A DNA stretch of 62,973 nt from an uncultured Bacteroidota bacterium (GTDB lineage Bacteria > Bacteroidota > Rhodothermia > Rhodothermales > UBA10348): positions 1 to 62,973 of the forward strand of contig CALEEY010000207.1 of the NCBI GenBank assembly GCA_937877085.1, given 5' to 3'. The notes below the pieces were generated by a model that saw only the letters and a list, made by a program, of their open reading frames with translations, made no database searches and was not told the origin of the DNA. Position numbers and translations under genes: made by a program. Below are positions 1-62,973 of the stretch, piece after piece. How positions within the stretch are numbered: position 1 is the stretch's first letter; each line of letters opens with the position of its first letter.

Positions 1-486
1 GGAAAGATTGTAGTCCGCAATCGTAGCATTGTAATCTCTACGAGCGGTGCTAATCCGATTCTCCGTGCCCTCAAGTTGAGCCGACAAATCCCTAAAACTT
101 TCAGTCGCTCGAAGGTCTGGATAGTTTTCTGTAACCATCAACAGTCTTCCTAAGGCGCCAGAAAGGGACTCCTGAGCTTCCAAAAAAGAAGCCATTTTAT
201 CAGGATCTCCTAGATCGCCTGCAGAGACGTTCACTGATGTGGCTTTGGCGCGTGCTTCAACGACTGCTTGAAGCGTTTCAGATTCGAAACTGGCAGCACC
301 CTGAACAGTGCTAACTAAATTCGGAATTAAGTCCAGGCGGCGTTGATATTGGGATTCGACATCAGCCCAAGACTGCGTTACCGATTCATCGGCAGCAACC
401 AGGTTATTGTAGGTTCCAAAGCCAGAAGAAAGGGCAATTCCAACGACCAGAACGATTCCGATGACAATAATATAAACAGGTTTCAT
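1..486 (-). CDS. LemA family protein, 3' end runs off the window start
   Basis: ATG at 484-486 (minus), open to position 1, so absent from the ORF track. My translation is MKPVYIIVIGIVLVVGIALSSGFGTYNNLVAADESVTQSWADVESQYQRRLDLIPNLV...TENYPDLRATESF. It shows an N-terminal TM helix plus the QYQRR-DLIPNLV and ENYPDL signatures typical of LemA. Confidence 0.85.
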   Translation of the reverse strand, partial: MKPVYIIVIGIVLVVGIALSSGFGTYNNLVAADESVTQSWADVESQYQRRLDLIPNLVSTVQGAASFESETLQAVVEARAKATSVNVSAGDLGDPDKMASFLEAQESLSGALGRLLMVTENYPDLRATESFRDLSAQLEGTENRISTARRDYNATIADYNLS

Positions 487-510
487 GTATGCGTTTCAAG
501 ATGAAAGAGG

Positions 511-546
511 TTGATGAGGACCACCGGCTTGATAAAGACCACCGGA
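511..546. repeat. 18-bp direct tandem repeat x2
   Basis: ttgatgaggaccaccggc / ttgataaagaccaccgga, 15/18 identical. Lies in the spacer between the DUF4252 stop (586) and the LemA start (486). Confidence 0.8.
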
Positions 547-585
547 ACTCATCATGCGCATACGGAGCGACGCTTGTTGAGTTTC

Positions 586-1155
586 TTATTTGAATTCGGG
601 AACGTTGTCAATATTAAATTTTTGCCCTATGCGCCCAATTTGCCCTGGATCGATGTTGCCGACAATATTTAAAAACGTGGTTTCGCGGGCTTCTACGTCT
701 ATGGAAAGCACAACCATCCCAATGACCATTTCGCCTTTGTAGCGAGCGAACATTTGAAAGTGTTCTTGATCGTTTCTGACCCGAATAACGCTACTCCAAC
801 CTGCGTCAACCAACGCCTCACCTATTTTATTGGCGTGGCTCCGTACGCGTTCGCTTTCGGCTTTAGACATTTCATACCCGCGGACATAAACCCCCTTTAA
901 TCTCGTCAACAGATTGGCTAGCTCGGGGTCCTCGGTCCTTGACGCTTCGGCTACAAGCTTCATCAAAGCGCCTTCGACGCTAACATCTATTTTCGGATCA
1001 CGATTGAAAAAGGTATTCAGACCTCCCACCTTGTCCAAATCAATGTAACCAGGATCGGAGCGTACGCATTGGCGCGCCATGGCCTGATTGGGCAGCAAAC
1101 AAGCCATGCAGAAGCCCATAATCGTTAAAATAAAAAGCTTTTTAGTCCTATTCAT
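586..1155 (-). CDS. DUF4252-like secreted protein
   Basis: ATG at 1153-1155. Has a signal peptide (MNRTKKLFILTIMGFCMACLL). Sits directly downstream of the ECF sigma/anti-sigma pair, the usual context for DUF4252. Family assignment is from overall resemblance only. Confidence 0.55.
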   Translation of the reverse strand: MNRTKKLFILTIMGFCMACLLPNQAMARQCVRSDPGYIDLDKVGGLNTFFNRDPKIDVSVEGALMKLVAEASRTEDPELANLLTRLKGVYVRGYEMSKAESERVRSHANKIGEALVDAGWSSVIRVRNDQEHFQMFARYKGEMVIGMVVLSIDVEARETTFLNIVGNIDPGQIGRIGQKFNIDNVPEFK

Positions 1156-1182
1156 GATTCTACTTTTTCAAGCGTTCGAAAT

Positions 1183-1719
1183 TCAATTTTCCGATTTTGA
1201 TGGGAAATTCCGGCTCATCGGACCTACGACTTGATCTTCGATCACGTCGGATTTAACAGTGGAGCCTGTGGTCCGCCCTGCTTCAGATAAAAAGGCTAGT
1301 GTCCACTTTACGTCGTCCAGGGCTTGTGCAACGGCCATGGGCGATTCCTTTGCTGGTTTCCCAATTTGTGTTGATGTGAACACCATTAAAAACAAAACAA
1401 CAACGGCAAAGGCGGGCTTTAGATGAGCCGCGTTTAGACGTAGAAAGAAGGACTGGACCTGGGCCCAAGCCGACCGACGTAGATCGCTGCGCACATGGGA
1501 CATAACACCCGCCAAAACATAGTCAGGGCAAGCCTCATCCCGGACGTTGCGAAGGGTCGCGACAATTTGATTCGCCAGATTCACGTCTTCCCAAATAGTT
1601 TTTTCGGCTTCCATCAGCAACTCAAATCGCACCCTATCGGACTCGGATAGATCTCCATCCAGATAAGCTTCAATTCTGCTGTTGAGCCATTCATGATCTT
1701 GATTTTCAAGCAAAGTCAT
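1183..1719 (-). CDS. Putative membrane anti-sigma factor
   Basis: ATG at 1717-1719 overlaps the sigma-factor stop by 14 nt. One central hydrophobic segment (AFAVVVLFLMVFTS). No strong family motif recognised. Confidence 0.55.
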   Translation of the reverse strand: MTLLENQDHEWLNSRIEAYLDGDLSESDRVRFELLMEAEKTIWEDVNLANQIVATLRNVRDEACPDYVLAGVMSHVRSDLRRSAWAQVQSFFLRLNAAHLKPAFAVVVLFLMVFTSTQIGKPAKESPMAVAQALDDVKWTLAFLSEAGRTTGSTVKSDVIEDQVVGPMSRNFPSKSEN

Positions 1720-2239
1720 GATCGGTAGCCTCCATCAATTCGTTTTTCAATGCTTCTCTCAATGCTTTTCGTGCCCGATGCAGGTACACTTTAACTGTAT
1801 TTAACGGGAGGTTCAGCACTTCGCTGATTTCCTCGTATTTGTAATCTTGAATTTCACGAAGCACCACAATCGATTTAAAGGGTTCACCGAGCGTATCCAG
1901 CGCCCGCTTCAAACGGACACTAAATATTTCATTGCTGGCTAAACGATCCGGCCCAATCTCGTCTGACGAAAGGGAGTCTAGGCTGAAATCGTCCGTCTCT
2001 TTAACTGAACGGCGCACTTTTTTCCTTCGCATACTATCAATACAACTGTTTCTAGCGACCGTAAGCAGCCACCCAATAAGCCGGTCGGGGTCCAATCGTA
2101 TTTTGTGCTCCCAAAGTTTAATGAATACATCCTGAGTGACATCCGCGGCTAGCTCTTTGTCCCCCAACAAGTGAGCACAAAAACTGAACACCCGGTTCTG
2201 GTGTTGCTTGACGCAGAGATTGAATTCGACAGGATTCAA
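1706..2239 (-). CDS. RNA polymerase ECF-type sigma-70 factor
   Basis: Region 2-like DVTQDVFIKLWEH..WLLTVARNSCID. Region 4 HTH EISEVLNLPLNTVKVYLHRARKALRE. The start appears to be TTG at 2237-2239 (no nearby ATG). Confidence 0.9.
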   Translation of the reverse strand: MNPVEFNLCVKQHQNRVFSFCAHLLGDKELAADVTQDVFIKLWEHKIRLDPDRLIGWLLTVARNSCIDSMRRKKVRRSVKETDDFSLDSLSSDEIGPDRLASNEIFSVRLKRALDTLGEPFKSIVVLREIQDYKYEEISEVLNLPLNTVKVYLHRARKALREALKNELMEATDHDFA

Positions 2240-2480
2240 AAAATCGGAACGGAATGAAGAGTGAATTCGAATGCCAGACGGCTAGGAAGCAATAAAGGTT
2301 ACAATCCCGCAAGGTACTTTCACGGAAAGCGTTCATCAGTAGATGTTCGGCTTTGTAGAAAAGCGCGTTTCTCGCCGAAATTGAAAGTCGATTTGCCCTT
2401 TACAGGGGAAACAAAAAGCGTGTGTGTCGAATTAAGACCGCCTCCTTTCGACCGCATTTCCAAACTGGTCCCCAATTTCT

Positions 2481-4160
2481 ATGAAGCCGTCAATCAAACG
2501 TTTTTTCTTACCAACCTTAATCGTATTCGCCCTAGGTACGCTTCTTGGTTTAACCGTTGATGGCCTTTTTTCTGGTGACGATACGGTAGAACAGCTTCAG
2601 AAACTGGAAGATGCCTACATCTTGATTAACCGCCAGTACGTGGAAAACGTAGACCCTGCGACCATGACGGAAGAAGCCATTTTGGCCATGCTTAAAAAGC
2701 TTGATCCTCATTCTTCCTATATCGATGCCCAGACCATGAAAAAGGTTGGAGCGGAGTATCAAGGCGTATTTGGCGGGATAGGTATTTGGTTTGAGTCCCC
2801 TATTGGCGATACGTCAAAAGTAACATCAACCATTCCTGACGGACCGAGTGAAGCGGCTGGTCTGCTGCCAGGAGACCGCTTGGTGGCTGTGGACGACACC
2901 AGTATCGTGGGTTTTGGCTCACTCGACATTCAAGACTTGATCAAGGGGGACATTGGAACCAAGGTAAAGATCACCGTAGTCCGCCCTCGAAGGAAGAATT
3001 CGATCGACTTCATGTTGACCCGAGCAAATATTCCGCTCTATTCGATCGATGCAGGATATATGCTCGATGATGTAACTGGCTACATTCGTATTGGGCGGTT
3101 TGCCATGACCACCCACCAAGAATTTGTTGAGCACGTCCAGCGGCTCAAGAAGGAAGGGATGAAACAGCTCGTACTCGATCTTCGAGGCAATCCTGGGGGT
3201 ATAAAACAAACAGCTGTTCAAATCGCGGATGAAATGTTGGACGGAGAAGGCGTCATTGTTTCGACGCAGGGTCGAGTCGCCCGGGAAAATGAAATCGATC
3301 AGGTAACGAAAGGGGGCCTTTTGATTGATGAACCAATCATCATCCTGGTAGATGAAAGCACGGCTTCCGGAAGCGAAATTGTAGCCGGTGCTCTTCAAGA
3401 CCATGATCGGGCGCTAATCGTTGGGCGAAGAACCTTTGGTAAAGGATTGGTTCAACGGCCATTTCAGATGAGAGATGGTTCGGTCATCCAAATGACAGTA
3501 GCTCGGTACTACATGCCATCCGGCCGGTTAATACAGACCCCTTACGATATTGGGCACTTCGAAGATTATTACAAAGATAAATTTGCTGACTTTGAAGAGG
3601 CTACCTATAACCCTGCGAAATATCTTTCGGAAATCCCTGACTCGTTGCACTACAAGACCTTACACGGACGTGACGTGTTTGGTGGCGGTGGCGTTATGCC
3701 CGATGCTGTTATGGCACCAGATTCAACTTCGGCCTTGGTATCGCCATTGGTTCAGTTCTCGCTCGTTCGCGGACTATCCTTTTTGTACGCCAGTCATTTT
3801 CTAGATACGGACGGCCTGGATTTTAGGGCCAAATGGGCTTCGAATCGGGAACAGTTTTTTGCGTCTTTTCAGGTTGACGATGCCATGTGGGACCAATTTG
3901 TGGCCCATTCGAAGAAAAATGGCCTGGAAATAGGCGGAGAATCGACCGACGATAAACCCACCTTCACCCAAAGTGAACTGGATATGTATCGGGGAACACT
4001 CTCCGTGATCATAAAGGCCAGAATAGCTCAGCGGTTGTACCGTAGTGAAGCATGGTATCCGGTTTTCAACAGCATAGATCCGCTGCTCATCTCGGCCCAA
4101 ACCATGTGGAAAGATGCCGAAAGTCTGGCGAAGTTGGCTAAAACGCCGTCCATCAACTAA
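2481..4160 (+). CDS. S41 family C-terminal processing peptidase (PDZ-containing)
   Basis: ATG at 2481. N-terminal TM/signal, PDZ-like GLLPGDRLVAVDD, and the catalytic region LDLRGNPGG...DESTASGSEIVAGALQDH...GRRTFGKG. Confidence 0.9.
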   Translation: MKPSIKRFFLPTLIVFALGTLLGLTVDGLFSGDDTVEQLQKLEDAYILINRQYVENVDPATMTEEAILAMLKKLDPHSSYIDAQTMKKVGAEYQGVFGGIGIWFESPIGDTSKVTSTIPDGPSEAAGLLPGDRLVAVDDTSIVGFGSLDIQDLIKGDIGTKVKITVVRPRRKNSIDFMLTRANIPLYSIDAGYMLDDVTGYIRIGRFAMTTHQEFVEHVQRLKKEGMKQLVLDLRGNPGGIKQTAVQIADEMLDGEGVIVSTQGRVARENEIDQVTKGGLLIDEPIIILVDESTASGSEIVAGALQDHDRALIVGRRTFGKGLVQRPFQMRDGSVIQMTVARYYMPSGRLIQTPYDIGHFEDYYKDKFADFEEATYNPAKYLSEIPDSLHYKTLHGRDVFGGGGVMPDAVMAPDSTSALVSPLVQFSLVRGLSFLYASHFLDTDGLDFRAKWASNREQFFASFQVDDAMWDQFVAHSKKNGLEIGGESTDDKPTFTQSELDMYRGTLSVIIKARIAQRLYRSEAWYPVFNSIDPLLISAQTMWKDAESLAKLAKTPSIN

Positions 4161-4168
4161 TCAAAGTT

Positions 4169-5263
4169 ATGTTTCGAGTCCCAACTAGGGTACTGATTGG
4201 TCCTGGATGCCGTTTTCAAATTCCTGAAATCCTATCTAGCATGGGAGCCAAGCGTTGCCTGCTCCTAACAGATGGTGGCGTGCGCTCCACCCCTTGGTTT
4301 TCGGGCGTTCAAAGCTTGTGTGGTCCCCACGACCTCGACGACTCTATCGCGCAAAATCCAAAACATCGAAATGTGGATAGGCTGGGCGCCCAAGCTCGGA
4401 CGGGTAGATATGACGCCGTTATTGGTATCGGAGGAGGTAGCGTTCTCGACGCCGCGAAAGCGGTAGCGATGTTGGCAACCAATGAAGGCAGCATCGCTTC
4501 ATTCGAAGGCAAAAATCAGTTTTCTAACGCGTCTTTACCCTTTTTGGCCATTCCCACGACCTGTGGGACCGGCTCTGAAGTGACGTGGGTATCGGTGATC
4601 AGCGTACCTGAACAATCTCGCAAAATCAGTGTCAAGGGCGATGGCATGTTTCCAGCGTTTGCCATCGTAGATGCCGAATTAATCCGTACGCTCCCAAGCT
4701 CGCTCATCGCTTCAACCGGGATGGATGCGTTTACCCATGCGATAGAAGCCGTAGTGGGAAAACCGGCAAATCCGGTTTCTGACGCGCTGGCGTTGGAGGC
4801 CATGAGCCTGTTATTACACCACCTGGCCTTGGCGTGTGACCCGGAGGGACCAGCGGAATCCAAAGAACAGGTGATGCTGGCTTCAACTATGGCCGGAATG
4901 GCTTTCGGAAATGCGGATGTGGGCGCTGTCCACTGCCTTTCAGAGAGTATTGGCGGTCTACTCGATTTGCCGCACGGTTTGCTTAACACCCTTTTGTTGA
5001 CCCCGGTTCTACGGTACCAACAAAGCCACATAGCGGAGCCATTGCTGCGCATTGCGCAATCTTTGGAGATTCCCTTTGACTCATTTTTCGACCATCTGCA
5101 GGCTTTTGTGGAGTCCCTGCCGCTTCCATCTTGGTCTTCTTTGAATGTAAGTCCCTCAAGTTTCGACCTTTTAGCCTCAAATTCGGAGTCGAACGGGTCA
5201 AATGCATCCAACAGGATGGACATGCGGGCGGAAGATTATCTGACCATTTTGCGCGGCCTATAA
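4169..5263 (+). CDS. Iron-containing (group III) alcohol dehydrogenase family protein
   Basis: GIGGGSVLDAAKA nucleotide-binding motif, TTCGTGSEVT, and His-rich metal site region (FTHAIEA, HCLSE..LPHG). Confidence 0.85.
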   Translation: MFRVPTRVLIGPGCRFQIPEILSSMGAKRCLLLTDGGVRSTPWFSGVQSLCGPHDLDDSIAQNPKHRNVDRLGAQARTGRYDAVIGIGGGSVLDAAKAVAMLATNEGSIASFEGKNQFSNASLPFLAIPTTCGTGSEVTWVSVISVPEQSRKISVKGDGMFPAFAIVDAELIRTLPSSLIASTGMDAFTHAIEAVVGKPANPVSDALALEAMSLLLHHLALACDPEGPAESKEQVMLASTMAGMAFGNADVGAVHCLSESIGGLLDLPHGLLNTLLLTPVLRYQQSHIAEPLLRIAQSLEIPFDSFFDHLQAFVESLPLPSWSSLNVSPSSFDLLASNSESNGSNASNRMDMRAEDYLTILRGL

Positions 5264-5267
5264 AGCA

Positions 5268-5351
5268 GTTCGAGCCTCCTCCACGTTCGAGCCTCCTCCC
5301 CGTTCAAGCCTTTTCCGCCATTCGAGCTTTTTCCCCGTTCGAACTTTTTCC
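5268..5351. repeat. Degenerate ~17-bp tandem repeat x5 starting 5 nt after the ADH stop codon
   Basis: Units: GTTCGAGCCTCCTCCAC / GTTCGAGCCTCCTCCCC / GTTCAAGCCTTTTCCGCCA / TTCGAGCTTTTTCCCC / GTTCGAACTTTTTCC. Confidence 0.9.
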
Positions 5352-5416
5352 TTAATTCCAGCCTGCAACTCCGTCCTAGGTTTTCTCGTCAAGACGTCCA
5401 ACAATTTTAATCTAGG

Positions 5417-6087
5417 ATGTTTATGCGCTTCTTTACCCTTTTGCTCCTGCTTCTGCTAGCTGTTTCGTCGCCGGCGTCAGCCCAAGAAAGCCTTGATCTA
5501 ACGTTAAACGGCGTTGGCTTATCCATTGGCGATTCCGAACAAGTGATTGGATTGCGCCTGAACTACAGAGACGGCGCGATGCAAAAGGTAACAGGCATCA
5601 ATGCGACCATTTGGATGCCCTACAAGAATCGGGGCGGCGATGTACATGGACTGGCGTGGGGGCTGGGAGAGATATCAAGGGAATCATGGTTGGGGGTCTG
5701 GGCGCAGGTGCCGGACGGGATTTAGTGGGTGTCTCGGTCAGTTCAGTAGGAACGGGTGCGGGGCACAATCTAATTGGTGTTCACGTAGCTGGAATTGCCG
5801 TTGGGGCTCCAAATGTTCGGGGAGTCATTATTGCGGGAGTAGCGGCAGGCGGTGTTGATGTACACGCATTCGTGGTAGCCCCGGCCTATTTCAACGTCCG
5901 AGACGGCGGCGTCATGCGCGGCCTTTCGATTTCAAGCTTCAACCGAATCCAAGGGGAGCAACAAGGAATCACGATCGGAATTCTGAACTACGCTCGAAAA
6001 CTGTCTGGATTTCAGTTCGGACTGATCAACATTGCCCAGAATAAATCCCGATTCAAAGTGATGCCCATCATGAATTACGCGAAGTAG
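5417..6087 (+). pseudogene. Gly-rich surface repeat protein (LA_2272-like), split by a frameshift at a G5 run
   Basis: The signal peptide and first repeats are in the 5417 frame (stop at 5725). The remainder is in the 5611 frame, ending in GFQFGLINIAQN. The two frames overlap at 5611-5725. Adding one G to GGGGG (5658-5662) joins them as ...DVHGLAWGAGRDIKGIMVGGLGAGAGRD... Confidence 0.7.
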
Positions 6088-6139
6088 GAGATTCGGTCAA
6101 CAAGCTAAAGACCCTATCCTAACTCCTTATTTCTGTGTC

Positions 6140-7537
6140 TTAGATGTCTAAAACGTCGTTTTGCGAAGGTATGTGGACCGTGATATCTGGATAAAAGAAT
6201 TTGATGTTATCGACCATCCATTCTTTTGCGGCCTTTTCTCCATGCACCAAAACGATGGACTGAGGTTGAACCATATCAACCAACACCAACAAATCGCGAC
6301 GATTACTGTGGCCACTAAATCTAAATCTTGCCACGTCACAATTGGCTGCTTGCGGACCTCTGGATTTAGCAAGTGTAACCATGGTGCCCTTCTGTTTGGC
6401 TCTAGCTTCAGCTAAAAGAGCCCCGGGGGAATCCTCTCTGGCATATCCCACCAGAAAAATGCCGTGTTTCTCGTTTTCGACTAACGACTGGGCAATCTTG
6501 TTTGAAATGGTTCTTTCAAACATCATTCCGCTACCAACAACCAAAATACAGGGCTTTTTTAGAGCATCGTTCAGTCCACCCTGAGTCCTTGGGAGGCGCC
6601 TTTGTTTTACCCCAAACACCTCAAACTCCTCGTTGAGGCGTGGGGTCGTCAATCGTTGTTTGTCGTACGTATCTGAAATGGCCCTCATCATGCCAGCGGT
6701 ATAGACCGGGATATCTTCATCGATGATGCCCCTGTTTTTAAACCGGTCAATGAGCGCCAACATCTCTTGTGCCCTTCCCAGCGCGAATACGGGCATTAAC
6801 ACCACGCCGCCGCGCTTTAGAACCTTGGCTATAGACTTGCCAAATCGTTTCTGTTCTCCTTTTCGATCGAATAATTCTGACTCGGAATCCGCTCCTAGGG
6901 TAGACTCCAGCAAGAGAATATCTACGGGATCGTGGGGATAGGTGGCTCCTGGAATGATGGTTTGATTCCTTAGCCCCGTATCTCCGGTAAAAAAGAGCGT
7001 TCGTTCTTTTCCGTTTTCGAACCAGGAAATATGGACTCCCACGGATCCAAGAACGTGTCCGGCGTCGTAAAATTCGCCCGAAATGGAGAAACGTCCTTTG
7101 AGCCCAGAAAGGTCAAATTCTGTCTCCAATTCATGGGATTGATAGAGGTAGGAGCATGCTTCAACATCATCCTCAGCAAACAAAGGCGGAACGAGCGTCG
7201 ATCCTTCCTCTACTTTTCGTCGTTGAAGCCTCGCGGAAGCAGGAAGTAAGATATCTGCTAAGCTTCGGGTAGCGCCGGACATATGCACCCGGGCATGCGG
7301 AAACATCTTCACGACTACCGGGAGGGATCCGAGGTGATCGTGGTGGGCATGAGTTACGATCACATGATCTACGGGCCAATCGGGATTCATCTGAATCCGT
7401 TGAAGATCCGGAACGCTCTCAGCGCCCTCCTTCTCAGGATCTGCTCCAGCGTCAAGCAATATGCCCGTTCCATCGATTTTGATGTAATGGCAACTAGCTC
7501 CTATTTCCTCCGACGCACCAAGGGACGTAAATATCAT
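6140..7537 (-). CDS. MBL-fold metallo-hydrolase of the beta-CASP (RNA-metabolising) type
   Basis: HxHxDH motif (THAHHDHLGS). Length and layout are typical of beta-CASP nucleases. A C-terminal ..FSGHS..VHGE motif is present. Confidence 0.85.
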   Translation of the reverse strand: MIFTSLGASEEIGASCHYIKIDGTGILLDAGADPEKEGAESVPDLQRIQMNPDWPVDHVIVTHAHHDHLGSLPVVVKMFPHARVHMSGATRSLADILLPASARLQRRKVEEGSTLVPPLFAEDDVEACSYLYQSHELETEFDLSGLKGRFSISGEFYDAGHVLGSVGVHISWFENGKERTLFFTGDTGLRNQTIIPGATYPHDPVDILLLESTLGADSESELFDRKGEQKRFGKSIAKVLKRGGVVLMPVFALGRAQEMLALIDRFKNRGIIDEDIPVYTAGMMRAISDTYDKQRLTTPRLNEEFEVFGVKQRRLPRTQGGLNDALKKPCILVVGSGMMFERTISNKIAQSLVENEKHGIFLVGYAREDSPGALLAEARAKQKGTMVTLAKSRGPQAANCDVARFRFSGHSNRRDLLVLVDMVQPQSIVLVHGEKAAKEWMVDNIKFFYPDITVHIPSQNDVLDI

Positions 7538-7568
7538 ACTGACGCCTGCCTAGCTTCACCGCGTTTGA

Positions 7569-8243
7569 TCACGCGCTCACTCCATTTGAGCCAGCAGAGG
7601 CTTGATAGGCCTTCCAGTCGCTTAGAAATTTTTCCAACCCAATGTCAGTTAGGGGATGTTTGATCAATTGCCCGATCACATTAAACGGGATGGTGCACAC
7701 ATCGGCGCCCATCATTGCAGCCTCGGCAACGTGCATCGGATGCCTTACCGATGCGACCAAGACTTCGGTATCATAACCGTAATTATCGTAAATGGTCACG
7801 ATTTGCTCAATCAAGTCCATCCCTGAAGTAGCGATGTCGTCGAGTCGACCAACAAATGGACTGATATAGGTCGCTCCCGCTTTTGCGGCCACCAATGCCT
7901 GCGTTGGCGAGAAGCAAAGCGTGCAGTTGGTTTTGATTCCTTCCAAAGAAAGCGAACGAATCGCCTTAATACCATCGGCAATCAATGGGATTTTTATGAC
8001 CACATTTTCGTGAATCTTGGCCAATTCGGCAGCTTCACGCATCATTCCATCATAATCCGTTGAAATTACCTCTGCAGAAACATCGCCATCGACGATGTCA
8101 CAGATTTTGCGAATATGTTCGTGGAAGTTCGATCCCCCGGCCTTTCTCATGAGTGACGGATTAGTAGTCACACCGTCGAGCACGCCCATTTCATTGGCTT
8201 CTCGGATTTCATTGAGGTCTGCTGTGTCAATAAAAAACTTCAT
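7569..8243 (-). CDS. tal: Short (type 3B) transaldolase / fructose-6-phosphate aldolase
   Basis: [31 protein letters not shown] and the Schiff-base region VVIKIP. About 220 aa. Confidence 0.9.
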
Positions 8244-8326
8244 CTGGACTGTTTCGGGGAATTAATGGAATACGTACGGATAGAGCGTAGAAATGTACTA
8301 CCCTGACGGTTAAAGCCCAACCCAAG

Positions 8327-8364
8327 TACGTGTGAATCCGCTAACCGATTACGTGTGAATCCGC
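8327..8364. repeat. 15-bp perfect direct repeat x2 (TACGTGTGAATCCGC), period 23
   Basis: Copies at 8327-8341 and 8350-8364, 84-121 nt upstream of the tal start codon. Confidence 0.9.
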
Positions 8365-8415
8365 CTCACAATTGTATTCGAACCCAACGCAAGGACGGGC
8401 AAAACAACCGCCCAA

Positions 8416-8508
8416 TTAGGCGAATTGGCCAACTATGGCAAACAAGGCGAACAGACCGACCAGTATGAGGACGGCCTGCGTCAGTTGTTTTTTCAGTTTA
8501 TGGTTCAT
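8416..8508 (-). CDS. Possible 30-aa single-TM peptide
   Basis: MNHKLKKQLTQAVLILVGLFALFAIVGQFA. GAGG lies about 9 nt upstream of the ATG (8506-8508). No family recognised. The longer ORF-track version (to 8694) runs through the upstream terminator. Confidence 0.3.
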   Translation of the reverse strand: MNHKLKKQLTQAVLILVGLFALFAIVGQFA

Positions 8509-8655
8509 TTTTAATCCCTCGTTTTCTTTTCTGTCCTTGTTTTCCGTTCTGTATGTTCTGCCCCAAAAACCGTAGATGCAAGGGGCCGGGCCAAAAGAAC
8601 CGAGTTTTCTTTTCTTTCGGTGGAGTTTAATGAACCAACTGAGTCTCGCTTGGGC

Positions 8656-8691
8656 AAAAAAAGTGGGGTCCGGCCAAAGGCCGGACCCCAC
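8656..8691 (-). terminator. Rho-independent terminator downstream of the S8 peptidase gene
   Basis: Perfect 13-bp stem gtggggtccggcc-aaa-ggccggaccccac (8663-8691), followed on the minus strand by T7 (8656-8662). Confidence 0.88.
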
Positions 8692-8713
8692 CAAATCATC
8701 CCTGAAGAACAGT

Positions 8714-9916
8714 TCAATGAACGCCTATCGTGTAGGATCTATCAGGACCACCAACTGATCCACCGTTCTGAATAGCACCAAGTAACAGAATGCCTGCTGC
8801 ATGGGGAGTGGCCATAGAAGTACCACTAATAGTATTGTATCCCGCATCTTTCCATGTCGACAAGATACTGGAGCCAGGTTCGCAGAAATCAACCGGAGGA
8901 CTGCCGTAATTGGAATAGCTGGCCCATTTGTCTCCTTCTGCTATCGCACAAATCGTATAAATATTGTTACCGTTTGCGCTAGCAGGAGATTTCGTTTCTG
9001 CAAGCGTCGATTCGTTTCCCGCGGCAAGTGCGAATTTGACCTGCGCTGAGGCCGCAATAACTGCATCATTAACGGCTTGAGAAAAGCCTCCTCCTAAGCT
9101 CATATTGGCAACGTCGCCGGCATCTCCGTTCGCACCGACATATTCTATTCCTGCAATAACGCCGCTATACGAACCGCTTCCACGACGATCCAAAACGCGA
9201 ACAGAAATGACCGTGGCTCCCGCTGCAACACCAACTACGCCTTCGGTATTGTTAATCCCAGCAATCGTCCCTGAAACATGGGTCCCATGCCCGTTCTCAT
9301 CGTTCGGATTAGTAGATTGAGCTCCACCTAAAAAGGAAACGCTTCTGGTAACATCCACATTCAAATCGGGATGATCCAAATCGATTCCCGTATCCAAAAT
9401 CCAAGCTACATTGTTTCCTGTATATGTGGCTCCGCCATTGACTCGTGCTATTCCCCACGGAATGGTTTGAGCACCGGTGCCGCCACCACCACCACCACCA
9501 CCTGGATTGCCAGGTTTAGGATTGGCAATAATGTCATGGCCGCCTTCCATTTCAAAAGGAGGCAATGAAATGACTCGATCTGGCTCGATATAGGCAACAT
9601 TTGGATCGCTACGAAGAATCCCAAGCTGTTTGTCTGAAATGGCACCTGCAAACCCAAGTATGCCACCGTAGTAACGCTGCTCAGATACTATGCCTTCCTT
9701 GGTTGCATAATCATCTACAAAATCCTGAGCCGTTTTTCCAGCAACCTGATTTTTTTTCAAGACCACGATATACTTGCCCGCAATTACGGATCCGTTCTCA
9801 ACCGACACATCATTGGCAGATTCGGATGCCGAATTTATTCCCGAACTATCACAAGCGCTTAAAAACAACGCCCCTGCAATAATTCCAGACGTCATTTTCC
9901 ATGAAAGGTGTTTCAT
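8714..9916 (-). CDS. S8 (subtilisin-family) serine peptidase with I9-like propeptide; lipoprotein-type signal
   Basis: Catalytic triad motifs ILDTGID, HGTHVSGT and GTSMATPH. Signal ..ALFLSAC. I prefer the ATG at 9914-9916 over the TTG at 9928. Confidence 0.92.
   Translation of the reverse strand: MKHLSWKMTSGIIAGALFLSACDSSGINSASESANDVSVENGSVIAGKYIVVLKKNQVAGKTAQDFVDDYATKEGIVSEQRYYGGILGFAGAISDKQLGILRSDPNVAYIEPDRVISLPPFEMEGGHDIIANPKPGNPGGGGGGGGTGAQTIPWGIARVNGGATYTGNNVAWILDTGIDLDHPDLNVDVTRSVSFLGGAQSTNPNDENGHGTHVSGTIAGINNTEGVVGVAAGATVISVRVLDRRGSGSYSGVIAGIEYVGANGDAGDVANMSLGGGFSQAVNDAVIAASAQVKFALAAGNESTLAETKSPASANGNNIYTICAIAEGDKWASYSNYGSPPVDFCEPGSSILSTWKDAGYNTISGTSMATPHAAGILLLGAIQNGGSVGGPDRSYTIGVH
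9479..9502. repeat. Trinucleotide tract (GGT)6(GGC)2 on the coding strand, encoding Gly8
   Basis: The plus strand reads gccgcc(acc)6. It encodes GNPGGGGGGGGTG between the propeptide and the catalytic domain of the S8 peptidase. Confidence 0.95.
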
Positions 9917-10219
9917 GCTCCTTCTCAATTTTTGGTTAGGGTATCCCGATGAATACTTGTAAAACCTGCAAAATCAACATTGCAGAATCCTATACCGCAA
10001 CGATAGCCTTTTAATCGCGGGATGCCAAGACGTTCAATTATGACTTCGACAGGGTATTAATTCGTCCCATCCACAAACTTCTCGTTATATACTCCTCTTG
10101 GCTGTAACCCGCGCAAGATGGCGACCGTAGGTGGCACGGCACCTAGATGGAGGATCTACACAGCATTTCTTCTTTAAGCTCAGTATCTTTCCCGCGTTTA
10201 ACCCTTTCGAATTATCCCT

Positions 10220-12616
10220 ATGGCGTATTTCCGTGCTAGATCGACGGCCAACCAGCTGATCGCAATCGGTTTGCTTTTCTTGTCTGGCGCTACCGCAGCT
10301 TTCGCCTCCGACGATCCCACCCGCCCGAAGCTGCCGCCGGAAGTTGAAATCCCTCGTATTGAAGGGGTTGAAATCAATGTAGACGGGATCATGGACGAGG
10401 CGGTTTGGAGTCAGGCGACACGATTTGCTGGTTTCAGTGATTATTTGCCAGTGGACGGCCGTTTGGCCCAGGATTCAACGGTTGTAATGGTTTGGTACTC
10501 GCCAACGGCCATTCATTTCGGTATTCGTGCCTATGAAACGCACGGCGAGGTTCGAGCCACACTGGCGGATCGGGATAAGATTAGCGCCGATGACAACATT
10601 CAAATTCTTCTAGACACCTACAATGATCGGCGGCAGGCTTTTATGATCGGGGTCAATCCACTTGGTCAGCAAGCAGATGGAACGCTAAAGGATTCGGATG
10701 GAGGGACTCGCGGCGGAAGCGCAAGCACTTCTTATTCGGTCGATTTAAGTCCTGATTTTTTATATCAATCGAAAGGCCGCCTGACTGAATTTGGCTATGA
10801 AGTAGAGGTTGTAGTTCCGTTTAAAAGTGTTCGATATCAGAATTCCTTAACCCAAGACTGGGGTTTTAACATTATCCGCCAGGTTCAACATTCTGGCTAC
10901 ACGAGTACGTGGACGTCTACGAGGCAAAACAATGCTTCTTTCATGTCCCAAAATGGGGTGCTTCCCGCGCTAACTGACCTACGAAGGGGGCTGGTGTTAG
11001 ACCTCAACCCGGAAGTGACAGGGACTATGAATCGCGCCGGAGGAAAAGACGCGTCATTTGATCCAAATGCCCGCGATCCCTTTGGATTAAACGTACGATG
11101 GGGTATTTCAAGCAATTTGACGTTGAATGGTACCTTCAATCCCGATTTTTCCCAGGTTGAAGCAGACGTTGCGCAAATTTCGTTCGATCCTAGGCAGGCC
11201 GTTTTCGTTCCTGAAAAACGCCCCTTCTTTTTGGATGGAATCGAACTATTTCAGTCCCCCTCCAACTTGATCTATACAAGGCGTGTTTCCAATCCGATGA
11301 GCGCACTCAAACTCACGGGTAAAATTGGCAGCACGAACATCGCGGCTCTCTCGGCTGTAGACAATAAAGAGCTTTATTTATCCGATTTTGACCCTGGGTA
11401 CTTAAATGCCGTTAGACTTAGAAGAGATCTGTCTGGCCAAAACACGGTTGGTCTTGTTTTGACAGATAAATCGAGTGGAGATCACTGGAACAGAGTGGCT
11501 GCGGTTGATGGGCGCATGACATTTGCCAAGATTTACTCGATGACCTATCAAGCGGGGATGAGTTTTACTGAAGACTCGGGTTCGTTGCAAAATTCAGGCA
11601 ACGTAGTGTCTGCTCCCATGTGGAAGCTATCCTCGACGGCTTCGGGACAAAAATACGGTGGGGCATTCTCTGCTTATGGATATCACGGGGATTTTAACGC
11701 CGAATCTGGTTTTATAACGCGTACAGGGGTTGCCAATGTTCATTTTCAGCCGTACCAGCGGTGGGTCGGCAATCAGGGTGCTTTCCTCGAGCTACTTCAG
11801 TTAGGTTTTTCACTTGATGGAACGTGGGATTACGATCGCTTCACAGCCGGAAAAACACCCAATGACCAGAAATTTCACCTAAACTCCAATTATAGCTTTA
11901 AAGGCGGTTGGTCCGGTAACACATCCATTTTTATGGAGTCCTTTAAGTATCCCGAATATCTGTACGAAGATTTCTATGTGGAACGCAAAGTGAACGGCGT
12001 GGTGGTGGATACGACAGCCTACGTTGGAACGGACCGTTTAAGTAATTTTGGGTTTTGGTCATTTCTGAACACCCCTCGGCTCAGTAATTTCAGCGCTAAC
12101 CTACAGCTCGTTGGCGGCCGAGATGACAACTTTTCGGAATGGTCCTCGGCTAACATCTTGTTCATTACGCTGGGTCTCAACTACAATCCGACCGATCAGG
12201 TAAGGATTAATTTCACGTACAACCACCAGCAATACGATCGAGCTAGCGACCATTCGACGGTAAGTATTCGTCGTGTCCCCCGATTGAAGGCCGAATATCA
12301 AGTGACGTCGTCTTTGTTTATCCGACTTGTAGGCCAATATGATTCCAATTTTGTCGATGCACTGCGAGATGATTCTAGAACGGATGAGCCCATCCTTATT
12401 CTTGATAGAAACACCGGGGCATACCACCAGTCGACCAAATTCAGAAGAAACCAGTTTAGAGTAGATTGGCTGGTTTCATTCAGACCAGATCCAGGAACGG
12501 TCCTTTTTGTGGGATACGGCAACTCGTCCAGAGAACCAAACACCTATCGATTCCGCGACTTGGAGCGCACGAACGACGGCTTCTTTTTAAAGCTTAGCTA
12601 CTTGTTTAGGGTATAG
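10220..12616 (+). CDS. Large secreted protein, DUF5916 / carbohydrate-binding family 9-like
   Basis: Signal peptide, N-terminal IDGIMDEAVW-type CBM9-like segment, and a long beta-rich C-terminal part. Family call is by resemblance only. Confidence 0.55.
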   Translation: MAYFRARSTANQLIAIGLLFLSGATAAFASDDPTRPKLPPEVEIPRIEGVEINVDGIMDEAVWSQATRFAGFSDYLPVDGRLAQDSTVVMVWYSPTAIHFGIRAYETHGEVRATLADRDKISADDNIQILLDTYNDRRQAFMIGVNPLGQQADGTLKDSDGGTRGGSASTSYSVDLSPDFLYQSKGRLTEFGYEVEVVVPFKSVRYQNSLTQDWGFNIIRQVQHSGYTSTWTSTRQNNASFMSQNGVLPALTDLRRGLVLDLNPEVTGTMNRAGGKDASFDPNARDPFGLNVRWGISSNLTLNGTFNPDFSQVEADVAQISFDPRQAVFVPEKRPFFLDGIELFQSPSNLIYTRRVSNPMSALKLTGKIGSTNIAALSAVDNKELYLSDFDPGYLNAVRLRRDLSGQNTVGLVLTDKSSGDHWNRVAAVDGRMTFAKIYSMTYQAGMSFTEDSGSLQNSGNVVSAPMWKLSSTASGQKYGGAFSAYGYHGDFNAESGFITRTGVANVHFQPYQRWVGNQGAFLELLQLGFSLDGTWDYDRFTAGKTPNDQKFHLNSNYSFKGGWSGNTSIFMESFKYPEYLYEDFYVERKVNGVVVDTTAYVGTDRLSNFGFWSFLNTPRLSNFSANLQLVGGRDDNFSEWSSANILFITLGLNYNPTDQVRINFTYNHQQYDRASDHSTVSIRRVPRLKAEYQVTSSLFIRLVGQYDSNFVDALRDDSRTDEPILILDRNTGAYHQSTKFRRNQFRVDWLVSFRPDPGTVLFVGYGNSSREPNTYRFRDLERTNDGFFLKLSYLFRV

Positions 12617-12618
12617 TC

Positions 12619-12657
12619 TCAGGCCGTGATCTATCGGTATTAATCAGGTCGCGATCT
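12619..12657. repeat. 14-bp imperfect direct repeat x2, period 25
   Basis: tcaggccgtgatct (12619-12632) and tcaggtcgcgatct (12644-12657). Lies in the 59-bp spacer between the convergent stops of the DUF5916-like gene and argH. Confidence 0.7.
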
Positions 12658-12675
12658 GAACCAGAATCCTCAGCT

Positions 12676-13980
12676 TCAACTGCCAATCGTCTTTTTAAGG
12701 CGTTCACGGATGCTTGCTGTGGAAACGTTCCCCGGCGTTCCGACTGTGGAGTACGCTTCAGAAAGCTTCATTTGAGCCTGTTCTGACCATAATGAGGGGG
12801 TCTGAGCTGCGTCGCGATACGCTTCTCGAAATGGTTTACCCTTCACAACCTCGGACAAAGCAGCCGCCGTGGCAAAGAGTTCGGGGTCGCGGGCGTTGTC
12901 CAATGGTTCTGATCTAAACGTCAGTCCCGCTAGTATCCCTTGTGTGGCCTCCAAAAGGTCTTTGAGGATGATGACCGCCCTCATCACGGAACCCTTCGTG
13001 AGCTGTAAATCCCGATGATATCCAGAGGGGAGATTGGCTGGAATCCCCAACAGCACTTGAAATTCGCCCGATAAGCGATGCATGGTGGCCCGTGCCAGTT
13101 CAGCTATATCTGGATTTTTTTTCTGGGGCATGATGCTACTCCCTGTGGTCAAGACATCGTTTAACTTGACAAATCCAAACTCTGCCGTCGCGTATAACAC
13201 CACATCGGAGGCGAGTCGATTGATCGTTGCCGCGCACTGAAGTAAGGCATGAACCACTTCTAGCTCATACTTTCCCCGGCTCAACTGCACGGCTGTGACG
13301 TTCTCCTGGACACGCTCAAAACCGAGGCTTTCGGCCACTTCCTGTCGAGGAAGGTTTACGTAGGGAATGCCGTACCCGGCCCCACTTCCCAACGGAGACG
13401 CGTTTATGCGTTTTCGAGCCTGAATCACTAAATCTAGGTCTTCCACCAAACTTTCGGCGTACCCAGCAGCCCAAAGCGCCACAGTACTCGGCATGGCCCG
13501 CTGCATGTGGGTATAACCCGGTAAAAATTGGTCTTGGTTGGCATCCGCCATGTCCGCCAATTGCAGCACGAGCCGTTCGATTTCAGATGCAGCATCATCC
13601 AAATTGAAACGAAGCCATAGGCGAATAGCCGCTAACACTTGATCGTTCCGAGAGCGACCAGTGTGGATTTTTTTGCCTATATCGCCCACTTTTTCGGTTA
13701 GAAAACGTTCAATCACCGTGTGGCAGTCTTCGTCTTCAAGCGATATCTGGATATCCCCATTCTCGAATGCGTCGGCTAAATCCGAAAAGGCACCATCCAA
13801 TGCGGTTAGCTCGTCTTCCGTTAGGATGCCTGCGGTAACCAATCCGGCCGCATGGGCGAGTGAAGCCGCGGCATCGAATGGCAGTAACATCATGTCCCAC
13901 ATGGGGTCATCGCCAACGGTGAATCGTGTTACCCACGAAGCAGTCTCTGTTCCTTTAAACCAAATAGGACGATCAGACAT
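12676..13980 (-). CDS. argH: Argininosuccinate lyase
   Basis: Fumarate-lyase signature GSSIMPQKKNPD. Start trimmed to MSDRPIWFKG (ATG 13978-13980), which overlaps the argE stop by 8 nt. Confidence 0.93.
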   Translation of the reverse strand: MSDRPIWFKGTETASWVTRFTVGDDPMWDMMLLPFDAAASLAHAAGLVTAGILTEDELTALDGAFSDLADAFENGDIQISLEDEDCHTVIERFLTEKVGDIGKKIHTGRSRNDQVLAAIRLWLRFNLDDAASEIERLVLQLADMADANQDQFLPGYTHMQRAMPSTVALWAAGYAESLVEDLDLVIQARKRINASPLGSGAGYGIPYVNLPRQEVAESLGFERVQENVTAVQLSRGKYELEVVHALLQCAATINRLASDVVLYATAEFGFVKLNDVLTTGSSIMPQKKNPDIAELARATMHRLSGEFQVLLGIPANLPSGYHRDLQLTKGSVMRAVIILKDLLEATQGILAGLTFRSEPLDNARDPELFATAAALSEVVKGKPFREAYRDAAQTPSLWSEQAQMKLSEAYSTVGTPGNVSTASIRERLKKTIGS

Positions 13981-15046
13981 GATGTAGCTCGAAATATGCT
14001 TTAATAATACGCTCGTAGGTCGCACAACTTTCAATGAGTTCTTGAATGTCGATGTGCTCGTCGGCCGTATGGGACAACCGACTGTCTCCTGGCCCGATTT
14101 TAACGGCAGGGATGTCTTTTACATGGATCCAGTCCGACATGGTCGGCGATCCAAACGTGCTGGACCCGCTTGAACCCAAAAGGCACGCCTCTACAATGGT
14201 TTCCGCGGGATCCGTATCAACAGAAATAAATCGCTTAGAATGAATGTGAACCGTCGATTCTATTTCCTGCTGAATCAACGCGGCAATTTCATCGTGGTCG
14301 TACAATGGCGTCGTGCGAATGTCTAAGAAAGCGGTACACGAATCGGCGATCATGTTGCGCGCAGAGCCGCCGTTGACCACCGTTACGTTGATAGTGGTTT
14401 TGCCGAGGTATGGGTGAACCCGGTCCAACGAAAATTGATCGAGACGGGCCAGATCCCGGACCATCATCGAAATCGCATTCTGCCCCTCCTCCGCCCTTGC
14501 GGCATGAGATGATTTGCCGTGCGCTTCCAATCGGAGAATGAGCAGTCCTTTTTGGGCTACACACGGCTGCATGTGCGTCGGCTCGCCAATCAACGCCGCG
14601 GCGGGCCGTGGGAGCTGATCAATAATTTGCTCCAGGCCGTTGTTTTCCCCTCCAGTTTCTTCGCAAGCCGTAAACGCAACCACGATTTTCCCCTGCGGCA
14701 TATATCCTGCGTGCGCTAATCGGCATACCGCGGTAGCCATGCTGGCAACGCTGGCTTTTGCATCGACCGTACCCCGTCCAAATACTTTTCCGTTCGAAAT
14801 CGTGGGTACAAACGGTGAAAAGGGATGATTGGAGGATGGTGGGACGACGTCAAGGTGGGAATTAAGAAGCAATACCCGATCCCCCTCTCCCCACTCGGCC
14901 ACCACATTGTCGCCAGCGCGGCTCACGTTCAGGCCAGCCTGGGTGAGATGCGTTTCTAGGAGGGTAGCGGCTTCCGATTCTTGATGGCTTAAAGATGGAA
15001 TAGCTACCAGCCGACGATGGAGTACGCAGACGTCTTGTTCAAGCAT
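13973..15046 (-). CDS. argE: M20-family N-acyl-ornithine deacylase (ArgE-like)
   Basis: M20 motifs (LNSHLDVVP, GRGTVDAKA, CEETGG) and operon position. Start trimmed to MLEQDV (ATG 15044-15046), which overlaps the argB stop by 8 nt. Confidence 0.75.
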   Translation of the reverse strand: MLEQDVCVLHRRLVAIPSLSHQESEAATLLETHLTQAGLNVSRAGDNVVAEWGEGDRVLLLNSHLDVVPPSSNHPFSPFVPTISNGKVFGRGTVDAKASVASMATAVCRLAHAGYMPQGKIVVAFTACEETGGENNGLEQIIDQLPRPAAALIGEPTHMQPCVAQKGLLILRLEAHGKSSHAARAEEGQNAISMMVRDLARLDQFSLDRVHPYLGKTTINVTVVNGGSARNMIADSCTAFLDIRTTPLYDHDEIAALIQQEIESTVHIHSKRFISVDTDPAETIVEACLLGSSGSSTFGSPTMSDWIHVKDIPAVKIGPGDSRLSHTADEHIDIQELIESCATYERIIKAYFELHHV

Positions 15047-15818
15047 GGCTGACCTCAATAAGTTGTGTTCCGCCTGCTTTCGAGGCCAACGAAGCTGGTC
15101 CCGATATCCAAACGGACGAAATACCGCGGCTAAGGGCAGAAAAACCAATATCTGTTTTCACTTTCATGCCTCCGGCGATCCAGCCTTTTGAAACACCCTC
15201 GCGCGACTGGGCTAAGGATAATCGTCGTATCGGGGTTTTGTCTTCGTTTAGCACGCCGCCCGATTCGGTGACCAATATCAGTTCATCGGCTTGAATAGCC
15301 GTGGCAATTTCGAGGGCTACCGTGTCTGCGTTAATGTTGAATAGCGAACCATTTTGGTCGATTCCTGGTGGACACACGACCGGCATAATACCCGATTGAA
15401 GAAGGGCCAATAGCGCCGTTGGATCCGCATGTTTAAAATCCCCCACGTGTCCAAAATCGACCGTTTTTCCGTCTACTGTCCAAAGAGGTCTTTTCGAAAC
15501 CTGAATCAGTCCCGCGTCTGCGCCGCTCATACCTAACGACCGAATGCCAGCCTGAGAGGCTTTGGCCACCAGCTCAACGTTGAGTTGGCCACGAATTATC
15601 CATTTAACGATATCGAGATCTAAATCGGTAGTTACTCGGCGCCCTTCAACTATGGTGGGCGTATGTCCTAGTCGCTCCGCCATGGCCGTGGTCTGTGGAC
15701 CGCCCCCATGAACCAAAACCACCTCTGACGCCTGCTGAAGGACGGCCAATGCTTCGAAGAAGGCGTCCAACGGCTGCCCTAGCAAGGCGCCACCTATTTT
15801 TACGACGGTTCGCTTCAT
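15039..15818 (-). CDS. argB: N-acetylglutamate kinase
   Basis: VVKIGG.., VLVHGGGPQ and NINADT motifs. Start trimmed to MKRTVVKIGG. ATG 15816-15818 overlaps the argF' TGA (ATGA). Confidence 0.92.
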   Translation of the reverse strand: MKRTVVKIGGALLGQPLDAFFEALAVLQQASEVVLVHGGGPQTTAMAERLGHTPTIVEGRRVTTDLDLDIVKWIIRGQLNVELVAKASQAGIRSLGMSGADAGLIQVSKRPLWTVDGKTVDFGHVGDFKHADPTALLALLQSGIMPVVCPPGIDQNGSLFNINADTVALEIATAIQADELILVTESGGVLNEDKTPIRRLSLAQSREGVSKGWIAGGMKVKTDIGFSALSRGISSVWISGPASLASKAGGTQLIEVSHA

Positions 15819-16957
15819 TGGTATTTGTCGGCGGGATGGGAGCCGCCCGCGTTGGAGGAGCCCGGGCTGGCAGAGCTCGCGTTGGAGGCAGCGGGGCCAG
15901 GGCTGGAAGCGTTCGCGTTGGCGGGGCCAGGGCTGGTAGGATTGGCATTTCGCTCCCAAAGCCAGTTAAGAATCGCTTTTTGAGCGTGCAGTCGATACTC
16001 GGCCTGATCCAAATGGAGTGTATTTGGACCGTCCAGTACCTCATTGTCCACCACCACTCCCCTTCTTACAGGAAGACAATGCATAAACTTGGCTTGGCCT
16101 TCGATTGTCCGAGCCATGACCTGTGGCGTGATCCTCCAGTTGGCATGAGCCTGCCGCTCGACTAGTTCGAGCGCTGGGTCGAGGTATCTCGTTTTTCCTC
16201 CCCAAGCCTTTGCATAGATGATGTGGGCATCTTTGGCGCTGGATTCAAGATCATTGGACTCTGAAACCGATCCTCCCATGTTGGCGGCCGAACGGCGGGC
16301 CAGGTTCATGACCTCCGGATCCAGTTCAAAACCATCGGGACGGGCAACCGTGACGTTCATACCCAAACGGGCTGCCATCAACAAGGCTGAATTTGGTACA
16401 GCCATTGGAAGCGCCTTTGGGTGGTATGCCCATGACAAAACAAATTTCTTTCCCTGGGGATTTCCAGCAAAGTGACGGGTCAGAACGGCGGCGTCGGCCA
16501 GTGCCTGGCACGGGTGTCGAGCAGCGGACTCCAAATTCAAAACAGGCACGGCCGACGCCGCCGCAAACTGCTTCAACATGTTGTCTTGCATATCGTTATC
16601 CCAATTGGTACCCGATGCAAACAATCGTACGCCAAGCAAATCGACATATCTGGACAACACCCCAACGGCTTCTTGAATGTGCTCCGCTTCTGCGCCTAGC
16701 ATGGGGGCCTTTTTGTCCCAAGCAAAACCCCAGGTTCCGCTGCCAGGCGTAACGGTAATTGGAGTGGCGCCAAGAGATGCAGAGGCCAATTCCATCGATA
16801 CACGTGTTCGAAGTGAGTCGTTGAAAAAAACCAATCCTACGCTTTTCCCAAGGTGGGTGTGCTCCAAACGTCTACGATCGGCGCCGTTTAGCAGGGCCTG
16901 TTCGATACAAGCCTTCCAGTCAGTTTCTGCTACATCAGCCCAATCGAGTAAGTGCAT
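15815..16957 (-). CDS. argF': N-acyl(acetyl/succinyl)-L-ornithine carbamoyltransferase with a low-complexity C-terminal tail
   Basis: Has FNDSLRTR, HPCQALAD and HCLPVRRG. The OTCase ornithine motif DxxxSMG is absent (YAKAWGG instead), as in AOTCase/SOTCase. The last ~40 aa (NPTSPGPANANASSPGPAASNASSASPGSSNAGGS...) are encoded by tandem repeats. Confidence 0.85.
   Translation of the reverse strand: MHLLDWADVAETDWKACIEQALLNGADRRRLEHTHLGKSVGLVFFNDSLRTRVSMELASASLGATPITVTPGSGTWGFAWDKKAPMLGAEAEHIQEAVGVLSRYVDLLGVRLFASGTNWDNDMQDNMLKQFAAASAVPVLNLESAARHPCQALADAAVLTRHFAGNPQGKKFVLSWAYHPKALPMAVPNSALLMAARLGMNVTVARPDGFELDPEVMNLARRSAANMGGSVSESNDLESSAKDAHIIYAKAWGGKTRYLDPALELVERQAHANWRITPQVMARTIEGQAKFMHCLPVRRGVVVDNEVLDGPNTLHLDQAEYRLHAQKAILNWLWERNANPTSPGPANANASSPGPAASNASSASPGSSNAGGSHPADKYQ
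15848..15940. repeat. ~30-36-bp degenerate tandem repeat x3 inside the argF' 3' end
   Basis: cgcgttggRgg recurs at 15848, 15878 and 15914. ggggccagggctgg recurs at 15893 and 15923. Confidence 0.85.
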
Positions 16958-18138
16958 TACGCTACGACCTCCATTTTTGAAGCCAATATTTCATCTAAAG
17001 CAGCAAAAAAGGAATCAATTTCAGCATCTGTAACAACCCCTGGAGGCATTAGGCGCATAATATTCGGATCGGTAGAACCTCCAACCAGGATACCTTTTTC
17101 CCGTAAATCGGTAGCAAAGGCTCCCATCGGTTGGCCAAAGTCAATACCAATTAAACATCCGGCCCCCTGAATGCGGAGCCCACGCTCGTTGCATCCTTTT
17201 TCGAAACGGTCATAAATTTGGACCGAGCGTTCGGTCAGATTTTCATCAATAAGCACTTTAAGTGTCGCTTCTACGGCGGCCATGGCCAGAGGGGCTCCTC
17301 CAAAAGTCGTCCCTTGATCGCCATACCCAACGGTGGCCGCTACCTCGTCGCGAATCAGAACAGCTCCAACGGGAACGCCGCCGCCCAAACTTTTGGCAAA
17401 CGTGATCATGTCCGGTTCAATTCCAAGCACTTGGCTATACGTAAAGGCCCCGGTACGACCAATTCCGGATTGCACTTCGTCCATAATGAGCATCGATCCA
17501 GCTTCTTTGCAGGCAGCTGCAACCAACCTGAAAAACGACACGGGAGCTGTTCTCATTCCTGCTGTCGATTGAATGGGTTCTATGATGACTGCGGCCGGCT
17601 TGCTTTCACGGATCACGGCACACGTTTTTTCGGCGTCCCCAAACGGCACGAAGGTAACGGGTCCGAAGGACGATTCATGTCCCTTTCGATAGGGGGCTTG
17701 CCAGGTAACCGATAGGGCTCCCAACGATCTGCCGTGAAAATCCCCCTCCATGGCCACTATTCCAGAACGGCCCGTAGCTTTGCGGGCAATTTTCATGGCC
17801 GTCTCATTAGCCTCGGCTCCTGAATTGATAAAAAAGATGTTTCCCATCCCTTTGGGCGCCAACGCTGCAAGCGCCGCAGAGGCACGGGCGCGTGCTGGGG
17901 AATAAACAGCGTTTGAATAAAACAAAAGCTTATCGGCTTGATCTTTCACCGCTTGGACAACAGCCGGATGATTGTGCCCCGTAAACACCACACAATGCCC
18001 TCCATAGAGATCCAGATATCTTTTCCCGTCGGTATCTACCACCCACGCGCCACGTCCGGATTCAAGGGAAATGGGCCATTTACGATACGTGTTGAGCTGG
18101 GTAGCATCTTCCAGTTCCATCCATTCAGCTGAAGTCAT
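16957..18138 (-). CDS. argD: Acetylornithine (class III) aminotransferase
   Basis: DEVQSGIGRTG and FAKSLGGG (PLP lysine) motifs. The stop TAA shares one nt with the argF' ATG (TAATG). Confidence 0.9.
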   Translation of the reverse strand: MTSAEWMELEDATQLNTYRKWPISLESGRGAWVVDTDGKRYLDLYGGHCVVFTGHNHPAVVQAVKDQADKLLFYSNAVYSPARARASAALAALAPKGMGNIFFINSGAEANETAMKIARKATGRSGIVAMEGDFHGRSLGALSVTWQAPYRKGHESSFGPVTFVPFGDAEKTCAVIRESKPAAVIIEPIQSTAGMRTAPVSFFRLVAAACKEAGSMLIMDEVQSGIGRTGAFTYSQVLGIEPDMITFAKSLGGGVPVGAVLIRDEVAATVGYGDQGTTFGGAPLAMAAVEATLKVLIDENLTERSVQIYDRFEKGCNERGLRIQGAGCLIGIDFGQPMGAFATDLREKGILVGGSTDPNIMRLMPPGVVTDAEIDSFFAALDEILASKMEVVA

Positions 18139-18189
18139 AACAGTTTGAATTTTTTCTATTTAAAGCAATCAAAGGATTCACACCCAAAG

Positions 18190-19185
18190 TCAAGGAAGTA
18201 ATCCGGTTGTTTGGTCCATTCCCAGCGCCAAATTAACGTTTTGAATGGCCTGAGTCGCCGCACCTTTTAACAAGTTGTCGATCGCAAATCCAATGGCTAC
18301 TTGATTTCCCCTCTGAACCCATCCAATGTCGGTAAAAGGTGATCCAACGCTCCAGTGGAGTTCAGGCAATTGATTGGGCCACAGTCGCACGAGGGGACAA
18401 TCTTGGTAGGCTGCCTGAAAATACGGGCCGAACAGATCTGATGGAGTCTTTTCCCCACCAGAAATTTCCACTTGGGCGACCCCCCAGATTCCATCGGTCC
18501 AGGGCCCCGAAATGGGTACGAACGAGTAATGAACATCCGGCGCCATCTGATCGATTTCCGCTTCGTGCTGATGTTCAAATACTTTATACGCTTTCACATT
18601 GCCACTTCGGCTCGGAAAATGGGTCGTGTCCTTGGCCACGGCTCCCGATCCACTGGCACCAGTAAGCGCCGCTATGGCAACAGTAGCTGAGATACGGGCT
18701 TTGGAGAGCGGAAAAAGCGCCAACGATATCGCGGATGCAAAACACCCCGGATTGGCAATCAACTTAGTACCGGGAGGCGGCGGTCCGGTAATTTCGGGTA
18801 ATCCGTACCACGCCGATTCGAGCAATTCAGGACGAGGATGCGGCGCGCCATACCGTTTTTGATAGGTAGTCGCGTCTTTCAGGCGAAAATCGGCGCTCAT
18901 ATCAACAATCAGACCGGCAAACCCTTGGTCTAGGAGTTCCCCAACAGCCAGCGCTCCCTGACCGTGCCCAGCCGCGACAAAAATGACATCCACCGGTGTT
19001 TCAATACGGGCGGTGAAGTCCAAATCTGAAACGCCGCGCAAATGGGCGTGCGCCTTCCAAATGGGCTGGTTCTCATGGGAACGGCTGGTAACCGCATCGA
19101 GCCGCATTTCTGGATGCGCCAATACGTATTCGATCAGCTTTCTACCGACATAACCTGCGCCATGAAGAATTCCCACCCGTATCAT
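18190..19185 (-). CDS. argC: N-acetyl-gamma-glutamyl-phosphate reductase
   Basis: N-terminal Rossmann motif GILHGAGYVG. Catalytic Cys region ANPGCFASA. The ATG overlaps the upstream stop (ATGA at 19182-19185). Confidence 0.9.
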   Translation of the reverse strand: MIRVGILHGAGYVGRKLIEYVLAHPEMRLDAVTSRSHENQPIWKAHAHLRGVSDLDFTARIETPVDVIFVAAGHGQGALAVGELLDQGFAGLIVDMSADFRLKDATTYQKRYGAPHPRPELLESAWYGLPEITGPPPPGTKLIANPGCFASAISLALFPLSKARISATVAIAALTGASGSGAVAKDTTHFPSRSGNVKAYKVFEHQHEAEIDQMAPDVHYSFVPISGPWTDGIWGVAQVEISGGEKTPSDLFGPYFQAAYQDCPLVRLWPNQLPELHWSVGSPFTDIGWVQRGNQVAIGFAIDNLLKGAATQAIQNVNLALGMDQTTGLLP

Positions 19186-20252
19186 TCTGCAACCTCCCGA
19201 ACAGCCGGCGGCTTTAAATACGTGGCGATAAGATCCCCCATTTCCTGTGGATCCTCTCGGGCATTGATGGCCGGAATCCCCATAACCTGACGAATGTACT
19301 GACGACCGACGCCGTTATCCGTGACGGGTCCCGTTACAAGCGCGATACTAGCATGATACCTGTCCTTGAACAAGGTCTGAGCAGCCCAAATGCCAGCAAG
19401 GTCCACTCCGGTTACGATGTGAGCTACGCAAAATGACTGCAACTCCTTGTCTTGCAACAGTTCATCGACACCATAGTATCCAATAATTCCGTCTCCCAAT
19501 TCAATCACGATTACGTCTGGATCGGCGGTAGTGTTCAGGTGATGGATAATTCCCTTCACATTTTTGGCCATCGTTTTGGAGGCCGAACACACGATTCCGG
19601 TATCCGTAAATGTGGCAATGGCCACGGCACCGTGGCGTTCGATGAGTCTGACGTCGCGCATGAGGGATGCGCCCGTAGCTTTCGCTGCCGCCACACGATA
19701 TCCTTTACGGGATAAACGCTGCACTAACTCGCAACAAGCCCACGTCTTTCCGGTGTCCATAGCCGTTCCGCTAACAAAAATTAACGGACACGATTGGGTC
19801 AAGTTTTCGACTTCGGGAAGCGCATGGTCTTGTAAACGAGCATGAACCCACATGCCTTCAGACTGAACCATGGCCGCGCCGATCACTTTAACTCGAAGTG
19901 CGGGGCCCAGCGAAGGATGGTCCGAAGTACAGTTTCCGATGATTCCACCCAAATTGAGCACGTTTAGCGTATCTCCCGGCAGGGCAATTCTGGGCACCTG
20001 TCCACTATATCCTTTCAGCGCTTTCCGTTCGCCCAGCACGCCCACAAAGACGTCTCCTTTGGCGATGGTTCTGAATTCGCCATCGGAGCACTCAATCTGG
20101 TTGTAAATCGCTTTGGACTCGAGAGCCTCGACGACAATGCAGTATCCTTCTTGAGCTACCACATAGTCTGATACGGTAACATCCCTGTCCAATCCGGTTT
20201 TCGCGGCGGTTGAACAAACATAGGTTACTTGCATGGTATTCATTTTGGTCAT
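19182..20252 (-). CDS. Uncharacterised P-loop (SIMIBI/BioD-CobQ-DUF1611-like) protein embedded in the arg operon
   Basis: ATGA overlaps with argG (20249-20252) and argC (19182-19185). Has the Walker-A-like FVSGTAMDTGKT, the Walker-B-like DVIVIELGDGIIG, and an N-terminal ~150 aa I cannot place. Confidence 0.6.
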   Translation of the reverse strand: MTKMNTMQVTYVCSTAAKTGLDRDVTVSDYVVAQEGYCIVVEALESKAIYNQIECSDGEFRTIAKGDVFVGVLGERKALKGYSGQVPRIALPGDTLNVLNLGGIIGNCTSDHPSLGPALRVKVIGAAMVQSEGMWVHARLQDHALPEVENLTQSCPLIFVSGTAMDTGKTWACCELVQRLSRKGYRVAAAKATGASLMRDVRLIERHGAVAIATFTDTGIVCSASKTMAKNVKGIIHHLNTTADPDVIVIELGDGIIGYYGVDELLQDKELQSFCVAHIVTGVDLAGIWAAQTLFKDRYHASIALVTGPVTDNGVGRQYIRQVMGIPAINAREDPQEMGDLIATYLKPPAVREVAE

Positions 20253-21454
20253 GGCTTTGGAGTGGATGCGGAGCGAACTCGATGGGTTAAAAGTGACTGC
20301 AGGCCAAGAATGCGCGCAAACCCTCTAGCGTCCCGCCCATCCCACAATTGATTGCTCTCGCCGTACGTGGCGACCCCGGTGTCAAACAAAGAAAACGGGC
20401 TCTTTGTGCCTTGAATAGCAACATTTCCCTTGTACAGACTGATAGAAACTGTTCCCGTAACCGTTTCTTGGGATGAATTCATAAACGCCTCAATGTCCCT
20501 CAGAGCGGGATCAAAATATTGCGCTTCGTGGAGCATCATACCATAGAAATCGCCTAATTGGGCTTTGTGATACTGTTGCCAGCGTGACAATACCGTCTTT
20601 TCCAGTTCCCGGTGAGCCGGAATCAGAATGGCAGCGGCAGCTGCTTGAAAACCCACGCGGCCTTTGATACCCAAAATGGTATCTCCCACGTGAATAGCGC
20701 GGCCAATACCGTGCTCTTCTCCGATTCGGTTCAGTGCTTCAATCAATTCAACCGGAGACATGCTTGAACCATCGATGCTGACCGGAGTGCCCTTCTCAAA
20801 CCCAATCACAACGGAAACGGCCTGATCTGGCGAATCTTTAGGAGAGGGGGTCGGCCATGCACTGTCTGGAAGCGGCTTTTCGGTCGTTAGGGTCTCTTTT
20901 CCACCAACCGTCGTTCCCCAAAGCCCGGTATTGATCGAATAGGTGGTCGTGGAAGCAGAAACGGCATACCCCCTTTCCTTCAACCAGTTTGTCGTGTATT
21001 CGCGCGTTAGACCTAGGTCCCGAATCGGAGTGAGAATGGTCAAATCATCTCCAAGCACGGATAATGCTACATCAAATCGGATTTGGTCGTTTCCAGCCCC
21101 CGTCGAGCCGTGGGCCACTACCGAAGACTTCAGTTTGCGGGCCATATCGACCAAGGCCTTAGCCTGAACCACTCGGTCTGGACCTACACAAAGCGGGTAA
21201 ACTTCCCCGCGTAGCACGTTGCCCTTGATGAGGTACTGGATGGATCGTTCAAAAAGCTCGTCTCTGGCATCCACCAAGTAATGCCCGGCGGAGCCAAGCT
21301 CTTTGGCCCGAAGCTCAATTTGTTGGCATTCCAGTTCGCTGAGCCCCCCTGTGTTAACGGTAACGGTATACACAGGGACGTTGTGTTCTTCCCTCAGGTA
21401 CGGCACGCAAAACGACGTGTCGAGACCTCCACTAAAAGCAACTACAATTGACAT
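20249..21454 (-). CDS. argG: Argininosuccinate synthase
   Basis: AFSGGLDTS ATP-PPase motif, ..HGSTGAGNDQIRF.. About 400 aa. Confidence 0.95.
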   Translation of the reverse strand: MSIVVAFSGGLDTSFCVPYLREEHNVPVYTVTVNTGGLSELECQQIELRAKELGSAGHYLVDARDELFERSIQYLIKGNVLRGEVYPLCVGPDRVVQAKALVDMARKLKSSVVAHGSTGAGNDQIRFDVALSVLGDDLTILTPIRDLGLTREYTTNWLKERGYAVSASTTTYSINTGLWGTTVGGKETLTTEKPLPDSAWPTPSPKDSPDQAVSVVIGFEKGTPVSIDGSSMSPVELIEALNRIGEEHGIGRAIHVGDTILGIKGRVGFQAAAAAILIPAHRELEKTVLSRWQQYHKAQLGDFYGMMLHEAQYFDPALRDIEAFMNSSQETVTGTVSISLYKGNVAIQGTKSPFSLFDTGVATYGESNQLWDGRDARGFARILGLQSLLTHRVRSASTPKP

Positions 21455-21486
21455 GGCAAAATCGAGTTAAAAGTGCGCTTTAGGTA

Positions 21487-21523
21487 AATAAAAAAAGCGC
21501 CGGTTCCATACGGATCGGCGCTT
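21487..21523 (-). terminator. Intrinsic terminator 35 nt upstream of the argG ATG (candidate attenuator terminator)
   Basis: The minus strand reads aagcgccg-atccgtatggaac-cggcgctt followed by TTTTTTTATTT. Confidence 0.8.
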
Positions 21524-21558
21524 GAGTCGGTTGACGTAGTCGGGCTACATCAGGCTAC

Positions 21559-21645
21559 CTAACTTGCTACGAATCCGCATACCCCGAAGGATATCTGTCG
21601 GATTCGTCGGCGAAGACTGGTAGTAATATGGGTGGTAATGGTCAT
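21559..21645 (-). CDS. Candidate arginine-operon leader peptide (28 aa)
   Basis: My translation is MTITTHITTSLRRRIRQISFGVCGFVAS*. CGC CGA CGA ATC CGA gives 4 Arg in 5 codons at 21598-21612, overlapping the 5' arm of a 9-bp hairpin. Confidence 0.45.
   Translation of the reverse strand: MTITTHITTSLRRRIRQISFGVCGFVAS
21569..21607 (-). promoter_or_regulatory. Leader hairpin overlapping the Arg codons
   Basis: On the minus strand, acgaatccg (21607-21599) pairs with cggattcgt (21577-21569). An inner stem atatcc-UUCG-gggtat needs a G-U pair on the minus strand but gives a C-A mismatch on the plus strand. Confidence 0.6.
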
Positions 21646-21653
21646 AGAGTTCA

Positions 21654-21683
21654 ATTATACGGCTAAATATGGAATGCAATCAA
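21654..21683 (-). promoter_or_regulatory. Sigma-70-like promoter candidate for the arg leader
   Basis: TTGATT (21683-21678), 18-nt spacer, TATAAT (21659-21654). Only 8 nt lie between the -10 box and the leader ATG, which implies a near-leaderless transcript. Confidence 0.35.
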
Positions 21684-21690
21684 CCATTTT

Positions 21691-22080
21691 TCAAACTTCA
21701 TACGAATCTAAAACAGGGACATCGTTCCAAACCCTAAGGTGGTATTGTTGAAGCTGTTTTAACTGGTCTAGTCCGAGACGCGTCAACCGGTAATAAATGC
21801 GAGGCCGGCCACCCTGTTGATCCTCGTTCTTAACCGATCGTTTTTCTATGATTTTCCTCAACGCAAGCTGATCAAGAGAAACCCAGAGGCTACCCACGGT
21901 CACTTTCTTTTGTGCTCGGGAAACCATTTCAGCCATAATCGATGTGCTATAGGCGTCATTTCCGAGCACCATAATCGCGATCAATAAGATCTCATCGGCC
22001 CGGGAAAGCGGCCTTGAAGATGTCTTTATCGATATTTTTTGGGACGTTTTTGCCACGTGGTTCAGGATTGGGCGCGTCAA
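21691..22080 (-). CDS. PadR-like winged-helix transcriptional regulator
   Basis: ..ILLIAIMVLGNDAYSTSIMAEM...GSLWVSLDQLALRKIIEK...GGRPRIYYRLTRLG resembles the PadR wHTH. The start is uncertain (TTG at 22080 or GTG at 22056). Confidence 0.6.
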   Translation of the reverse strand: MTRPILNHVAKTSQKISIKTSSRPLSRADEILLIAIMVLGNDAYSTSIMAEMVSRAQKKVTVGSLWVSLDQLALRKIIEKRSVKNEDQQGGRPRIYYRLTRLGLDQLKQLQQYHLRVWNDVPVLDSYEV

Positions 22081-22125
22081 ATAATGTGGTCGATATAACG
22101 ACCTGCGAGCTAAAAGCTAACGGCT

Positions 22126-22141
22126 ACCTAGGCACCTAGGC
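22126..22141. repeat. 8-bp tandem duplication containing the leuD stop codon
   Basis: The minus strand reads GCCTAGGT GCCTAGGT. The first copy carries the leuD TAG (22136-22138). Confidence 0.7.
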
Positions 22142-22696
22142 CATAAGACCCGCGCGGCGAGCATATTCAAAAACGTTTCCGCACTTCAATATTTCAGCTA
22201 CATCTCCCAGCGGGTTCAACAAATATTCGGCGCCTGAAGTCGCATTTGACAAGATTCCGGTTCGGGTGTCGAGTGTGAGTTCATCCCCCGTTTGGATCAT
22301 GTCAACTAACCGCATGCTGGATTCGAACGGGATTACAAAGCCACCATCTACTGCATTACGATAAAAGATGCGTGCATAGGACTCCGCGATAACCACCTCT
22401 GCACCGGCTTCCTGAATGGCAAACGGAGCGTGTTCACGCGAGGATCCGCAGCCAAAATTGGTCCCGGCAATCACGAACGTGAATTCACTTTTAAATTGGT
22501 CGGGGGGCGTAAATGGCACATTCCCAACCGGTAGTCCTTGCTCCCCTTCTGGAAGCCCACATAGGGCATATCGTCCGTAAAACTGGCGTTCTTCCGGCAA
22601 CTTCATGCTGTAAACCAGGTGGATGGCGGGAATTATTTGATCGGTGTCGATCGAGTCCCCTACAACGTAAGCTTTTCCTTTAATGATGTCTTTCAT
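22136..22696 (-). CDS. leuD: 3-isopropylmalate dehydratase small subunit
   Basis: Start trimmed to [23 protein letters not shown] (ATGA overlap with the leuC stop at 22693-22696). [13 protein letters not shown] motif. Confidence 0.88.
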
Positions 22697-23991
22697 ACCA
22701 AAACCTCGCGAGGGTCTGTAATGGTCCCATTGAGCGCTGATGCGGCCACTGTTAATGGGGAGGCTAGGTAGACGGCCGCCTGCTTGGAACCCATTCTTCC
22801 GGGAAAATTGCGATTGGTTGTAGAAATGACCACCTCCGTACCATGCGTCCTCCCGAAGGTATCGACGGGCCCGCCCAGGCAAGCCCCGCACGATGCATGG
22901 CCCATTTTGCAACCTGCATCGAGGAACACCTGCCAAATGGTTTTACCATTCATGGTTCGCTCTCGGAGCTGCCGGGTAACCTCGGAGCTCGCGGGAACCA
23001 CAAAAGTATCTATGCGAACTTCATTGCCTTCCAGAATGCTCGCGGCTGCCATAAAGTCTTCAATTTTCCCGCCGGTGCAGCTTCCAATGTAGGCTCGATC
23101 AAGTTTTGTCCCAGCGACTTCCGAAACGTTGGCTAGATTGTCCGGGCGGTGGGGTTTAGCAACTACAGGCTCCATTTTGGAAACATCGTACACCCGTTCA
23201 GAAAAAAACGTGGCACCCGCATCGCCGTAGACCGGCTCGAAACCATGGTCGGTACGCGCGCGCACATATTCGAACGTCTTTTCATCCGGAGCAATAATGC
23301 CGTTTTTACCGCCGGCTTCGATGGCCATGTTAGTGAGCGTCATGCGCTCCTCCATGGACAAGTCGAAAACGGCTTTCCCGTCGAATTCTAGTGCCTTATA
23401 GGTCCCGCCTTCAAAACCAATATCTCCAATGACGGAGAGGATTAGGTCTTTGGCCATCAAGTACGGGGGGAGATCTCCCTCAAACACAAAACGCATAGTG
23501 TCCGGGACTTTCACCCAGATCTTTCCCGTTCCCATAATGAGAGCCGCGTCCGTATTTCCCACGCCCGTAGAAAAGAGCCCGAAAGCTCCCGAGGTGCAGG
23601 TATGGCTATCTGTACCAAATAGCACGTTGCCGGGCCGGTTGAATCCTTCCTCAGCTAACGCTATGTGGCACACTCCCTTATACTGACTGGTACCCACATC
23701 GTAGTAGTGTGGAAGATCGTGCAGGCTGGCAAAATCCCTCAACAGCTCGATATTTCGCCGAGCATGCGGGTCCTCTGTGAAGATGTAATGGTCTGGCAAG
23801 ATCACCAATTTGTTCTTGTCCCAGACTTTGGCCGACTCACCGAATTCTCGTTTGAAAATATCGATTGTGGGTGGGCCACACACATCGTGCGTCATCAAAA
23901 TATCCACGTCAATCCAGATGTTTTCTCCTGGATTAACGCGTGCACGGTTCGCGTGCTGGGCTAAAATCTTCTGGGTTATTGTCTGTGCCAT
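22693..23991 (-). CDS. leuC: 3-isopropylmalate dehydratase large subunit (short, ~430-aa type)
   Basis: Aconitase-family motifs and Fe-S cysteines ([21 protein letters not shown]). Confidence 0.9.
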
Positions 23992-23997
23992 CGATCC

Positions 23998-25614
23998 TTA
24001 TTCTGGGGTGCCGCTTCCGAAGGCCTGCATGATTCCTGTTCCTACGAACTGAATGGACTCTTCTTCCGCACGATGGGCCGCCAAAGAATTGAGGGCATTC
24101 ATATAGGCTTCAGCCGAGGCATGAATGACGTCCGTACTGCTTGCTTTGCCCGCAAACAATGGTCCTCCGAAACTAATAAGGACGGAGACCTCTCCAAACG
24201 CATCGGCTCCTTCGGATACCGAGCGGATCGAGTAATTAACCAGATCGTGCCCTTCGTTTACGGCGTGATCGATGGCTCGGTACAAGGCGTCGATGGGGCC
24301 ATCGCCAGTCGCTGATTTTTCAACGACTTCGTCGCGCTTTAAATCGCGAATCGTGACTTTGGCTTCTGGTTCTTTATCGGTACCAACGGATACCTGAAAG
24401 CTTTCTAGTTTATAGTGAGGTTCTGTTTTCACGTTTTTATAATCGTGGACGAGGTTAAATAAATCGGTATCGTTGATCTCTTTCTTGCGATCCGCAAGAC
24501 GTACGAACTCATCGTAAATAAGATCTTTTTCGCTTGGAGGTATTCGAATGCCCAGTTGATCCATTCGGCTAAATAATCCATGGCGACCGGAGTGCCGACC
24601 TAGGCGAATTGCCTGTACATCCTGGCCAACATCCTCAGCCCGCATAATTTCGTATGTTTCGCGCGCTTTTAGAACCCCATCTTGATGAATTCCAGCCTCA
24701 TGTGTGAAGGCATTTCGTCCGACAATGGCTTTGTTGTACTGCACTTGAAATCCCGAAAAGGTCGAAACTATTTTAGAGATTTGAGTCAATAGGGCCGGAT
24801 TAATGCCCGTTTTCAGTTCGAAATGAGGCGCTCTAACCAACAAGGCCATCGCGATTTCTTCCAAAGCCGCGTTCCCGGCTCGTTCGCCAATTCCGTTGAT
24901 GGTGCATTCCACTTGGCGCGCGCCAGCTTGGACTCCACTCAGCGAATTAGCAACCGCTAAGCCGAGATCGTCGTGGCAATGGGTTGAAAAAATGACATGT
25001 TGACCAAACGTACACCCATTCATGACGCGGCGAATTAAATCGGCATATTCATCCGATATGCAGTATCCGGTCGTGTCGGGCAAATTGATGGTGGTCGCGC
25101 CAGCGTCAATCACGGCTTGAACCACTTCGCACAAATAATCGGTGCCCGTGCGGCCGGCATCCTCCGCGCTAAACTCGATGTCGGACGTGAAGGTTTTTGC
25201 TCTTAAAACGGCATCCACAGCCATTTTTTTAATGGTGAGGCGCTTTTCCTCAATGGTTTTTCCATACCGAGCGTCGGCGAATTTGGCGTTCAGGTGAATA
25301 TCGCTGGTCGCAATGAAGGTGTGAATGCGGGTATTCACTCCTCCTTCTAGGGCCTTACCCGCAGCGTCGATATCCGCACTTTTTGCCCGCGCGAGCGCGC
25401 AAATGGTTGGCCCCGATACTTCCTTTACAATGCGCCTGACCGCTTCAAATTGGGCGGGCGATGAGATAGGAAAACCCGCTTCGATGACATCGACCCCCAA
25501 ACGAGCCAATTGGTGCGCAATTTCAACCTTTTCTGGAATGGTCATGGCAGCTCCTGGAGCTTGCTCCCCGTCCCGCAAGGTGGTGTCAAAAATGATTACT
25601 GAATCCCAAGGCAT
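23998..25614 (-). CDS. leuA: 2-isopropylmalate synthase
   Basis: TTLRDGEQ and [13 protein letters not shown] motifs, plus a C-terminal LeuA regulatory domain. Confidence 0.93.
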
Positions 25615-25647
25615 GATACTTTGTCCTTTTTGAGCCTATTGGTTTTG

Positions 25648-26721
25648 CTACTTGGCGCGGCCAATGTGGAGGATGATTTCTGAAACGAATGTCGATGTCT
25701 GAACGGAAGGGCTTCCGTCAACCACGAGATCTGCGGTTCGCCACCCTGCTTTTAAGGTGTCCTCAACCGCCTGACGAATGCATTTCGCGGCTGCGGCCTC
25801 TCCCCACTCTTCCAGCATCATGGCTGCGCTCAAGATGGCGGCGACGGGATTCGCTACGTCCTTTCCGGCCAATTCCGGGGCGCTCCCGTGCACGGGTTCA
25901 AAAAGAGGGGTCGATCCGCCCAAACAAGCCGAGGGCAGCAGCCCAAGACTCCCAGCCAATGTGGAAGCCAGATCAGAAAGAATGTCCCCAAACAGGTTTC
26001 CTGTTAGAATAACATCGAATTGGAGGGGATTTAGGACCAATTGCATGGCCGCGTTATCTACGTACAGATGGTTCATTTGTACGTCCGGAAACTCGTCCCG
26101 GGCTATCCGACTGGCGGTTTCTCGCCAAAGGCGAGAAACCGCCAGCACATTAGCTTTATCGACTGAGGTAACTCTTCCGCTTCGACGAAGAGACCAGGCA
26201 CAGGCCACTCGGGTAATTCGCTCGATTTCTCCAACGGAGTACCGCATGGTATCCAGCGCATATTCCGCTTCCAAAATGCGCGGCTTCCCGAAATAGATGC
26301 CCCCAATGAGTTCACGAACCACCAAAATATCGGCTCCAGCCACTTTAGCTGGTGGCAACGCGGATAAATGAGCCAATGAAGCGGGTACGGCTACCGGCCG
26401 CAGATTGGCGAACACGCCTAATCCCGAACGAAGCGCCAAAAGACCGCCTTCCGGTCGATCTTCTCCGTTCAAATGGTCCCATTTGGGTCCGCCAATGGCC
26501 CCCATTAAAACGCCATCTGCCTTTTCGCAAGCGGACAATGTTTCCGGGGGAAGAGGACGGCCTTCTTTATCGATTGCAGCTCCTCCAAACGGACGTTCTT
26601 CAAAGGTCAGGGCAAGATTGAACGTCCCAGCGACCTTTTCCAACACGGATTGAGCAGCCTTCGTTACCTCCGGCCCAATCCCATCTCCAGGAAGCAACAC
26701 AATATGTTTGGATGATCTCAT
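25648..26721 (-). CDS. leuB: 3-isopropylmalate dehydrogenase
   Basis: LLPGDGIGPEV start, NLFGDILSD signature, GSAPELAGK. Confidence 0.93.
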   Translation of the reverse strand: MRSSKHIVLLPGDGIGPEVTKAAQSVLEKVAGTFNLALTFEERPFGGAAIDKEGRPLPPETLSACEKADGVLMGAIGGPKWDHLNGEDRPEGGLLALRSGLGVFANLRPVAVPASLAHLSALPPAKVAGADILVVRELIGGIYFGKPRILEAEYALDTMRYSVGEIERITRVACAWSLRRSGRVTSVDKANVLAVSRLWRETASRIARDEFPDVQMNHLYVDNAAMQLVLNPLQFDVILTGNLFGDILSDLASTLAGSLGLLPSACLGGSTPLFEPVHGSAPELAGKDVANPVAAILSAAMMLEEWGEAAAAKCIRQAVEDTLKAGWRTADLVVDGSPSVQTSTFVSEIILHIGRAK

Positions 26722-26748
26722 GCTATCAACGTTAGTTTTTAATCCCGA

Positions 26749-27780
26749 TTAAGCTGAAACGGATACTCCTTTCTCCTTTGGAGTCGGTGGTGCGGCGTCT
26801 TTACGGATCCAAGACATCATATTCCTCAGCTTTTTGCCGATGGTTTCCATCGGATGGTTCAGCGAAGCACTGCGTAATTTGGACATATTAGGCCAACCAG
26901 CATCGCATTCCGCTATCCATTCCCGTGCAAACTCCCCACTTTGAACTTCGTCCAATATTTTCTTCATTTCCTTTTTGACTTCCGCCGTCACGATGCGGCT
27001 TCCGCGAGAATACCCTCCGTATTCAGCGGTATCGCTCACCGACTTGTTCATCATTTCCAAACCCCCCTCGTAATACAAGTCTACAATGAGCTTCATTTCG
27101 TGGAGGCATTCAAAATAGGCCAACTCGGGGGCGTACCCGGCTTCAACTAGGGTCTCAAACCCCGCTTTTATGAGAGACTCCGTGCCGCCACACAGGACCG
27201 CTTGCTCTCCAAAAAGGTCGGTCTCAGTTTCATCCTTAAAATTCGTTTCGATAACGCCCGCCCGCATCCCGCCAATCCCCTTGGCCCAACTGAGTGCGAG
27301 GTCTTTGGCGTTTCCAGTGGCATCTTGAGCAACCGCCACGAGGCAGGGAACGCCTTTTCCTTCTTCAAAGGTACGTCGAACTAAATGCCCCGGCGATTTA
27401 GGGGCCACCATAAACACATCTACACCCGGTGGTGGCGCTATCTGTCCATAGTGAACGTTAAATCCATGCCCAAAAGCCAATGCTTTGCCTGGCGTCATGT
27501 GCTGGGCAATAGAGGCATTGTAGACGGTTTTTTGGATCTGGTCCGGAATTAAGACCATCACTATGTCGGCCCATTTCGCCGCTTCCGAAACCGTCATCGC
27601 CTGAAGTCCTTTGGCCTCAACCTCTGCCGCCGAGGAAGAGCCTTCTTGCAGGCCCACTACTACTTGGACTCCACTTTCATGGAGGTTGAGGGCATGCGCA
27701 TGTCCCTGACTTCCGTAACCGATAACCGCAACTTTCTTGTTTTGAATGAGGCCGAGATCGGCTTCGTAGTGCATTTTCAT
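26749..27780 (-). CDS. ilvC: Ketol-acid reductoisomerase
   Basis: [13 protein letters not shown]ossmann motif and the typical class I length. Confidence 0.95.
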
Positions 27781-27867
27781 AATCGTAATTCTGTAATTGA
27801 ACGTAAAATTCGGTGAGTGCGCCGTCGTTGGATGTGCGCGAGGCTAGTTTCTGGGACGGGTGGATAT

Positions 27868-28485
27868 TTAGTGTTCAAATGCGAGTTCGCGTCGCATGGC
27901 AACCCTTCCGCTTCTCGCGACTTCGAGCACATCATAGCCCCGCATCATCCCGATGAAGGCGTTTATTTTTGCCGGGGGTCCTGTAACTTCAAACGTGAGA
28001 CTATCGGGCGTGATGTTGACCACGGTGGCTCTGAATATGTCCACAACGCTAATCAAAACTTGCCGCTCGGATGCGGGACATCTCACTTGAACCAAGCACA
28101 ATTCGCGTTCAATATGGTCAAAATGAGTTACATCTTCGACCTCAATGGTATCTATCAGGCTGTTGAGCTGGCGAAGAACTTGACCAATCATGCGATCATT
28201 ACCGGTCGTTACGAGGGTCATGCGGCGCAGTGTTTGGTCCTTTGCTTCTCCAACCGAGACACTTTCTAGTTCAAATCCGCGTTGGGAAAACAAATTGGCC
28301 ACGCGGTTAAGGGCGCCAAGCGTATTCTCGACTAAGACCGTCACGACGTGGCGCTGGAGGGTGTCCGTGCCGTCCGGATGCAAGGATTCGCCAGCCATTT
28401 GTTTTCGAAAGATCTGCTGGGAAGTCAGCATAGGTCCGGATGTTTGGGTTTGGGTTTGGGTTTGGGTTTGGGTTTGAGTGTTCAT
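27868..28485 (-). CDS. ilvN: Acetolactate synthase small (regulatory) subunit
   Basis: ACT domain RHVVTVLVENTLGALNRVANLFSQRGFELESVSV. The ATG at 28483-28485 sits 1 nt after the ilvB stop. Internal Met codons (MLTSQQ, MAGES) are alternative starts. Confidence 0.88.
   Translation of the reverse strand: MNTQTQTQTQTQTQTSGPMLTSQQIFRKQMAGESLHPDGTDTLQRHVVTVLVENTLGALNRVANLFSQRGFELESVSVGEAKDQTLRRMTLVTTGNDRMIGQVLRQLNSLIDTIEVEDVTHFDHIERELCLVQVRCPASERQVLISVVDIFRATVVNITPDSLTFEVTGPPAKINAFIGMMRGYDVLEVARSGRVAMRRELAFEH
28442..28477. repeat. Hexanucleotide microsatellite (GTTTGG)5+GTTTGA, = (CAAACC)n on the coding strand
   Basis: Encodes (TQ)6 right after the first ATG of ilvN, or lies in the ilvB-ilvN spacer if a downstream start is used. 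Confidence 0.95.
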
Positions 28486-28486
28486 A

Positions 28487-30289
28487 TTAATTGATGTCTT
28501 CGGCTGAAGCCGTGATCATGTCGTCTGTTGAGGCACCCGAAGGCACCATCGGAAATACTTTTTCTTCCATGATGACTTTGAATTCCATGACCACAGGTCG
28601 GTCGGTGACCTCCCAAGCGGCGTCAATGGTAGATTGAATGTCTTCTGGGCGTTCACAGCGCAGTCCAACGCATCCAAATGCTTCGGCAAGTTGTACGAAA
28701 TTGGGGTTGGTAGAAGACAGGTCCGTGTGACTGTAGCGCTCTTCGTGAAAAAGTTCTTGCCACTGCCTCACCATCCCGAGATAGGAATTATTTAGAATGA
28801 CCACCTTCAACGGGAGCTTATGCGCGGCGGCCACACCCAATTCTTGAATGTTCATCAAGACGCCGCCATCCCCGTTGATAGAAATAACGGGCAATCCGCC
28901 GCCCTTTTGACCAAATGCCACTCCCATCGCGGCTGGAAGCGAAAACCCCATGGTCCCTAGGCCGCCCGAGGTGATGTGCGTCCGAGGATGGATATAGGTG
29001 AAAAACTGGGCTCCCCACATTTGATTTTGACCAACGTCGGTAACAACCGTGGCGTGCCCACCTGTTTTGTCCCGTAAAGCGCGAATAATTTCCTGCGGCC
29101 GGAGTTTCCCATCTCGTTTGAAATCCATGGGGCATTCTACTTTCCACACATCAATTTGCGCCAACCAAGCGGTGGTATCTTTGGGTTCGAGTAAAGGCTC
29201 TAGTTGCTCAAGGACGAGCTTCACATCACCCAAAATGGGGCAGTTTGCAGGAACGTTTTTGGATATACACGCAGGGTCGATATCCATGTGAATGATCTTG
29301 GCGTGAGGCGCCCAGGCCTCAATTTTCCCGGTTACCCGGTCGTCAAAGCGGGCCCCAACCGCTATCAACAAGTCCGTGTTTTGGACCGCTTTGTTCGCAA
29401 ACCAGGTGCCGTGCATACCCAACATTCCAACCGAAAGGGGATCGTTTTCAGGAAACGAGCCCAGGCCGTGAAGGGTAGTGGTAACGGGAACGTTTATCCG
29501 TCGTGCAATGCGCGTCAGAATTTCTGCCGCACCGGAAGTGATGGTCCCCCCACCGACATAAAAAAGCGGCTTTTGGGACTCTTTTATCATTTCCGCCGCT
29601 AACCTAATCTGCTGCATGTTGCCTTTTTGAGCAAACGAATATCCCCGAATGGCAACCGAAGTAGGGTAGTGAAACGGGGCTGAAGCCATCAGGACATCTT
29701 TAGGAAGGTCGACAACCACGGGTCCGGGTCGGCCTGTACCAGCGATGTAGTACGCTTTTTTAATCGTAGATGCCAATTCCCTAACGTCCCGAACAAGGAA
29801 ACTGTGTTTCGTAATGCTTCGGGTTACACCGATCGTATCGCATTCTTGGAAGGCATCGTTTCCGATAAGCTTGGTAGGCACTTGTCCAGTAAAAACCACC
29901 ATGGGAATGGAGTCCATATAGGCATCTGCGATTCCAGTCACGCAGTTGGTAGCACCGGGACCAGAAGTCACCAATACGGTACCCACTTTGCCGGTAGATT
30001 TGGCATAACCTTCAGCCGCGTGCGTGCCCCCTTGCTCATGCCTCACTAAAACGTGTTTAAAGGTAGGATTGAGACGGTGCATGGTATCGTAAATACCAAT
30101 TACGGCGCCCCCTGGATACCCAAAAACGATTTCGACGCCTTCTGCTTCAAGGGATCGAATAAAAATTTCTGCTCCGGTTAAAAGGCCTCCGCCCGTTTCG
30201 CGCGCTTCTTTCTGAAGCGCTCCGGAAGTCGGCGTTTTTAGGTGTCTCGAATCAGTCGTTCTCTCGAGGAAAGTTGATTGGGTGTTCAT
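28487..30289 (-). CDS. ilvB: Acetolactate synthase large subunit
   Basis: ThDP-enzyme motifs (GYPGGA.., GLGTMGFSLPAAMG, GDGG..MN.QEL). About 600 aa. Confidence 0.95.
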   Translation of the reverse strand: MNTQSTFLERTTDSRHLKTPTSGALQKEARETGGGLLTGAEIFIRSLEAEGVEIVFGYPGGAVIGIYDTMHRLNPTFKHVLVRHEQGGTHAAEGYAKSTGKVGTVLVTSGPGATNCVTGIADAYMDSIPMVVFTGQVPTKLIGNDAFQECDTIGVTRSITKHSFLVRDVRELASTIKKAYYIAGTGRPGPVVVDLPKDVLMASAPFHYPTSVAIRGYSFAQKGNMQQIRLAAEMIKESQKPLFYVGGGTITSGAAEILTRIARRINVPVTTTLHGLGSFPENDPLSVGMLGMHGTWFANKAVQNTDLLIAVGARFDDRVTGKIEAWAPHAKIIHMDIDPACISKNVPANCPILGDVKLVLEQLEPLLEPKDTTAWLAQIDVWKVECPMDFKRDGKLRPQEIIRALRDKTGGHATVVTDVGQNQMWGAQFFTYIHPRTHITSGGLGTMGFSLPAAMGVAFGQKGGGLPVISINGDGGVLMNIQELGVAAAHKLPLKVVILNNSYLGMVRQWQELFHEERYSHTDLSSTNPNFVQLAEAFGCVGLRCERPEDIQSTIDAAWEVTDRPVVMEFKVIMEEKVFPMVPSGASTDDMITASAEDIN

Positions 30290-30325
30290 CTCAGTGTGCG
30301 GTAAATAAACAATTAGGGGCTAGGT

Positions 30326-32095
30326 TTAGGCTGTAAAGGGAGCCAAAACAGCGGGTGCAGAAACAGCGGGTGCCAAAACAGCAGTTGCCAAAACAGTGGA
30401 TGATTGCGAAGTGGGAAGTCTCAAAACGGCTCCTGTTGAAGCGCTTGAAACCATGAAAGCGTAACGTTCGAGGTATCCACCTTTTACTTTGCTCTCAAAA
30501 GCGGGTACTCTAGAAAGTCGGAGGGCCAGTTCTTGGTCAGATATTTCTAATTCGATGCTCGAATTGGGGATGTCGATCGTGATGATGTCTCCTGGCTCGA
30601 CCGCCGCGATAGGGCCTCGAGCGGCGGCTTCGGGCGAACAATGTCCAATGGAGAGCCCTCGGGTGCCGCCAGAAAACCGACCGTCGGTAATCATGGCTAC
30701 CTTTTTATCGAGCCGCATACCTGCAAGAGCCGACGTAGGTTGGAGCATTTCTGGCATCCCCGGTCCGCCTCTCGGGCCTTCATACCGAATGACCAAAACG
30801 TCTCCTTCCTGCACTTTTCCGGACAAAATTCCTTCGGTTGCCTCGTCTTGGTCTTCAAAAATGCGCGCGGGACCCGAAAATGTGAGCATTTCGTCGGAAA
30901 CGGCCCCTGTTTTAACCACGCACCCATCGGGCGCAAGATTTCCAAATAAAACGGCCAGTCCGCCTGTTTTTTTGAATGGATTGTCCACCGAACGGATAAC
31001 GTCTGGTCGGGTGATTACGGCCCCTTCCAAACATGCTTTCAAGGATTTGCCAGAAACGGTGGGCCTGTTGGAATTCAAGAGTCCGGCACGATCCAACTCG
31101 GCCAAAATGGCATAAATGCCCCCTGCCTGCTCGACATCTTCCATATGGACGTTTGGGGTAGCAGGAGATACTTTGCAGATATAGGGCACTCTGGCTGAGA
31201 TGGCATTTATGCGATCCAAATCGTAGTCCAGGCCAGCCTCTGAAGCCGCCGCCAGCATGTGGAGCACCGTATTGGTGGAGCCGCCCATGGCCATATCCAG
31301 GGCAAAGGCATCGTCAAGCGCCGCGTCGGTGAATATGTCTAGGGGTTTTAGGTCTTCATCGACAAGTTCGACGACTCTCCGAGCGGCTTGTCGTGCCAGG
31401 TCCACGCGTCGAGGATCGATCGCCAAAATCGAGCCGTTTCCAGGAAGCGCCAATCCGAGGGCTTCCATTATGCAGTTCATGGAATTCGCGGTAAACATGC
31501 CACTGCACGATCCGCAGGTCGGACACGCATGTTGCTCCAGGGCATAGAGCTGTTTTTCATCGATATCGCCCTTTTGAAACTGACCTACACCTTCAAACAC
31601 GGACACGAGGTCAATTTTCGTCCCATCATCCAGTTGGCCGGCCTTCATGGGCCCACCTGAGATGAAAATAGTCGGGATGTTACACCGAAGCGCTCCCATG
31701 AGCATTCCCGGGACGATTTTATCACAATTGGGGATGCATATCAAGGCGTCCAAACAGTGCGCCCTAGCTACCGTTTCTACGCAGTCGGCTATCAGCTCTC
31801 GGGATGGCAAAGAAAACCGCATCCCCAAGTGCCCCATGGCAATACCGTCATCTACTCCGATCGTGTTAAATTCAAACGGCACCCCTCCGGCTTCGCGGAT
31901 GCTGGCCTTGATCTGTTTTCCAAACTCTTGTAAATGCACATGGCCTGGAACGAGATCAATGAACGAATTGCAGACGCCGATGAATGGCTTATCAAAATCA
32001 GAATCGTCCTGGATAGCACCGGTAGCACGTAGCAAACTCCTGTGCGGAGCACGGGTGTACCCTTTCTTTATGGTATCGCTGAGCCTTTTTGCCAT
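30326..32095 (-). CDS. ilvD: Dihydroxy-acid dehydratase with a repeat-encoded C-terminal tail
   Basis: CDKIVPGM and [15 protein letters not shown] motifs. The tail ...[23 protein letters not shown] is encoded by 15-bp repeats. Confidence 0.95.
30343..30402. repeat. 15-bp in-frame tandem repeat x4 at the ilvD 3' end
   Basis: ccaaaacagcgggtg / cagaaacagcgggtg / ccaaaacagcagttg / ccaaaacagtggatg. Confidence 0.92.
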
Positions 32096-32167
32096 GAAGC
32101 GTATCTTTTTGGGGTGGTGTCAACCCCATTTTAGATATGCTCTTCAGCGAATAGGATTGACGTTAGT

Positions 32168-32392
32168 TCAGCTCGTTAGAATGCTGAGAATAATGGAAAT
32201 AATCACGAGGACAGCCAGAAGGACTGCTGCCAATGATTCCACTAGAAGCACTGCGAGAACGTCAATCAAATGGGAAGGAGTAGACATCGAAACAGCCTGA
32301 ACTGCAGCGGCCTTAGGCACCGGAAGAATCCCGTGTCTGCGAGCGGCAAGTGGCGTTGTAAAATTCGATGACAAAAACATGAAGTCCCGCAT
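32168..32392 (-). CDS. Small ORF upstream of ilvD with a Leu/Val/Ile-rich C-terminus (leader peptide or small TM protein)
   Basis: MRDFMFLSS...MSTPSHLIDVLAVLLVESLAAVLLAVLVIISIILSILTS*. 20 of the last 31 codons are L/V/I. Ends 72 nt before the ilvD ATG. Possible starts at 32392, 32380 or 32287. Confidence 0.4.
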   Translation of the reverse strand: MRDFMFLSSNFTTPLAARRHGILPVPKAAAVQAVSMSTPSHLIDVLAVLLVESLAAVLLAVLVIISIILSILTS

Positions 32393-32417
32393 GGGCGGGT
32401 AATTGATTATAGACGCA

Positions 32418-32447
32418 ATTGTACGGCCGTTTGAGAGCATAAGTCAA
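32418..32447 (-). promoter_or_regulatory. Sigma-70-like promoter candidate for the ilv-leu operon
   Basis: On the minus strand: TTGACT (32447-32442), 18-nt spacer, TACAAT (32423-32418). Confidence 0.35.
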
Positions 32448-32597
32448 CGATTTTGGCGTGTGAAGAATCCGGAAGCGCTACCAATTTGCATCTGTTATAT
32501 ATATGGTATCGATCCAACCCAACTATTTTTGAGACAAACGCCAAATCTGCTCTTTTCAGGCCTATTTTGTAGCTCACCTTTTGACTATCCCGACTAC

Positions 32598-34262
32598 ATG
32601 TGCTCCATTCTTGCCATCTTAGGACCTATTGGTCCCGACAATACTTTGCGTGAAAGGGCTCTAGAATTGAGCAAAAAGCAAAGGCATCGCGGCCCCGATT
32701 GGTCCGGAATCTTTAGTGATGAAGCCGCCATTTTGGCCCACGAAAGGCTCTCCATTGTGGACCTAACGCACGGTTCTCAACCATTGGTTAGCCCCGATGG
32801 TCGATACATTTTGGCTGTTAATGGCGAAATCTACAATCATAGAAAACTTCGTTCGGAGCTAACGGACTATGCGTTCCAAACAGAATCTGACTGTGAAGTC
32901 ATTATTCCCTTGTTCATCAAGTATGGTACCGACTGCGTTCGCCATCTCAACGGCATTTTCGCCTTTGTCCTATGGGACACCGTTAAACAAGAGTATTTGG
33001 TAGCACGCGATCCCATTGGAGTTATTCCGTTGTATTCGGGTTATGACTCCAAAGGGCACGCCTACTTCGCGTCTGAACTCAAAGCGTTGGAATCCGACTG
33101 CCCACAGGTCTTTCCTTTCCCACCCGGACATTTGTTATACAGCGCGGAGGGTTCCGAATCGAGATCCTATTTTGACCGGAGCTGGGAAACATTCGAGGCG
33201 GTCGAGCACGGTTCCGAGGACCCCCTTGTTGTTCGGAAGGCGCTCTCTGACGCTGTCCATCGCCAGTTGATGAGCGACGTTCCATATGGTGTCCTGCTTT
33301 CTGGGGGACTCGACTCATCCATTATTGCGGCCTTGGCATGTACGTATGCTGCCAATCGGATCGAAGACGACGATTCTTCGCCAGCCTGGTGGCCCAGGAT
33401 TCACTCGTTCGCAATTGGACTGGAAGGCAGTCCCGATCTGGCCGCAGCCAAAACGGTAGCCGACCACATTGGAAGCGTCCACCACGGGTTGACTTTTACG
33501 GTGCAGGAAGGCTTGGATGCCCTTCGAGACGTGATTTACCACATCGAAACGTATGACGTGACCACCATTCGGGCATCCACCCCGATGTACTTAATGGCGC
33601 GCAAAATTAAAGCCATGGGCATCAAGATGGTGCTCTCTGGCGAGGGCGCTGACGAAATTTTCGGCGGCTATTTGTACTTCCACAAAGCTCCGAACGCCCG
33701 CGAGTTTCACGAGGAAACGGTCCGGAAAATTGAGCGTCTTCACCTTTTTGACTGTGCACGCGCCAATAAAAGCATGGCCGCATGGGGAATCGAGGCTCGC
33801 GTGCCATTTTTGGACTTGGAATTCTTGCAAATTGCCATGTCGCTCAGCCCATCGGCCAAACTCATTACCCCAGGGAAACTTGAAAAACAGATTTTAAGGG
33901 ATGCTTTTGCCGACATGCTCCCGAGCGCCATTGTGAATCGTCAAAAAGAGCAGTTCTCGGATGGGGTAGGCTATGGCTGGATCGATCAGTTACGAGTACA
34001 CGCCGCCGAGCGTGTCTCCGATACCGAAATGAGTCGAGCCCAATTTCGCTTTCCGGTCAACCCTCCAGACACGAAGGAGGGGTATTTCTACCGATCCATT
34101 TTTGAAGACCACTTCCCTTCTGAGTCGGCCGCCCGGTGCGTTCCCAGTGGAAAATCCGTGGCCTGTAGTACGCCGGAAGCCCTGGCATGGGATGCCTCTT
34201 TTGCTGGAAGTGCCGATCCTTCAGGAAGGGCGGTCAAGGGAGTCCACACGAAGGCCTACTAA
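32598..34262 (+). CDS. asnB: Asparagine synthase (glutamine-hydrolysing)
   Basis: Start trimmed to MCSILAILG (Cys2 nucleophile). SGGLDSS PP-loop. Confidence 0.93.
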   Translation: MCSILAILGPIGPDNTLRERALELSKKQRHRGPDWSGIFSDEAAILAHERLSIVDLTHGSQPLVSPDGRYILAVNGEIYNHRKLRSELTDYAFQTESDCEVIIPLFIKYGTDCVRHLNGIFAFVLWDTVKQEYLVARDPIGVIPLYSGYDSKGHAYFASELKALESDCPQVFPFPPGHLLYSAEGSESRSYFDRSWETFEAVEHGSEDPLVVRKALSDAVHRQLMSDVPYGVLLSGGLDSSIIAALACTYAANRIEDDDSSPAWWPRIHSFAIGLEGSPDLAAAKTVADHIGSVHHGLTFTVQEGLDALRDVIYHIETYDVTTIRASTPMYLMARKIKAMGIKMVLSGEGADEIFGGYLYFHKAPNAREFHEETVRKIERLHLFDCARANKSMAAWGIEARVPFLDLEFLQIAMSLSPSAKLITPGKLEKQILRDAFADMLPSAIVNRQKEQFSDGVGYGWIDQLRVHAAERVSDTEMSRAQFRFPVNPPDTKEGYFYRSIFEDHFPSESAARCVPSGKSVACSTPEALAWDASFAGSADPSGRAVKGVHTKAY

Positions 34263-34317
34263 AAGGGGTCGATGGTTTTCGCCCTATTATTGGGACCTGA
34301 ACGGCCTGATACGAGCG

Positions 34318-34944
34318 TCAGACCCCGATTTGAGGGCAAATAGGGACGAGCGCACACTCTTGGCAATTCGGTCGTTTGGCGTCACAAACCGCTCGCCCGT
34401 GAAGGACGATGGCATGAGCTGCAAAAATCCATTCAGCCTGCGGAATAAGCTGCATCAGGTCTTCTTCGACCTTTACGGGATCGGTTTGCTCGGTTAATCC
34501 TAGTCGAAAGGCGATGCGTTTCACATGGGTGTCGACCACAAATCCCGCAGGAATTCCAAAGTGGGTTCCCAGAACTACGTTTGCCGTCTTCCGCGCAACG
34601 CCGGGCATTTTGGTCAATTCCTCGATAGACTGCGGTACGACGCCATCGTGCACATCCATGATCATTTGGGCAGAATTGATCACGTTTTTTGCTTTATTTC
34701 GGAAAAATCCGGTGGACCTGATTTCATCTTGCAACGTCTCCAAATCGGCTTCGGCAAACTCTTTCACTGTTGTATATTTTTTAAACAGCGAGGATGTCAC
34801 CTTGTTGACGTTTACGTCGGTGGTCTGGGCGGACATGATGGTGGCGAACAACAGTTCGTGCGCCGTCGAATATTCCAAAGCACAATCGGCGTCGGGATAG
34901 GCCTCATGCAATAGGTCTAAAATCGTTTCGACGGGAAGCTGCAT
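34318..34944 (-). CDS. nth: Endonuclease III
   Basis: HhH-GPD region (LTKMPGVARKTANVVL) and the C-terminal 4Fe-4S cluster CDAKRPNCQECALVPIC. Confidence 0.93.
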   Translation of the reverse strand: MQLPVETILDLLHEAYPDADCALEYSTAHELLFATIMSAQTTDVNVNKVTSSLFKKYTTVKEFAEADLETLQDEIRSTGFFRNKAKNVINSAQMIMDVHDGVVPQSIEELTKMPGVARKTANVVLGTHFGIPAGFVVDTHVKRIAFRLGLTEQTDPVKVEEDLMQLIPQAEWIFAAHAIVLHGRAVCDAKRPNCQECALVPICPQIGV

Positions 34945-35140
34945 ATGCTTATTTCACTAAAATAATCAATTTGGATTGCCAGATCGGTAGGACCTAGACC
35001 CGTAATATCCGCTCCTAAACCTTGACGGCCAGATTGGAATCGAGGTTGACGATCGGGCGGTGGGACCTTTGATAATACCTTCGAACCTTCACCCTACCCG
35101 AGGGTTAATCGACCTCTAGTCTACACCTTTAGCCGCACAC

Positions 35141-36997
35141 ATGCATCCAGATTTAGCTGAAAAATTGGCTCGTTTGACCACTCGACCTGGGGTGTATCAA
35201 CACAAGGATGAAGATGGCAAGGTTTTATACGTTGGGAAAGCCAAAAACCTCAAAGCCCGCGTCAATTCGTATTTCCACGACAGTAGAAATCGCGAGGGCC
35301 GTCTAAAGATTCTGGTTTCCAAAATATGGGATGTAGAAGTCATTGTAACGGATACGGAGGCCGAAGCGCTGCTCCTTGAAAACAACCTGATCAAGAGCCT
35401 TCGCCCCCGATACAATATTAACCTTCGAGACGATAAGACCTATCCTTACATCTGCGTCAAGAACGAACCGTTTCCTCGGGTTTTCCCGACGCGGCAACCT
35501 CGAAAGGATGGTTCAAAATATTTCGGGCCGTATACCGAAGTTCGTAGCATGCGCATCATGCTCGAAACCATCCGATCCATTTTTCGTCTTCGGACGTGCT
35601 CGCTCAATCTGGCTCCAGAGCCCATTCGCGCCAGGAAATACGAAGTCTGCCTTCAATTTCACATCAAAAAGTGCGATGCACCCTGTGTAGGTCTGCAATC
35701 AACTGAAAGTTATGCATCGACCATAAAACAGGTTGAACAGCTACTAAACGGCAAAACGAGCACACTCGTGGCCCTTTTTAAGGATGAAATGAAACGCATG
35801 TCCCAAAACATGCAGTTCGAGGAGGCGGCCAAGCTTCGCGACCAAGTGAACGCGTTGGAAAAATATTCGGAGCGTCAAAAAGTAGTGGCCGGGGATTTGG
35901 CAGATCGAGACCTGTTTGCGATTTACACCGACCGAGAAGAAAATGCGGCCTGTGGTATCACGTTTCAGATGCGCGACGGTAAGATCGTAGGGCGCAGAAC
36001 GCAGTATTTGACGCGCATCGACGAATCCCCTGAGGAGGAGCTGATGCAAATGGTCGTGGAGCGGTATTACGCAGAGTCTTCGTTTTTCCCCGATGAAGTG
36101 GTGCTCTCCATTGCGTGTGCCGATCTAGGGCCCGTCGAAGAGCTATTGAGGGAAAAAAGGGGTAAAAAAGTAACTTTTATTATCCCACAGCGCGGAGACA
36201 AAGCGGGTCTTATTGGCATCGTCGAGAAGAATGCCCAATTGATGCTAGAAGAATACAAGATGGCCCGTCAGAAGAAAAACGAAGGGAAAGTGCCGCATGC
36301 CGTCACCAAACTAAAGGCCGACCTTTCGCTACCACGACTTCCTCGTCGCATTGAATGCTTCGACATTTCCCACCTCGGAGGCACCGACGTTGTGGCCTCT
36401 TGTGTGGTATTTGTAGACGGGATACCCAAAAAATCAGAATATCGCACATTCAAAGTTCGAACCGTGGGTGGTGGGGTTTCGGATGACTTTCAATCCATGC
36501 GGGAGGTGGTCGGCAGGCGATACGCGAAAATAGCCCAAGAAAACGGCCCCTGGCCGGATTTTGTGGTCATCGACGGTGGGAAAGGTCAATTGTCCAGCGC
36601 CGTGTTAGCCCTGGACGAAGTGGATGCGTATGGAAAATTCCCCATTGTAGGATTAGCCAAACGGCTCGAAGAGGTATTCTTTCCGGGCGATACCGACTCC
36701 GTTTTTATCCCTAAAGACAGTGCATCCCTCCAACTTCTGCAACGGATTAGAAACGAAGCCCATCGGTTTGCCGTCACGTTTCAGCGAAAACAACGAACGA
36801 AAAGCACCCTCCAGAACGAATTGGAGGAGATCGAAGGCATTGGCCCTAAAACAGCTAAAAAATTGATCCGCGTGTTTGGATCGGTTAAAAGAGTTCGGGA
36901 AGCGCCCATGGAGGATCTGTCCAAAGAAGTTGGAACGCATCTCGCACGATTAATCTTGAAGCATTTTGGGGTACTCCCGGCCGCTGAATCGGAATAG
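35141..36997 (+). CDS. uvrC: Excinuclease ABC subunit C
   Basis: GIY-YIG N-terminus (GVYQHKDEDGKVLYVGKAKNLKARV), UVR domain, and C-terminal (HhH)2. Confidence 0.95.
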   Translation: MHPDLAEKLARLTTRPGVYQHKDEDGKVLYVGKAKNLKARVNSYFHDSRNREGRLKILVSKIWDVEVIVTDTEAEALLLENNLIKSLRPRYNINLRDDKTYPYICVKNEPFPRVFPTRQPRKDGSKYFGPYTEVRSMRIMLETIRSIFRLRTCSLNLAPEPIRARKYEVCLQFHIKKCDAPCVGLQSTESYASTIKQVEQLLNGKTSTLVALFKDEMKRMSQNMQFEEAAKLRDQVNALEKYSERQKVVAGDLADRDLFAIYTDREENAACGITFQMRDGKIVGRRTQYLTRIDESPEEELMQMVVERYYAESSFFPDEVVLSIACADLGPVEELLREKRGKKVTFIIPQRGDKAGLIGIVEKNAQLMLEEYKMARQKKNEGKVPHAVTKLKADLSLPRLPRRIECFDISHLGGTDVVASCVVFVDGIPKKSEYRTFKVRTVGGGVSDDFQSMREVVGRRYAKIAQENGPWPDFVVIDGGKGQLSSAVLALDEVDAYGKFPIVGLAKRLEEVFFPGDTDSVFIPKDSASLQLLQRIRNEAHRFAVTFQRKQRTKSTLQNELEEIEGIGPKTAKKLIRVFGSVKRVREAPMEDLSKEVGTHLARLILKHFGVLPAAESE

Positions 36998-37289
36998 CGG
37001 TCGGTTGCGTTGGGCGTGCTACAACGGCGCTTCGGTTCCCTCTGGGGGCGTGAAATCGGACGCCTCCGAATATCGGCGCAGCTATTGCATTTCCTGTTCC
37101 ATTTGTGGAAGTTTGGCGGCACCACCCACCCTCTTTGGATGTGGGTATTTGGCATTTTAACTCCTATTCCCGCAGCCTTTCTTGGCGCAAAACTGGCTGG
37201 ATCTACCTCGTCTGACTAAGTCAGCCGCTGCGTCCTTCGAGGCTCTATCCTGACCGGTTTCGATTTTTAAAAACAATTACCCTTTTAGC

Positions 37290-37973
37290 ATGTCGAATCC
37301 ATATGTCACGCCAGAGCTTTTTGCGTTCCTTCGAGAATTGAAGTTAAATAACGATAGGGACTGGTTTGCGCTCAACAAAAAGCGGTATGAAAAACACATA
37401 AAAGAGCCCCTCCTTGACCTAATAGCCGATTTTAGCCCCCTATTAGCAGACATCAGCCCTCACTTTCGAGCCATCCCCAAAGCTTCGGGCGGATCTCTTT
37501 TTAGGATCTACCGGGATGTTCGTTTTTCAACCAACAAGGACCCGTATAAAACGCACGCGGCCATTCAATTTCGACATGCTTCCGCTAAAGATGTCCATGC
37601 CCCCGGCTATTACTTGCACCTTGAGCCGGGCAACGTGTTTGTTGGTTTGGGTATTTGGCATCCAGAAAATCCAGTATTGAATCAGATTCGATCCGCCATT
37701 CTAAGTGACGAATCTCATTGGCAAGAAGTGCGAGATGCTGCCGCTGAGGCAGGACTAGAACTACAAGGGGATTCGTTAAAGCGGCCTCCAGCGGGTATCG
37801 AGGCCGATCATGACTTTATTGAGGACTTAAAGCGGAAAGATTTTATAGCTATTGCCCAGTTTGAGCAAGATGCTGCGCTGCGTCCTGACCTTCTGCCTCT
37901 GCTTGCGTCTACCTGGAAGGCAGGATCCCCCTTGATGCAGTTCGTTTCAAAGGCGATGAACGTCCCGTTCTAA
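37290..37973 (+). CDS. DUF2461 (TIGR02453) family protein
   Basis: FLRELKLNNDRDWF...SLFRIYRDVRFS.DK.PYKTH pattern typical of this family. Confidence 0.7.
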   Translation: MSNPYVTPELFAFLRELKLNNDRDWFALNKKRYEKHIKEPLLDLIADFSPLLADISPHFRAIPKASGGSLFRIYRDVRFSTNKDPYKTHAAIQFRHASAKDVHAPGYYLHLEPGNVFVGLGIWHPENPVLNQIRSAILSDESHWQEVRDAAAEAGLELQGDSLKRPPAGIEADHDFIEDLKRKDFIAIAQFEQDAALRPDLLPLLASTWKAGSPLMQFVSKAMNVPF

Positions 37974-38071
37974 TTTAATGTTAATCAGGTCGCTTGCGGT
38001 GACCCGGCAGAAACTGTCCATAAACCATCCCGTTGGCTTAGACCATGTATTCATTTCTCAGCCGAATTTTT

Positions 38072-38545
38072 ATGTCGTTTCCAGACTCTCCCCAAGTAGG
38101 TGACCGCGCCCCCTTATTTTCAGGAACTACTCAGGACAACGTGGTGATTTCGTCTGTCGATTTCGCAGGAAAGAAATTCGCCATTTACTTCTATCCAAGG
38201 GATAATACGCCGGTTTGCACTGTCCAAGCATGCAATCTGAGAGACCACTTCCAAGGCCTAAAGGCAGCTGGTATAACCATCATTGGAGTATCGGACGATC
38301 CTGTGGACAAACATGTGAAGTTTGCAGGTAAACATAGCCTTCCTTTCCCCTTAATAGCCGATACGGCCCATACCATGATGCAGGCTTTTGGAGCGCATGG
38401 AGATAAGCTTCTCTTTGGCCATAAGTACATGGGCACCAAGCGCGTGACCTATTTGATAGATGAACAAGGAATGATCATAAAGGTCATAAATAAGCCTAAA
38501 TCGAGCAATCACGCGGCCGAAATTCTTTCCGGGTTTGGTCTATAG
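38072..38545 (+). CDS. bcp: Thiol peroxidase, Bcp/PrxQ type
   Basis: FYPRDNTPVCTVQAC (peroxidatic and resolving Cys 5 residues apart). Start trimmed to MSFPDSPQVGD; the upstream ATG at 38045 is also possible. Confidence 0.85.
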   Translation: MSFPDSPQVGDRAPLFSGTTQDNVVISSVDFAGKKFAIYFYPRDNTPVCTVQACNLRDHFQGLKAAGITIIGVSDDPVDKHVKFAGKHSLPFPLIADTAHTMMQAFGAHGDKLLFGHKYMGTKRVTYLIDEQGMIIKVINKPKSSNHAAEILSGFGL

Positions 38546-38590
38546 CTTTGGCGTGTCGTTGTAATCCGTTCGTTTTTCCGAGCCATTCCG

Positions 38591-38718
38591 TTATCAAAAA
38601 ACGGTCGGAAAAACACGTGTTCGGAAAAAATAAACTCATCTTTTTTTCCACATTCGCTCTGTTGATAAGTAGTGTTCGGAGTGGATAAATACCCCCTTAT
38701 TCGGGTTGCCTAACCACA
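38591..38718. promoter_or_regulatory. Cluster of DnaA-box-like 9-mers upstream of dnaA
   Basis: Compared with TTATCCACA: TTATCAAAA 38591 (7/9), TTTTCCACA 38644 (8/9), TGTTGATAA 38660 (reverse, 8/9), AGTGGATAA 38680 (reverse, 8/9), CTAACCACA 38710 (7/9). An A/T-rich tract lies at 38625-38647. Confidence 0.45.
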
Positions 38719-38784
38719 TAAATCAGCCTAACATAGTGACACCCAATTCTCGTCCCACCCGTTTTTTTGACTCACAGTTTCTTC

Positions 38785-40320
38785 ATGGAAAGACCACTCG
38801 AAAGGTCATGGCTTCAGCAAAAAACTGAACTGGCATCAAAGATTCCAGCTCAGCAGTTCCAAACCTGGTTGCAGCCTGTACAGTTTGTTTCGTGCACCGA
38901 TGCCGGTAATGCCGTTCACGTTACGCTGAGCGTCCCCTCAGAATTTCATCGCGATTGGGTGGACCGTGAATACGGTTCATTCATTCAATCTTCTGTCGAA
39001 AAAAGCGCCGGAGTGGGTGCTTCCTACAGTTTTATAATCGCAAACGATCAAGTAGTTGAAGCCGTTCACGAAAATGCGGCTCGTCTGTATGGTTCAAACG
39101 CGGTAGAACAATCGTACAGCGGTTCTAACTCGTTCACAGGATCGGGCGTGGCAGAATCCATGCGAAACAAAACCGCTTCGAACTACCCGAGCAATTCGAG
39201 GTCCGTTGAGCCAAAAAACCAGGGCCCCGCGCAAACGCCCCTCTTCTCTATTCGGCCCGAAACGCTACCTGGGGCACTCCCACGTACGCTAAATCCGAAA
39301 TACACGTTTGATTCCTTTATTGAAGCGGATTGTAATCGGTTGGCTCGCAGTGCAGGGGTGGCGGTCTCGAATCGTCCAGGAGAAACCAGTTTTAATCCTT
39401 TTTTGATTTACGGCAAGGTTGGACTTGGCAAAACCCATTTGGCGCATGCCATTGGCAATCACATTGTGGGTCAACATCCGCGGGCTCAAGTATTGTATTT
39501 GACCAGTGAGGCGTTCACGAACTGTTTCGTTCATGCCATCCAGAATAATACATTAGCTGAATTCACCCATTCATTTCGCCAGATAGATGTACTCATTGTA
39601 GACGACATCCAGTTTTTTGGTGGGAAGGAGAAAACGCAAGAACAGTTTTTTCATCTGTTCAATGACCTTCATCAACGGGGCAAACAAATCATTTTGTGCG
39701 CCGACCGAAGCCCCGCTGAAATTGCTGGGATTGAAGAACGATTGTTGTCTCGATTCCGTTGGGGCCTCTCAGCGGATGTGCAGCCACCCGATCTAGAGAC
39801 CCGTACCGCCATCTTGCGCAAACACGCATTGGACAACGGCTTGGATCTATCGGGCGAAGTCATCGATTACATTGCATACAATGTAAAAGATAATATCAGA
39901 CTGCTTGAAGGGGCGTTTAACCGCCTGTTGGCCACCCAGCAAATTACCAAACGCCCCATTGATCTTGCGTTTGTCCAAGAGGCTCTTCAGGATCTAATTG
40001 ACAATCGGACGAGAAAAAGCATTTCTGCTTCTCAGATTCGAGACATTGTGGCTGAATATTACACCATGAGTCCTGATCTGCTGATTGGCAAAAGCCGGAA
40101 AAGGCCCATCGTGGATGCTCGACAAGTAGCCATGCATTTTTGCAAGTTGATGACGCAGCATTCCTTGGAAGCCATTGGTCGACGCTTTGGTGGTAGGGAT
40201 CATTCGACGGTTATCCACGCGTGCAAGGCCATTCAAGCTCGTATTGATACAGATCCTCGATTTGTAGAAGATCTTGGCCGCATCGATCAGATTTTGAAAA
40301 ATCGAGTGCTACACAACTGA
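38785..40320 (+). CDS. dnaA: Chromosomal replication initiator protein DnaA
   Basis: Walker A GKVGLGKTHL, IDVLIVDDIQF, and the C-terminal DNA-binding domain (..GGRDHSTVIHA). Start trimmed from the TTG at 38767 to the ATG at 38785. Confidence 0.96.
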   Translation: MERPLERSWLQQKTELASKIPAQQFQTWLQPVQFVSCTDAGNAVHVTLSVPSEFHRDWVDREYGSFIQSSVEKSAGVGASYSFIIANDQVVEAVHENAARLYGSNAVEQSYSGSNSFTGSGVAESMRNKTASNYPSNSRSVEPKNQGPAQTPLFSIRPETLPGALPRTLNPKYTFDSFIEADCNRLARSAGVAVSNRPGETSFNPFLIYGKVGLGKTHLAHAIGNHIVGQHPRAQVLYLTSEAFTNCFVHAIQNNTLAEFTHSFRQIDVLIVDDIQFFGGKEKTQEQFFHLFNDLHQRGKQIILCADRSPAEIAGIEERLLSRFRWGLSADVQPPDLETRTAILRKHALDNGLDLSGEVIDYIAYNVKDNIRLLEGAFNRLLATQQITKRPIDLAFVQEALQDLIDNRTRKSISASQIRDIVAEYYTMSPDLLIGKSRKRPIVDARQVAMHFCKLMTQHSLEAIGRRFGGRDHSTVIHACKAIQARIDTDPRFVEDLGRIDQILKNRVLHN

Positions 40321-40440
40321 GTGCCCTGCACAACTGAGTGCCCTGCACAATTGAAGGCCTTGCACCTGTGAGTGCCCTGCACAATTGAAGGCTTTGCACC
40401 TGTGAAGGCCCTGCACCTGTGAATGCCCTACACCGTTTGA
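40306..40440. repeat. ~17-bp degenerate tandem array x8 that begins with the last 15 nt of dnaA (including its stop codon)
   Basis: Units: gtgctacacaacTGA / gtgccctgcacaacTGA / gtgccctgcacaatTGAa / ggccttgcacctgTGA / gtgccctgcacaatTGAa / ggctttgcacctgTGAa / ggccctgcacctgTGAa / tgccctacaccgttTGA. Confidence 0.92.
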
Positions 40441-40462
40441 CCACTAGCTAGACTCATTTCAA

Positions 40463-40849
40463 ATGCCCAACGAAAAAGCACCCATTGGCAGCTTTGGCTG
40501 GTTTGACTTAACAACCAACCAAGCGGTCGAACTCAAATCGTTTTATGAAGCCGTCGTAGGCTGGGAATCATCCGATTTAAGTATGGGCAGCTATAGTGAC
40601 TACGTGATGTCCAGCCCGGAGACTAAGGCGCCTGTTGCCGGGGTCTGCCATGCACGGGGAGCAAACGCAGAACTCCCTCCGCAGTGGCTATTGTATGTCT
40701 ATGTAAAAAGTGTCGAAGCCTCTATCAAACAATGCGTTGCCTTGGGTGGGACAGTTATCGCCCCCATCAGGGTTATGGAGGGCCAAGGCAGATACTGCGT
40801 CATTCAAGATCCGGCAGGAGCCGTTTTAGCTATTTTTGAGCAAGAATAG
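40463..40849 (+). CDS. VOC (glyoxalase/bleomycin-resistance fold) family protein
   Basis: About 128 aa. F.WFDL...FY..V.GW......Y.....G....G patterning and a C-terminal ..QDPAGAVLAIF. Confidence 0.7.
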   Translation: MPNEKAPIGSFGWFDLTTNQAVELKSFYEAVVGWESSDLSMGSYSDYVMSSPETKAPVAGVCHARGANAELPPQWLLYVYVKSVEASIKQCVALGGTVIAPIRVMEGQGRYCVIQDPAGAVLAIFEQE

Positions 40850-40928
40850 CCCTGTTTGAGCCAGAATAAACGTGCTTGAGCTAGAATGTCCCTATTTGAG
40901 CAAGAATAGCCCTTTTTGAGCCAGAATA
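40829..40928. repeat. 20-bp degenerate tandem array x5 that begins with the last 20 nt of the VOC gene (reaching into its stop codon)
   Basis: Units: gctatttttgagcaagaaTA(G) / gccctgtttgagccagaaTA(A) / aacgtgcttgagctagaatg / tccctatttgagcaagaaTA(G) / gccctttttgagccagaaTA(A). TTGAG recurs every 20 nt, at 40836, 40856, 40876, 40896 and 40916. Confidence 0.92.
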
Positions 40929-40952
40929 ACCCTGCCTGGGGCGTTTTGAACG

Positions 40953-41810
40953 CTATCGAATGCGTACGTAGGTGACGGTGGAAGACGAAAATTCTAGCGG
41001 TCGCACCCGATCATCGTCGGGAAGGCCCGCTTCTGCGTCAAACAGGAGGGTGTCTAAGCGGGACATATCAATAATCCCAAAAAGCGTAAGCCCGCGAAGA
41101 GGGCCTGACGTAAAACCACTCAAATCCAACAACTCCGGGTTAACGGAGGATTCTCGCTTCCAACGAAGATCCGTGATTGGATAGACGTTCGCTCCCAAGG
41201 CAACTCTCCAGTCCGCTTTTTCATCGCTTCTGAACGAGAACATCTGTTCTTGGCCATCAGAGTCGGTAGAAACCCAATCTCCAATGAGCGACTCTGGACT
41301 GGTTTCGATTAATCGTTTCAAGTCATCGTTAATCCGAATCTGCTCTCTCGCTTCGCTATCAGTGATGATCGGTAAGAGAGAACGCCGCCACCAACTCAAC
41401 GGGATAATTTGCCGGGACACTTGAACCGTCGTGCCGGCTGACTCCCGAACCAAAACGTAGTCGACCACAATGCGAGCGTGTGGTTTTGAAAATGTATACT
41501 GAAACTGTTCTAGTTCCACGAACCCGGTCAATTCACATTCATATTCAGCACTCGGGCTGAGGTCTCCCGATGTGAGGCGGTATCGATTCCCGATCTTATT
41601 GTCATGCTCCACGAGGGCCTCGACGTTGGAAGCATCTTCCACTAGAAATGGAATGGTTGCCGCTTTGGTCAAAACCCTAAACGATGTCGCCACGCTCCTA
41701 TGCACAGTAAATGTCGAACGAATGACAGCCGTTGGCTTAAAAATGCCGACACTTATAAACGCAAGGATCAAGAGCAATGCACCAACCAACCAAACCTTGT
41801 ATTTGCCCAT
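40953..41810 (-). CDS. Hypothetical membrane-anchored protein
   Basis: Start trimmed to MGKYKVWLVGALLLILAFISVG (TM anchor). No family recognised. Confidence 0.45.
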   Translation of the reverse strand: MGKYKVWLVGALLLILAFISVGIFKPTAVIRSTFTVHRSVATSFRVLTKAATIPFLVEDASNVEALVEHDNKIGNRYRLTSGDLSPSAEYECELTGFVELEQFQYTFSKPHARIVVDYVLVRESAGTTVQVSRQIIPLSWWRRSLLPIITDSEAREQIRINDDLKRLIETSPESLIGDWVSTDSDGQEQMFSFRSDEKADWRVALGANVYPITDLRWKRESSVNPELLDLSGFTSGPLRGLTLFGIIDMSRLDTLLFDAEAGLPDDDRVRPLEFSSSTVTYVRIR

Positions 41811-41983
41811 AGAATTGAACTTTCGAAAGCCCGTCAACTTCTTCGAATAGATGTCCCACTTAAAGGTGCAATCTTCACTCAATAATACCACATTCTATCT
41901 ATAAGATCTCTCATCCTGACGTTGGAATCAACGGGATTGGTGCGTATTATCAAAGTGCTCTAATTCCCGGGTTAGCGGATTAA

Positions 41984-43060
<1,077 letters not shown>

Positions 43061-43087
43061 ACCGCTTGCGTTGGGCGGTCCAGAATT

Positions 43088-43267
43088 TTTTCCACAGTTT
43101 ATCCACTTCCCCGCTTTTTCACTGTTTGGGCTAATTTTTGCCCATCCCCTAGTGCTGACACCATGTGACCGGTCGTAAGTATCTGTTTTTACTGCGTTTA
43201 CGCATTATCTACAAATCGCCAAACAGCCCTCCTGATTATTTCAAAGCTGTTTTCAATCTTGTCCACT
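43088..43267 (+). promoter_or_regulatory. Second cluster of DnaA-box-like 9-mers (all in plus orientation) between mreB and tag
   Basis: TTTTCCACA 43088 (8/9), TTATCCACT 43099 (8/9), TTATCTACA 43205 (8/9), TTGTCCACT 43259 (7/9). The non-coding spacer is 234 bp. Confidence 0.4.
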
Positions 43268-43294
43268 TACTATTAACAACTCGGACCTTCCAAT

Positions 43295-43867
43295 TCAGCC
43301 TTCTTTTGGGCTAAGAAAGCAACTGTCTATGTGATCGTTGACGAGCCCAACCGCCTGCATGTAGGCGTATATAATGGTTGGCCCCACGAACTTGAATCCT
43401 CGGCGCTTTAGGTCCCGACTAATTTGGATAGAAAGCGGTGTTTCTGCCGGAAGTTCTGAATGTTTTTTGGGTAGGTTTACCAAAGGACGGCCATCGACGT
43501 ATGCCCACAAATAGGTAGAAAATGACCCGAATTCCTTCTGCACCTTTAGGAATTCCACCGCATTGGTAACAGCCGAAGCTATTTTCAATCGATTGCGAAC
43601 AATTCCGGGGTCCTGACGGAGGGCTTCGCAGTCTTCAGCCGTCATCCGCGCCACTTTGGAGGGATCGAAGTTGTGAAATGCCCTTCGATAGCCTTCCCTC
43701 TTTTGAAGTATGGTGATCCAACTGAGTCCGGCCTGCGCGCCTTCCAAAATCAACATCTCAAATAGCTTTTGATCGTCGTGTTGAGGGTTACCCCACTCGT
43801 TGTCGTGATAGGCTACGTACAGCGGATCGCTACCACACCACGGGCAACGAGGAATATCAGTGGTCAT
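43295..43867 (-). CDS. tag: DNA-3-methyladenine glycosylase I
   Basis: RCPWCGSDPLYVAYHDNEWG (zinc-snap N-terminus), ..LEGAQAGLSW.TIL.KR.. pattern. Confidence 0.9.
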   Translation of the reverse strand: MTTDIPRCPWCGSDPLYVAYHDNEWGNPQHDDQKLFEMLILEGAQAGLSWITILQKREGYRRAFHNFDPSKVARMTAEDCEALRQDPGIVRNRLKIASAVTNAVEFLKVQKEFGSFSTYLWAYVDGRPLVNLPKKHSELPAETPLSIQISRDLKRRGFKFVGPTIIYAYMQAVGLVNDHIDSCFLSPKEG

Positions 43868-43927
43868 TGGGATTAGGTGGATTTAGTTGGATGCGCGATT
43901 GTGGTAGTGAGTGGGGGATGAACAAAC

Positions 43928-44188
43928 TCAACCAACCAGCCATAGGATGGACAAAATCAACACTTGAATTACCATGGTCGAAACAATGGTGATCCACAAT
44001 TTCCGATCGACTACAAGGCCAATGGAGGATCCCAAAAGCGCCGCGACTGTGGTCCAAAGTAAGAAGCCAAAAAGGTCTATTACGCCAAATATCACCCAAA
44101 ACAAGAGCGATAGCGCGAGTGAAACGATGACCGCGACAAAATAATGCCGTTTTGCGGTCGAGGATGCCTTGTTACTTGCTGATTCCAT
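43928..44188 (-). CDS. Small integral membrane protein (about 3 TM segments)
   Basis: Three hydrophobic segments. No family recognised. Confidence 0.45.
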   Translation of the reverse strand: MESASNKASSTAKRHYFVAVIVSLALSLLFWVIFGVIDLFGFLLWTTVAALLGSSIGLVVDRKLWITIVSTMVIQVLILSILWLVG

Positions 44189-44307
44189 GTAAGAATGATA
44201 CTGCTTAGAACCCCTTCGTTCAAACCTGACATTGGTTCCTTTCCCTTCTTGTAACCCGATGAGTCATCGATTAGTTTTCTGTTTCGCTCACCAAATCTGT
44301 ATCTATT

Positions 44308-46353
44308 GTGAACCGCACTGTTATCGCTATCGTCTTCGTGACACTCGTTGTCGCGGCTATTGTATATAATGCCACCTCGAAAGAGCAACGTGTCCTCGTT
44401 TTTTCAATGACGGCAGGCTTCAGGCACGCCTCCATTGCCGATGGTAAGGCGGCGTTAATGACCCTCGGGATGGAAAATGGGTTTGCTGTCGATTCTACTG
44501 AAAATCCAGCCATTTTTACGGATGAAGGGTTGGCTCCCTACGACGCCGTGATATTTTTGAGCACGACTCAAAACGTACTGGATGAGTCCCAACAGATAGC
44601 CTTTCAACGCTTTATCCAGGGCGGCGGTGGCTATGTAGGAATTCACGCTGCTTCGGACACAGAATATGATTGGCCTTGGTATGGCCAACTGGTTGGAGGG
44701 TATTTTGTTAATCACCCGGCCATCCAAGAAGCGAAATTGATTGTTGAAGACCCGTCCGATAGTTCTACGCGACATCTTCCTGCCACTTGGACACATACGG
44801 ACGAGTGGTATAATCATCGCATGGTAAGAACGGACCTCACAGTCCTGATTTCCATCGACGAGACTTCCTACGATGTCGGAGAAGATACCTCCGAAGGCAC
44901 GACGCATCCGGTTTCCTGGAAACATGCGTTCGATGGTGGGCGGTCCTTTTATACAAATTTGGGCCATCAATCGGAAACGTGGGTTGACCCTGCATTTCTA
45001 ACGCATGTTCTCGAAGGGGTCAAATGGGCCATGGATGGGGACCAAACGTCAGCTCAAACACCCAATGAGTCTCAATTTTCGCAGCAGGTGTTAATTGAAA
45101 ACGTGCGCGAACCGATGGAAATAGCGCCTTTACCTGATGGTAGAGTTCTGATGATAGAACGCCACGGAAGTATTCAATTACTCGATCCCGCAACGGGAAT
45201 AAATGAGATTGTAGGCGAACTCCCCGTCTATTCGGAAATGGAGGATGGGCTTTTAGGCGTCGCGCTAGACCCTGGTTTTTCCGAAAACGGTTGGATCTAT
45301 CTGTATTATTCGGCCCCTGGAGATACCACTGAACAACATCTTTCTCGGTTTCACTTTGACGGCAAATTGGTTGACCTCGCTTCGGAAACGATCTTGCTAC
45401 GTGTGCCTACCCAACGCGTTGAATGTTGCCATGCCGGTGGCTCTTTGGCCTTTGATTCCAAAGGTAACCTGTTCGTTTCAACCGGCGACAATACAAATCC
45501 GTTCGCGTCTGATGGATACAGTCCATCGGATGAAACCCCGGGTCGGTCTCCGTGGGATGCCCAGCGAACGAGTGCAAATTCAAGGGATTACCGTGGGAAA
45601 ATCTTGCGCGTCCATCCGGAGGAGGATGGCACGTATTCCATCCCAGATGGCAACCTCTTCGCCGATGGAGTGGATGGACACCCGGAAATCTATATCATGG
45701 GAGACCGTAACCCCTTCCGAATTTCTATTGATTCGGCAAACGATTGGCTTTATTGGGGCGAAGTTGGACCCGATGCGACCGATCCACGAGAGGGTCGCGG
45801 ACCAGCCGGGCACGACGAAATTAATCAAGCCAGAGCAGCCGGCTTCTTTGGGTGGCCCTATTTTGTTGGAAATAACAAGGCCTACACCAACTACGACTTT
45901 GTAAAAAAACAGTCCGGTGAGGCATATGACGCGGCAGCGCCCATAAATGACTCGCCCAACAACACGGGTACACAAACGCTTCCGCCAGCTCAACCGGCCT
46001 GGATTTGGTATCCGTATGGCGAGTCTCCCGAGTTTCCGCTGTATAAAACAGGCGGCCGAACCGCCATGGCCGGACCCGTTTATCATAAAGGCGCGCTAGA
46101 GGGAGGCTTCCCCGCGTATTACGAGGGAAAACTATTCATCTACGAATGGATGCGGCATAAAATATTCGTAGTGACTATGGATAAAGATGGAAATTACGAT
46201 TATATGGAAACGTTTTTACCATCGACCACGCTTAGCCGTCCCATGGATCTGGCGTTCGGTCCAGACGGTTCGCTATTTGTTTTGGAGTACGGTGAAACGT
46301 GGAATGCGCGAAATAAAGAAGCTCGGCTTTCCAAGTTTACGTACACCCCTTAG
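44308..46353 (+). CDS. ThuA-like domain fused to a PQQ-dependent (glucose/sorbosone) sugar dehydrogenase beta-propeller
   Basis: GTG start. N-terminal RVLVFSMTAGFRHASI...GGGGYVGIHAA (ThuA-like). The C-terminal half is LPDGRVLMIERHG.I..., DGLLGVALDP, GG.L.F...G.L typical of soluble PQQ dehydrogenases. Confidence 0.7.
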   Translation: MNRTVIAIVFVTLVVAAIVYNATSKEQRVLVFSMTAGFRHASIADGKAALMTLGMENGFAVDSTENPAIFTDEGLAPYDAVIFLSTTQNVLDESQQIAFQRFIQGGGGYVGIHAASDTEYDWPWYGQLVGGYFVNHPAIQEAKLIVEDPSDSSTRHLPATWTHTDEWYNHRMVRTDLTVLISIDETSYDVGEDTSEGTTHPVSWKHAFDGGRSFYTNLGHQSETWVDPAFLTHVLEGVKWAMDGDQTSAQTPNESQFSQQVLIENVREPMEIAPLPDGRVLMIERHGSIQLLDPATGINEIVGELPVYSEMEDGLLGVALDPGFSENGWIYLYYSAPGDTTEQHLSRFHFDGKLVDLASETILLRVPTQRVECCHAGGSLAFDSKGNLFVSTGDNTNPFASDGYSPSDETPGRSPWDAQRTSANSRDYRGKILRVHPEEDGTYSIPDGNLFADGVDGHPEIYIMGDRNPFRISIDSANDWLYWGEVGPDATDPREGRGPAGHDEINQARAAGFFGWPYFVGNNKAYTNYDFVKKQSGEAYDAAAPINDSPNNTGTQTLPPAQPAWIWYPYGESPEFPLYKTGGRTAMAGPVYHKGALEGGFPAYYEGKLFIYEWMRHKIFVVTMDKDGNYDYMETFLPSTTLSRPMDLAFGPDGSLFVLEYGETWNARNKEARLSKFTYTP

Positions 46354-46449
46354 AAGTGATCTTTTCCATGGGAAGTCGACAAATGGCCCCACCGAATAGA
46401 GCCATCAATACTCTTTTGCACTAAGCTTAAACCCTACACGGATAGTCCG

Positions 46450-47391
46450 ATGAATCGAATCCTTTTGGCTGGTGCCCTCCTTTTTGCCGTGGGCTGTTCC
46501 AGTCCAGCCGTTCAGGAGAAAACCGAAGGCATGATCGACGTTCCCGGAGGTCGGATTTATTACGAAATGTCGAATCCGAACGCTACTGGCACGCCCCTTC
46601 TCCTCATCCATGGGGGCCCGGGCTCAACCAGTTGCTATTTCGGGCTTCTCGATGACCTGATTACCGACCGACCCGTCATTCGATATGACCAACTGGACAC
46701 GGGCAAATCCGATAGGCCTGGGGATCGTTCGCGTTGGGTCCTCCCTCATTTTGTAGAGGAAATAGAAGCTATTCGCGCCGCATTGGATCTAAAAGAACTC
46801 CACATCTTGGGGTCAAGTTGGGGCGGCACCGTGGCTGCAGAATATGGCCTAGAAGGCAACACGCAAGGCTTAAAGTCGATCATCTTTGCGGGCCCCTTAC
46901 TTTCCACACCAAAATGGATGGAAGATGCTCAAATTCTGATCTCACAGATGCCAGAAGATCTTCAAAACGTGATCCGGACCAACGAAGAGGCCGGTACGTA
47001 TTCGGATCCAGCCTACATTGCCGCAACCGATTCGTTTTATGCCCGCTTTCTATATCATCAACCGAAAAAAGATGTCCCAGAGTGTGAAGGCGTAAACGGC
47101 AACAATGACATGTATAATTACATGTGGGGCCCGACCGAATTCACCGCCACAGGCACTTTGTTGGATTATGATCGCACCGACCGGCTACACGAGCTTACCA
47201 TGCCTGTTCTCTTGATCGCGGGAGAGTTTGACGAGGCCAGACCATCGACCCTTGAAGAATTCGCGCTCCTCATGCCTAATGCCCAGGTCGAGGTTCTTTT
47301 AGATGCGGGCCACGTGGGGATGGTCGATAGGCCGGAAGAATATGCCCAGCTCGTAAACACGTACTTGGCCACAGTAGAGTCTAAGAAGTAG
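46450..47391 (+). CDS. Proline iminopeptidase-family alpha/beta hydrolase (lipoprotein signal)
   Basis: HGGPG oxyanion motif, GSSWGG nucleophile elbow, signal ..LLFAVGCSS. Confidence 0.8.
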   Translation: MNRILLAGALLFAVGCSSPAVQEKTEGMIDVPGGRIYYEMSNPNATGTPLLLIHGGPGSTSCYFGLLDDLITDRPVIRYDQLDTGKSDRPGDRSRWVLPHFVEEIEAIRAALDLKELHILGSSWGGTVAAEYGLEGNTQGLKSIIFAGPLLSTPKWMEDAQILISQMPEDLQNVIRTNEEAGTYSDPAYIAATDSFYARFLYHQPKKDVPECEGVNGNNDMYNYMWGPTEFTATGTLLDYDRTDRLHELTMPVLLIAGEFDEARPSTLEEFALLMPNAQVEVLLDAGHVGMVDRPEEYAQLVNTYLATVESKK

Positions 47392-47461
47392 GTGTTTTTT
47401 TGATTTCGAGGTAAACGAAAATGGTTTCGGGAAACAACACGGGAACGCACAAGACGGGTTT

Positions 47462-47578
47462 ATGCAAAAAGTAAACCTGGCTCGCAAATTGGAGCTAATT
47501 GACGAATATTGGTCTCCGGCCATTGTGGGGGAATTAAACGGCCAACACGTAAAACAGGAAAAACCAAAACCCACCTGA
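47462..47578 (+). pseudogene. Remnant of a small cupin-domain gene (N-terminal ~31 codons only)
   Basis: My translation is MQKVNLARKLELIDEYWSPAIVGELNGQHVK|QEKPKPT*. The first 31 aa resemble the conserved N-terminus of ~110-aa cupin proteins (..NL..K...I.E.WSPKI.GELNGQ.VK). The metal-binding beta-barrel part is missing. Confidence 0.5.
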
Positions 47579-47599
47579 AACGAATCTAGCGCCACCTAC

Positions 47600-48676
47600 A
47601 TGAACCGCCCTACATCACCTGTTTTATTACTATTGGCCTTCGCTTGTATTTTGGTGGCCTTCCGCCCTATTCCGGTTATGGACCCCCCATTTAGTGGTAC
47701 CATTTTCATTGATCCAGATATTATTACTTCTGCAGACCCTTCCACTTTTCAAAATGTGACCTATGCAGGTAGGGGCATGCGCCAAATGTATGATCGGCGA
47801 GTGAATAACTGGATTCAGAACAACGCTATTTTGTTTATGGCGAAATTTGACGACGGGCTAGAAATAGAAGTACAGGTAAATTCTGAGTTTGGAAATGAAA
47901 ATGCGGCATCCGTTGAAGCGACAACTTACGCTTTGGAAGTAGGCCGCCTTCCAAACGCACTTCGAAAGGACGTTCAGACCATGTGGATACACAAAGGTGT
48001 CCAGCCTTTTGGAGGCGGAAATCACAACATTCTTATTCATACCGGACAAGCAGCCAACTACATTGCCGATGGAATTCTAGAAGAAACGCTCGTTCATGAA
48101 GCATCCCATACATCACTGGATGCTGGCCATGCTTCGGCTGCCGGTTGGTTAGCGGCCCAAACTGCAGATCCTGAATTTATATCAACCTATGCCAGGGACA
48201 ATCCGACCAGAGAAGATGTGGCTGAGAGCTTTTTAACCTATTTGGCCGTTCGTCACCGGGCAGATCGAATTAGCCCCACCCTTAAAAACACGATAGAACA
48301 GGCCATTCCAAACCGAATAGCCTATTTCGATTCAATACATTTGAATTTATATCCGATTACTACGGCTACTAATTTGGAGAAGATTAATGAAGTGCCAAGT
48401 GGGATCATTTTGTATCAAAACTACCCCAATCCCCTTCAGAATGGCACCACCATTTCTTTTGATCTCGAAAAACCTTCTGCCGTATCGCTACGCATTACCA
48501 ACCTCTTGGGACAAGAGATAACCACGCTTTCCAAACCGTTTGTGGAAGCCGGTAATCATCAGTTTGAATGGGATGGGCGAGGCCGAGATGGAAGCCCCGT
48601 AAGCAACGGCACATACATATATCAGATCGAAATACCCGTTTCAAGGATCACAAAATCGCTGACGGTAGTACACTAG
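47600..48676 (+). CDS. Secreted HExxH (putative zinc metallopeptidase-like) protein with a T9SS C-terminal sorting domain
   Basis: LVHEASHTSLD motif. The C-terminal ~80 aa (LYQNYPNPLQNGTTISF......G.Y.Y.I) resemble the Por/T9SS CTD. Confidence 0.7.
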   Translation: MNRPTSPVLLLLAFACILVAFRPIPVMDPPFSGTIFIDPDIITSADPSTFQNVTYAGRGMRQMYDRRVNNWIQNNAILFMAKFDDGLEIEVQVNSEFGNENAASVEATTYALEVGRLPNALRKDVQTMWIHKGVQPFGGGNHNILIHTGQAANYIADGILEETLVHEASHTSLDAGHASAAGWLAAQTADPEFISTYARDNPTREDVAESFLTYLAVRHRADRISPTLKNTIEQAIPNRIAYFDSIHLNLYPITTATNLEKINEVPSGIILYQNYPNPLQNGTTISFDLEKPSAVSLRITNLLGQEITTLSKPFVEAGNHQFEWDGRGRDGSPVSNGTYIYQIEIPVSRITKSLTVVH

Positions 48677-48708
48677 ATTCTGAACTACTAACGCTAACCC
48701 GAGAGCCC

Positions 48709-49860
48709 ATGATCAAGCGTGTGACCTTTTTTTGCATTTTTAGCCTTTGTGCCGTCTTAACCCAGTCGTTGATGGCCCAAACTTCTGCCCAAAAGTCTAC
48801 TCTGTACGACTACCATGCTGTGACCTATGCCACGGGTCTAGAAAATGTATGGGGAATGACTTTTTTACCCAATGGAGACCTGCTAGTAACCGAACGCCCA
48901 GGTCGCCTTCGGATTATTCGAAAGGGGATTTTGCTCAAAGATGCCGTTAAAGGTACTCCCGATGTGTTCTCTCGCGGACAGGGTGGCCTGTTAGATGTTA
49001 CGCTCCATCCAAATTTTGCCTCGAATCACTTCATTTATTTCTCCTATTCCAAACCACTGGAAGAAGGGTCAACGACGGCCGTAGCCCGCGGCAAGTTTGA
49101 AAATGACACGATTACTGGGCTACAGGATATTTTTGTGGCCGACACCAAAGGTGGAGGCCACTATGGCTCTCGACTGGTGTTCGACAACGACGGATACTTA
49201 TTTGTAACTGTTGGGGATCGTCAAGCACCACCGAAAGGAGACCTTGCCTCCCACCCCGCCCAAGATATTTCTAATCATCACGGCACGGTCAATCGTTTGT
49301 TTGATGATGGCAGAATTCCTCCGGACAATCCTTTTGTAGGACGATCAGGCGCTAAACCTTCGATTTGGTCTTATGGACACAGAAATCCTCAAGGTTTGAC
49401 CATTAACCGCGCAACGGGTGAAATCTGGGAAACGGAACATGGTCCTCAAGGAGGAGACGAACTGAATCTGATCAGAAAGGGCGTCAATTACGGCTGGCCT
49501 GTTATTGGTCAAGGCGTTAATTATGGTGGAGCGGTCCTTCATGCTTCAACCCGAAAAGCGGGTATGGAGCCGCCCGTTCATTTTTGGGTCCCCTCCATTG
49601 CCACGGCCGGCGCTCTTTTTTATACCGGCGATAAATTCCCCAAATGGAAGGGAAATATCTTTGTCGGAGGGATGGTCGGGCAACAAGTAGCCAGAGTAAC
49701 AATGGACGGAAATAAGTCCGTATCTGAAGAGACTCTTTTTTCTGGTGAAGGTCGGATTCGAGCCATTAGTCAAGGCCCTGATGGATATATCTATCTAGGA
49801 ATTGACGGCGCTGCCGACAAGCCGGGGATTATCCGACTAGAGCCTACGAAGGCCCATTAA
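48709..49860 (+). CDS. PQQ-dependent sugar dehydrogenase (soluble aldose/sorbosone dehydrogenase type)
   Basis: Start trimmed to MIKRVTFFCIF (signal). LPNGDLLVTERPGRLRI, GGLLDV.LHP, HYGSRLVFD, GHRNPQGL, and the E.GP.GGDELN pattern. Confidence 0.8.
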   Translation: MIKRVTFFCIFSLCAVLTQSLMAQTSAQKSTLYDYHAVTYATGLENVWGMTFLPNGDLLVTERPGRLRIIRKGILLKDAVKGTPDVFSRGQGGLLDVTLHPNFASNHFIYFSYSKPLEEGSTTAVARGKFENDTITGLQDIFVADTKGGGHYGSRLVFDNDGYLFVTVGDRQAPPKGDLASHPAQDISNHHGTVNRLFDDGRIPPDNPFVGRSGAKPSIWSYGHRNPQGLTINRATGEIWETEHGPQGGDELNLIRKGVNYGWPVIGQGVNYGGAVLHASTRKAGMEPPVHFWVPSIATAGALFYTGDKFPKWKGNIFVGGMVGQQVARVTMDGNKSVSEETLFSGEGRIRAISQGPDGYIYLGIDGAADKPGIIRLEPTKAH

Positions 49861-49926
49861 ACCAGATTTCCCAGAAGCCAGATAGACGTTGAGGCACGGA
49901 CCAGCCACGCCTGGGTTCGGCCGCGT

Positions 49927-51069
49927 CTATTCGTTTAAAAACGCCGTCATCGCGTCGACACCCTGATACCCCACCAATCGGCCCGTTATTTCGCCCGATG
50001 GTGTCATTTTTATCATGGTCGGGTATCCTTTTACCTCAAACCGCTTGACGATTTCTGGGAAATCGTCGCCATCGACTTTGACTGAAATCAGAGCGGCGGA
50101 TGCTTCTACCACCGTATCGGCCGTGTAAACCCATTCTTCCATCGTTGCGCAAGGTCCGCACCATACCGTTTCAAAATCGATAAATAGTGCCTTTCCAGCA
50201 GATTTAGCCTCCTTTTCAGCTGCTTCGAAGTTCTCTCGAAAGACAACCGAATTCCCAGAATGCGGGGCTTGCCTGTCGACTGCCAACTGATCGTCATCCA
50301 ATAATTCCTGAGCACGGGTAACACCCGGATCCACTGGTTCCAAATAAACCGTACGGCCATTGGGATGCACTTCGGCCAACCGATAGGCTTTGTCTCCCAG
50401 CCAGGCATGCCTTCTCCCCGGACGATCCTCCTGATACTTGAAGATGCTTTCAAAGGAATCGGGAAGCGCCAGCGTCCAAGAGTCCTCGAGGGTGTAGAGG
50501 CCGTCCACTGCACTCTCGGAAAGGCGAATGTGCGCTTCTATCCCATCCACGTTTACCCGTCCCTGCATCCAGCCCCTACGCGAAAACCGTAAAATGGGCT
50601 CCGTTATCTCTCCTTCTCGCATGTGTTCAACATACCAGAGGGCCATGGGATAGGGGTTGATGGTCTCTTCTTGTGTCAACGTATCCGTAACCGCTACAAA
50701 GACAGTGGTACTAAAGCTAGACCACATACTATACCGAGTCTCCGAAGGAGTCGTCGTCAGGTTTTCGAGTGAATCCTGTACGCCGTCCCGGTTAGCATCT
50801 ACCCAAAGTCTGTCGTAATACGTGGCCCCTTCACTTTTTTCAAGCCGGACGGTGAACGGCGAGGTGCCCGGGCTCCCCAGCAAATAGGACCCTTCGAGCG
50901 CATTCCCAACCATCTCCAACGGGATTTGCTCTCCTTTGGGGCTCCATTTGAGGTTGTAGCCTCCATTCAAATCCCCTGGTTCAAGGATAGCTTTGATCCT
51001 CGAATCGGAGGGGGCCGAACAGCCAGCGATGGAGACGATGAGAACAAAAACTAGATGGCGAAAAGACAT
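49927..51069 (-). CDS. Lipoprotein with a C-terminal thioredoxin-like domain
   Basis: Start trimmed to MSFRHLVFVLIVSIAGC (lipobox). C-terminal ALFIDFETVWCGPC active-site motif. Confidence 0.65.
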   Translation of the reverse strand: MSFRHLVFVLIVSIAGCSAPSDSRIKAILEPGDLNGGYNLKWSPKGEQIPLEMVGNALEGSYLLGSPGTSPFTVRLEKSEGATYYDRLWVDANRDGVQDSLENLTTTPSETRYSMWSSFSTTVFVAVTDTLTQEETINPYPMALWYVEHMREGEITEPILRFSRRGWMQGRVNVDGIEAHIRLSESAVDGLYTLEDSWTLALPDSFESIFKYQEDRPGRRHAWLGDKAYRLAEVHPNGRTVYLEPVDPGVTRAQELLDDDQLAVDRQAPHSGNSVVFRENFEAAEKEAKSAGKALFIDFETVWCGPCATMEEWVYTADTVVEASAALISVKVDGDDFPEIVKRFEVKGYPTMIKMTPSGEITGRLVGYQGVDAMTAFLNE

Positions 51070-51170
51070 AAGCGGTTCGAGAGTCAAAATACCTTGGTGT
51101 AAGGGCAACATACTAGGCCAAATGCGCATTGAACGGTTGCTATTCGTTCATCAATTTGTGCAGGCTTCAG

Positions 51171-52928
51171 ATGTTATCTTTTTCAAATCAGGGCAAGATA
51201 GCCACATTTATTTTAACGGGCTTACTGGGCGCTGCCCTTGGCGCCTGCTCCGGATTTGGAGTGGGATCTTCACCCACCGCGGGAATCGCGTCCAACGTAA
51301 GAAACGCCTATTCCGGAGAGCGGGCGCTCGAAACGGTCGCCTTTCTCGATCAACACGTTCGGTGGCCTGGAAACGAGGGTTTCGATGCATCTATTGAACA
51401 CGTTGCCTCAGAATTGGCCAACGCTGGTTTCGTACCCGAGGAAAGCGCTTCTGCGTCCGATAGAATGACCTTTCGTATTGAAAAATACCCAATGAATCGG
51501 TCGGCTTGGCAACCTGTCCAGGCAACGGTGCAAATTTTGGGTGATTCTGAGGCCCTTTTGGACCTGACTTCCAACCGAAACATGTTGGCTACCAACTCCT
51601 TTTCGACCGTCGGTGGCGCAGTAACAGGTATCGTAGTTGACGCAGGTGACGGTTCCGAGCAAGCCGTTCAGGGCCTCGACCTAAAAGGAAAAATCGTGCT
51701 TGTAGAAGGACCAATCTCGCGCACCTTTCAATGGGCCGTAGTGGAGCAAGGGGCCCTCGGTATGCTGGCCTATGCTCTCCCCGACTACCTTCAACCCGAC
51801 AAAAATAAACATTCTATTCAGTTCAAAAATATTCCATTGGACGAAAAAGCGGCTTCTTGGGGCATAAATTTGTCCAAAAGTGCTTTAGATCGCTTGCGGG
51901 ATGCAATGACGCATGGCGAAGTCCAGTTGAGCGTCCAAACGCAGGTCAAATGGACACCGGAGGCCATTGAACAAACGGTCGTAGCCGATATCAAGGGTAG
52001 TCAGGTTCCGGATGAGCGTTTTGTATTCAGCGCCCACGTCCAAGAGCCCGGGGCAAATGACAACGCTTCGGGAGTCGGAGCGCAGGTTGAAATGGCCCGC
52101 GTCGCTGCCGAAATGGTCCGAAACGGCCAAGTAGATCCCAAGCGAACCATATCCTTTATTTGGGGAGACGAAATTCGGTCGACCAATCGGTATGTGACGG
52201 GGGACTCTGTGCGGGCGGAAGGCATTTTATGGGGTATGTCGCTAGATATGGTTGGCGAGGATACCGAAAAAACGGGTGGCACCTTTTTGATTGAAAAAAT
52301 GCCCGACCCTTCCGCCATTTGGACGCGCGGGGAAGAAAAGCATACGGAATGGGGCGGTCGGCCACTGTCAAAAGAAGATATGACCCCCCATTACTTCAAT
52401 GATCTTGTCTTAAACCGGGCCCTAGAACAGGCAGCCACCAATGGATGGGTTGTAAAAACCAATCCTTTTGAAGGCGGAAGCGATCACGTGCCCTTTTTGA
52501 GAGCCGATATTCCCGGACTGTTGCTTTGGCACTTTACCGACCAATTTTATCATACCGATCGGGACCGATTGGAGATGGTTTCGGCAGCCGAATTGAAGAA
52601 TGTCGGAGTTATGGCGTTGGTAACAGCCCTCGGATTGACTACGGCCGACGAAGCTATGGCCGTATCGTTCGTTGAGGAAGTCCAACATGCGGCCATTGCA
52701 CGACTTCAAACCGAGTTTGCATTGGGCAAAATTGCCCTCGATTCCGGCGGCGATGTGGTCATGGAAGAGGATATTTTGGCGACATGGAAAGGCTGGTATG
52801 AAGCGGCTTTGACTTCCATGGTCGATATTCAGGTTGGAGGAGCTTCGGAACCGACCCTTGAGGCCATTGAAAATGCTAAAACCAGGTTAAATGAAGCGTT
52901 TTTGGATCTAAGTTTCTCAAAGAACTAG
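51171..52928 (+). CDS. M28-family aminopeptidase with a PA domain (lipoprotein signal)
   Basis: Start trimmed to MLSFSNQGKIATFILTGLLGAALGAC. SAHVQEPGANDNASGVGAQVE metal-binding region. PA-like GKIVLVEGP. Confidence 0.8.
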   Translation: MLSFSNQGKIATFILTGLLGAALGACSGFGVGSSPTAGIASNVRNAYSGERALETVAFLDQHVRWPGNEGFDASIEHVASELANAGFVPEESASASDRMTFRIEKYPMNRSAWQPVQATVQILGDSEALLDLTSNRNMLATNSFSTVGGAVTGIVVDAGDGSEQAVQGLDLKGKIVLVEGPISRTFQWAVVEQGALGMLAYALPDYLQPDKNKHSIQFKNIPLDEKAASWGINLSKSALDRLRDAMTHGEVQLSVQTQVKWTPEAIEQTVVADIKGSQVPDERFVFSAHVQEPGANDNASGVGAQVEMARVAAEMVRNGQVDPKRTISFIWGDEIRSTNRYVTGDSVRAEGILWGMSLDMVGEDTEKTGGTFLIEKMPDPSAIWTRGEEKHTEWGGRPLSKEDMTPHYFNDLVLNRALEQAATNGWVVKTNPFEGGSDHVPFLRADIPGLLLWHFTDQFYHTDRDRLEMVSAAELKNVGVMALVTALGLTTADEAMAVSFVEEVQHAAIARLQTEFALGKIALDSGGDVVMEEDILATWKGWYEAALTSMVDIQVGGASEPTLEAIENAKTRLNEAFLDLSFSKN

Positions 52929-52947
52929 TAACCGTTTAGTTGAAAAT

Positions 52948-54777
52948 ATGACAAGTAAATTAAGTTTGATTTTTGTCGCGCTGCTTTTTGGAGTGCTAAT
53001 GGTCGTTCAAAAAGACGCCTGCGCGCAGACCAAGCCTGCCCAAACCAAGCCTGTTTTTGAGGATGGCCAGGCCCAAATAGTCGATGGGTTTAGTGACAGC
53101 TCGAAATGGGTACGTGAGGAATTGTGGGTCGAAACTGAATTTGATTCAGATGGCGATGGCAAACTAGACCGCGTCCACGTGGCGGTGGTTCGCCAATCGC
53201 AAACCGATTCGGAGGGTTTAAAGGTACCGGTCGTGTACGGTTCTAGCCCCTATTTCGCGGGCACTTCGGGATCTCCCGATTACTTGTGGAACGTGAAGCA
53301 GGAAGTGGGAGCGGACTCTCCTCCGCGCACCAATCAGCCACATCCTCCGTTTGGCAAGACTCCGCCGGGTATTTCGAACGGATTGGTTGATACGTGGGTA
53401 CCCCGCGGATTCGCCGTCGTGCATTCGGAGTCGCCAGGTACGGGATTGTCGGAAGGCTGTCCCACGGTGGGCGCTATGAACGAATCTCTCGCGCCAAAGG
53501 CCGTTATAGACTGGCTGAACGGGCGAGCAAAGGGATATCGGACGGTCGATGGCCAAGAGGCCGTGACCGCACCTTGGTCCACTGGAAAAGTTGGAATGAC
53601 AGGCACCTCGTACGAGGGCACGCTTCCTCTAGCTGCGGCTACTACCGGGGTTGAAGGGTTGGAGGCCATTATCCCTATCGCACCCAACACCTCTTATTGG
53701 CATTATTACCGCTCGAATGGATTGGTTCGGCACCCCGGTGGCTGGCTAGGTGAAGACATCGATTTCCTTTATGATTTTATCCATAGTCGGGATTCGGACC
53801 GTCGGGAATACTGCAATTCGACGGTGCGGGATGGCGAAATGGCGGCCGGACGGGACCGTAAAACAGGAGACTACAACGATTTTTGGGCCGGACGGGACTA
53901 CATAAACGTCGTAAAAAACGTTAAAGCAGCTGTTTTGATGGCACACGCATTTAACGATTGGAACGTGGTTCCAGAGCATAGCACCCGCATTGTAGAAGCG
54001 CTCAAAGGCAGGGTCCCCGTCCAGCAATACTACCATCAAGGGGGACACGGCGGCGATCCACCAATGATTATGATGAACCGTTGGTTCACCCGGTATCTAT
54101 ATGGAATCGAGAATGGCGTTGAAAACGATCCAAAAGCGTGGATTGTTAGAGAAGGAGCCGATCGGCAAGAGCCCACTCCGTATGCCGATTACCCCAATCC
54201 TGACGCTCAAAAGGTGACGTTGTATCCCACAGCTGGCGGTCTGCAATCGGGGATGCTATCCGCCGAAAAGTCCGGCGGCCAGGGCAAAGAAACACTAGTG
54301 GACAATGTGTCTTTTTCGGGTCAGGTATTAGCCAGCGCTGAAAACACGGACCATCGACTGCTGTATACAACGACGGCGCTAACATCCGATGTTCACCTTT
54401 CGGGTACTGCTAGGGTAAATATTCGACTGGCTTCGAGCAAGCCGGCGGCCAATCTATCCGTGTGGTTAGTGTCCTTGCCGTGGGTTGAAGGGCGCCGACC
54501 GCAGGGAGGCGTCATTACACGCGGTTGGGCAGACCCTCAGAACTATAAATCGTTAACGGAAAGCGAGCCGCTAAACCCTGGACAGTTTTACTTGATGTCC
54601 TTTAATCTCCAACCGGATGATCAAGTCATTGCCGCGGGACAGAAAATCGGATTGATGATCATGTCTAGCGATCGCGACTTTACGCTCTGGCCGACTCCAG
54701 GTACGGAATTGACCATCGATTTGGATGCCACATCCATTGAACTCCCGATTGTGGGGGGCAAAGCGGCCCTCAAATAA
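52948..54777 (+). CDS. S15-family Xaa-Pro dipeptidyl-peptidase (PepX/CocE-NonD type)
   Basis: Signal peptide, GKVGMTGTSYEGT nucleophile motif, and a C-terminal beta-sandwich-length extension. Confidence 0.8.
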   Translation: MTSKLSLIFVALLFGVLMVVQKDACAQTKPAQTKPVFEDGQAQIVDGFSDSSKWVREELWVETEFDSDGDGKLDRVHVAVVRQSQTDSEGLKVPVVYGSSPYFAGTSGSPDYLWNVKQEVGADSPPRTNQPHPPFGKTPPGISNGLVDTWVPRGFAVVHSESPGTGLSEGCPTVGAMNESLAPKAVIDWLNGRAKGYRTVDGQEAVTAPWSTGKVGMTGTSYEGTLPLAAATTGVEGLEAIIPIAPNTSYWHYYRSNGLVRHPGGWLGEDIDFLYDFIHSRDSDRREYCNSTVRDGEMAAGRDRKTGDYNDFWAGRDYINVVKNVKAAVLMAHAFNDWNVVPEHSTRIVEALKGRVPVQQYYHQGGHGGDPPMIMMNRWFTRYLYGIENGVENDPKAWIVREGADRQEPTPYADYPNPDAQKVTLYPTAGGLQSGMLSAEKSGGQGKETLVDNVSFSGQVLASAENTDHRLLYTTTALTSDVHLSGTARVNIRLASSKPAANLSVWLVSLPWVEGRRPQGGVITRGWADPQNYKSLTESEPLNPGQFYLMSFNLQPDDQVIAAGQKIGLMIMSSDRDFTLWPTPGTELTIDLDATSIELPIVGGKAALK

Positions 54778-54812
54778 GCCCGGTTTGGGGTCTCATAAGG
54801 TACTTTTAAGAC

Positions 54813-54844
54813 GCGGGGCGCCAGCATATATGCTGGCGCCCCGC
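54813..54844 (+). terminator. Perfect 32-nt palindrome between convergent genes: intrinsic terminator (mainly for the plus strand)
   Basis: gcggggcgccagcata|tatgctggcgccccgc followed by TTGCTTTTGTT. On the minus strand the trailing sequence is U-poor. Confidence 0.85.
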
Positions 54845-54928
54845 TTGCTTTTGTTACCAACGGCCGCAAACCCATTCGGCGTCTAGTCCCCGCGCAATCA
54901 GCGTGACGTGAGCGGCTTTATCGGCGTA

Positions 54929-56473
54929 TTATTTCTTTTCAAAGCTGACCTTTCCGCTCAGCACATCTTCCCACCTGAGCGGGTCTGTTTTCACGAAAGG
55001 CTTTCTTTCAGTGGGAATGAAACCGGCCATTTCTGCTTTCCATGATGCCTGATCGGCGTTTCCAGCGAGGTTGGTCCATTCATTAGGGTCCGATTTCAGG
55101 TCGTACAGTTCCTCTTCGACACCGTTGTACTGGATGTAATGCCATCCGTTATACATCACCGAATATTTGTCATCATCCAAGGAGGAAACCACGGGGTAAT
55201 TCCACTCGGCGTCCGGATTCGTCAAAAGAGGGATCAAACTCCTTCCCGAAACGCCGTCTTTGGGTGGCAGACCAACCAATTCGGTCAACGTGGGGAAAAC
55301 ATCCACCAGAGACACGTTTCCATCGCTCACTCCCCCCACATAGCTACCAGAGGGTAAACCAGGAATGCCCGGTGGGACTTTCACCATCAAAACGGTATTT
55401 AAAACGTCTTCCCACAACGAAAACTTGCGCCAGTGCTCCTTTTCGCCCAGTTGCCATCCATGGTCGGAAAAAATGACAACGATGGTGTTGTCTGCATATT
55501 CGCTAGCAGCCAGATCTTGCAGCAGCTTCCCAACGAGTTCATCTGCGTAATTGATGGAAGCGAGGTACCCTTGGACGGCCTGTTTCCACAATCCGGCTTC
55601 CAAAACTTTCTCATGGTACATATTCCGTGCGACGCGCTGACCTAATGGTGGAACGTCGTCCAAATCGTTTTCCATTACTAAGGGTAGCTGAATGGACTCC
55701 AAAGGAAACTTGTCAAAGTATTTCTGTGGGACATACCAGGGTAGGTGCGGCCGATAGATGCCGGCTGCCAAGAAGAAAGGTTTGTCGTGCTTCTTTTTTA
55801 GCTGTTCAGAAATCCATTGCACGGAGGAATAGTCTCCCGTCTCCTCTGTTTCTACCGGAAGTGGGGCAAAGTCAAAGGCAATATAGCTACCTTTAAAGGG
55901 CGGCATAACCATGGTCACGCCATCAGGATCGTCTTCACGAATTTCGTTATCGGTGAGCGCAAATCGCTTGACCCCCGTTGCGGGATCTTGTACCGGGAGG
56001 TAGTAATCAGGCAGTTGCTTAATGCGATCTGGAAAATTATCGTCCCAAGAACGGGGATCGGGCATGTTGGCGTGAAATATTTTCCCCGCACTGACCGAAT
56101 AGTACCCAGATTCTCTAAAATATTCCGGCAGCACGACCTCATCGCCCACAACGTGACGCCAGATTTGAGGATTGGTATACAGCCCTGTCTCCCACGGCAT
56201 GCGGCCCGTCATCATAGCCGTTCTGGATGGATTACACGAAGGCGAAACCGTATAGGAATGGCGAAATGTAACGGCTTCTTTAGCAAAGGACGCCAAATTC
56301 GGTGTTTGAGCCTGTGGATGTCCGCCCAGCGGCTCAATCCAATTGTTCATATCATCGATTGAAATCAGGAGCACGTTGGGCCGGTCAAGCGCCTGTGGCT
56401 GTGGGTCGCCACAAGAGGCCAACCACACCATGCACATTAACGGGGTCAGATAATGGCAGAATTTCGATCTCAT
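54929..56473 (-). CDS. Sulfatase (formylglycine-dependent arylsulfatase family)
   Basis: SIDDMN metal site and the CxPxR motif in SPSCNPSRTAMMTGR. Signal/lipobox ..WLASC. Confidence 0.9.
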   Translation of the reverse strand: MRSKFCHYLTPLMCMVWLASCGDPQPQALDRPNVLLISIDDMNNWIEPLGGHPQAQTPNLASFAKEAVTFRHSYTVSPSCNPSRTAMMTGRMPWETGLYTNPQIWRHVVGDEVVLPEYFRESGYYSVSAGKIFHANMPDPRSWDDNFPDRIKQLPDYYLPVQDPATGVKRFALTDNEIREDDPDGVTMVMPPFKGSYIAFDFAPLPVETEETGDYSSVQWISEQLKKKHDKPFFLAAGIYRPHLPWYVPQKYFDKFPLESIQLPLVMENDLDDVPPLGQRVARNMYHEKVLEAGLWKQAVQGYLASINYADELVGKLLQDLAASEYADNTIVVIFSDHGWQLGEKEHWRKFSLWEDVLNTVLMVKVPPGIPGLPSGSYVGGVSDGNVSLVDVFPTLTELVGLPPKDGVSGRSLIPLLTNPDAEWNYPVVSSLDDDKYSVMYNGWHYIQYNGVEEELYDLKSDPNEWTNLAGNADQASWKAEMAGFIPTERKPFVKTDPLRWEDVLSGKVSFEKK

Positions 56474-56607
56474 AAGGATGGGAAATTGGTAAGCGAATCA
56501 GATATCTTACGATACGAAGCTGGCAGGGTAACTAAAACTACAAATACCTGTCGGCAACCGAAATATCCCGTCGCCACACGGCGCCCGACTCCCTAACACC
56601 CACCGAC

Positions 56608-57648
56608 ATGCGAAGTAGCAAGGTAATTCATGTGGTCAGTTGTCATGCCGAAGGAGAAGTCGGAGATGTCATTGTTGGAGGTGTGCCCCCGCCGCCCGGA
56701 AACTCCATTTGGGATCAGCGGACATTTATTGCAGAAGATAAAACGCTGCGCAATTTTGTTCTAAATGAACCACGAGGTGGTGTTTTTAGGCATGTCAACC
56801 TGTTGGTCCCTCCTATCGATCCACGCGCTGGGATGGGCTGGATTATTATGGAACCCGAGGACACCCCGCCCATGTCAGGCTCGAATTCCATCTGTGTGGC
56901 GACCGTTCTTTTGGAAACGGGCATTCTACCGATGACTGAACCAGAAACTCATCTCGTGCTGGAAGCTCCGGGTGGTTTAGTTAAGGTCCACGCCTTTTGT
57001 AGGGACGGCAAGGCCGAAAGGATTAGAATAACCAATGTGCCGTCCTTTGTCGATAAACGGGACGCTTTTGTTGAGGTTGAAGGCCTGGGAACGCTTCGAG
57101 TAGACACCGCTTATGGTGGAGATAGCTTTGTTATTGTTGATGCAAAGGCTCTGGGATTTGATATTTCGCCAGACGAGGCCGTTGACCTAGCACAATTGGG
57201 CATGCGCATCGTGGCAGCCACCAATGCGCAGCTCGGTTTTCATCACCCAGAAAATCCGTCGTGGAATCACGTATCGTTTTGCCAGTTTGCTGGGCCGCTG
57301 CTGCGTAAGGGTAGCGTTTTGACGGGTTCCAATGCGGTCGCTATTCGGCCCGGAAAAATAGATCGTTCACCCACCGGAACAGGATGCTCCGCGCGCATGG
57401 CTCTCCTACACGCGAAAGGCCTTATGTCTTTGGGAGACAAATACATAGCGCGATCGATTATTGGATCTGAGTTTGAATGCACCATCGAAGCCCTTACCAG
57501 CGTGGGGACCTATCCAGCTATTTTTCCTACTATTATGGGACGCGCTTGGATAACTGGAACCCACCAGCATATGTTGGATCCGTCCGATCCGTGGCCCGAA
57601 GGCTACCGACTTTCCGATACCTGGCCGAATATGACCAACCCCAAATGA
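56608..57648 (+). CDS. Proline racemase-superfamily protein, probably a hydroxyproline dehydratase-type member rather than a racemase
   Basis: [22 protein letters not shown] and [15 protein letters not shown]. The positions of the two canonical catalytic Cys appear to be Ser and Thr. Confidence 0.85.
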
Positions 57649-58349
57649 GCAAAACCGTTATGAAATCCCGCTATTTCCTTTTCTTGATCGTCTTCGGATG
57701 GGTTGGTTGCCAGCCCGAACCAAAGACGTTGTCCCTATTTAACGGTACCGATCTAACTGGATGGCATGTGGATGTGCCTGAAATGGACTCCGTTTCCACG
57801 GCCATCAACCCGTTTATTGTTCGAGATGGACATTTGGTAAGCTTAGGCACGCCGGAAGGGCACTTAATTACAGATGCCCTTTATTCAAATTATCGACTGG
57901 AAGTAACGTATCGTTTTACGGGGACCCCCGGCAATTGTGGAATTTTAGTACACGCTTCCACTCCACGGGCATTGTATGCCATGTTTCCAAAGTCGATTGA
58001 GGTTCAAATGATGACGGAAAACGCCGGCGACTTTTGGGTCATAGTCGAAGATATTTCGGTACCTGACATGATTGAGCGCCGCGGTCCCGAAGAAGAATGG
58101 GGCATTACCGAAGGCAAAAAACGGCGCATATTGAATCTGACTGATGGCTCAGAAAGCCCAGTCGGTGAATGGAACACCATGATTATTGAAGCGCTAGGCG
58201 GCCAAATCAAAGTGTGGGTTAACGGAGACCTCGTCAATCATGGCACGGGAGCAACTGCCCAATCTGGTCAAATTGCTGTTCAAGCGGAAGGATCTGAAGT
58301 TGAATTCTCCAATCTACTGATAACCCCAATTACGGCTCTTTCAGAGTAG
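57645..58349 (+). CDS. DUF1080 (3-keto-disaccharide hydrolase-like, concanavalin-type) protein
   Basis: ATG 57645-57647 overlaps the upstream TGA (ATGA). Has a signal/lipobox, [10 protein letters not shown], and C-terminal ..[17 protein letters not shown] typical of DUF1080. Confidence 0.65.
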
Positions 58350-58683
58350 TGGGATCCGTTGGTAACTCGGTTTCTGAGACCTGTTTAATTCCAAGCAACG
58401 CGGTAGCCCAATAATCTGAAAAAGGATGAAGCCATCGCTCATAAATGAGTCTTATCGGGACTGCGTTCAGCGAGTTAATTCGTTCGCGTCCGTTAGTGCG
58501 GGTTACAACTAGTCCAACCTCTCTAAGCACATCGACGTGTTTCATGACTGCGAACCTCGACATCTCAGGAAACTGATTGACAATTTCTCCCGTCAGTCGA
58601 GGATGTCCTTTCAGGTAGTCAAGAATTTGACGTCTGGTCGAATCGGAAAGTGCTTTGAAAATCGGATCAAGATCGTCTGCCAC
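58330..58683 (-). CDS. ArsR/SmtB-family HTH regulator
   Basis: IFKALSDSTRRQILDYL....T..EI.......S.FAVMKHVDVLREVGLV. I prefer the GTG at 58681-58683 (1 nt after the SRPBCC stop) over the TTG at 58722. Confidence 0.8.
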   Translation of the reverse strand: MADDLDPIFKALSDSTRRQILDYLKGHPRLTGEIVNQFPEMSRFAVMKHVDVLREVGLVVTRTNGRERINSLNAVPIRLIYERWLHPFSDYWATALLGIKQVSETELPTDPTTLKEP

Positions 58684-58684
58684 A

Positions 58685-59113
58685 TTATTCAGCGTCTTCT
58701 TTGATCCATTGAAGGTACTCAATCCAACCTTCTTTCAGTCCATCTACATAATTCGGATCGATTAGCCCAAAGCAACGATGGCGAAAATCTAGCTTGGTGC
58801 CACCTTCATGCGCTGAAATGCGCACAATTATGTGGTTTGTTGCCGGAAAGGACATAAATAACTGGCCGTAGAACTCAATCAAGTTCGGTTTCTTAATGCT
58901 TTGGACGTGTCCCCATAGATGGCCGTTATTACTTCCAAGATCTCTGTACCATCGACCACCGGGCCATAGCTCTAATTTCATGGGCATTGGTTGGTTCTCT
59001 GCGCCCGTATTGCCTTCGCCAAATCGATGCACTAAAGCATCAAACACTTTTTCCCGTGTGGCATTGATTTCTAGTACTTCATGTATGTCGAGCTGGGTAG
59101 GATTGGCTTCCAT
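58685..59113 (-). CDS. SRPBCC / AHSA1-like domain protein
   Basis: About 142 aa. Adjacency to ArsR is the common pairing for this family. Assigned by general resemblance (I.A.REKVFDAL....W). Confidence 0.65.
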   Translation of the reverse strand: MEANPTQLDIHEVLEINATREKVFDALVHRFGEGNTGAENQPMPMKLELWPGGRWYRDLGSNNGHLWGHVQSIKKPNLIEFYGQLFMSFPATNHIIVRISAHEGGTKLDFRHRCFGLIDPNYVDGLKEGWIEYLQWIKEDAE

Positions 59114-59332
59114 TTTTAGACTTATCTAAGGTTACTGTTCAGTATTGATTTTTATGTTACCTTTTAGTTACATAATAATCAAGTCTGCTCAAATTTATTC
59201 CAAATATCAGCTCCTTTGGACATCGATTCGAAATCTAACCTGTTCACAGGGTTGGGCTCAGGAACGGTCTCATGGAAATCTTAGAACCGCTTAAACTTGA
59301 ACCAACCAACGAGATTTTATTGAAAGGTCTCC

Positions 59333-61711
59333 CTAAATATCCACTTCCTTGCGTCGGATCAAGAACAAGCCTTCGCCGCGGCTGCTTACGGCAATGATTC
59401 CACTTTTAAAGTAGGGATAGTTACTCCAAGAGCCGCCAAACCCAGCCTCATCCTCGCCGAACGGAACCGTGTCAAAATTTCCGACGGCTACCGGATTTAG
59501 GGGATCAGAAATGTCCAAAATGCGAACGCCGGCTTGGTAATTTGATTGATACATATAGTTGCCGCGCACATACAGGTTGTGGTCGCTCGCCGCATTCTCG
59601 TGAAAGAACTCTTTCATCAATACTGGATCTTCAAGATCTCTAGTATCCCAAATAAGCGTCCGCGTGTGGTCCACAAGTCCGTTCATTTCGTCCAGTTCAT
59701 CGTTCATAAAGAAGTGGTTGTGATCTTCGGTTAGCCAACCCTGATGGGTGTAGGCTTGATTTGGATATGAAGTAGCAGCCAACGTGATCGTATTATTTTT
59801 ATCCGTAACGTCAGCAATTACAAACATATTGCCGCTGGAGTTTAGGCAGATTTCGTGGCCTTTGTAGTCCAGATCATCCCCGTGATAGATCACGCATTGG
59901 GAATCGTGCGTTCCCCCCGCCTTTTCGTTAGAAAAACAGCCAGCAAACGTTGGGTGGACCGGATCTTGGATATTGATGATGTGAAGCTGTCCCCCACACG
60001 TTTCGCCACCCGATCGATTTCCAACGGCATACGCAAAACCTGTTTCTTCGTTAATCACGATGTTGTGGGTGCTATTTGTACCCGAGTAGTGCGCCGTTTC
60101 TGGATATGTTATGGGCATATCGGCAGGGTTCGCGGTACGTAGCTGGGTTAGATCAAAGATTTGTAGCCCGTGAGCTTCCGCTCCGTCCGCGACCACGAAT
60201 GCGTGGTTTTTGTACACTTTTATGTCGCGCCAGCCACTACCAGGCGAGCTGGCTGTTTTTAACATCTCTCCTACCCAAACAGGGTGGCCTGGGTCGCTGA
60301 TATCTACAAAAGAAACCCCTTCCGTACGCCCAATAATAACCCATTCTTTTCCTGTTTCAGGGTCTTCCCATCCCCAAATGTCCGTCATACCCACCCCTCG
60401 ATCCTTGGACAAATCGCCCACATTCATGAAGGACACTAAATCCACGTTATCGCACGAAAACTCGCGTGACTTCCCGTCTTTACATTCGATTTTTTCTCCC
60501 GAATGGGACTCCAACTTGTCGAGTTCGCTCGCAAGCGTCCCGGTCATTTCCCAGTTTCCAATCGTCGATCTTTCAAATACGGTCGCGATACCTGCCTCAT
60601 AATCTGCACCGGGAGATCCGATGACCGCAATTTCCCCGCTTGCGGATAGTCCGGTCCCAAATCCCGGATTGGCCCGCTGGTTTGGGGATACAATTTTGGT
60701 AAATCCCTCTGTTCCAATGCGATAGGCAAAAGCCGCACCGCGGGCAGAAACAATAATGTTTTTTCCAGACGCAGCTACGCCCAATCCAAATCCTAAAATT
60801 GGAGACTCCCCTTCTGCTGGAGTGGGGGGTTCAATAATCCCTACTCTCCCGTACAGGCCCGATGGCTGCATTTCGTAGATAATGACGGCGCCTGTATTTT
60901 TGAAGTTAGGTGCCCCCACATAAACCTTTTCCTCGGAAACGGCCATCGAAGCGCCCAGGGAAGCACTTCCTTCCTCGCTCACGTTTAGGGACCCCATCTG
61001 CATCCATTGACCGTGATCCATGAACACGTAGACCTGGCCTTTTCCGTCGTTGGATCCAGGAGCTGCCACAAAAATGTTTGCGTCATTGGCTGCTATGGTC
61101 ACTGCAAAGCCATCGCCTTCTTGGGCTGTGAAAGCCGAAAAAACGTCCGTTTCAACCCATTGACCGTCACGACGTCCAAAAACATGCGCCAATCCCATTT
61201 TTGAAGTCGAATTATAGGAGGTAATCGCCACTTGCTCTCTAGCCATTGCAATATTGCCTGAACGATTTCCTGCTCTGGCGTAGGCTCCCCCGAACTCATA
61301 GCCCGGTTTGAGCTCTTTAGGTTCTATTTTGCCCGCATCTTTCCAATTTCCATTTCCGTCTTTTTCAAAAACGTAGGCCGCATTCATGCCCGGAGCTCCG
61401 ACGACAATCGTGTTTCCTTTTATAAATACCGTTCGCCCGAAATCGTCTCCAACTTTGCCATCAGGTGCGTGCAGGGTGGAGACCCCACTCCAGGACCCAT
61501 CTGTGTTTTTTCGATACACAAACGCGGCGCCAGCTGGTTCATCTCCTCGTGGCCAAGCAACGGAAGCCGTGCCTACAACGATTTCATCGCCGGAAGCAGA
61601 CACCGTACCGCCAAAGCCTAGTCCAGACATATTGGGGTTAAATGTCGTTTGGGACTGAGCCGAAACGGCCAAAAAGGATAAGAGACCAATGAATGAAAAA
61701 AAGCGAGACAT
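59333..61711 (-). CDS. Large secreted protein: N-terminal FG-GAP-like repeats plus a C-terminal LVIVD / choice-of-anchor-B-like beta-propeller
   Basis: Signal peptide. Repeated ..FG..V...G....VGAP.. units in the first ~400 aa. The C-terminal half has ..GV.FVDISDP..P, LQIFDL and VRILDISDPLNP repeats. Confidence 0.6.
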   Translation of the reverse strand: MSRFFSFIGLLSFLAVSAQSQTTFNPNMSGLGFGGTVSASGDEIVVGTASVAWPRGDEPAGAAFVYRKNTDGSWSGVSTLHAPDGKVGDDFGRTVFIKGNTIVVGAPGMNAAYVFEKDGNGNWKDAGKIEPKELKPGYEFGGAYARAGNRSGNIAMAREQVAITSYNSTSKMGLAHVFGRRDGQWVETDVFSAFTAQEGDGFAVTIAANDANIFVAAPGSNDGKGQVYVFMDHGQWMQMGSLNVSEEGSASLGASMAVSEEKVYVGAPNFKNTGAVIIYEMQPSGLYGRVGIIEPPTPAEGESPILGFGLGVAASGKNIIVSARGAAFAYRIGTEGFTKIVSPNQRANPGFGTGLSASGEIAVIGSPGADYEAGIATVFERSTIGNWEMTGTLASELDKLESHSGEKIECKDGKSREFSCDNVDLVSFMNVGDLSKDRGVGMTDIWGWEDPETGKEWVIIGRTEGVSFVDISDPGHPVWVGEMLKTASSPGSGWRDIKVYKNHAFVVADGAEAHGLQIFDLTQLRTANPADMPITYPETAHYSGTNSTHNIVINEETGFAYAVGNRSGGETCGGQLHIINIQDPVHPTFAGCFSNEKAGGTHDSQCVIYHGDDLDYKGHEICLNSSGNMFVIADVTDKNNTITLAATSYPNQAYTHQGWLTEDHNHFFMNDELDEMNGLVDHTRTLIWDTRDLEDPVLMKEFFHENAASDHNLYVRGNYMYQSNYQAGVRILDISDPLNPVAVGNFDTVPFGEDEAGFGGSWSNYPYFKSGIIAVSSRGEGLFLIRRKEVDI

Positions 61712-61779
61712 AGTATTTTTAGATTTTAGACTGGCTAACAGATGGCGTACTAAGCAAATGATAAACGGGAGGTATGGTT

Positions 61780-62673
61780 TTAATTGGTACGTACACCCCC
61801 CATCATCAGTTCGTCTTCAGGGGACCTCCATTCAAACGATTCGGCCATACCGTCTTTATCGAGCATAAACTCAAAAAGAGCGTCGTCGGTGTTTAAAAGC
61901 TCATCACCTTTGAAAAAGGCCATATAAAAGACTTGGTCTGTTTTCTGTAGAAAACGAACCGGCGATGCATCGGCCCCTTTACTCCAAACTATGCCAGCGG
62001 ACAATTCACCGTTGTCATATGTAAAGTTCAAGTCATAATCATAAGGCTCTTTATTCCATTCCGTTTCCAGCAACGTAGCTTTAAACGTATGCAAATAGGG
62101 TTTGGCCTGCTCTTTGGTCACTACTAAATCGATGCTTGGCGGCACTTTAATGTTCATGGTGACGAGCCGTGTATCAAAATGCATTTGCAAATCGGCACCA
62201 AAATTTTCTAGGCGGGGAAATTCAAACGTAAGCGTTTCTTTTGGAGTCGCCATGGTGTCTGGTGTAACCCAAAAAAAGTAACCGTCCTCTGGACGCTTGG
62301 GCTCTGGCCAATGGAATTGATCCCATTTGGGGTCCAAAATGACTTCCCAATCCCCTTTTTTATGAACCATCCACATAGAATACTTTCCAGCAGGAACGGG
62401 GACATCTTGAATTTTGATGTCTTTATCAAATTCAATGGTTGTTGCATCGTTAGCCCCTGGCGTCCAAATGTGACCCCAAAATATTTGGCCCCCAAAAAGC
62501 TTTTCTCTGTCCCGCAGGCGAGGACGAGCATAGTCGACCGTGATAGTCGTGCCATCAATAATTTGCGAAACAGTGCCGCGCGGGCTCATACTAACCTGAG
62601 CCGTACTCTCATTAAAGCAAAAGAGGCCTAAAAAGGCCATAAAGAACGCTAAACGCATACTTTCAATTCTCAT
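61780..62673 (-). CDS. DUF2911-like secreted protein
   Basis: Signal peptide. SPRGTVSQIIDGTTITVDYARPRLRDR..FG.....G.IWTPGANDATTIEF...I....VPAGKYS resembles DUF2911. Confidence 0.6.
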   Translation of the reverse strand: MRIESMRLAFFMAFLGLFCFNESTAQVSMSPRGTVSQIIDGTTITVDYARPRLRDREKLFGGQIFWGHIWTPGANDATTIEFDKDIKIQDVPVPAGKYSMWMVHKKGDWEVILDPKWDQFHWPEPKRPEDGYFFWVTPDTMATPKETLTFEFPRLENFGADLQMHFDTRLVTMNIKVPPSIDLVVTKEQAKPYLHTFKATLLETEWNKEPYDYDLNFTYDNGELSAGIVWSKGADASPVRFLQKTDQVFYMAFFKGDELLNTDDALFEFMLDKDGMAESFEWRSPEDELMMGGVRTN

Positions 62674-62686
62674 TTGTTAAATGCTA

Positions 62687-62973
62687 TCACCCAAAACGGG
62701 CGTCGATAGCGCGACGAATTTGATCAAGCGATTGCCCTTCTTTGTGCCTTCTGTAGGCCAATTTGGCCTCTCCTTGACAGATTGGGCACCCAATGCCGCG
62801 CCCACCTTCGTAATAGCAGGTTAGCAGAGACCGATACCCTTCTCTTGTATGACATCCACAGTAACATCCTATTCCATCGGCTATGTGAGGAATTTCGCGG
62901 ACCATATGGAATATTTCCTGGACGGGTTTACCATACTTGGCCACTTTTTCGTCGGACAGGACGAGTGCAGCAT
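62687..62973 (-). CDS. CYCGC-motif (PCYCGC-like) small protein, 5' end possibly beyond the window
   Basis: GCYCGCH and GCPICQGE motifs. The frame stays open to the window edge (..AALVLSDEKVAKYGKP..). The ORF-track start is a GTG at 62942-62944. Confidence 0.5.
   Translation of the reverse strand, partial: AALVLSDEKVAKYGKPVQEIFHMVREIPHIADGIGCYCGCHTREGYRSLLTCYYEGGRGIGCPICQGEAKLAYRRHKEGQSLDQIRRAIDARFG

Follow-up and report, generated by a model that had tools for sequence, protein, structure and literature searches.

The gene described here has one likely counterpart, for which the same role has been predicted, and several better characterised analogues. A 2026 GapMind preprint (bioRxiv 10.1101/2024.10.14.618325) predicted the first step of arginine synthesis for a Steroidobacter protein and thus a putative alternative ArgA family (ACG33_RS14135-like, A0A127FCT3), whose homologues reportedly never co-occur with ArgA homologues and whose Steroidobacter member is reported to have remote Foldseek similarity to the DgcN structure 7XRJ (E=1.4e-7). 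In Bacteroides, the N-succinylglutamate synthase BT3761 lies in an arginine operon and its role has genetic support, with argG (BT3760) and argC (BT3759), which carry adjacent locus tags, among its most co-fit genes (PMC8121099). For the carbamoyltransferase ArgF', residue 92 is described as governing the selection of succinyl- versus acetyl-ornithine (Shi et al. 2007, as quoted in bioRxiv 10.1101/2024.10.14.618325).

Here we describe X, a gene in an arginine operon of an uncultured Rhodothermales bacterium, carried on a 62,973-nucleotide stretch of DNA, the whole of which is referred to as the window. Since X is found in arginine operons that lack the usual first enzyme, it probably encodes a non-standard N-succinylglutamate synthase and is a candidate for the first enzyme of the pathway.

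Results

X is a member of a tightly packed operon with the gene order argG-X-argC-argD-argF'-argB-argE-argH. The genes, listed from argG onwards, are:

20249..21454, minus strand: argG, argininosuccinate synthase (TIGR00032, 312.6 bits; cut-off 268), with a stop that overlaps the X start
19182..20252, minus strand: X, 356 aa with an ATG start, below every Pfam and NCBIfam cut-off
18190..19185, minus strand: argC (TIGR01850, 281 bits; cut-off 234), with a start that overlaps the X stop
16957..18138, minus strand: argD, N-acylornithine aminotransferase (Aminotran_3, E=2e-98; argD subfamily models at about 352 bits)
15815..16957, minus strand: argF', N-acylornithine carbamoyltransferase (NF003384, 395 bits; cut-off 288)
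15039..15818, minus strand: argB, N-acylglutamate kinase (TIGR00761, 193.6 bits; cut-off 151)
13973..15046, minus strand: argE-like M20 deacylase (Peptidase_M20 and M20_dimer; start inferred)
12676..13980, minus strand: argH, argininosuccinate lyase (TIGR00838, 324.6 bits; cut-off 279.5)

A preliminary description of this DNA had reported X as a 356-aa open reading frame locked between its neighbours. The reading frame is present in the ORF list with its ATG start at the coordinates given above, and both junctions are as described: the X ATG and the argG TGA share the tetranucleotide ATGA at 20249-20252, and the X TGA and the argC ATG share ATGA at 19182-19185, an overlap of 4 nt in each case. 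Such packing is operon-wide and not confined to X. From ORF coordinates and inferred internal starts (M48 of a long ORF for argB and M19 of a long ORF for argH), argD and argF' overlap by 1 nt, argF' and argB by an ATGA, and argB/argE and argE/argH by 8 nt each. The start of X is ambiguous between M1, M4 and M7; homologues at or below 87% identity begin with the residue equivalent to M4, some 20 nt downstream of argG, and the exact argG/X overlap is thus lineage-specific.

Profile scanning found no GNAT, ArgA or ArgJ in the cluster, in agreement with the earlier observation that it holds no glutamate N-acyltransferase, and none was found among 20 further scanned ORFs of the window. The window argB is short, consisting of the kinase domain without a GNAT domain, with AA_kinase as its sole Pfam match. 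No GNAT (Acetyltransf) or ArgJ domain was detected by Pfam in X or in 31 aligned homologues, or by NCBIfam in X, and the Pfam domain lists of X operons from other lineages contain no GNAT, ArgA or ArgJ. The argE-like product scores 184 bits against TIGR01910 (DapE-ArgE), under the cut-off of 217.6, and is presumed to be an N-succinylcitrulline desuccinylase.

The acyl group carried by the pathway intermediates can be predicted from ArgF'. Residue 91 of the window protein (codon 16685-16687) is Ala and occupies the position of Glu92 in the Xanthomonas AOTCase; the PDB entry that it matches best is the E92A mutant 3l02, with Ala visible at this position of the alignment. In 67 related loci this specificity position is occupied by Ala (62), Ser (3), Pro (1) or Val (1), and in none by Glu. 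Judged by this residue signature, the window ArgF' is of the succinyl-specific type, which points to N-succinylglutamate as the most likely product of X, and to succinyl rather than acetyl as the most likely acyl group.

To place X in a wider family, homologues were collected and their gene neighbourhoods compared. The profile search returned 1577 representatives at E<=1e-3, and the homologues of X fall into 1051 clusters. Among 160 related loci, with neighbour counts limited to contigs with enough flanking sequence, argC is the next gene after X in 141 of 141 (78/78 from genomes and 63/63 from metagenomes), and argG is the gene before X in 129 of 132 (74/74 and 55/58, respectively). The arrangement recurs across related loci and is not due to chance. 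The argG-X-argC synteny is kept in related and distant genomes, and the membership of X in the arg operon, first suggested by the overlaps, is borne out by them and by this recurrence. Loci with X come from Rhodothermales, Woeseia, Acidobacteriota, Myxococcota-like genomes and metagenomes. The arg linkage extends to a Myxococcota-like genome, Blastocatellia, Woeseia, Thermoanaerobaculia and one further contig of 5.98 Mb, where identity to X is about 29-42%, and a search seeded with the Woeseia protein returned more than 120 Woeseiaceae sequences. It is argC, rather than argB, to which X is most tightly linked. One homologue, from Planctomycetota, is not located in an arg cluster.

Position next to argC is shared with argJ, which often adjoins that gene, and X might then be an ArgJ-like transacylase that transfers succinyl from N-succinylornithine or N-succinylcitrulline onto glutamate, thereby standing in for ArgA and, in some genomes, for ArgE as well. 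argE is present in 51 of 59 and 16 of 25 long loci, and is absent from the fetched locus in the remaining 8 of 59 and 9 of 25, about a fifth; Steroidobacter lacks both ArgA and ArgE (bioRxiv 10.1101/2024.10.14.618325). However, an ArgE-type deacylase is encoded in the same operon here and in most Rhodothermales loci, and a cyclic pathway would still require a de novo synthase. As we also know of no precedent for amine-to-amine acyl transfer by a P-loop fold, we consider a transacylase highly improbable.

X paralogues were found in phosphonate clusters, beside carbamoyltransferase-like and N-acyl-amino-acid amidohydrolase-like genes, a setting compatible with an N-acylating role. The paralogue clusters are also rich in ATP-grasp ligases. 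A plasmid tblastn search for true DgcN found only full-length X paralogues, some of which are annotated as DUF1611 or dethiobiotin synthase, although none reaches the Pfam cut-off.

A further link to the first step is a 673-aa protein in which full-length X (32% identity, E=3e-51) is joined to an ArgB/NAGS-like amino-acid-kinase domain. The kinase motifs are lost in this domain, with KIGG replaced by KIAD and NINAD by AVASD. The fusion belongs to one lineage and occurs in four separate metagenomes, and an assembly artefact was rejected since the same 673-aa ORF is present in four independent assemblies. The organization is reminiscent of classical ArgA, as both pair a catalytic part with a non-catalytic kinase-like domain, which is regulatory in ArgA. 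A second apparent fusion, of 687 aa (P0251), was discarded as a frameshifted, low-complexity gene call.

To gain insights into the architecture of X, the full-length protein was modeled with AlphaFold (AF2), giving a pLDDT of 93, and its parts were compared with the PDB using Foldseek. The domains and conserved motifs are:

19809..20252, minus strand: N-terminal all-beta domain, residues 1-148 (AF2 model; domain-only pLDDT 94.4)
19185..19808, minus strand: C-terminal SIMIBI-class BioD-like P-loop domain, residues 149-356 (Foldseek against the PDB)
19743..19769, minus strand: Walker A / P-loop, G162-TAMDTG-K169-T170 (read in the sequence)
19671..19682, minus strand: K191-A-T193-G194, after strand 2 (K191 and G194 invariant in alignment A2)
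19488..19502, minus strand: E251-L-G253-D254-G255, Walker-B-like E-G-x-G, at the end of beta strand 247-254 in the model
19314..19331, minus strand: G308-P-V-T-D-N313, conserved loop after the last core strand (alignments A1 and A2)

The N-terminal domain of about 150 aa that had been noticed ahead of the P-loop motifs is real, and is modeled as all-beta with a pLDDT of 94. Foldseek comparison of this domain with the PDB gave nothing significant (best match E=0.2, TM<=0.30), and residues 1-150 are without a Pfam match, including DUF1611_N. It contains family-invariant residues G36, P87, G103, G106 and G125, and near-invariant E54, D67 and R76 (alignments A2 and A3), and is presumed to bind the substrate.

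For the C-terminal domain, a SIMIBI or BioD-like layout had been proposed from three motifs, which were located at residues 159-170 (FVSGTAMDTGKT), 191-196 (KATGAS) and 246-258 (DVIVIELGDGIIG). Foldseek comparison with the PDB agrees with this layout. The top matches are dethiobiotin synthetases (3of5, E=9e-7, target TM 0.62; also 1dae, 1dts and 6e05), followed by SRP/FtsY, HypB and CTP synthase. In this comparison the nearest solved structure is BioD, not DgcN, and 7XRJ is absent from the best 50 matches, which reach E=1.1e-4. The P-loop is of the GTxxxxGKT type, as in BioD, CobQ and DUF1611, with G168 and K169 invariant and T170 at least 90% conserved in the broad family. E251 and G253 are invariant and G255 is at least 90% conserved (A2), in a motif that we take to resemble the EGAGG motif of BioD. 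In the loop following the last core strand, G308, P309, T311 and D312 are invariant in A1 and G308 is invariant in A2; this loop may bind the nucleotide or the CoA base. With an invariant P-loop Lys, K191 and E251, X has the conservation pattern of an enzyme, as judged from the alignments.

Family models gave weaker signals. X reaches the cut-off of no Pfam or NCBIfam family, and profile scans of X and its homologues gave no confident match to a family of unrelated role. Matches of X to DUF1611_C, CbiA and BioD are weak and limited to the P-loop: TIGR00347 (BioD) gives 18.8 bits where 83.3 are required, and PF07755 (DUF1611_C) gives 19.6 bits where 25 are required, aligning with no more than residues 153-194. 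Among the weak Pfam matches of the family, DUF1611_C recurs most often (25 of 31 X homologues, best E=5.5e-7). PDB sequence searches with the family profile and with a DUF1611-leaning homologue did not return 7XRJ, 2G0T or 2OBN, and yielded only marginal BioD P-loop matches (E 0.05-0.2). Membership of X in the DUF1611/DgcN family, which the preliminary description had raised, is not upheld: the PF07755 match is under cut-off and confined to the P-loop, and the all-beta N-domain is not DUF1611_N.

The presence of HypB and SRP-type NTPases among the Foldseek matches, a weak cobW Pfam match and the strict adjacency to argC would suit an accessory NTPase, acting either as a metallochaperone for the M20 enzyme in the manner of HypB, UreG or CobW, or as a protein that partners or regulates ArgC or ArgB. 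Some X operons, however, are without an M20 gene. A G3E metallochaperone was rejected because the GTxxxxGKT P-loop and the EGxG motif are those of BioD/CobQ proteins and not of G3E proteins, and because all GTPase and G3E-family models fell below cut-off. An accessory function would also leave the missing first step unexplained, while a catalytic role at step one is indicated both by conservation of the N-domain and by the fusion with an ArgA-like kinase domain, and we give this explanation very little weight.

The BioD-like fold would also suit a different chemistry, with X as an ADP-forming succinate:L-glutamate ligase that catalyzes the same reaction using ATP instead of a CoA thioester. 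A carboxylate would be phosphorylated by ATP as in BioD, CobQ/CobB and CTP synthase, followed by attack of the glutamate amine on the acyl phosphate, and succinate released by ArgE could be re-used directly. Consistent with such a ligase, ATP-dependent dethiobiotin synthetases have the closest solved folds, CTP synthase was also matched, the best PDB sequence matches are all BioD, and the E-x-G-x-G motif is invariant. In HMMER alignments, the Lys of the BioD 'KPv' motif ('yKPv' in the alignments), a catalytic residue in BioD, pairs with the family-profile column of the invariant K191, and likewise with the corresponding Lys of P0044, an X homologue; the abundance of ATP-grasp ligases around the paralogues would also fit. 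On the other side, DgcN, the sole characterized N-acylating enzyme of the P-loop subgroup, reportedly uses acetyl-CoA, weak matches to DUF1611_C are more frequent than those to BioD or CbiA, and to our knowledge acyl-CoA is the donor for every known enzyme of the first step. A ligase is on balance unlikely. It is similarly doubtful that X represents a new CoA-thioester-free class of first-step enzyme, a BioD-like ligase with a substrate-binding all-beta N-domain unparalleled among solved structures, and with paralogues in natural-product clusters that N-acylate amino or phosphonate building blocks.

Discussion

We propose that X catalyzes the opening step of a linear route to arginine that operates on N-succinylated intermediates, where it would replace the absent GNAT-type ArgA, and assign this reading a probability of roughly two in three. 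That X might supply the N-acyl-glutamate step had been suggested in the preliminary description, and the suggestion is supported by the synteny, the lack of GNAT, ArgA and ArgJ genes in the operons, the fusion, the ArgF' residue, the enzyme-like conservation, the recurrent weak DUF1611_C matches, the setting of the paralogues and the preprint prediction. We infer the reaction, the acyl donor and the roles of both domains as follows. X would succinylate the amino group of L-glutamate to form N-succinyl-Glu, which would be converted to N-succinylornithine by ArgB, ArgC and ArgD. Carbamoylation of N-succinylornithine by ArgF' would be followed by removal of the succinyl group by the M20 ArgE, releasing citrulline, and ArgG and ArgH would complete the pathway. 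Within X, the phosphates of the acyl donor would be held by the BioD-like P-loop domain, through G168-K169-T170, K191 and E251-x-G253, and the glutamate site would be provided by the all-beta N-domain. By analogy, the donor would be succinyl-CoA, favored at about 2:1 over succinate plus ATP because DgcN is the sole characterized N-acylating relative.

Whole lineages appear to be without a first arginine enzyme, including Rhodothermales, Woeseiaceae, many Acidobacteriota and Myxococcota-like bacteria, and genome-based predictions of auxotrophy consequently fail for them. Woeseiaceae are abundant in marine sediment. The X family is the obvious candidate to close this gap.

Comparison with known systems

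The Woeseia protein P0352 is a clear homologue of X in an identical operon, and GTDB places Woeseia close to Steroidobacter. The X family is very likely the same as that of the Steroidobacter protein. Both the Steroidobacter protein and X are hypothetical proteins in arg clusters holding argB/C/D/F'/E/G/H/R, both families neighbor an ArgF' with A, P, S or V at position 92, and both proteins are at most remotely similar to DgcN. Genomes with the Steroidobacter family reportedly lack ArgA, and none was found among the scanned ORFs of the window or in the loci with X. Steroidobacter lacks ArgE, whereas the Rhodothermales (Rhodothermota) window has ArgE in the operon. A first-step role for an X-like protein was already predicted in the preprint and is therefore not new. 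The preprint is silent on the fusion, the N-domain and the BioD-like fold, all three of which are described here for X. Relative to its one-paragraph prediction, the present work adds another phylum, the fusion to an ArgB-like domain, quantified synteny, a fold closest to the ATP-dependent BioD, and an N-domain unmatched among solved structures.

DgcN, a D-glutamate N-acetyltransferase of the DUF1611 family, shares the GTxxxxGKT P-loop with X and N-acylates glutamate, as proposed for X, but acts on D-Glu with acetyl-CoA in catabolism, whereas X is proposed to act in arginine synthesis. BioD has the same P-loop type, a Lys after strand 2 and an E-G-x-G motif, with a TM of 0.55-0.62 on the target; in contrast to the two-domain, arg-linked X, it is a single-domain enzyme with another substrate and pathway and no link to arg genes. 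The BT3761-type synthase of Bacteroides matches X in its proposed reaction and in the succinyl variant of the pathway, but has a GNAT fold unrelated to X, and X operons are without a GNAT gene. Classical ArgA (amino-acid-kinase plus GNAT) and bifunctional ArgJ occupy the same pathway position, but have no sequence or fold relationship to X and use acetyl, not succinyl. If X were a ligase, it would be the first ATP-dependent enzyme for the N-acylglutamate step. If the proposed N-succinylglutamate synthase function is true, X would add a third, unrelated way of making N-acylglutamate to those of the GNAT enzymes and ArgJ, and would be only the second known P-loop N-acyltransferase.

Arginine operon context of X

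Profile scans assigned the following genes to the operon that contains X.

Genes of the arg operon in the window, in operon order
argG, neighbour of X: TIGR00032, 313 bits
19182-20252, minus strand: X, ORF of 356 aa
argC, neighbour of X: TIGR01850, 281 bits
argD
argF', N-acylornithine carbamoyltransferase (ArgF'): NF003384, 395 bits against a cut-off of 288
argB: short, kinase domain only
argE: ArgE/DapE-family M20 deacylase
argH

The X ATG shares the tetranucleotide ATGA at 20249-20252 with the stop of upstream argG, and the X stop shares ATGA at 19182-19185 with the ATG of downstream argC, both as given in the preliminary description. Any of M1, M4 and M7 could be the start of X; homologues at 87% identity or below use the M4 site, which lies about 20 nt past argG. 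Five of seven junctions overlap (internal starts inferred from homology) and the entire operon is densely packed, so translational coupling is a property of the operon; the overlap of X with both neighbours stands, while a translational lock peculiar to X does not. GNAT, ArgA and ArgJ genes were absent from the 28 window ORFs scanned and from all Pfam-annotated X neighbourhoods, bearing out the proposed lack of a first-step enzyme in the cluster.

A 236-nt intergenic region (21455-21690) separates argG from a 129-aa ORF (21691-22080, minus strand), which has a sub-threshold PadR-like match (26.2 against 27 bits) and is not ArgR; many metagenome loci, as well as those of Woeseia and Acidobacteriota, have an ArgR gene in this position. 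Further upstream on the same strand, a branched-chain amino-acid cluster (22136-32095, minus strand) adjoins the operon, containing by eye leuD, leuC, leuA, leuB, ilvC, a Pfam-confirmed acetolactate synthase small subunit (27868-28485), and two large ORFs, probably ilvB and ilvD.

Distribution and synteny

The family around X comprises 1051 clusters at 90% identity, and an exhaustive profile search returned 1577 representatives (50% identity) at E≤1e-3, 202 of those below 1e-30. A close relative is encoded in 179 genomes (one per species), almost all of which carry the label Rhodothermales, Salinibacter, Salinivenus, Longibacter, Rubricoccaceae or Rubrivirga. MAGs labelled Bacteroidetes or Rhodothermales share 96% protein identity with the window. 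The order argG-X-argC-argD-argF'-argB-argE-argH was found in 80/80 fetched genome loci, as far as each contig extends, and a metagenome scan seeded with distant members added 80 further loci (n=160 in total). Where at least 600 nt were available downstream, argC immediately follows X (78/78 genome, 63/63 metagenome loci). On the other side, argG directly precedes X in 74/74 genome and 55/58 metagenome loci, consistent with the argG-X-argC synteny expected from the window. Long loci carry an ArgE-type gene in 51/59 (genome) and 16/25 (metagenome) cases. The feature is thus real and beyond chance. Distant homologues, at 29-42% identity to X, lie mostly in the same operon type.

Gene order around distant X homologues
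Myxococcota-like genome: argG-X-argC-argD-argF-argB-argH
Blastocatellia: argR-argG-X-argC-argF-argB
Further locus: X-argC-argD-argB-argE-argR-argG-argH
Woeseia: argR-argG-X-argC-argD-argF-argB-argH
Thermoanaerobaculia: argR-argG-X-argC-argD
Soil-metagenome bin: X-argC only
Planctomycetota MAG: X outside any arg cluster

The exceptions to the full-operon rule (L091 10001-12111 and L089 10001-11632) are the soil-metagenome bin and the Planctomycetota MAG; in the latter, X adjoins a NUDIX hydrolase and its vicinity is free of arg genes.

Acyl group of the pathway

The window ArgF' most resembles the Xanthomonas N-acetylornithine carbamoyltransferase, with the E92A mutant as best PDB match, and its Ala91 aligns with Xanthomonas position 92. 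In 67 related loci this specificity residue is Ala (62), Ser (3), Pro (1) or Val (1), and Glu in 0/67. The preprint bioRxiv 10.1101/2024.10.14.618325 cites Shi et al. 2007 for the finding that these very substitutions shift specificity to N-succinylornithine. Judged by this residue, the arginine pathway containing X most likely uses succinylated intermediates. In the lineage of loci L087 and L098, the operon X-argC-argD-argB-argE-argR-argG-argH has no carbamoyltransferase gene, so the ArgF' argument for succinyl versus acetyl is inapplicable there; its deacylase may act on N-acylornithine rather than N-acylcitrulline. The window ArgF' also has a C-terminal tail of about 40 aa (15815-15940, minus strand; residues ~340-380), low in complexity and rich in Pro/Ser/Ala/Asn (NANPTSPGPANANASSPGPAASNASSASPGSS...), which lies outside the Xanthomonas enzyme and the tblastn matches in related loci, those tblastn matches stopping at about residue 334-336.

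X would condense a succinyl donor with L-glutamate, a general role to which we assign a probability of about 0.85-0.9. The evidence supports the earlier proposal of an N-acyl-glutamate-forming enzyme and amends it in two respects: succinyl is probably the group carried, and X cannot be counted as a bona fide DUF1611 member.

Fold and chemistry of X

The three motifs reported earlier map to residues 159-170, 191-196 and 246-258. X scores below the cut-off of every Pfam and NCBIfam model, and distant full-length members likewise have no assignment in either. The sole profile matches of X are weak and confined to the P-loop: DUF1611_C (19.6 against 25 bits), CbiA, AAA_26, cobW, BioD, CobQ and MobB. 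DUF1611_C is the most frequent weak match among homologues (25/31, best E=5.5e-7); X itself is not a bona fide member of DUF1611.

Given 31 homologues, AlphaFold2 produced a confident model (pLDDT 93.2, pTM 0.90) that pairs an all-beta N-domain (residues 1 to ~148) with an alpha/beta P-loop C-domain. Only the C-domain was matched by Foldseek against the PDB, led by dethiobiotin synthetases (3of5, E=9e-7, target TM 0.62; also 1dae, 1dts and 6e05) and followed by SRP/FtsY GTPases, HypB and the CTP synthase amidoligase domain, in agreement with the SIMIBI/BioD-like layout first read from the motifs. The N-domain, modelled alone (pLDDT 94.4), gave no significant PDB match (best E=0.2, TM≤0.30), matching the earlier failure to place it. 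In a broad family alignment extending to 23% identity, the invariant positions are, besides a few glycines and prolines, the P-loop G168-K169, K191, G194, E251 and G253; conservation is 90% or more at T170, D200, D217, D246, R76, E54 and D67. When HMMER aligns the family to BioD chains, the lysine at the K191 position sits opposite that of the BioD 'KPv' motif.

BioD, CobQ and CTP synthase share an acyl-phosphate mechanism. The nearest solved structures to X come from this group, which also has in common with X a Lys after strand 2 and an E-G-x-G motif; ATP-dependent ligation of free succinate via an acyl phosphate is nonetheless the less favoured route, and rather unlikely. Our first choice, held with fair assurance, is that X would transfer succinyl from succinyl-CoA, given the precedent of DgcN and the more frequent weak profile similarity to DUF1611_C. 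A transacylase or an accessory NTPase role would jointly take the small remainder.

Fusions and paralogues

In four independent metagenome assemblies (L081-L084), X is fused to an amino-acid-kinase domain. The full ORF (L081 9860..11881) encodes 673 aa, 47 N-terminal residues of which the gene caller had cut off; its representative P0174 carries the annotation acetylglutamate kinase. Residues 1 to ~356 match X end to end (32% identity, E=3e-51) and the C-terminal 280 form the kinase domain, which scores similarly with argB (127 bits, under cut-off) and the kinase-like half of ArgA models (95-105 bits). Relative to the window ArgB, it has KIAD in place of KIGG and AVASD in place of NINAD, and we read it as a putative non-catalytic, ArgA-like regulatory domain. 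The fusion gene stands alone, divergent from an arginase-family gene (PF00491), with no other arg genes within 10 kb.

Full-length two-domain paralogues occur on plasmids of Priestia megaterium (NZ_CP085446.1, L093 5947-7008; tblastn 27% identity over 88% of query, E=7e-25) and Bacillus paranthracis (NZ_CP116206.1, L094 5863-6891; hhalign probability 99.7% against the broad alignment), one of them annotated DUF1611 yet under the Pfam cut-off. Their surroundings look like phosphonate natural-product clusters, with PEP mutase-family, split TPP decarboxylase, ATP-grasp ligase, OTC/ATC-like carbamoyltransferase, M20 N-acyl-amino-acid amidohydrolase and TauD dioxygenase genes. A second subfamily, in Rhodobacterales (Paracoccus and Tritonibacter plasmids; L092 5848-6900, L095 3632-4684, L096 4917-5969), is annotated 'DUF1611', 'dethiobiotin synthase' or not at all; the Tritonibacter paralogue (L095) matches the broad alignment at 99.9% hhalign probability. 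An alpha/beta hydrolase lies upstream and an ABC exporter downstream in every case, with an S8 peptidase and an ECF-type sigma factor nearby.

Comparison with known systems

The present analysis establishes the fold class, invariant residues, arg-gene linkage, fusion and succinyl-type ArgF'; the role itself is already in print as a prediction. A short section and appendix of GapMind 2026 (bioRxiv 10.1101/2024.10.14.618325, July 2026 version) predict it for a Steroidobacter protein, on the grounds of family conservation in arg clusters, absence of the family from genomes that have ArgA homologues, a weak Foldseek match to DgcN (PDB 7XRJ), a D-glutamate acetyltransferase, and the ArgF' position-92 rule. 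Its description agrees with X on every point, and the Woeseia homologue belongs to the X family; matched by description rather than sequence, the two very probably represent one family. X is an additional member, from a different phylum, of this predicted enzyme family, and a good, cheap experimental target. In the fusion, X takes the place of the GNAT domain of classical ArgA. The Bacteroides pathway runs on succinylated intermediates, and there the equivalent step is given, on genetic support, to BT3761, a GNAT protein (PMC8121099) unrelated to X.

Follow-up and report, generated by a model that had tools for sequence, protein, structure and literature searches.

Candidate arginine-codon leader-peptide attenuator upstream of a Bacteroidota arg operon

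The argG leader region

The window, by which we mean the whole 62,973-nucleotide stretch of DNA analysed here, comes from an uncultured Bacteroidota bacterium and carries on its minus strand an eight-gene operon (12676-21454) in the order argG, a 356-aa gene, argC, argD, an OTCase-like gene, argB, an M20 deacylase (argE-like) and argH. By NCBIfam and Pfam scans these same-strand genes form a complete arginine biosynthesis set that opens with argG (20249-21454) and closes with argH (12676-14034); the 356-aa gene (19182-20252) is conserved and has no confident family. The same-strand genes upstream include ilvC, leuB, leuA, leuC and leuD, followed by a PadR-like gene, and 236 nt (21690-21455) separate its stop codon (21693-21691) from the argG ATG (21454). 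The leader that we describe lies within this gap on the minus strand, and the genes that follow it make the amino acid specified by its control codons, as expected of an attenuator.

A reading of the gap for ORFs identified one of 28 codons plus a TAG stop (21559-21645, minus strand), which opens with an ATG at 21645, ends with the stop at 21561-21559 and encodes MTITTHITTSLRRRIRQISFGVCGFVAS; orthologues occur in all relatives examined. Its four Arg codons fall within a stretch of five, CGC CGA CGA (ATC) CGA (21598-21612). This stretch lies in region 1, the 5′ arm of a hairpin denoted 1:2, and would hold the regulatory codons; that the leader has only four of them counts against an attenuator. 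The locus thereby contains a short 5′ leader ORF with a cluster of cognate codons, another attenuator feature that we looked for. In the whole window, the argG leader is the only intergenic Arg-run ORF with a good terminator behind it.

Upstream of the ORF, a promoter scan revealed a −35/−33-like element, TTGATT (21678-21683, minus strand), and a −10/−7-like element, TATAATTG (21652-21659, minus strand), which was also recovered by alignment and whose hexamer ends 8 nt before the leader ATG. Together they constitute the top promoter-like site of the scan (TTGATT-N18-TATAAT, 21683-21654), with 10/12 positions matched, and the TTG is invariant in 15 aligned sequences of the window's clade. The clade consensus at the −10/−7 element is TAnnTTnG. 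The Bacteroidetes −7 motif is TAnnTTTG, which both this consensus and the element in the window resemble.

The minus-strand RNA of the gap (21455-21690) has a minimum-energy fold of −66 kcal/mol (z = −3.85 against dinucleotide shuffles). This fold, which the preliminary description of the locus had proposed computing, contains the hairpin ACGAAUCCG/CGGAUUCGU (21607-21569), whose inner stem is UUCG-capped. The hairpin is the core of hairpin 1:2 (21555-21623), a putative anti-antiterminator or pause hairpin that appears in minimum-energy folds and in the consensus that RNAalifold gives for the 7 closest relatives. Region 2 (21566-21580), located 5-19 nt upstream of the leader stop codon, was delimited by constrained folds, in which it is the partner either of region 1 or of the terminator 5′ arm and loop. 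Behind the ORF lies a middle hairpin (21532-21552), present in the folds and in the same consensus of 7 relatives, which the antiterminator helix would enclose; for 7/8 of its pairs, at least one sequence has both partners changed.

The last structure before argG is an intrinsic terminator hairpin (regions 3 and 4; 21495-21523, −18.5 kcal/mol), recovered in the folds and in the RNAalifold consensus of 15 sequences with CG-to-UA compensatory changes. Its U7 tract (21490-21496) corresponds to a T-run that is invariant in the clade alignment, and it ends 35 nt upstream of the argG ATG, which puts an intrinsic terminator after the leader ORF and before argG, the first structural gene, again as in an attenuator. 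A simple terminator scanner missed this hairpin, the loop of which exceeds 8 nt. The preliminary description had named the TTGATT-N18-TATAAT pair, the 28-codon ORF with CGC CGA CGA ATC CGA, a 9-bp hairpin with the UUCG-capped inner stem and a GC-rich hairpin with U7, and each of these was recovered at the positions given above.

Conservation of the leader

To examine related leaders, we fetched loci with ArgG from genomes, metagenomes and contigs that encode close ArgG homologues; individual loci are cited by L numbers. All 23 of 23 distinct related argG upstream regions contain a short ORF, an in-frame Arg run and a terminator-like hairpin directly upstream of argG. These regions span three lineages: the window's Bacteroidota clade, Rhodothermales (including Rhodothermus bifroesti) and Balneolales. 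Among close relatives (66-91% ArgG identity) none lacks an orthologous leader, and Rhodothermales and Balneolales have the same arrangement built from other nucleotides. The preliminary description had asked whether the small ORF and its Arg run persist in relatives; they are kept in three lineages with different nucleotide sequences. In 21/21 folded sequences the terminator hairpin (−15 to −30 kcal/mol) is followed by a T-run and lies 22-44 nt after the leader stop.

Within the window's clade, the leaders read MIKTAHSTTSLRRRIRQISSGVCGFVASAVA in L161 (also given as MIKTAHSTTSLRRRIRQ..), MTNSPHSTTRLRRRIRLVS.. in L164, MKMSPYSTNSLRRRVRSES.. in L165, ..ATRRLRRRIRS.. in L168, ..FFRLRRRVRRLS.. in L081 and MTTTITSHTLRRRFRRVRS.. 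in L083, and orthologous leaders are present in L171, L174, L001 and L175. The Rhodothermales leaders read ..RRPRRRP.. (L002-L004) and ..VRRPRRPRGGG.. (L176, Rhodothermus bifroesti), and those of Balneolales ..VRRRPRR.. (L005, L086) and ..NRRRRFRRRF.. (L026). Codons of the Arg run are nearly all CGU, CGC or CGA, a set generally decoded by one inosine-containing tRNA-Arg. The N-terminus of the leader is rich in Thr and Ile (MTITTHITT; MTTTITSHT in L083), and a Thr/Ile sensor was considered and rejected, because the closest relatives keep only S/T-rich stretches (MIKTAHSTTS in L161, MTNSPHSTT in L164) and because a stall at the N-terminus would not free region 2.

Two kinds of spacing were examined. 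The distance from the ATG to the CGACG core is 21, 33, 36, 42, 45 or 54 nt, every one a multiple of 3 despite indels, and the Arg codons differ synonymously between relatives, for example CGC/CGT and AGG/AGA in L005 versus L086. From the end of the TAnnnT hexamer to the start codon, the distance is 8 nt in 13/14 window-clade sequences, 7 nt in L175 and in the Balneolales loci L005 and L086, 10 nt in L176 and 22-23 nt in the Rhodothermales loci L002-4. The frame-keeping indels and a start at a fixed promoter distance indicate that the leader ORF is translated. The closeness of the −10 box to the leader ATG had been listed as a weak point of the attenuator model; the spacing is conserved and we count it in the model's favour. 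As the −10-to-ATG distance is short and conserved, it suggests that the ORF is leaderless or nearly leaderless, with a predicted transcription start within ~2 nt of the AUG.

A strict scan (4 or more Arg in 6 codons, with a terminator) of 955 kb from 160 argG loci returned 8 matches on the plus strand, each immediately before argG, and 3 on the minus strand, at scattered positions. The combination of ORF, Arg run and terminator exceeds chance expectation.

We weighed whether the hairpin and U7 are solely the terminator of the ilv-leu-PadR genes, with the arg operon served by its own promoter and the ORF present by chance. The leader promoter begins 8 nt after the PadR stop (21691) with no other terminator in between, and transcripts from upstream must therefore enter the leader hairpin. 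A conserved promoter-like element and an Arg-run ORF nevertheless always stand between the upstream gene and the hairpin, just 35 nt remain between the U7 and the argG ATG, and the ORF keeps its frame across indels. The module is also independent of its upstream neighbour: the PadR gene is absent in L161, L164, L165 and L166, where leuD adjoins, L175 has a divergent upstream gene and L176 has folD, and in all of these argG keeps its promoter-like element, Arg-run ORF and terminator. The preliminary description had named a hairpin acting merely as the PadR/leu terminator as an outcome that would overturn its reading, and the persistence of the module in loci that lack PadR, in L175 and in L176 speaks against it. 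We regard this explanation as extremely improbable; the leader hairpin probably ends upstream transcripts as well, as an added role and not as an alternative to attenuation.

A second explanation holds that an RNA-binding protein or a riboswitch-like RNA controls the terminator, with the Arg codons a by-product of a CG-rich motif, CGACGAGUCCGA. In the window's clade, the CGACGA.TCCGA core is nearly invariant in the alignment and is conserved at the nucleotide level (CGACGA.UCCGA in the RNA) beyond what Arg coding needs, and within the clade structural and codon constraints on the core are hard to separate. Outside it, the in-frame Arg run is kept with other nucleotides (CGA CGU CCU CGA CGC CGA; CGC CGC CGC CCA CGU AGG), and Rhodothermales and Balneolales use different helices. 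The fixed promoter-to-start distance and the frame-preserving indels point to translation. Rfam families also gave no match: a search of the whole window at gathering thresholds returned 0 matches, with no leader family (His/Trp/Leu/Thr/Leu-phe) among them, and a permissive scan of 21400-21750 returned noise only (E above 1). We consider control by such an RNA motif unlikely.

Competing folds and proposed regulation

The preliminary description had noted a possible alternative pairing of 21581-21573 with 21515-21507 and listed its position, mostly in the terminator loop, as a further weak point. The pairing is recovered and extends further than noted. In the stalled-ribosome fold of the window, 12/16 nt of the terminator 5′ arm and loop pair with 21580-21566. 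The region 3 nucleotides captured by this antiterminator are 21521-21520 and 21517-21508, and they include 4/6 nt of the GCGCCG terminator stem. The pairing thus enters the stem, which resolves the point in favour of the model.

To compare relatives, we placed the ribosome A site on the last Arg codon of the run in 21 sequences, masked the RNA to 12 nt past that codon and folded the remaining RNA through the last nucleotide of the terminator loop, a point at which the 3′ arm has yet to be transcribed, with shuffle controls. Pairing of the free segment with the terminator 5′ arm and loop gains −6.8 to −18.6 kcal/mol in 20/21 sequences. Mean gains of the shuffled controls are −3.9 to −7.5 kcal/mol, and 20/21 sequences do better than their shuffled mean. 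The exception is L163 (gain −1.9 kcal/mol vs shuffled mean −4.6, p = 0.86). Per-sequence p values range from 0.003 to 0.86 and exceed 0.05 in eight sequences besides L163; the Fisher-combined p is ~7e-14, a significance that is overstated because the sequences are related. The antiterminator is built from unrelated sequences in different loci, such as UCGGGAGA/UCUCCCGA in L002 and CAUACGGAA/UUCCGUAUG in L081. A 2:3 antiterminator that a stalled ribosome would free, a further feature sought, is found in these folds, and it is not always the equilibrium fold.

The opposing state was examined in the same sequences. In ribosome-free folds, most region 2 nucleotides pair into the footprint of the stalled ribosome in 19/21 sequences (12/12 nucleotides in the window), and their partners are partly the Arg codons themselves, so that a 1:2 anti-antiterminator sequestering region 2 is present. 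All region 2 nucleotides lie upstream of the leader stop, and a moving ribosome would therefore take region 2 out of play. When the ribosome is instead placed at the stop codon, all sequences whose folded segment extended to the terminator form it (three segments ended short of the terminator).

In the window, a stall at the middle Arg codon makes the antiterminator the minimum-energy fold and a stall at the first or last does not, and in L081 and L002-4 the terminator persists in the minimum-energy fold under stall. As the antiterminator is not always the equilibrium fold, the model requires kinetic, co-transcriptional control, as in classical attenuators.

Both named states were then scored on the 15-sequence clade alignment against slid and shuffled controls. 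In the terminated state 68.8% of cells are paired (33-40% in slid controls) with a covariation score of 0.203 (0.136 or less), and in the antiterminator state 67.8% are paired (27-41%) with a score of 0.263 (0.136 or less), contrasts with the slid controls that are inflated because the named structures were taken from the window sequence. None of the shuffles (0/500) reached the observed values. RNAalifold recovered the terminator alone from all 15 clade sequences, missing the upstream helices because of register shifts between sub-clades. From the 7 closest relatives it recovered three hairpins, with compensatory changes at 4 pairs and a covariation term of ~0.

A promoter-like site together with a strong terminator could also delimit an independent small RNA or small-protein gene of ~155 nt that exerts no cis regulation on argG, and the short terminated transcripts of attenuators can act in trans too. 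Strict linkage to argG over three lineages and changing neighbours, and mutually exclusive pairings tied to the positions of the Arg codons, argue against such a gene, to which we assign a very low probability.

What the computations show is an ORF with an Arg run, a terminator and two mutually exclusive pairings, all of them conserved; from these we infer where transcription starts, that ribosomes stall and that the element responds to arginine. In the proposed mechanism, transcription would begin at or within ~2 nt of the leader AUG and a ribosome would translate the 28-codon leader. When Arg-tRNA is scarce, the ribosome would stall on CGC CGA CGA AUC CGA (21612-21598) and cover region 1. 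Region 2 (21580-21566) would then be free to pair with the emerging terminator 5′ arm and loop (21521-21508); with region 2 on this arm no terminator would form, and the arg genes would be transcribed. When Arg-tRNA is plentiful, the ribosome would pass region 2 to the stop codon (21561-21559), no antiterminator would form, and the hairpin at 21523-21495 with its U7 would end transcription 35 nt before argG. If the leader is not translated, region 1 would pair with region 2 and the terminator would form too.

Judged by conservation and competing folds, which support the earlier proposal of Arg-tRNA-sensing attenuation of the arg operon, the element is in our view quite likely an Arg-tRNA-sensing, ribosome-mediated transcription attenuator. 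The textbook control of arginine biosynthesis is the ArgR repressor. A leader with a refolding terminator stands before the arg operon here and in relatives, and ribosome stalling, not such a repressor alone, is therefore probably how this lineage senses arginine.

Wider occurrence and known systems

Arg operons that begin with a GNAT gene in Bacteroidota often have upstream ORFs in which ..RRP stands 0-6 codons before the stop. ORFs of this kind are seen in Aquimarina (..RRFRRPLGV*), Flavobacterium beibuense (NRRRFRP*) and Muribaculaceae (..HRHVRR[CR]A*). This RRP-stop pattern occurs in forward frames at 21/148 loci vs reverse frames at 4/148, and the ORFs are followed by conserved hairpins that lack U-tracts. 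A looser RR.RR motif upstream of arg operons showed no enrichment across all loci (32 forward-frame vs 27 reverse-frame), and we therefore make no phylum-wide claim from it. An L/V/I-rich ORF upstream of ilvD was considered as a second attenuator and rejected, as no U-tract terminator lies behind it.

It is possible, and we put it forward tentatively, that Arg-sensing upstream ORFs are widespread in Bacteroidota, replacing ArgR or acting beside it, in at least two designs. One may be the leaderless Arg-run terminator/antiterminator attenuator of Rhodothermales, Balneolales and the window's clade. The other could be the RRP-stop ORFs of Flavobacteriia and other GNAT-first lineages, in which ..R(F)RRP precedes the stop, with stalling at termination or nascent-peptide sensing.

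Peptide-based sensing was also weighed for the window's leader, which on this account would sense free arginine or arrest as a nascent chain (cf. fungal AAP, TnaC) and would not report tRNA-Arg charging. The window's clade conserves the peptide motif RRR[IV]R, and the RRP-stop ORFs upstream of arg operons in other Bacteroidota recall stalling at termination. The peptide is not conserved between lineages outside the Arg run, nor is the context of the stop codon, and in the window's family the order of run, region 2 and terminator fits charging-dependent stalling. Sensing by the peptide itself therefore appears improbable, and we favour the reading in which charging of tRNA-Arg is sensed through the codon run.

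A conserved Arg-codon attenuator, if the reading is correct, would extend the list of amino acids sensed through tRNA charging to arginine, and it would place classical attenuation in a phylum largely without Shine-Dalgarno initiation, apparently operating from a leaderless start. In genome annotation of Rhodothermia and related Bacteroidota, the leader element can serve to mark arg-operon regulation.

The literature describes leader-peptide attenuators for His, Trp, Leu, Thr, Ile/Val and Phe, with Cys a more recent addition. Our search of the literature, including the Breaker-lab and Naville-Gautheret surveys, found no Arg-codon attenuator of a bacterial arg operon, with an earlier prediction possible in older surveys. 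The predicted Arg-codon attenuator of an arg operon would thus be new, and the layout is the known one of leader-peptide attenuators, whose computationally testable features all appear at this locus.

The classical trp, his, leu, thr, ilvGMEDA/ilvBN and pheA attenuators resemble the argG leader in three respects: a short ORF with a run of codons for the end product, four regions (1:2, 2:3, 3:4) with region 1 overlapping the control codons, and an intrinsic terminator just before the biosynthetic operon. They differ in that arginine is the amino acid predicted to be sensed here, that the phylum is Bacteroidota (Rhodothermia) and that the leader matches no Rfam leader family. Region 2 lies inside the ORF here and the antiterminator would enclose an extra hairpin. 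Unlike the enterobacterial attenuators, the ORF probably begins at or within 2 nt of the 5′ end, without a Shine-Dalgarno sequence.

The fungal AAP, encoded by the arg-2/CPA1 uORF, is a nascent peptide that senses free arginine, stalls the ribosome at the stop codon and represses translation. Like the argG leader it is specified by a uORF before an arginine-biosynthesis gene and involves arginine-dependent ribosome stalling, but it is eukaryotic, has no terminator and is not a sensor of tRNA charging through a codon run.

Leaderless short ORFs with polycysteine runs in mycobacteria are sensory, and a ribosome stalled on them remodels downstream RNA (Canestrari et al., bioRxiv 10.1101/834739). 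They share with the argG leader a sensory short ORF with codons for the amino acid of the downstream operon, and they offer a precedent for a leaderless start; they differ in amino acid and phylum, and here the intrinsic terminator with its U7 points to transcriptional control.

The principle of arginine sensing by consecutive Arg codons has a precedent in orf34 of the Salmonella speF leader, where pausing at such codons reports arginine and switches mRNA folds (PMC6386406). That ORF acts through Rho and RNase G and regulates polyamine synthesis (PMC6386406); it differs from the argG leader in that it does not control arg genes and involves no competition between an intrinsic terminator and an antiterminator, and the two ORFs are not homologous.

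Further comparable candidates are uORFC-8-2 upstream of cysS in Rhodobacterales, proposed as an attenuator from comparative genomics (PMC8632094), and the Corynebacterium ilvB uORF, a candidate ribosome-mediated attenuator (PMC10272879). Neither these nor other such candidates are reported for arginine biosynthesis, and they differ from the argG leader in amino acid and lineage. Like it, they are lineage-specific, combine cognate codons with competition for the terminator stem and were recognised from conservation alone.

Short ORFs upstream of GNAT-argG operons

In other Bacteroidota the arg operon begins with a GNAT gene that precedes argG. Some ORFs located 70-300 nt 5′ of this GNAT gene have the C-terminal motif ..R(F)RRP, with the stop reached after 0-6 further codons (e.g., RRFRRPLGV* and NRRRFRP*). 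The pattern occurs in the forward frames of 21/148 loci versus the reverse frames of 4/148. ORFs of this type were found in Aquimarina (L021, L037, L040-L043) and Flavobacterium (L028, L032), with further examples at L015, L046, L056, L092, L113, L137 and L143. In Aquimarina the ORF is followed on its 3′ side by a conserved hairpin, GAAGUAGG-UGCG-UCCUACUUC, that lacks a U-tract. The upstream ORFs with this ending may form a second arginine-sensing class.

Muribaculaceae and related genomes carry a conserved short ORF ending in ..N(H)RHVRR[CR]A*, which precedes the GNAT-argG operon by about 100 nt (L059, 2200-2253; L069, about 2180-2245; also L122 and L158). The nucleotide block AGACACGTCCGACGAYGTGCCTAGGGAGGGCA is kept in these loci, and the stop codon of the ORF is overlapped by a small hairpin, after which a T-run is present in L059 and absent in L069.

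Genes in and around the arg operon

The GNAT gene is missing from the clade of the window. In the window, the slot between argG and argC holds a 356-aa gene (19182-20252, minus strand) that overlaps each neighbour by 4 nt; nearly all relatives read have in this slot a gene that encodes 350-364 aa and carries no Pfam domain. The 356-aa gene has no match in NCBIfam, and its only similarities are sub-threshold P-loop matches (CbiA and DUF1611_C, E = 6e-4; dethiobiotin synthetase P-loop in the PDB, E = 0.04). As the clade has no GNAT gene before argG, we infer that this gene might be the putative supplier of the missing first step, glutamate N-acylation.

A PadR-like gene (21691-22080, minus strand) lies between leuD and the arg leader. 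It is present in the related loci L163, L168, L170, L171 and L174, is missing from L161 and L164-L166, and is an optional insertion separating the leu and arg operons. A 38-codon ORF, MSTPSHLIDVLAVLLVESLAAVLLAVLVIISIILSILTS (32170-32286, minus strand), with very high Leu, Val and Ile content, precedes the ilv-leu cluster; 74 nt separate it from the ATG (32095) of the first cluster gene, taken to be ilvD. The RNA fold around this ORF is good (z = -3.0), and no U-tract terminator was found downstream of it. The ORF could encode either a differently designed leader peptide for branched-chain amino acids or a small membrane protein.

Flanks and N-terminus of the arg leader

Just upstream of the leader promoter −35, a palindrome-like element, GGAAGCGCTNCC, is conserved in three Rhodothermales loci (L002, about 2735-2760, and the equivalents in L003 and L004). 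It could be a transcription-factor site working with the attenuator.

The leader N-terminus is Thr/Ile-rich in the window (TITTHITT, 21618-21642, minus strand) and in L083 (TTTITSHT, 2263-2286), and only S/T-rich in the closest relatives. In the window and L083 this segment recalls thr leaders, but more probably it is a start region that is A/C-rich and unstructured, not a second sensor.
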